This document shows positions 1-20,925 of a stretch of DNA of 20,925 nt, piece after piece (the stretch's first letter is position 1; each line of letters begins with the position of its first letter). The DNA is from Lama guanicoe. Lineage: Eukaryota. A program made the position numbers and the translations under genes. A model generated the notes under the pieces. That model was not told where the DNA came from, searched no databases, and was given only the letters and a program-made list of their open reading frames with translations. The stretch spans positions 824,017-844,941 of the forward strand of contig MU053136.1 in NCBI GenBank assembly GCA_013239625.1, in the 5' to 3' direction.

Positions 1-250
1 ACTGGATACAAAAGAACACATACTGTATGATTTCATCTACACAAAGCTTTAAAGAGACCAAACTAATCTGTGTTGCTACAAGTCAGACTGCTGGTTGCCT
101 TTGGGGAGGAGGTAGGGCTAACCACTGAGGAAGGTATTAGTGGGTTGTCTGTGGTGCTGGTAATGTTGTATTACTTGACAGATGTGGCTGTACAGAAGTG
201 CTAACTTGGTTAGTTCATATTTAAATTTTACCAGTTGTCAACAAAAAATT
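1..250 (+). mobile_element. Old L1M (L1MB/MC-like) 3' end
   Basis: atacaaaagaacacatactgtatgatttcat...aaactaatctgtg...agtcagactgctggttgcctttgggga...ggtgctggtaatgttgtattacttga, typical L1M 3'UTR motifs. Confidence 0.7.
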
Positions 251-539
251 CTTTTCCTGATTTTTTTTTTCCAAACCAGGTTCCCCCTTTGCTTCCCCAC
301 CAGATTGTATCAAACTTTGTATCACACACTAATGCTTTTGACTATGTCCACTTTGAGGGCTTCCAGTAAAAGCACGAGAGAATAATGAACAGCTGATTTG
401 CATATATATACTTTTTTACACCTTAGAGGCACATAGCACTCATAAGCATTAAGATCAACATTCTAGATCTAACTCATTCTTTTTGATAGGTGCATATGAC
501 ATAGCACATAAAAGGGCTTTAATTGGGATCCTGTGACAC

Positions 540-1230
540 GATTAGGACTGAGGTCCCCATTTCATTGCTTTCTTGATGGCTGTTAACCAGGGACCACTCA
601 GCAACTAGAGATGGTTCTCAAGTCCTAACCACGTGGCCCTCTCACAACAGAGTAGCTTCTGCTTCAAAGCCAGTAGGAGGATTTCCCTTGCTTTTCCCTG
701 AATCTCTGACTTCTTTTAAGAGGCTACGTAATTAATTCAAGCCCACCTACCTTAATCTCATTTTTTATGAATGAAAAGTCAGTTGACCAATAAGGTTATC
801 ATGGAAGTGAAATCTTTCCATACTCACAGACCGGCCCACACTCAAGCAGAGGCATTTATACCAGGCACATTCATCAGGGCCTGGGAGTCTTGAGGCCATG
901 TCAGAATTCTGCCGCTCCTCCCCACCCCTGCCCAGCCCCTAACAGGTAAAATACAGGTAAAATACAGTCACCCCTTCCCAGCGTTCCCAAGGGTCTCATC
1001 CTAATACAGCATGAGCTTGAAGTCCAGAACCTCCTCTAAATCTAAATCTCATCAGCTCAAAGTCCAAAATCTCTTCTAAATCAGGTGAAGACGCGGCCCC
1101 TGATTATAATCCATTAACTCACCTTCCTCTGTGGACCAAACTGAAGAACCAACTTACCTGCTCCCAAAGCTGCGGTGGGCCAGGTGCAAGGACAGCTGTA
1201 GGCGTTCTAGTGCCCAGCACAGAGGAAGGA
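540..1230 (-). mobile_element. MaLR element: MLT1-type LTR (~540-915) plus adjoining internal segment (~920-1230)
   Basis: LTR end gggagtcttgaggccatgtcagaattctgcc. A C-rich tract at 915-939 would be a purine-rich tract on the minus strand. Then aaaatacagtcaccccttccc...catcagctcaaagtccaaaatctcttctaaatcagg, resembling MLT1-int. Confidence 0.6.
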
Positions 1231-1379
1231 AGATGGGGGTCACGATTCTCAACCCACAGCCGCCTTCCACAGTGGTGAGAGTGCCCCTCTCTTCCCTGAG
1301 TACAGTAGTTGGATTGGGGGTTGGATTTTTTTTTTAAGAAAAAGTCCCCTCTGTGTTACCCTTAACTAAGAGGAAACCA

Positions 1380-1943
1380 ATAGGTAAATGGAGTAGAAAT
1401 CTATAAATAGATACAGATATAAATAGTAAATTTAATATACGGTAAAGTTCACATTTCAAATCACTGGCACAACTAGTTTTCCTCCAAAAGAACCCCAACC
1501 TAGTCTTCCTGTGTTACTTGTGTAGAAAAATACGTTTCAAATGTATTAAATTCACTAGATAATTAAAACACAAACATGGAGATTATTTAGATAATTTTGG
1601 GGTGAAGGAATATTTGCTTGGCAAAGTGAGAAACCTAGATGACAAAGAAAAAGACTGACAGACACGACCACAAACAAATGTACAAGTTTCTGTGTGACCA
1701 GCGATACCATAAAACATCAAAACACGGGTGAGAGACTGCCAGAAATACCTGTTCCACAGCGTGACAAAGGTTTAATTTCCATATTTTACAAATACCACCT
1801 ACAAATTGATAAAAAGATAACGGAAGAGAAAAGGGGCAAAGGCTAAAGAAAGCAGACATGGAAGAGACATCTAAAAATTCTGCAAAATTAAGAGAGAAAC
1901 ATCCAGTGGTAGTGGAAATAGGCACTTTTTGAACAAAGCTATT
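1380..1943 (+). mobile_element. Degraded L1M ORF2 3' fragment
   Basis: A-rich sequence with L1 ORF2-like motifs (ggggtgaaggaatatttgc...aaagaaaaagactgacagacacgaccac...gacaaaggtttaatttccatattttacaaatacc). Confidence 0.5.
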
Positions 1944-1960
1944 GGGAGTGTGAATTTCTT

Positions 1961-2185
1961 TATTTTTATTTGTATTTATTTTTCTAAATTGAAGTACAGT
2001 CAGTTACAGTGTGTCAATTTCTGGGGTACAGCATCATGTCCCAGTCACACATATACATACATATATTCATTTTCATATTCTTTTTCATTAAAGATTATTA
2101 CAAGATATTGAATATAGTTTCCTGTGATATTTGGAAGAAATTTGTTGTTTATGTATTTTTATATATAGTGGTTAACATTTGCAAA
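1961..2185 (-). mobile_element. 5'-truncated L1 3' end with 17-bp target-site duplication
   Basis: T-rich tail then aattgaagtacagtcagttacagtgtgtcaatttctggggtacagc, typical of an L1 3'UTR. TSD gggagtgtgaatttctt (1944-1960) and gggaatgtgaatttctt (2186-2202). Minus-strand TT|AAGA fits L1 endonuclease preference. Confidence 0.85.
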
Positions 2186-2226
2186 GGGAATGTGAATTTC
2201 TTAAACTTACGAAAAGTAATGCGGGA

Positions 2227-2707
2227 TGTGGAAGATGGTCTACAAGCCTGCCAGCTTTGATTCCTCTCCTCCTTGTAAATGTTGTCAGGCCTTGAGCCTT
2301 GTTTTCACCAGGAACGTGGCAGAGAAGACAGCACACCTGTTCCTGGCCTTGCCTTTAAAAGGACTGACAGATTCTATTTCTTCCTTACGTGAAGCCAGCT
2401 TTTATGTAAGGGGTGTGACTATCCCGAGACTACAGTGTTGTGAGCATCCCAAGCCACCCCCGTGGAGAGGGGAGCCTTGTGCAAGGGCACCAAGGCACCA
2501 GACACGTGAGTGAAGCTTCTTGGATCATCCGGGTGGCACGGTTGCCAGCAGAGGAAGTCAGGTGACTGACCCCCACTGGAGCCTCGTGGAGCCACCTAGC
2601 AGAACCCTGCTTGATTTCCTGGCCTCAAAATTGTGAGAAATCACAAAGCATTGTTGTTTTAGGCCACTAAGTTTTAGGGTAGTTTGTCACACAGAAACAT
2701 ATAACAA
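2227..2707 (+). mobile_element. MLT1 (G/H-like) MaLR solo LTR
   Basis: Starts tgtgg, contains caccagacacgtgagtgaagc, and ends with the diagnostic ttgttgttttaggccactaagttttagggtagtttgtcacacag..ataac. Confidence 0.75.
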
Positions 2708-2744
2708 AGCGCAGGAGCACCTGTTAAAATAAAATAAAAAAAAA

Positions 2745-3220
2745 CTTTTTGACCCAGCAAACCCACTTTTAGGAATCTATCCTTCAGAAATAACAACATG
2801 ATTGGAAACCACCTCCAAGTCTATCGAGTGGAATATGGTTACATAGGTTTTGGTACACCCGTATCATGGAATATTTGATATCATTAATAAGAATTCATTG
2901 ATCTCTGTGGAAATATTCATGATTTACTGTTAAACTAAAAAAACAGGTTGCAAAATAATATGTATATTATGATCACATTTTAAAAGATTAAAACTAATAT
3001 CTATGCATACAAGCTCATTTATGTTTTATGATCTTAGAGAAAAGTATACGCTATTTGCCTAAAATGGTTAACAGTGGCTTTCTGGGAGGAGTGAGCACAG
3101 GGTGAATTCTGGAGGTAGACTGTAGTCCTGAGAACCTTTATATGCTTGTGTTATTGGGTTGTTGCAAGGAAAAAAGCAATTTTTGTTGTTTGAAAGAAAA
3201 ATCCAATAAACCATTTAAAT
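2745..3220 (+). mobile_element. Old L1ME-like 3' fragment
   Basis: tttgacccagcaaacccacttttaggaatctatcct...aaaaaacaggttgcaaaataatatgtatattatgatcacatttt...aaaatggttaacagtggctttctggg. Confidence 0.65.
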
Positions 3221-3329
3221 AAAAAGAATCAAAGAAACCCAAACATATTCTTGTGAAAAGGAAAACATAGGTATAGAAATACCTAAACCAGAAAGAAAAA
3301 TAATCAGGTCATCCTCTTAACTCAGATTA

Positions 3330-3853
3330 TGAAACCAAGTCCCCCTAAAACCGAGTTCCCTTACGAAGTTTACGATTCATCTCTTTAGCTAAAGCTTTAT
3401 CTCCTTTCTTGTCCCCTCTGACCTCAATTCTGTGGTCAGAATCAGAGTCAGATGACTACAACTGTTGTCAGTTGTACTGTTAGGTACTAAAATTGCCGTT
3501 ATAGATGTGTCATCAGTAATGTACAAACTCAGGTTATTTCTTCAGGGCAAGATGATCTCATAGACCCTCCAGTCATGGACCATCTGGCTGGAGAATCATA
3601 AACCAGAGACATCCTGACTCCCGAAAACATGATTAAGAAATGTCACAAGAAGATGTTTAACCCCAGCCTGTTCTTACCCTTTAAAAAAAAAAACCAAACC
3701 CTAACTTGAAGATCCCGGGGAAGTGCATCTGAGGCTTATAACTCCCACCCCTTTGCTTGGAGCCCTGCAATAAGCCTTACTTTGCTGTAGGCTCCTGCTG
3801 TCAGAGTTTGGCTTTCTTGTGTCTCGGGCACATGATCCCTTTGCTCTGTTACA
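3330..3853 (+). mobile_element. Putative ERV1-class solo LTR
   Basis: TG...CA termini (tgaaacc...tgttaca) with near 4-bp TSD atta/gtta. Internal TATA-like ctttaaaa (~3679), variant poly(A) signal aataag (3769-3774), and a U5-like tail (gtcagagtttggctttc). Confidence 0.55.
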
Positions 3854-3859
3854 GTTAGA

Positions 3860-4175
3860 CTAACCTGCTTTATTCACTTAACAATAATACATCAAGGGCA
3901 CCTTTCTGTGTCAATAAAAATCCTTCCCAACAACCCCTGTTAATGTTTTCGGGATACTCCATTGTTTGCTATATTGTAAAGTATTCAGTCAATTTCTTAT
4001 TCTTAGAGTTACATTACCTTTAGTTTTTCTGGTTATAAACCACAATGGTTACCCTGTATATACATCTTTACCCACTTGTCTTAGAAGTGAAATTGCTGTC
4101 AAGGATGTGCATATTGCTAATATGCCTTCTGCAAAGACTACAGCAGTTTATGTTCCCATCAGCAGTTTATGGCAG
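3860..4175 (-). mobile_element. Old L1ME-like fragment
   Basis: ttattcacttaacaataatac...tttctgtgtcaataaa...agaagtgaaattgctgtcaaggatgtgcatatt...tttatgttcccatcagcagtttatg. Confidence 0.6.
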
Positions 4176-5300
4176 GAGCCTAAAGAAGTATCTGACTAAT
4201 CATTCTTCATGAAAGCAGCAAAAAAAGATTTACTTAGATGAGCAGTTGGCAACGTTTTCACGTTGCTGTGCTGTACAAAGGATGTGGGTAGAACTCCAGT
4301 TATTGTGCATTCAGACACCATAATTCCTACTGACACACTGGGGGTGGGAAGGGTCACAAGAGGTTAGCCTAAAAGTCAGAAAATGAAAACAAATCTTTTG
4401 CACCGAGACTGAGGAGAGGAGATACACCAAAGCCTGGTTGATGCCTGCTTGGTTGGATGACTTGCAGTGCCATCTTCTGGCAGAGAAGCCAAAAACGTTC
4501 AATTTCCACGCTAGCAATAAAATATTTCTTTTAAGGACGACTACAGCAAAGGCTGGCAGGAGAACCCAGAGAAGTCTTAGGTGTTGGTGTGTTGGGGAGG
4601 GGCACAAGGGGGAAGAGAGCGGACTTCTTTGAAGCAAAGATCTGATTCATTTACATCGAAGTCTCTGGCAAAACCTGCAGTGTCTCCACCAGGCTACATT
4701 CAGCACATACAACAGGTGTGACCTGGAGAGTAACTAAGGTGCATTCACCCACCACCCTCCTCCAGCTTCTCGCTGGGATTCTCCAGGATCTCGGGGTCAC
4801 TCTAGGGGAGGCACATTAGCCAGAGGGCTACTCAGGACGACACCGCACTTGATCCCTTATTACCGTAAAGTCTGTTTCTATCTTTCAGAGTTCTGCAGTG
4901 AAGACATATACATAGACCACCAAACCTTTCTATATACCGGCAAGGAATGCTCACAGCCATTGGATGTAAAGGTATAGAAAACCACATCATACCTTTAAAA
5001 AAAATTCAAGACAGAAATAGTTTCTTGTTTTAATCATCCAAAATATGCTAGGAAAAGGCTTGCTTTTCAAAGCAAACTAGTTTTTAAAATGTGGCATCCC
5101 TAAGTAACAGGCCTCAAAGATTGAAAAAAAAAAGTCCGTTTTTCTGTGCATTATGTGCAGGGCAAATTTATCACATCCTCTACCCCAATTCACCTTGTAT
5201 CAATGAGTTCTGGCCCCTGGGTCGGCCTCACTCCTGCAGCTTCAGACTGCAGGCTCCTTTTCTTCTCTGCTGCTCCCTGCAGCCTCCTGCACCTGCAGAG

Positions 5301-5340
5301 CCCCGCCCCCGCCCGGCCGCTCCTTCCCGGCCGCCCCCGC
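5301..5340 (-). promoter_or_regulatory. Clustered Sp/KLF GC boxes
   Basis: ccccgcccccgccc at 5301-5314 and ccgcccccgc at 5331-5340 (GGGGCGGGG on the minus strand). Confidence 0.6.
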
Positions 5341-5361
5341 TCTGTGCAGGCTTCCGCTCGC

Positions 5362-5369
5362 TGACGTCA
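5362..5369. promoter_or_regulatory. Full palindromic CRE (CREB/ATF site)
   Basis: TGACGTCA at 5362-5369, inside the CpG island just downstream of the GC boxes. Confidence 0.65.
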
Positions 5370-7489
5370 CACGCCCGCGCCCGGGACGCCCCGCTCTCTG
5401 CACTGGCTCCAGATTTGGGGCTCCTGCTGTGGAATGCGGAGTTGGGGTCTCCGCGCGCTTCCCCGCGTGTCCCGGGACACAGCGCCCCACGGCGTGGCGA
5501 GGCGGGGGCACGAGCCGGCAGGTAGCGCCCAGTCCTCGTGCACCAGCCCCGCTGGGCCGCCTGCCGCCGCCTCTGAGAAGTTGGGGGTGGCGCCGGGGCA
5601 CTCCCCACGCTGTGTTGCCAGGGGCTCGGAAACTGGTTTGTTTCGTCGGGCGGCGCGGACCGGTCCCCCGGGGCGTTGGCGGGCGGTGCGGACCGCAGCC
5701 GGAGGGCCGGCCGGGGCTGCTGTCGGCGCGAGGACCGTGCGCCCCGGGTGGCGGACCTGGCTTCTTCAGGATGAGCTTCTCAGAGCGCGGGAGGGGCCCC
5801 CTGCCTCGCTGAGTCCGGGGGGAACGGCTTCCCGAAAGTGCTTCCCGACCGCCGCGGTTACGCGGCCGACGCCCTGGGTCGTTGAGGTGGGTGCGCCGGG
5901 AAGGCGGTGATGTGCCGAACAGTGAAGTCATTCAGCAAGTGCGGGGACCTTGCCTAGACTTCCTTACGTAGAGGTTGCTGGGGTCCTCACCTTAAGTGCA
6001 CGCGTCTCATTAAATTAAAATGTTGGTTCTAAGGAATGGAATGTATTACTGAGCAGCCCTTGGACGTTCTTTAAAAAGCTGTAGCGATAATGAGATTGAA
6101 ATAACATTACAAGTGTTACTGTTGATAAGAAGTTGTTTGCATTGCTTATGCATTGTCTCCGATCTTAAATTGCATATACGTTTTATTTAGAAAGTGAATA
6201 GCAGGTAACTGGTTAGCTTGTAATCCTACATTCCAGTTTCCATAATTTGAAACAGTTTCTGTAAGTAAGGCATGAAAAGTTCTACTTTTGGAGTTCATCA
6301 TAACTTTTTTAAATAGAGGCCTAATTTTTATTCTTAAATGTAAGATCCACCCCCAAGAAGAAATTTTTTATTGCCGTGGTAAGTTGCATCAGAAATAATT
6401 ACGAAGGATGAAAAGTGATACCCACTCTATGCTAATGATAGCCTTTTCTTGTGATGCAGGATTGTAGAGAGGATGGAGGAAAGCCAAAGGAGGAGTCGTT
6501 CTTTGTTTTTACTTTAGGTCTGTCTGATATTAGAGGATCCTCAGATGTGTTTGGTTTTAGATTGCCCATTGTTCTCAGTGAAAGCTAAGAAGCCTATGTT
6601 GTGGGAAAACAGGTTTTTGCACAAGAGTCACCATTAGAAGTTTAGAAGAGATTATGGAACTTGGCCACAGGAGTTCTTTTGAGGTCATTTTAATAATGCA
6701 TTGACATTGTGTTCCAGGTACATTTTACTCTGTCTAACCTTCTACCTTCTAATCTGAGTCTTGACATGACACCATTTCGGGAACATAAACCCGTTATTTA
6801 CACTTTGATACTTTCCACCAGGGAAGCTGTTAGTTGTTGTCTGAGTAGTCTGACAGCGAGGAAAAGACGTAACAGAGAAGAAAATCAAATATTTTGAAAA
6901 AAAGTCTAATAGGAATCCTGTTTTCTCTTTCTCAAATGATGAGAAATAAGGCAGGAACTTGTCCTCACTGAGGAGATAAGTTGACCCTCTCCCACAATCC
7001 CAAATGGTGTTTATTATTTGGGGAGAACTGTATGTATGGACTGTAGTTGCATGCAGTACCACAAGGACTTTTTGAAATCTGTTCTTTCCCAGTGTTTCCC
7101 TTCAGGACAACTTGCTTGTCCATCCGATAGCTGAAACAGCTGAGGAGGCTCACATCCCAGATTGGTGAGGTTACTGTTTTTCATCCATATCCTCTGACAT
7201 TTTTCATCTGTGGTGTAGAAAATTTTATTATGTCAAACATTGTTTATGTGTGGCTTACGGACAGTGTTAGTAAAATGTGAGGAAGGGTATCTAACTTGAC
7301 TAGAGGCTAAGACCTCTTTTCTGGAGCATAGTTGACATACTTGAATGATACTGTATAGAAAAATTTTGAATGTCAGGGTTAGAAGTTTGGAAATGGGGGA
7401 CTGTTCAAGAATGTTAACCAAGGAATTGATGTAGCTAGCATCCTTCCTGCTTCTTTTTATCAGTGTTTATTATTGTTTTTAAATTTAAA

Positions 7490-7905
7490 TTTTATTGTTT
7501 TGAATAGGTAATACATTCATATTGTTTACAATTCAGAAGGTACAAAAGATTGAAAAATCTTCTTGACCACTCAGTTCTCCTCCCTGAAGGCAGCCAGTAT
7601 TACCAGTTTGTTGTGTATCCCTGCAGGGATACTGCTCACGTACACAGGCAGTTGCGTGTGTTTGTATAAGTATAAGGGTTACATACATGCGTGCACACGT
7701 AAGTAAAGGTAGGTGTAAACATACACGAATTTATTTCCTTTTATTATGGAAATAATAGTATGTCATTTTTTATTCTGATACTTAGAAATGAATCCATATC
7801 AATGTGAATGTTGCTTCTTTCTCTTTGACTTGTTTATGGATACTTAAGTTTTGCCATTTCAAACGGTGCCGCAGAGGATAACTCTGCATAGGTATAATTT
7901 TTGTG
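7490..7905 (-). mobile_element. Old L1M 3' end fragment
   Basis: ttgaataggtaatacattcatattgtttacaattcagaaggtacaaaag...ctcctccctgaaggcagccagtattaccagtttgttgtgtatcc. Confidence 0.6.
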
Positions 7906-8587
7906 CATTTGGAAATTGTTAGAGACCTTAAGATACTGGCAGGCTGGTATAGTGATTTCCCCTGATGTTAGAAGCAGAAGTGTGGAAAGGATATTTATTT
8001 ATAATTGGGATTTCTTACAGTAATGAACTTAGAACAGCATTCACATGTGTCTTCAGTTACATGTTATGATGATTTTGGTTGTGTAAGCCTTTAGTACATT
8101 TGTTGTTACCTTTTATTTCATTTGGTTCAAAAAATCTAAGATTGTAATTTAGTGGAGAAGTCTCATGACTAGGAAGTAAGTACCTTCCTAGTTAGAGATG
8201 CTGCGAAACCCTGAAAGTAATCCGTCTTCTCATGTTTTCTCTTTCTCTTCCTCTGGTGTCCTGTACTAGTCTCGTGTAGATGCTGCAGAAAAGGAGGGAT
8301 TGTTGGTTCCTCTGAAACTCACCTGCCACAGGTCTTTCATTGTTCAGAAAGGTGTCTGCACTGGACATTATTTGGTGACAATTAGGGTCATCTTTCTTTG
8401 CTACCAGGGCAGTGGATCCTCGCCCACTTCCCTGAGGCAATGGAACACACTGCTAGTAATGTGTAGATGGTAGAACTCAGTGTACAGCCTCTGGTCTTGT
8501 TAGTGTGGCCCCTCAAAAGGAATTGGCAGCTAAATTTGGAGGGAGGGTCAAATGGAAGACTACTTTTGTTTTTCTTTCTTGGCAAAC

Positions 8588-8646
8588 ATCACAGAATAAT
8601 GATGGTTGTATAATAATCACAGAATAATGATGGTTGTATAATCACA
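8588..8646. repeat. 28-bp-period tandem duplication
   Basis: atcacagaataatgatggttgtataat occurs identically at 8588-8614 and 8616-8642, followed by a partial atcaca. Confidence 0.9.
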
Positions 8647-9319
8647 TTATATGGTTATTACTTAATGTAATTTGGTTTATGAAATTTAGTTTTCTCAGAT
8701 GAGTTTATACTTTTTCCAAGTAGCGTGGTAATGTATTTTGTCCTGGAGATATCATTAACTTCCGGCTGGTACCCAGATAGCTGTTGTATTATGTCATTTG
8801 ACCAAGCGTGAGCTTGAAAGTATGTTTGGAATGATTTTTCTTCTTTTACTCACTAGTGATGCTTCAGTGCTATTGTAATAGTTAATTTTTGGTTTCTTTT
8901 AAAGTTGATAAAAGCTTTGACATTTTTTATAGAAATTTTGAAAGAGAAAAGTTTTTGAAGGCAGAAGAAGGCTCTTTCCCACAAATGTCTATGAAGCGTC
9001 TTTATCCCATGATTTTACCACGGGCAGAGTTCTGGCTGTTCGTCTCACAGGCTCAGGATATGAATTTCATCATTTAAGGAGACTGGATCATTTTTTCAGA
9101 GGTCAAATAAAATTAAACTTACTGTTAATGGATGAAAACAGAACCTGGATTTGTTAATTTACAGTGAGAGGTATGGTAAACTCTCAGAAATCTAATACAG
9201 TCTTCATGACAAACCCATTTTTCTCCTTTTAAAAGGGAATCCTACATAGAAAGCCTGGTTGCTATGGGATGGAAGTAGAAAAGAGCAAGTTAAGTGCATC
9301 AGTAGTTTTCACATCATTT

Positions 9320-9785
9320 ATTTATACTTTATTTATTGTTTCATTGAAGGATAGCTGACTTATTGTATTAGTTCCAGGTGCACACACAGTGATTTGATTT
9401 TTTTATGCATTACAAAGTGATCACCATGACAAGTCTAGTTACCACCTGTCACCACACAGAGGTCTTACAGTGCTGTTGACTGTATTCCCTGTGCTGTACG
9501 TTACATCCTCATGACTTATTTATTTTAGAGCTGAAAGTTTGTACCTCCTGATCTCCCTAACCTAATTTGTTCATCCCTCAACCACCACCCCTCTGGCAGC
9601 CACCAGTTTATTCTCTGTGTCTATGAGTCTGTTTATCTTCTGTTATGTTTCTTCATTTGTTTTCTTTTTCAGATTCCACGGATAGGTGAAGTCATATGCC
9701 ATTTGTCTTTCTCTGTAGATCTATCAATGTTGCAGATAGCAAAATTTCATTCTTTTTGTGGGTGAGTAATATTCCAGTGTGTGTG
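9320..9785 (-). mobile_element. L1 3' end (L1MA-like)
   Basis: ttgaaggatagctgac...ttccaggtgcacacacagtgatttg...agattccacggataggtgaagtcatatgccatttgtctttctctg, a characteristic L1 3'UTR in antisense orientation. Confidence 0.8.
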
Positions 9786-9829
9786 TGAAAAATTAATAAA
9801 TTGTTCATATTAAAATAAACTTATATTTA

Positions 9830-10625
9830 AATAAAATTGAAAGGCAAATGACATATAAGCAAAAAAATTTGATAGAAAAGGGCTAACATTTTCATTAAAG
9901 AAGAAGCCTTTTTACAAACTAATAAAAAGTAGACCATCCCAGTAGGAAATGGACAAAAAACCTGAATAAATAGTTCAAAAGAGAAGAAATATAAATGTAG
10001 AAGAATTTTTCAAATTCATTGGTAAGCCAAACAGCTTCACATAAAAATGAGGCTCTCTTTCCCCTGTCAAAGGCAGTGAGTAACAGTAACAACAGACAGT
10101 GACACCGGGTTCCCGTGCGCCAGGGCTGTGCTCAGCGCCGTGCTGACGTTGACCAGTCCTCCAGTGCTTCTGAAAGTCAGCTGTTGTTGCCCACATCACA
10201 CAGGTGAACAGACCGAGCTGCTTAGAAAGGAGTGACTGTCCAAGGTCACGTAAGAAAAAAGTGTCAAAGCCAAGATTTAAACCCAGGCTCCCTGACTCAA
10301 AGGTTTTAGTGCTTTAACTGTTACCCTTTATTGCCTCTCAGAGATTATAATAACCAATGTGAAAGGAGTACATGGAGCAGGCACTTTTTGTTCACTGCTG
10401 ATCAGAATGTTAGTTAGAAAACATTTCTGTGAGATAGGTAAGCAGTACGGTTGGAAACTAGCAGGTGCCTCTTCTTTGAATTGGGAGTTTATCCTAAGGA
10501 AATCTTTATAATAAGTGCATAAAAATGTACAGAAATTTCATCTGAAGTCCTTTTATAATAGCAAGCACTGTAAACACCTAAAATGTCTAGTAAGAGGGTA
10601 TTAGTTACATAACTTTAGGAAATAC
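9830..10625 (+). mobile_element. Old L1M ORF2/3' fragment, interrupted by a MIR
   Basis: aaaggcaaatgaca...cccagtaggaaatggacaaaaaacctgaataaatagttcaaaagagaagaaatataaatg, resuming after 10330 with gagcaggcactttttgttcactgctg...gggagtttatcctaaggaaat...taaacacctaaaatgtctag. Confidence 0.55.
10080..10326 (-). mobile_element. MIR SINE
   Basis: gtgcgccagggctgtgctcagcgc...acaggtgaacagaccgagctgcttagaaaggagtgactgtccaaggtcac...gccaagatttaaacccaggctccctgactc, the MIR core in antisense. Confidence 0.75.
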
Positions 10626-11016
10626 TCTTATTAAGCTTGTATTCTTAGGGGAGATAATAAAGCAATCTGGCTAATTAGTTCATGTGGGAAAAGGTTTGCT
10701 GCTTTCTCCAGGTACATGAGGTATGTGTGGTGTTTGACTTTCCAGGGTATTCCTATAAAATTGATAAAATTGAAATGCCACTTTTTTTCTCTTTTTTCAT
10801 ATTTCTAGGTTGCATGAGTAAAATTGAAATAAAGCTTATTTAACTTTCAGTAAAGATTTTATGTACCTTTTTTTTTAAGAAACCAAATCACTAAGGAATT
10901 AGAATTTGAATTAACTGTTATAATTGTTACGGATGACATGCTTTAATCACTGTTCACTGTTACTCTTTTTTTCCTTTGTGATGTCTAGCACATCGTTAAG
11001 ATGCCTTAGAAGAACC

Positions 11017-11133
11017 ATGGAGAGATATGTCAGAGGACAGAAGTTTGGAGAAGGCTCATTCGGAAAAGCCGTTCTTGTTAAATCCACAGAAGATGGCAGG
11101 CAGTGTGTTATCAATGAAATTAACATCTCAAGG
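11017..11133 (+). pseudogene. NEK1: NEK1 pseudo-exon A (first coding exon, 117 coding nt, aa 1-39)
   Basis: ATG in good Kozak context (accATGg). Gly-rich loop GEGSFG is intact. VIK lysine codon is AAT (Asn) at 11113-11115. Canonical donor GTAAGT at 11134. Nearest upstream AG is 10987-10988, but the exon start is uncertain. Confidence 0.93.
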
Positions 11134-11536
11134 GTAAGTATGTTTTCCCTTTGGTTCTTCAAGTAGAAACCTGGTTACAAAAGGGCTCATTGTTAGAGAC
11201 TCTCAAAAAAATATATGGCAATACATAACCTAAAGTGAAAGACTGTCATGATCGCAGAGAGAACCAGCGTTTCAGAATAGTTTGTAAATCCTTTCAGATT
11301 TTTTTCTATGATGTGTGCTATGTTTGTGTTTAAAAAAGATGCAGCAGCTACTGTTCTGAAACTTAATCTAATTTGAACACCTTAAAATGTCTTGTGGATT
11401 CAACTCATTCTTTTCAGCTTCTTACTATTTGGACTCTCTTTATTGGTAGCTTTATTTGTAACCACTCTCTTTTTAATGGACTTTAGGTTGCGTGTAGATG
11501 GTTCCATTGACTGTTTCCTCTTCCCTCCTGTTTCAG

Positions 11537-11630
11537 GTGTCCAATAAGGAAAGGGAAGAATCAAACAGAGGTTGCGGTGCTGGCTAACATGAAGCATCCA
11601 GACATCGTCCAGTACGGGGTGTCCTTCGAG
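11537..11630 (+). pseudogene. NEK1: NEK1 pseudo-exon B (aa ~40-72), frameshifted
   Basis: Acceptor cctgtttcAG (11535-36). Only 7 nt (aacagag) lie where NEK1 has three codons (RRE), i.e. a 2-nt deletion at ~11564-11570. The shifted frame hits TAA at 11585-11587. A further 1 nt appears missing before the donor GTCAGA at 11631. Confidence 0.9.
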
Positions 11631-11914
11631 GTCAGATCAGTTTGGCAGGAGGGCTCAAAAGATCTCCTAAGCCATTTGACAACTGTTGTGTACTTCCCTT
11701 TCAAGGAATCATTTTGTGAGTTAGTCTCAGGAGGAAAAGTAGATCATTTCTGGTTCCATACCTGTGCGTGTGAGTGTCGGCTGATTCTTGAGTAACACTG
11801 GCAGCACACTGTCCCTGCGTGGCTTCACACTGGCTCGCTCACTAGGGTTAAAATGAGCCAGCGTGGTGAGTGCGAGAATTTGGACAAAGCAAGAACAGTC
11901 ATTTACAACGTTTA

Positions 11915-12066
11915 GGGTTTTTTTTCTTTTTTTTCGGGGGTGGTGGTGGTAAGTTAATTAGAAGTACTTACTTAATTTTTTTTTTTAATGGAGGCACTGG
12001 GGATTGAACCCAAGACCTCGTGCATGCTGAGCATGTGCTCTACCACTGGAGCCATACCCTCCCCCC
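11915..12066 (-). mobile_element. Vic-1-type camelid SINE (tRNA-Ala derived) with target-site duplication
   Basis: Reverse complement reads GGGGAGGGTATGGCTCCAGTGGTAGAGCACATGCTCAGCATGCACGAGGTCTTGGGTTCAATCCCCAGTGCCTCCATTAAAA (A box, B box, A-rich tail). Flanked by agtcatttacaacgttta (11897-11914) and agtcgtttacaactttta (12068-12085). Confidence 0.88.
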
Positions 12067-12934
12067 GAGTCGTTTACAACTTTTAACCCAAACTCCTTTT
12101 ACGTGCTACCACCACTGCCACTGAGAAAACATCCTGGTCTTTAGAAGGTATGCTGCTGGTCAGTGTTGTTCCGTGTACTTCGTTATTATAACACTGAGGT
12201 ACGTGGAGAGTCTTCTCGGTTGTTAAGTATTACGAAGCATTGCTGTTTTGAAATCACATGCCGTCATATCTGGTAATGCGGGAACTAAGGTGAGACGGCT
12301 TCTCTAAAAGCAGGTCGGGGTGGTTTATTGAAGTCCTGCTGAAGTCACCCCCATGATTATCATAAATCCCTGTTAATTACAAAGCTGAAAGATAACTAGA
12401 TTGAAAGTAGAAGACAGTTTAAGTGAGTGTTTCAGGGTCACATCACCAGTTTCAGCGTCTGAATTTGAGTTAAGGTATCTCTATTCCCGAATAAACTTGG
12501 TATCTATTGAAGTAGAGCGAACTTTAAAAAGTACGTGATGAGTTAACAGCCTGTGTCGTAAACTGCTCAGTGTGCTTGCTTGCTTTATGATGACAGTGCA
12601 ATGAGGCTTCATACCTCATGTGAAGCAGTACGGTGTTCACCGTCTGGTCCTTCCCAGGACCTTGAATTTCCTTTATCTCTCCTCATCTGGGTTTTTTTTT
12701 GGCTTTCAAAGTGAGAGGTGGCGAAAGGAGAAAAGTATCAGCGTTGCAGGGTTAGCCAGCCGGCCGTGCGTGCCCTGCTGCGCGGCCGCGGCTCCTGTCC
12801 TCTGTTAACCTCTCAGTCATTTTCTAACAGGCACTGAGGCGTCATCACTTGCCTGGCAGGCTTTTTGCTTCAGTTTCAAGCAGTTTCTAGGTGGCAGTTG
12901 TTTTGTTTTTTTTTTGGAGGGTGTTTCCTCAATA

Positions 12935-13050
12935 CCTTGTGAGCCCATTGGGGACAGGGGTGGTGTCTTATATTCTAATGTCCCTTAGCCTCTCATGCAT
13001 AGCGCCTGGGATGTAATTGGCCCTCAGCTATTTGAATGATTGAAGGAACG
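12935..13050 (+). mobile_element. L2 3' end
   Basis: tgtgagcccattggggacaggggtggtgtctta...catagcgcctgggatgtaattggccctcagctatttgaatgattgaaggaa matches the L2 terminal motif ending in (tgaa)n. Confidence 0.6.
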
Positions 13051-13226
13051 CAAGACAGATGAGTACTTCCCTCACAGAGAAAAGACCTTCCTGTTAACCT
13101 TACATTTTGACTAGTATTTATCCCCACATAACTGACAAATGCTTTCTTTAGGCATGGGAAAACATTGCAGAGCTCATTTTACATCAGGATCACTTCCCTG
13201 TCCCTTTCTCAGGTCCTATTTAACCT

Positions 13227-13277
13227 TCTCTGTCTCCCTGTCTCTGTCTCTGTGTCTCTCACACAGACACACACACT
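13227..13277. repeat. Compound CT-rich / (CA)n microsatellite
   Basis: tctctgtctccctgtctctgtctctgtgtctctcacacagacacacacact. Confidence 0.7.
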
Positions 13278-13299
13278 CATCTTTAAAAAAGATCTTCTG

Positions 13300-13660
13300 A
13301 TAGTTTTATTTGGTCTTTAATACATGCATACGGTACAGAATCCAGAGGTTAAATGACAGTAAAATGTTAGCTTTCTATTTCTGCCTGTGGGCCACCTGTT
13401 TTTCTCTCCTGGAGGTCACCCCTGTTTACGCTGTCTGTGTTTCCTTCCAGAAATTCTCTAAGCACTAATAAGCACGCAGAAGCAACAGCACACTGCACAT
13501 AACTTTTTGTCTTGTTTCTTGTGGCAGCATTCTGTGTCTATGTTATAAGTAGTGGATTGTACAGTTTGCTGGTTTTTGTGTTTTTCACATAGTGATTTCT
13601 CACGTGTGTATTTCGATCACCTTTTTATGTCAGTTATAAAGAGCTTCCGGATTTTTAATT
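13300..13660 (-). mobile_element. Old L1M 3' fragment
   Basis: taatacatgcatacggtacagaatccagagg...ggaggtcacccctgtttacgctgtctgtgtttccttccagaaatt; same family as 7490-7905. Confidence 0.5.
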
Positions 13661-14554
13661 AGCTCAGTCACACAGGTTCCCAGCCCCTGGCACATCAGAA
13701 GGAGTATGTCTGAGGTGCCTGTGACACTGCGGGCAACGAGACCAGCACCAGACGCGGGACGTGAGTCCTGCTGGGCGTCAGGCCGTCAGCACAAGGCAGT
13801 AGGAGCAGTGAGCACTGGGCGGCTGTTCTCTGAGTTCTAACAGTGGGGCTGGCCCCTCTTCCTTACGGGGTGGGGGCGGGTAGTGCCGTCTCATTCCTGC
13901 GTGACAGCAAGGGTGGGGACAAGGGTTAGCAGTGCCCTCTAGTCCCATCTGCCGCTGGAAGATCAGGAAGCCCTTTGTCCTGTGGACCCAGGCATCAAGA
14001 TCGGGGGGCGGCTGTCAGGTGACAGCCAGTGCTCAGCGGGAGGAAAGGCAGAGTGCCCCCGGACCACAGGGACACCCCCGCACTGCCACGTCCTCAGAGC
14101 TCAGTGCAGCGTCTCTCACTGTGTTTGTTGAACAGGTCATTGAGTGGATGCCGCAAAGCTGCACAGTCATGGTCAGCCAGCTGGCAGCCAGGATCACCCA
14201 TCTCTGACAGATGGGTGGAAATACAGGATTCTTGTAGATGACCTTTAAGGATATATATCTATTAAACAAAATCGAGTCTGTCTGTCTGCATTTTGTCTGT
14301 ATCCCAGACATGCCTGTGTCGGTGTGGACACTGCTGTCCACCTGGATGCTGTGTTCTTGGTAGAAAAATCGTTCATGACGGCCGTCGTCTGTTAACCCAA
14401 GTTACTGCTCGGTCTGTGTGACCAGTGTTCCTTGACTCTGCCCTTTCGTTCTTTTGACTGTGGTTCTGTTTTTGGTTTAACGGAACACAATTAACTGCTG
14501 CTTTTTAGTAAATGTTTGGGTACCTTTAATAAAGCTATACTTTTGATGTACATT

Positions 14555-14785
14555 TTACTTATTTATTTTTTCCTGTTTTAAATTGAAGTAGAGTTGATTT
14601 ACACTATTGGGTTAATTTCAGGTGTACAGCAAAGTGATCAATTAAACATAAAGTTACATTTTTACAATCTTTTAAAAAAATTTTTCCATTACAGTTTATT
14701 ACATGATGTTGAATGTAGTTCCCTGTGCTGTACAGTAAGTTCTTGTTGTTTATCTGTTTTATGTATGGTAGCGTACATCTGTTAC
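14555..14785 (-). mobile_element. L1 3' end fragment just upstream of pseudo-exon C
   Basis: aattgaagtagagttgatttacactattgggttaatttcaggtgtacagcaaagtgatc...gatgttgaatgtagttccctgtgctgtacagtaagttcttgttgtttatctgttttatgtatggtag; similar to the 1961-2185 element. Confidence 0.8.
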
Positions 14786-14830
14786 TGAGCTGCACTTTAA
14801 AAAAACAAATGTAATGTTTCTGTCTTGTAG

Positions 14831-14928
14831 AAAACGACTCTCTTTACATGGTGATGGACTCCTGTGAAGGCGGGGACCTGTTTAGACAAATTAACGCCCA
14901 GAAAGGCATTTTGTTTCAAGAGGATTAG
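14831..14928 (+). pseudogene. NEK1: NEK1 pseudo-exon C (aa ~72-104, hinge region), nonsense codon and dead donor
   Basis: Acceptor tgtcttgtAG. 98 nt encoding [32 protein letters not shown], then TAG at 14926-14928 in place of Gln104. Followed by TTGAGT instead of GTGAGT. Confidence 0.92.
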
Positions 14929-15749
14929 TTGAGTCAGCATATAGGGGTTGTTGAGAAGTAATTCAGCGTTTGTTTATATACATGTTTGTTGTAGCTACAA
15001 GTGCTAGCTGTGAGGACTAGGTGTGGTTGTTTGGTGGCATATTCCAGTGTCGTAGTCACGCTTCTGTTCTAGTTACTGCCCTCCTTGGTTCAGTTCCCAT
15101 CTCACGCCCCGTCTGTGATAATATTGTTACTAGTGTAATAGTTGTTGTGTCCTGGTGTGTATGTACGTGTGTAAGTACATATTTAAGTAGGTGACTTAAT
15201 TATTCTTTGTAAGTGATTGATTATTCTGTACCCTGTCAGTCTGGCCACTGCCACTGGACCATATCTTCCTGAAATGTGGCTTTGCCAGGTAACTCCAGCC
15301 CTGGAAGTCGCGCACTGGCAACTGCATAAGATCTAATCTCTGTTTTGATTTCAGGGATCTCTAAAGTATGTGCCCATTCACCTACACAGCCTGGTTGTTT
15401 TCTGTTCCCTAACATGCACCTTTTTCATCGATGTAAAGGATGTTGATTGTGCATGCACTTTGTGGTCGGCGCTGGGGCACATTTACCCCTCTTGTTCTTC
15501 CTCTGTGTGTGTGTTCTCATTATTTATTTTATTGTGGTAATACCTCCCGCCAAGCCCAACTCTCTGTTACTAATATCCTGCTTTTCTTTTTTCAAGCTCA
15601 GCTCAGGTCTTCGCCTTTTCTTTACATTTCTCGTAGGTCCTCTGATCTTCTGTGATCTTTTTCTTCTCTGAATTCCTGTTGTGTTTCTCATTACCACCCA
15701 CTCTCAATTTTGCTTCCGTGCTTCTACATAGGGGAAGGGAGGGAGCGCT

Positions 15750-15915
15750 GTGCTGGGAGTGGTGTACTTGTTGTCCCATTTAATTCTGTAACCCCCCTGA
15801 ATTAGCAGACTGTGGTTTCTCTACTTATCAGATAAGAAATCCAACGTGAAGTAGCTTGCCCCAAGTCACAGTTGGTGTTTGAACCTGCTTCTATCTAACC
15901 CCAAAGTTTATAAGA
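15750..15915 (-). mobile_element. MIR SINE fragment
   Basis: cccatttaattctgtaacccccctga...cagataagaaatc...gtgaagtagcttgccccaagtcacag...tttgaacctgc. Confidence 0.65.
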
Positions 15916-16104
15916 CTTTCTTTTTATAAGATGTTTCTTTTTGGAGACTTAAATTGTGAAATTATTCAGAGGTTTGAGGGTGGAAAGTCATCTTCTCCCA
16001 CTGACTTTGGTTTGGGGTCCTCCCAGACTTCCTTGTTCGTACTGCATGTGTAAGTGCGTACACCGAGACACAGTCACAAATGGGGTCACATACATGCCTT
16101 GCTC

Positions 16105-16200
16105 TCTTTTTTTGTAATGTTTTCACTGAAGTGCAGTCAGTGTACAGCGTTGTGTCAGTTTCTGGCGTACAGCACGATGCTTCAGTCATGCATGTTATTG
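16105..16200 (-). mobile_element. Very short L1 3' end fragment
   Basis: ctgaagtgcagtcagtgtacagcgttgtgtcagtttctggcgtacagcacgatgcttcagtcatgcat is homologous to 1990-2052. Confidence 0.7.
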
Positions 16201-16499
16201 CGGGTAGACCGCCTGCAGTGAGACGCACCTGAGCGTGATCGTCATTCTCTTTTTGCCCTTTTCCTGACCCCTCCCTGGTGGAATTCATTGCTCTCTCAGT
16301 GCACATGCTGTTAGAGGACGGGTGCATTTCCTTGTAGGTGTTTGTCTAAAAGTATATTCCTACCACTGCGTGAGCTCAGAGTCGGAGAACTGTGTTTCAT
16401 TCTTCTACTTAAAATGCCGTATAGGAATATGGAAAGGAAGTTCAACATTTGTGTAGTCCTCAGTAAATACCTACCAAACTGAACTCAGGGTTTTTTTTT

Positions 16500-17600
16500 T
16501 AATTAATTTAAAAATTAATTTTAGGTTACTGTAATGTAATATTTGTTCCTTAAAAAAATAGTAGAGAGAGAAGAGTAAAAAATAAAGCTGGTCACTTTCA
16601 TTCTTCTGAAAATCCACTTCCCTGAGGAAGACACTGTTAGAGATTGGTCGCTGTCCTGTGTGTCCCCTACACATGCCACACGGTCATAGACAGTCACCGA
16701 GACAGTCCATGTGTGATGGACATGAACATACTTTAATAAAGGAGTGCGCTATGCGTGCTGTTCCGGGCCTTTCTTCCCCTTCACTGTGTACGCATGGCGA
16801 GGTCCTTCATTCTCCCCGGCAGCTGCACAGTATTTCAGTGATGCCAACGGTGACCTCTGACCAGGACTCTGGATGGATATTTAGGTGTGCAGGTTTAGAT
16901 GGATGAGCAGTGCTGGGGTAAACATCCCTTTGCAGCTCCGTTCGTGTTTGTGACACTTTCTCTGCAGGATAAATTTGAAATTGCAGCTACTCTTTCAAAT
17001 GGTAGGTGAGGGTAAAATTTTTACATTCTTTGCCAAGTAACTGTAATCAGCTTTCTCACAAGCAGGGTGTGCAGAGACTGGCTTATTCCTCGACCAGCAC
17101 TGTTTATAACTTCAGTTTTGTCAGGTTACCATGGTACCTTGTTTTAATTGCTTTTTTTTGATTTGGGGGAGAGTCGTGTGTAATTTATGTGTTATCGGCT
17201 TTCATTTCCTCCGTCACTTACCTTGCCCATCTTTTGTCCACCTCTTACTCTGGCTGCCGGTGTTTTTCTCAGTAATTTTGAAGAACTGTTGTATCCCAGA
17301 GAACTAATAATCTATCAGTTTTGTTGCAGGTATTTTCTCAGATAATCATTAAGCTTAATTATATGTTTTGCCATCCAGCTGTTTTAAAATGTATATAGTC
17401 ACCTTTCCTTGTGACTTGTGGGTTTCGTATCATGTTTTGAAAGTCCTGCTTCAACCAAAGAGTATAGAAAATTGCCCTGTGTTTTCTTCCTTCATTTTAC
17501 AGTTTAATTTTTGTGTACTTAAAAATGCCGTCTACTTGGAATTGTTGTGGTGTTAGGAGTGAGGTGGCTATTCAGCCTTTTTATGTTCAAGTGGCCAGCT
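16500..17600 (-). mobile_element. Degraded L1ME-like element
   Basis: T-rich sequence with L1 antisense motifs (ggatggatatttaggt, ctctgcaggataaattt, ggtaccttgttttaattgc, cttgcccatctttt, gttgcaggtattttctcag, ggagtgaggtgg). Confidence 0.55.
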
Positions 17601-18084
17601 CCCGAGGGTGTGTTTATATGTGATGAATGAGGGGAGAGGGAAAAGCCAGAGATGTTGCCCAAATTTCCAGCCTGACTTCTTCCTCTTGTGGTTTCTACTT
17701 ATATAGAAAAGTTACACTTAACAACGAAGGACAGTCCCTCATCGTCATACTCTCCTACAACATGGAGTATTTCCATTTTCCACTCTTCTCGGGAAACTTC
17801 TTTCCCTGTGCATTCTGACTTGTAGGGATCCTTCAGTAGCAGCGTCCTCCGTTCAGACTTAGCACGGGCACTGTACACGGTATGTACGTCAGTTGGCCTG
17901 AATATCTACTTAATGTTATTCACATTAATTACCGTGGAATTAAAAATTGCAGCCTAATTATTTTAAGGATTTAATTCTCTTTGTCCCAAATATTCCTGAG
18001 TCCTTTTAATGATCAAGGAAAGACTACTTACTGTGAAAGGTAAATTAAAAAAAAAATGACGGATCTGATTCCCTACCCCCCAAG

Positions 18085-18166
18085 ATTTTGGATGGGTTTG
18101 TACAGATGTTTGGCCCTGAAGCATGTACATAACATAAAAATTCTTCATTGAGACATAGAATCACAG
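18085..18166 (+). pseudogene. NEK1: NEK1 pseudo-exon D (aa 105-132, catalytic loop), frameshift and HRD stop
   Basis: 82 nt where 28 codons (84 nt) are expected; 2-nt deletion at ~18106 (cag a tgt). CAT TGA GAC ATA GAA reads H*DIE in place of HRDIK, with TGA at 18149-18151. Donor is GCATGT. Confidence 0.92.
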
Positions 18167-18379
18167 GCATGTTGATTTTGTCACTGATGCCTTCTAGGTG
18201 GTCGTGGACGTGGGCGTTGTCTCGGGCCGGACTGTGTGGGCTGGATGGCATCTGGATCAGACTGTCTGTCTCCCTATCACTGCTCTCTTCCCCTATAACC
18301 CAGGAATCCTCCTTGCAGGCAGCCTCCTCTTTTCTTGGCTTCCTCTCTCATTAGGATGGAAAAATCCAAACAAACGATT

Positions 18380-19340
18380 GTGTGGAAGGTGTATTTTTTT
18401 TTGAGAGATTTGTCATCTCCAAATACACAATCTTATTTCTTATCTTAGTGATAATTTGGATATAAACTTCCAAGCTGGCAATTGTTTTCCTACAGAATTT
18501 TGAAGATGTTGCTCATTTGTCTTTCGGCTTCTTGCGTTGCTGTGTAGGAATTCATGGCTTCTTGCCCTTGTTTCTTGTCTCTGGCTGACTGTAGGATATC
18601 CTCTCTGTCCCCATTCTGAAATTTCTCAGAAATTTGTGCGTTAGTGAGGCTCTGCTTTTATCCATTGTGCTGTGTACTTTTGTGGGGGAGGGAAGTGGAG
18701 GTAATTAAGTTTATTTATTTACTTTTAATTTAACGGAGATACTGGGGATTGAACCCATGATGTCGTGCATGCTAAGCATGGACTTTGCCACTGAGCTGTA
18801 CCCTCCCATTCTGTGCTATTTTGAGAATGTGTATTTCCTTTAGAAATATTCTAGACAATGTTTAGCTGTATTTTTTCAGGCAGTATTCCTCAGTGGCTAC
18901 TTTCATGGTCATCTCCTGGGTTTTTTTCTAGAGAGGTGTTGGAGCCTCTTAATCTGTCCCTTCAGGTATCTTGTTCTTTCACATTTTATCTCTGTTTCTC
19001 TCAGTTGTATTCAAGATGAATTTTTCAGCCTCCTTCCAGTTAACTAACTAAGCGCCTTTCTGATTTTGTGTAAACTAGTGCTTATCTCATCTCTTTCCCT
19101 TTCTATTATAATGACTGTGTCTGTCTCTCCAAGATGCCTAAATGGCTTTTCACGTCTATCTGTTCTTACTGTAATTGGTTTCTGTTTCATAATGTCTTGT
19201 TCTTCTCAAATGCATATTGATTTCTTCAGTGATTTCTTTGCTATTATCTAAATATATTTACTTCAGAGTTTTTGTTGTATAAAATTAATTCTGGAGTGAC
19301 TTTTTGTTCTGATTATTTTGTTGGTGGTTTTTCTTTGTAT
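18380..19340 (-). mobile_element. Degraded L1/HAL1-like fragment hosting the second Vic-1 SINE
   Basis: cttagtgataatttggatataaac...ggcaattgttttcctacagaattttgaagatgttgctcatttgtctttcggcttc...ttctgaaatttctc; antisense L1 5'/ORF1-type motifs. Confidence 0.5.
18678..18807 (-). mobile_element. Second Vic-1-type SINE
   Basis: actggggattgaacccatgatgtcgtgcatgctaagcatggactttgccactgagctgtaccctccc aligns by eye to the 11995-12066 copy. Same ggtaatta..tttattt tail structure. Confidence 0.85.
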
Positions 19341-19879
19341 TCGATTTCTTCATGTGTATTGGATTTTGCTGGGGGGTAGGGATGGGGGTGGATGTCTCCA
19401 CGGCTTGCTCATCTTTGCATCAGGATTTCTTTCATGGCTGCCTGGCTGGGGCTCTCAGTCCCCAGAGTTTGGTGCAGGGGCATTGTCTCCTGGTGTCAAG
19501 GCGATGCGTCTGTCTTCCTTCCTCTGGACGCCCCTTCTTCTGTACCTGGAGAGCCCAGGAAGAGCAGTGGGAAGAAGAGGAAGAAATGAATATGCTGTCT
19601 CCCAACCTCTGCCGCCAGCTCCCGTCTCAGACCATTTTAGCGCCTTCCCCTCAGCCCTGCCTTGGCTGCTGGTGGCTGTGAGCGCCTGCTTGACTCACAC
19701 CTCCTGCTGACAGTGGGGTCAGTTCACGTTGCCCAGGAGCTCCTGGCCGCGCTGTTGGATGATGGCGCCCGGAAGTCAGGAGCGCACTTTCTGTCTGTGG
19801 ATGTGCCTTCCCTGGACGCTCTGTGTAAGCGGGGTCACGTGGTTGGTGACTGCCTGCTGTATAACAGCCTTATCTGGTA

Positions 19880-20220
19880 GTTACTGAGTTACAAGAGGTC
19901 TTTATTCTAGATACAAATTGTCTGTCAGATACATGGTGTGCAAATATTTCCTGAATTCTGTGGGTTATATATTCACTTTCTTGATGTCCTTTGCACAGAA
20001 GTTTTTGATTTTGATGAAATCCAGCTTATCTATGTTTTCTTGTTTTTGCTTGTGCTTTTGGTGCCATATCTAAGAAATCAGCATGTAACCCAGTGGCATG
20101 AAGTCAGGAGTCTAACAGTTCTTGTATTTAGGTCTGGAATGGTTGTGGAGTTAATTTTTGCATATGGTGTGTGATAGGGGTCTACATTCGTTCTTTAGCA
20201 TTTGGAGATCCAGTTACCGC
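19880..20220 (-). mobile_element. L1M (L1MB-like) ORF2 fragment
   Basis: tctttattctagatacaa..tcagatacatggtgtgcaaatatttcc...gcacagaagtttttgattttgatgaaatccagcttatc...gcttttggtgccatatctaagaaatc...gagttaatttttgcatatggtgtg. Confidence 0.8.
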
Positions 20221-20319
20221 GGTTTCACTTTTTAACCGGATTCATTTTTATGACTGAAGTCATCAGTTCAGAACTGGCCTGCAGCAGTATTTCTGGGTTT
20301 TTTTCTGTCTCGTTTATAG

Positions 20320-20387
20320 AACATATTTTTAACCAAAAATGGGGCGGTACAACGTGGAGACTTTGGAATGGCTAGAGTTCTTAATAG
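20320..20387 (+). pseudogene. NEK1: NEK1 pseudo-exon E (aa 133-155, DFG motif)
   Basis: Acceptor cgtttatAG. 68 nt reading NIFLTKNGAVQRGDFGMARVLN(S); DFG retained. Followed by TTGATG, so no GT at the expected boundary. Confidence 0.92.
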
Positions 20388-20519
20388 TTGATGTCAGTTT
20401 TAAACTTCTGTTTGGGATAATGTCTTCAGTGAGATTTTAATCCATGCTTATGAACTTGTGGTAATTTATGACATCTTTAAGTGTCTCAGGCTTCTCCACT
20501 GTCTCTCTTTCTGTTGCAG

Positions 20520-20606
20520 CACTGTGCAGCTGGCTCGAATTTGCGTAGGGACCCCGTACTACTTGTCACCTGAAATCTGTGAAAACAAACCTTATGATAA
20601 TAACAG
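20520..20606 (+). pseudogene. NEK1: NEK1 pseudo-exon F (aa 155-184, activation loop / GTPYYLSPE)
   Basis: Strong acceptor ctctctttctgttgcAG. 87 nt reading [28 protein letters not shown](S). T162 codon is ATT (Ile) at 20539-20541. Followed by ATACTT instead of GT. Confidence 0.92.
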
Positions 20607-20716
20607 ATACTTAAAATGATACTCATTACTTGATGTATTTCAAGTCTTTCTCTGTTACACTGTATTTATTAACTTTCAGAATATTATTCTAAAGTCAATA
20701 TTTCACATGTGTAAAC

Positions 20717-20734
20717 ATATATATATATATATAT
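20717..20734. repeat. (AT)n microsatellite
   Basis: Uninterrupted atatatat run at ~20717-20734. Confidence 0.8.
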
Positions 20735-20925
20735 CTAAAGATACACTTTTTCTGTATATGAGGGAAATTGTGAAGAAGCTATTTCACTATCTTACTGAAG
20801 GAACTATAGAAAGAATTATTATTTAAATTACAATGAGACATAGATTGCTTTCTGTGTCTCTCACTTTGTAATAGTCACCTCCTGTTGAATTATAGTAGTT
20901 AGTATTGACTGAACACTGTTAAAAA

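What the first reader, a model, noticed from the sequence alone, without database searches (positions are those of the whole stretch)
5290..20606. Intron-retaining NEK1 pseudogene with its own promoter in a camelid-like genome: duplicate or unitary loss?
Seen: six ordered NEK1 kinase exons with repeat-filled introns and an upstream CpG island, carrying several independent disabling lesions (K33N; deletions at ~11567, ~11630 and ~18106; TAG 14926; TGA 18149; four non-GT donors). The mix of substitutions and indels argues against sequencing error. Known: NEK1 is a conserved ciliary and DNA-damage kinase; loss of function causes short-rib polydactyly in humans, polycystic kidney disease in kat mice, and raises ALS risk. 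Inference: this is either a decayed segmental duplicate, which seems more likely, or a lineage-specific loss, which would be remarkable. The window alone cannot decide.
Basis: partly seen in the sequence, partly recalled or inferred. Interest (0 to 1): 0.75.

Follow-up and report, generated by a model that had tools for sequence, protein, structure and literature searches.

The report
Dead duplicate of camelid NEK1
This is the decayed front end of an old extra copy of the NEK1 kinase gene in a South American camelid genome that keeps an intact NEK1 at its normal place next to CLCN3, so it is an ordinary dead duplicate and not a loss of the gene.

Summary
The window carries six ordered NEK1 kinase exons with introns and an upstream CpG island.

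The open question is settled. The same genome has a second locus on contig C7321. It encodes residues 1-625 of annotated alpaca NEK1 with no residue uncovered. It lies head-to-head with a ClC-3 (CLCN3) gene.

The window is colinear with that locus from position 210 to the contig end, exons and introns alike. Non-CpG divergence is 9.6%. It is therefore an unprocessed pseudogene made by segmental duplication, not a unitary loss.

The copy continues on other contigs to at least NEK1 residue 878, about 69 kb in total.

Residue polarity places the duplication on the camelid stem, after the split from other artiodactyls and before the alpaca-camel split.

One feature is mildly unusual. The copied CpG island has kept its CpGs as well as the parent's island has.

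Interest is low.

The parts
1..209 (.). Flank outside the duplicated segment (insertion-site side)
   Evidence: No colinear match to C7321. Homology starts at window 210 = C7321:491015. The sequence read resembles the 3' end of an L1 element by recall only; this was not tested.
210..1315 (-). Copied DNA from the CLCN3 side of the shared promoter (parent C7321:491015-489918)
   Evidence: 88.2% identity over 1113 columns.
1316..3087 (.). 1772-base insert present only in the copy; holds a high-copy SINE-like element at about 1955-2186
   Evidence: Gap in the parent row of the pairwise alignment. Genome search gave 4707 first-look candidates; 38 of the 40 scored matches cover insert positions about 639-871 at 86-91% identity, the other two being the window itself and a match at 1571-1772.
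3088..5199 (-). Copied upstream DNA on the CLCN3 side
   Evidence: Part of the block window 3088-11914 = C7321:489919-481147, 86.4% identity.
5200..6250 (.). Copied CLCN3/NEK1 CpG island (presumed bidirectional promoter)
   Evidence: GC 0.71-0.75 and CpG observed/expected 0.87-0.94, matching the parent's 0.84-0.92. 60 of 87 parent CpGs are kept here, against 75 of 229 downstream.
11017..11133 (+). NEK1 pseudo-exon E1 (residues 1-39); K33N
   Evidence: 12 substitutions in 117 bases.
11537..11630 (+). Pseudo-exon E2 with 2-bp and 1-bp deletions
11897..12067 (.). 171-base insertion present only in the copy; repeat-like
   Evidence: Gap in the parent row. Window 11919-12064 matches another genomic place at 86%.
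14831..14928 (+). Pseudo-exon E3; TAG at 14926-14928; donor TT
18085..18166 (+). Pseudo-exon E4; 2-bp deletion after 18105; TGA at 18149-18151; donor GC
20320..20387 (+). Pseudo-exon E5 (DFG motif kept); donor TT
20520..20606 (+). Pseudo-exon E6; donor AT
20607..20925 (+). Copied intron running into the end of contig C190; the copy continues on other contigs
   Evidence: C190 is 844941 bases long and the window ends there. Continuation at C52523:945-1078 and C2564:162579-164749, both 87% to the parent.

Best explanation
The window holds the 5' third of an unprocessed (intron-retaining) NEK1 pseudogene. It arose when a genomic segment of at least about 69 kb was duplicated to another place in the genome. 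That segment carried the CLCN3-side flank, the shared CLCN3/NEK1 CpG island and NEK1 from exon 1 to at least residue 878. The copy has since drifted without constraint on its coding sequence, collecting stops, frameshifts, lost splice donors, the loss of the catalytic lysine and new repeat insertions. The original NEK1 next to CLCN3 stayed intact and does the gene's work. The duplication happened on the camelid stem lineage, after camelids split from other artiodactyls and before the alpaca/llama and camel lineages split. That is tens of millions of years ago. What is shown: two loci, colinearity, the lesions, the intact parent, the ClC-3 neighbour and the residue polarity. What is inferred: the age in years, presence in Camelus, and any remaining promoter activity.
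For: (1) Copy number. E1, E2 and E5-E6 each find exactly 2 places in the 2.05-Gb assembly: the window and C7321 at 87-89% identity. In each search 2 of 2 candidates were scored.

(2) Colinearity. Window 210-20925 is colinear with C7321:491015-472289 through exons and introns, in four blocks at 84.6-88.2%. Substitutions are 58 of 547 aligned exon bases (0.106) against 1134 of 8953 intron bases (0.127). The exons are thus hardly better kept than the introns.

(3) Intact parent. The parent exons cover residues 1-625 of alpaca NEK1 P0003 with no residue missing, and mismatches lie only where matches overrun exon ends. Later exons up to residue 1228 are found on C7321. One parent exon is 100% identical to Vicugna pacos NEK1 and matches the solved NEK1 kinase domain 4apc at E = 2e-36.

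(4) Synteny. Voltage_CLC exons lie at C7321:539055-547745 on the strand opposite to NEK1. The largest exon aligns over 186 residues to solved ClC-3 at 402 bits, with 179 of 186 residues identical by my count of the printed alignment. The window's own homology stops about 5 kb beyond the island. Upstream it meets an SDR-family gene remnant and L1 pieces instead.

(5) Neutral decay of the copy. Among 429 codons compared there are 53 replacements specific to the copy and 7 lesion codons. dN is 0.079. That is about half of the intron distance (p = 0.127, about 0.14 after Jukes-Cantor correction by my arithmetic). This is the value expected when one branch is neutral and the other constrained.

(6) Age. 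16 residue states are shared by alpaca and both Camelus proteins and absent from 12 outgroups, six of them other artiodactyls. The copy shares 8 of these, keeps an outgroup state at 5 and has a third state at 3. With 8 non-artiodactyl outgroups the counts are 10 shared and 7 ancestral, and the copy has the ancestral state at 2 of 2 alpaca-only changes.

(7) Not an assembly ghost. There are 203 indel events and 1648 non-CpG substitutions in 17255 sites against the parent. 14 DNA-type runs under four organism codes hold 0.84-0.89 of the copy's sampled words.
Against: Pairwise dN/dS within the six exons is 0.30 (32 non-synonymous and 25 synonymous differences). This is lower than the roughly 0.5 expected for immediate death. 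Taken alone it could mean a short period of constraint on the copy. The synonymous count is small, and the intron distance gives about 0.56.

At 2 of 7 Camelus-only residue changes (233 and 665) the copy carries the Camelus state. The simple scenario does not predict this.

No run that could be recognised as Camelus appeared among the holders, so presence of the copy in camels is not shown.

The copy is spread over at least four contigs (C190, C52523, C2564, C6062). One break lies inside contigs. Its present structure, and whether it was one event, are uncertain.

The last NEK1 exons (residues 878-1231) gave no copy match, but that search ran with reduced sensitivity.
Confidence: 0.95

Rival explanations
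1. Unitary loss: this is the only NEK1 of the lineage, inactivated in place.
For: Many independent disabling lesions lie in a locus that keeps its introns and CpG island.
Against: A second locus in the same genome encodes residues 1-625 of annotated alpaca NEK1 without a gap, and its later exons are present. That locus, not the window, lies beside ClC-3. The window's homology to the NEK1/CLCN3 region ends 5 kb beyond the island.
Confidence: 0.01
2. Assembly or sequencing artefact: the window is a badly assembled haplotype or an error-ridden copy of the real NEK1.
For: The copy sits at a contig end. The region is fragmented into small contigs (C52523; C169, 1898 bases).
Against: Non-CpG divergence of 9.6% over 17255 sites and 203 indel events are far beyond allelic or error levels. 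The copy has insertions of 1772 and 171 bases that the parent lacks. At that divergence few 31-base words are shared with the parent, yet 14 DNA-type runs from six studies hold 0.84-0.89 of the copy's words.
Confidence: 0.02
3. Young duplication confined to South American camelids, arising after the split from camels.
For: No recognisable Camelus run was among the holders. A 2026 paper reports alpaca-specific pseudogene-rich duplicated blocks that are absent or reduced in camels, though for other genes (NEK10, ATF5, FMN2; passages read).
Against: The copy keeps the outgroup residue at 5 of 16 camelid-specific states, or 7 of 17 with the other outgroup set. Alpaca and camel NEK1 share the derived state at all of these. 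I estimate chance reversion at well under one such site. The copy shares 0 of 2 alpaca-only derived states. Divergence from the parent is about 10-12%.
Confidence: 0.05
4. Coding-dead, but the copied bidirectional CpG-island promoter is still active and gives non-coding transcripts. This is an addition to the best explanation rather than an exclusion of it.
For: The island of the copy is as CpG-rich as the parent's (observed/expected 0.87-0.94 against 0.84-0.92). CpG-to-TpG/CpA changes affect 11 of 87 parent CpGs in the island against 109 of 229 downstream. Losses are symmetric between the two copies: 27 of 87 parent CpGs are absent in the copy and 22 of 82 copy CpGs are absent in the parent. 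This pattern fits both islands having stayed unmethylated in the germ line.
Against: There is no expression evidence. The RNA runs hold 0.15-0.28 of the words. Their contig totals (405-939 million letters) are 20-46% of the genome size, so those shares are what untargeted coverage would give. Low methylation does not require transcription.
Confidence: 0.3

Closest known systems
NEK1 (serine/threonine-protein kinase Nek1), the camelid orthologue on contig C7321
   Same: Same exon order, exon sizes, intron positions and upstream CpG island. DNA identity is 84.6-88.2% across 20.7 kb. The glycine-rich loop and the DFG motif are still readable.
   Different: The copy has two stops, three frameshifting deletions, four lost GT donors, K33N, and a stop in place of the HRD arginine. 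It is not next to a complete CLCN3 gene.
Unprocessed (duplicated) pseudogenes made by segmental duplication in mammals
   Same: Introns, promoter and flanking non-coding DNA were copied. Exon and intron divergence are similar (0.106 against 0.127). An intact parent exists elsewhere.
   Different: Nothing essential. The copy is old (about 10% non-CpG divergence) and now lies in several assembly pieces. Its CpG island has not decayed.
Alpaca pseudogene-rich duplicated blocks (NEK10-like, ATF5, FMN2 copies) described in PMC13751797
   Same: Gene fragments duplicated into repeat-rich regions of a South American camelid genome (passages read).
   Different: Those blocks are multicopy (19 Nek10-related sequences) and are reported absent or reduced in camels. 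Here there are two copies only, the gene is a different one, and the residue evidence points to an origin before the alpaca-camel split. The paper does not mention NEK1; its 'NEK1' word hits are NEK10.

Membership tests
Functional NEK1 / protein kinase | Uninterrupted reading frame across the kinase exons | tested here: not met
   TAG at 14926 and TGA at 18149; deletions of 2, 1 and 2 bases in E2 and E4.
Functional NEK1 / protein kinase | Catalytic lysine of subdomain II (K33) and the HRD arginine | tested here: not met
   K33N (AAA>AAT). The HRD arginine codon is TGA. The motif names are from general kinase knowledge.
Functional NEK1 / protein kinase | Glycine-rich loop and DFG motif | tested here: met
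   Both are still readable in the codon-wise translation of the copy. They are relics, not evidence of function.
Functional NEK1 / protein kinase | Canonical splice sites at every exon | tested here: not met
   Donors of E3, E4, E5 and E6 are TT, GC, TT and AT. The donors of E1 and E2 are GT, and the acceptors of E2 to E6 are all AG.
Unprocessed pseudogene from segmental duplication | Introns and flanking non-coding DNA copied colinearly with the parent | tested here: met
   Window 210-20925 is colinear with C7321:491015-472289.
Unprocessed pseudogene from segmental duplication | An intact parent gene elsewhere in the same genome | tested here: met
   C7321 covers residues 1-625 of P0003 with none missing. 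Exon hits reach residue 1228. Residues 626-1231 were not checked base by base.
Unprocessed pseudogene from segmental duplication | Coding sequence evolving like non-coding sequence | tested here: met
   Exon p-distance 0.106 against intron 0.127. 53 copy-specific replacements in 429 codons. The pairwise dN/dS of 0.30 rests on 25 synonymous differences.
Unitary pseudogene (lineage-specific gene loss) | No intact copy in the genome, and the dead locus in the ancestral syntenic position | tested here: not met
   An intact copy sits beside ClC-3 on C7321. The window's upstream neighbour is an SDR gene remnant, not CLCN3.
Processed pseudogene (retrocopy) | Introns absent, poly-A tail, no parental promoter | tested here: not met
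   The copy retains the introns between the six exons, the 5' region upstream of E1 and the CpG island.

The most novel reading that the evidence does not exclude
The copied CLCN3/NEK1 bidirectional CpG island has been kept free of germ-line methylation for tens of millions of years because it still works as a promoter. It would drive camelid-specific non-coding transcripts: a NEK1-like RNA with early stops on one strand and a CLCN3 5'-end RNA on the other. Such transcripts could influence the parent genes. The coding part would be dead while the regulatory part lives on.
Probability: 0.1. Interest if true: 0.45.

Novelty: new member of a known kind. Interest (0 to 1): 0.13.

Why it matters
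The main value is negative. NEK1 is a ciliary and DNA-damage kinase whose loss causes severe disease in human and mouse (general knowledge; human disease links were seen in passages of PMC12047270 and PMC10273745). A natural knockout in camelids would therefore have been remarkable. It is not one, because the gene is intact at its syntenic place.

Practically, the copy is a trap for gene-loss screens, exon capture, variant calling and primer design in camelids.

It also adds to a picture of a duplication-prone region. Two unrelated dead duplicates lie within about 25 kb at the end of one contig.

Finally, it offers a small natural experiment on how long a copied CpG island escapes CpG decay after its gene has died.

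Tried and rejected
There is therefore no read-level confirmation, no RNA start or splice evidence, and no look at organism E.

(2) Shares of words as evidence of expression or of a camel copy. RNA runs X15, X16 and X20 hold 0.28, 0.28 and 0.15. Organism-E runs hold 0.21-0.28. I read them as partial, untargeted coverage of near-identical DNA. They are evidence neither of transcription nor of a diverged relative.

(3) Marker search for the copy in other species. A protein search with the 229-residue open frame of the copied CpG island found nothing: none of 7553 candidates scored E <= 1e-10, not even the query itself. Such non-genic frames are evidently not in that collection.

(4) Genome search with parent stretch C7321:450001-460000. 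It was swamped by dispersed repeats (8507 candidates, 38 scored, no copy hit listed) and was uninformative.

The full extent of the copy was therefore mapped by searches only.

Exons were then located with the stored protein P0003.

(7) Literature. Three full-text searches found no paper on a NEK1 duplicate or pseudogene in camelids. The top hit, PMC13751797, concerns NEK10-like copies (passages read).

(8) Earlier notes of this scan. No look-alike windows in other genomes and none by words.

(9) A first dN/dS run used exon ends that were off by one or two bases. It was redone.


Full report
WHAT IS IN THE WINDOW

The window is G000:C190:824017-844941 (+). It ends exactly at the end of the 844,941-base contig, in a 2.05-Gb assembly of 55,231 contigs.

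tblastn with annotated alpaca NEK1 (P0003, obtained) finds six ordered pieces of the kinase domain on the + strand. Nucleotide alignment to the second locus fixes the exons at these window coordinates:
- E1 11017-11133
- E2 11537-11630
- E3 14831-14928
- E4 18085-18166
- E5 20320-20387
- E6 20520-20606

- K33N (AAT at 11113-11115).
- A 2-bp deletion after 11564 and a 1-bp deletion near 11629.
- TAG at 14926-14928.
- A 2-bp deletion after 18105.
- TGA at 18149-18151, in place of the HRD arginine.
- Donors TT, GC, TT and AT after E3 to E6.

The start codon, the donors of E1 and E2, the AG acceptors of E2 to E6, the glycine-rich loop and the DFG motif survive.

A CpG island lies at about 5200-6250, with GC 0.71-0.75 and CpG observed/expected 0.87-0.94.

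DUPLICATE OR UNITARY LOSS

Genome searches with E1, E2 and E5-E6 each return exactly two places: the window and C7321 at 87-89% identity. C7321 is a 12.55-Mb contig.

BLASTN shows the window colinear with C7321:491015-472289 from window position 210 to the last base, through exons and introns alike. There are four blocks at 84.6-88.2% identity.

The C7321 exons read open. They cover residues 1-625 of alpaca NEK1 with no residue missing, and mismatches lie only where matches overrun exon ends. Further exons up to residue 1228 lie downstream on the same contig. One C7321 exon translates 100% identical to Vicugna pacos NEK1 and 99% to Camelus NEK1. It matches the solved NEK1 kinase domain 4apc.

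Upstream of it, on the opposite strand, are Voltage_CLC exons at C7321:539055-547745. The largest aligns end to end with solved ClC-3 at 402 bits, with 179 of 186 residues identical by my count.

In human, NEK1 is the next-nearest gene to CLCN3 (passages of PMC10273745; both genes lie in one chr4 duplication in PMC12047270). The head-to-head orientation in human is recalled, not read.

So C7321 is the syntenic, intact orthologue. The window is a duplicate.

NATURE AND EXTENT OF THE COPY

It is an unprocessed pseudogene. The copy retains the introns between the six exons, the 5' region upstream of E1, the CpG island and about 5 kb on the CLCN3 side.

Homology stops at window 210. Upstream on C190 are L1 ORF1 remains and two adh_short exons on the minus strand (L017:9254-9694 and 5147-5491). 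These came from a Pfam scan of the 100 longest of 384 open frames of 45 residues or more in the 40 kb upstream.

Since duplication the copy gained a 1772-base insert (1316-3087) holding a high-copy SINE-like element. It also gained a 171-base repeat-like insert (11897-12067). An older dispersed repeat in intron 2 (about 14553-14787) is shared with the parent.

Past the contig end the copy continues as follows:
- C52523:945-1078 and C2564:162579-164749, both 87% to the parent.
- Down C2564 to about 138067.
- C6062:462841-459370, and on to exons for residues 624-670 and 818-878 at C6062:455401-455541 and 441916-442098.

More lesions occur there: a stop in the exon for residues 818-878 and a one-residue gap at residue 440.

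The tiny contig C169 (1898 bases) is 85.4% identical over 1804 columns to the parent's CLCN3 exon plus flanking introns. CLCN3 sequence about 52 kb beyond the window's boundary was therefore also duplicated at a similar divergence.

The copy thus covers at least parent 491015-421502, about 69 kb. It is now in several assembly pieces, with one break inside contigs. Whether that break is a rearrangement or a mis-assembly I cannot tell.

No copy of residues 878-1231 was seen, but that search ran with reduced sensitivity.

HOW IT HAS EVOLVED

Across the pairwise alignment, non-CpG divergence is 1648 of 17255 sites (0.0955; K2P 0.103), with 203 indel events.

Exons differ at 58 of 547 aligned bases (0.106) and introns at 1134 of 8953 (0.127). 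Pairwise dN/dS over the six exons is 0.30 (32 non-synonymous and 25 synonymous differences; dN 0.079, dS 0.26). Against the better-sampled intron distance (about 0.14 after correction, my arithmetic), dN is about half. That is the expectation if the copy drifted neutrally from the start while the parent stayed constrained. The low pairwise ratio rests on few synonymous sites, so I do not read it as evidence of a functional period. A short one is not excluded.

Polarised against outgroup proteins, 53 replacements in 429 codons are specific to the copy.

AGE

I compared 429 codons (the window's six exons plus five more copy exons fetched). The comparison set was alpaca NEK1, two Camelus NEK1 proteins and 12 outgroups. 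Six outgroups are other artiodactyls (pig, hippopotamus, two whales, oryx, buffalo). The other six are horse, dog, tiger, a bat, a lemur and a sloth.

Sixteen residue states are shared by alpaca and both camels and absent from all 12 outgroups. The copy shares 8 of them, keeps an outgroup state at 5 (three clean; two match only one outgroup) and has a third state at 3.

With the first set of 8 non-artiodactyl outgroups, and a rule that at least 6 of the 8 agree, the counts are 10 shared and 7 ancestral. At the 2 alpaca-only derived states the copy is ancestral both times.

About 12% of codons are changed in the copy. I estimate chance reversion to the ancestral residue at well under one site, so 5-7 is far too many. 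The duplication therefore falls on the camelid stem: after the split from other artiodactyls and before the alpaca-camel split.

The 10-12% DNA divergence gives roughly 30-60 million years with recalled mammalian substitution rates. That figure is rough and inferred.

This predicts an orthologous dead copy in camels, which I could not test.

Two observations do not fit neatly:
- At 2 of 7 Camelus-only changes (residues 233 and 665) the copy has the Camelus state.
- No recognisable camel run appeared among the holders.

THE COPIED PROMOTER

In 500-base windows the copy's island has CpG observed/expected 0.87-0.94, against 0.84-0.92 in the parent. Flanks of both sit at 0.1-0.5.

Of the parent's CpGs, 60 of 87 are kept in the copy's island, against 75 of 229 downstream and 14 of 36 upstream. 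Methylation-type CpG-to-TpG/CpA changes are 11 of 87 in the island against 109 of 229 downstream. Losses are symmetric between the two copies.

This is the pattern expected if the copied island, like the parent's, has stayed unmethylated in the germ line. That suggests, but does not show, that it still behaves as a promoter.

The RNA runs' shares of words (0.15-0.28) are no more than their contig totals predict for untargeted coverage.

IS IT REAL DNA

At about 10-12% divergence few 31-base words are shared with the parent. Yet 14 DNA-type runs under four organism codes, from six studies, hold 0.84-0.89 of the sampled words of window 10900-20899. One of them may be the source sample. Together with the copy-specific insertions, this argues against an assembly ghost.

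COMPARISON WITH WHAT IS KNOWN, AND NOVELTY

This is a textbook unprocessed pseudogene from a segmental duplication.

Three full-text searches found no paper describing a NEK1 duplicate in camelids. The nearest paper, on alpaca pseudogene-rich blocks, deals with NEK10, ATF5 and FMN2 copies (passages). Supplementary files were not consulted. Genome annotation records, which may already list the locus as a pseudogene, could not be consulted.

I file it as a new member of a known kind, of low interest. The one feature that might repay a look is the undecayed CpG island.

Noticed in passing
L017:5147-5491 and L017:9254-9694 (C190:809163-809507 and 813270-813710), minus strand, about 10-15 kb upstream of the window: Two open frames match Pfam adh_short (E = 1.1e-17 and 1.3e-8). 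Two unrelated dead duplicates therefore sit side by side at the end of one contig, which suggests a duplication-prone region.
   Followed up: partly
L032 = contig C169:1-1898: The whole small contig is an 85.4% copy of C7321:542105-543900, a CLCN3 exon with flanking introns, with a TAG in the exon match. CLCN3 sequence far beyond the window's duplication boundary was therefore also copied, at similar divergence. Where it belongs is unknown.
   Followed up: partly
C54823:932-1087: A small contig carries the NEK1 exon for residues 290-341 at 98% protein identity, the same as the parent exon's match. It is probably an unplaced haplotype or a collapsed repeat of the parent rather than part of the old copy.
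   Followed up: no
window 6001-9000: Non-CpG divergence from the parent is 0.068-0.073 here, against 0.0955 overall and 0.10-0.12 further downstream, about 3 standard errors lower. Possible causes are constraint on the parent's first intron, a local rate difference or past gene conversion. None was resolved.
   Followed up: no
copy exons on C2564 (residue 233) and C6062 (residue 665): At two residues where Camelus NEK1 differs from alpaca and the outgroups, the pseudogene carries the Camelus state. This could be parallel transitions or an ancestral polymorphism. It remains unexplained.
   Followed up: no
C2564:138067 and C6062:462841: The copy breaks between two contigs at nearly the same parent position (C7321:445505 and 443406), and both contigs run on with unrelated DNA. 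This is either a rearrangement after the duplication or a mis-assembly.
   Followed up: no
C1724:4239061-4239774, C1866:14420832-14421587, C7236:9144533-9145177 and others: Long single-frame matches at 31-34% identity to the NEK1 kinase domain, with open frames of 349-511 residues and no stops. They are presumably other kinase genes or retrocopies with an uninterrupted kinase domain. They were not examined.
   Followed up: no
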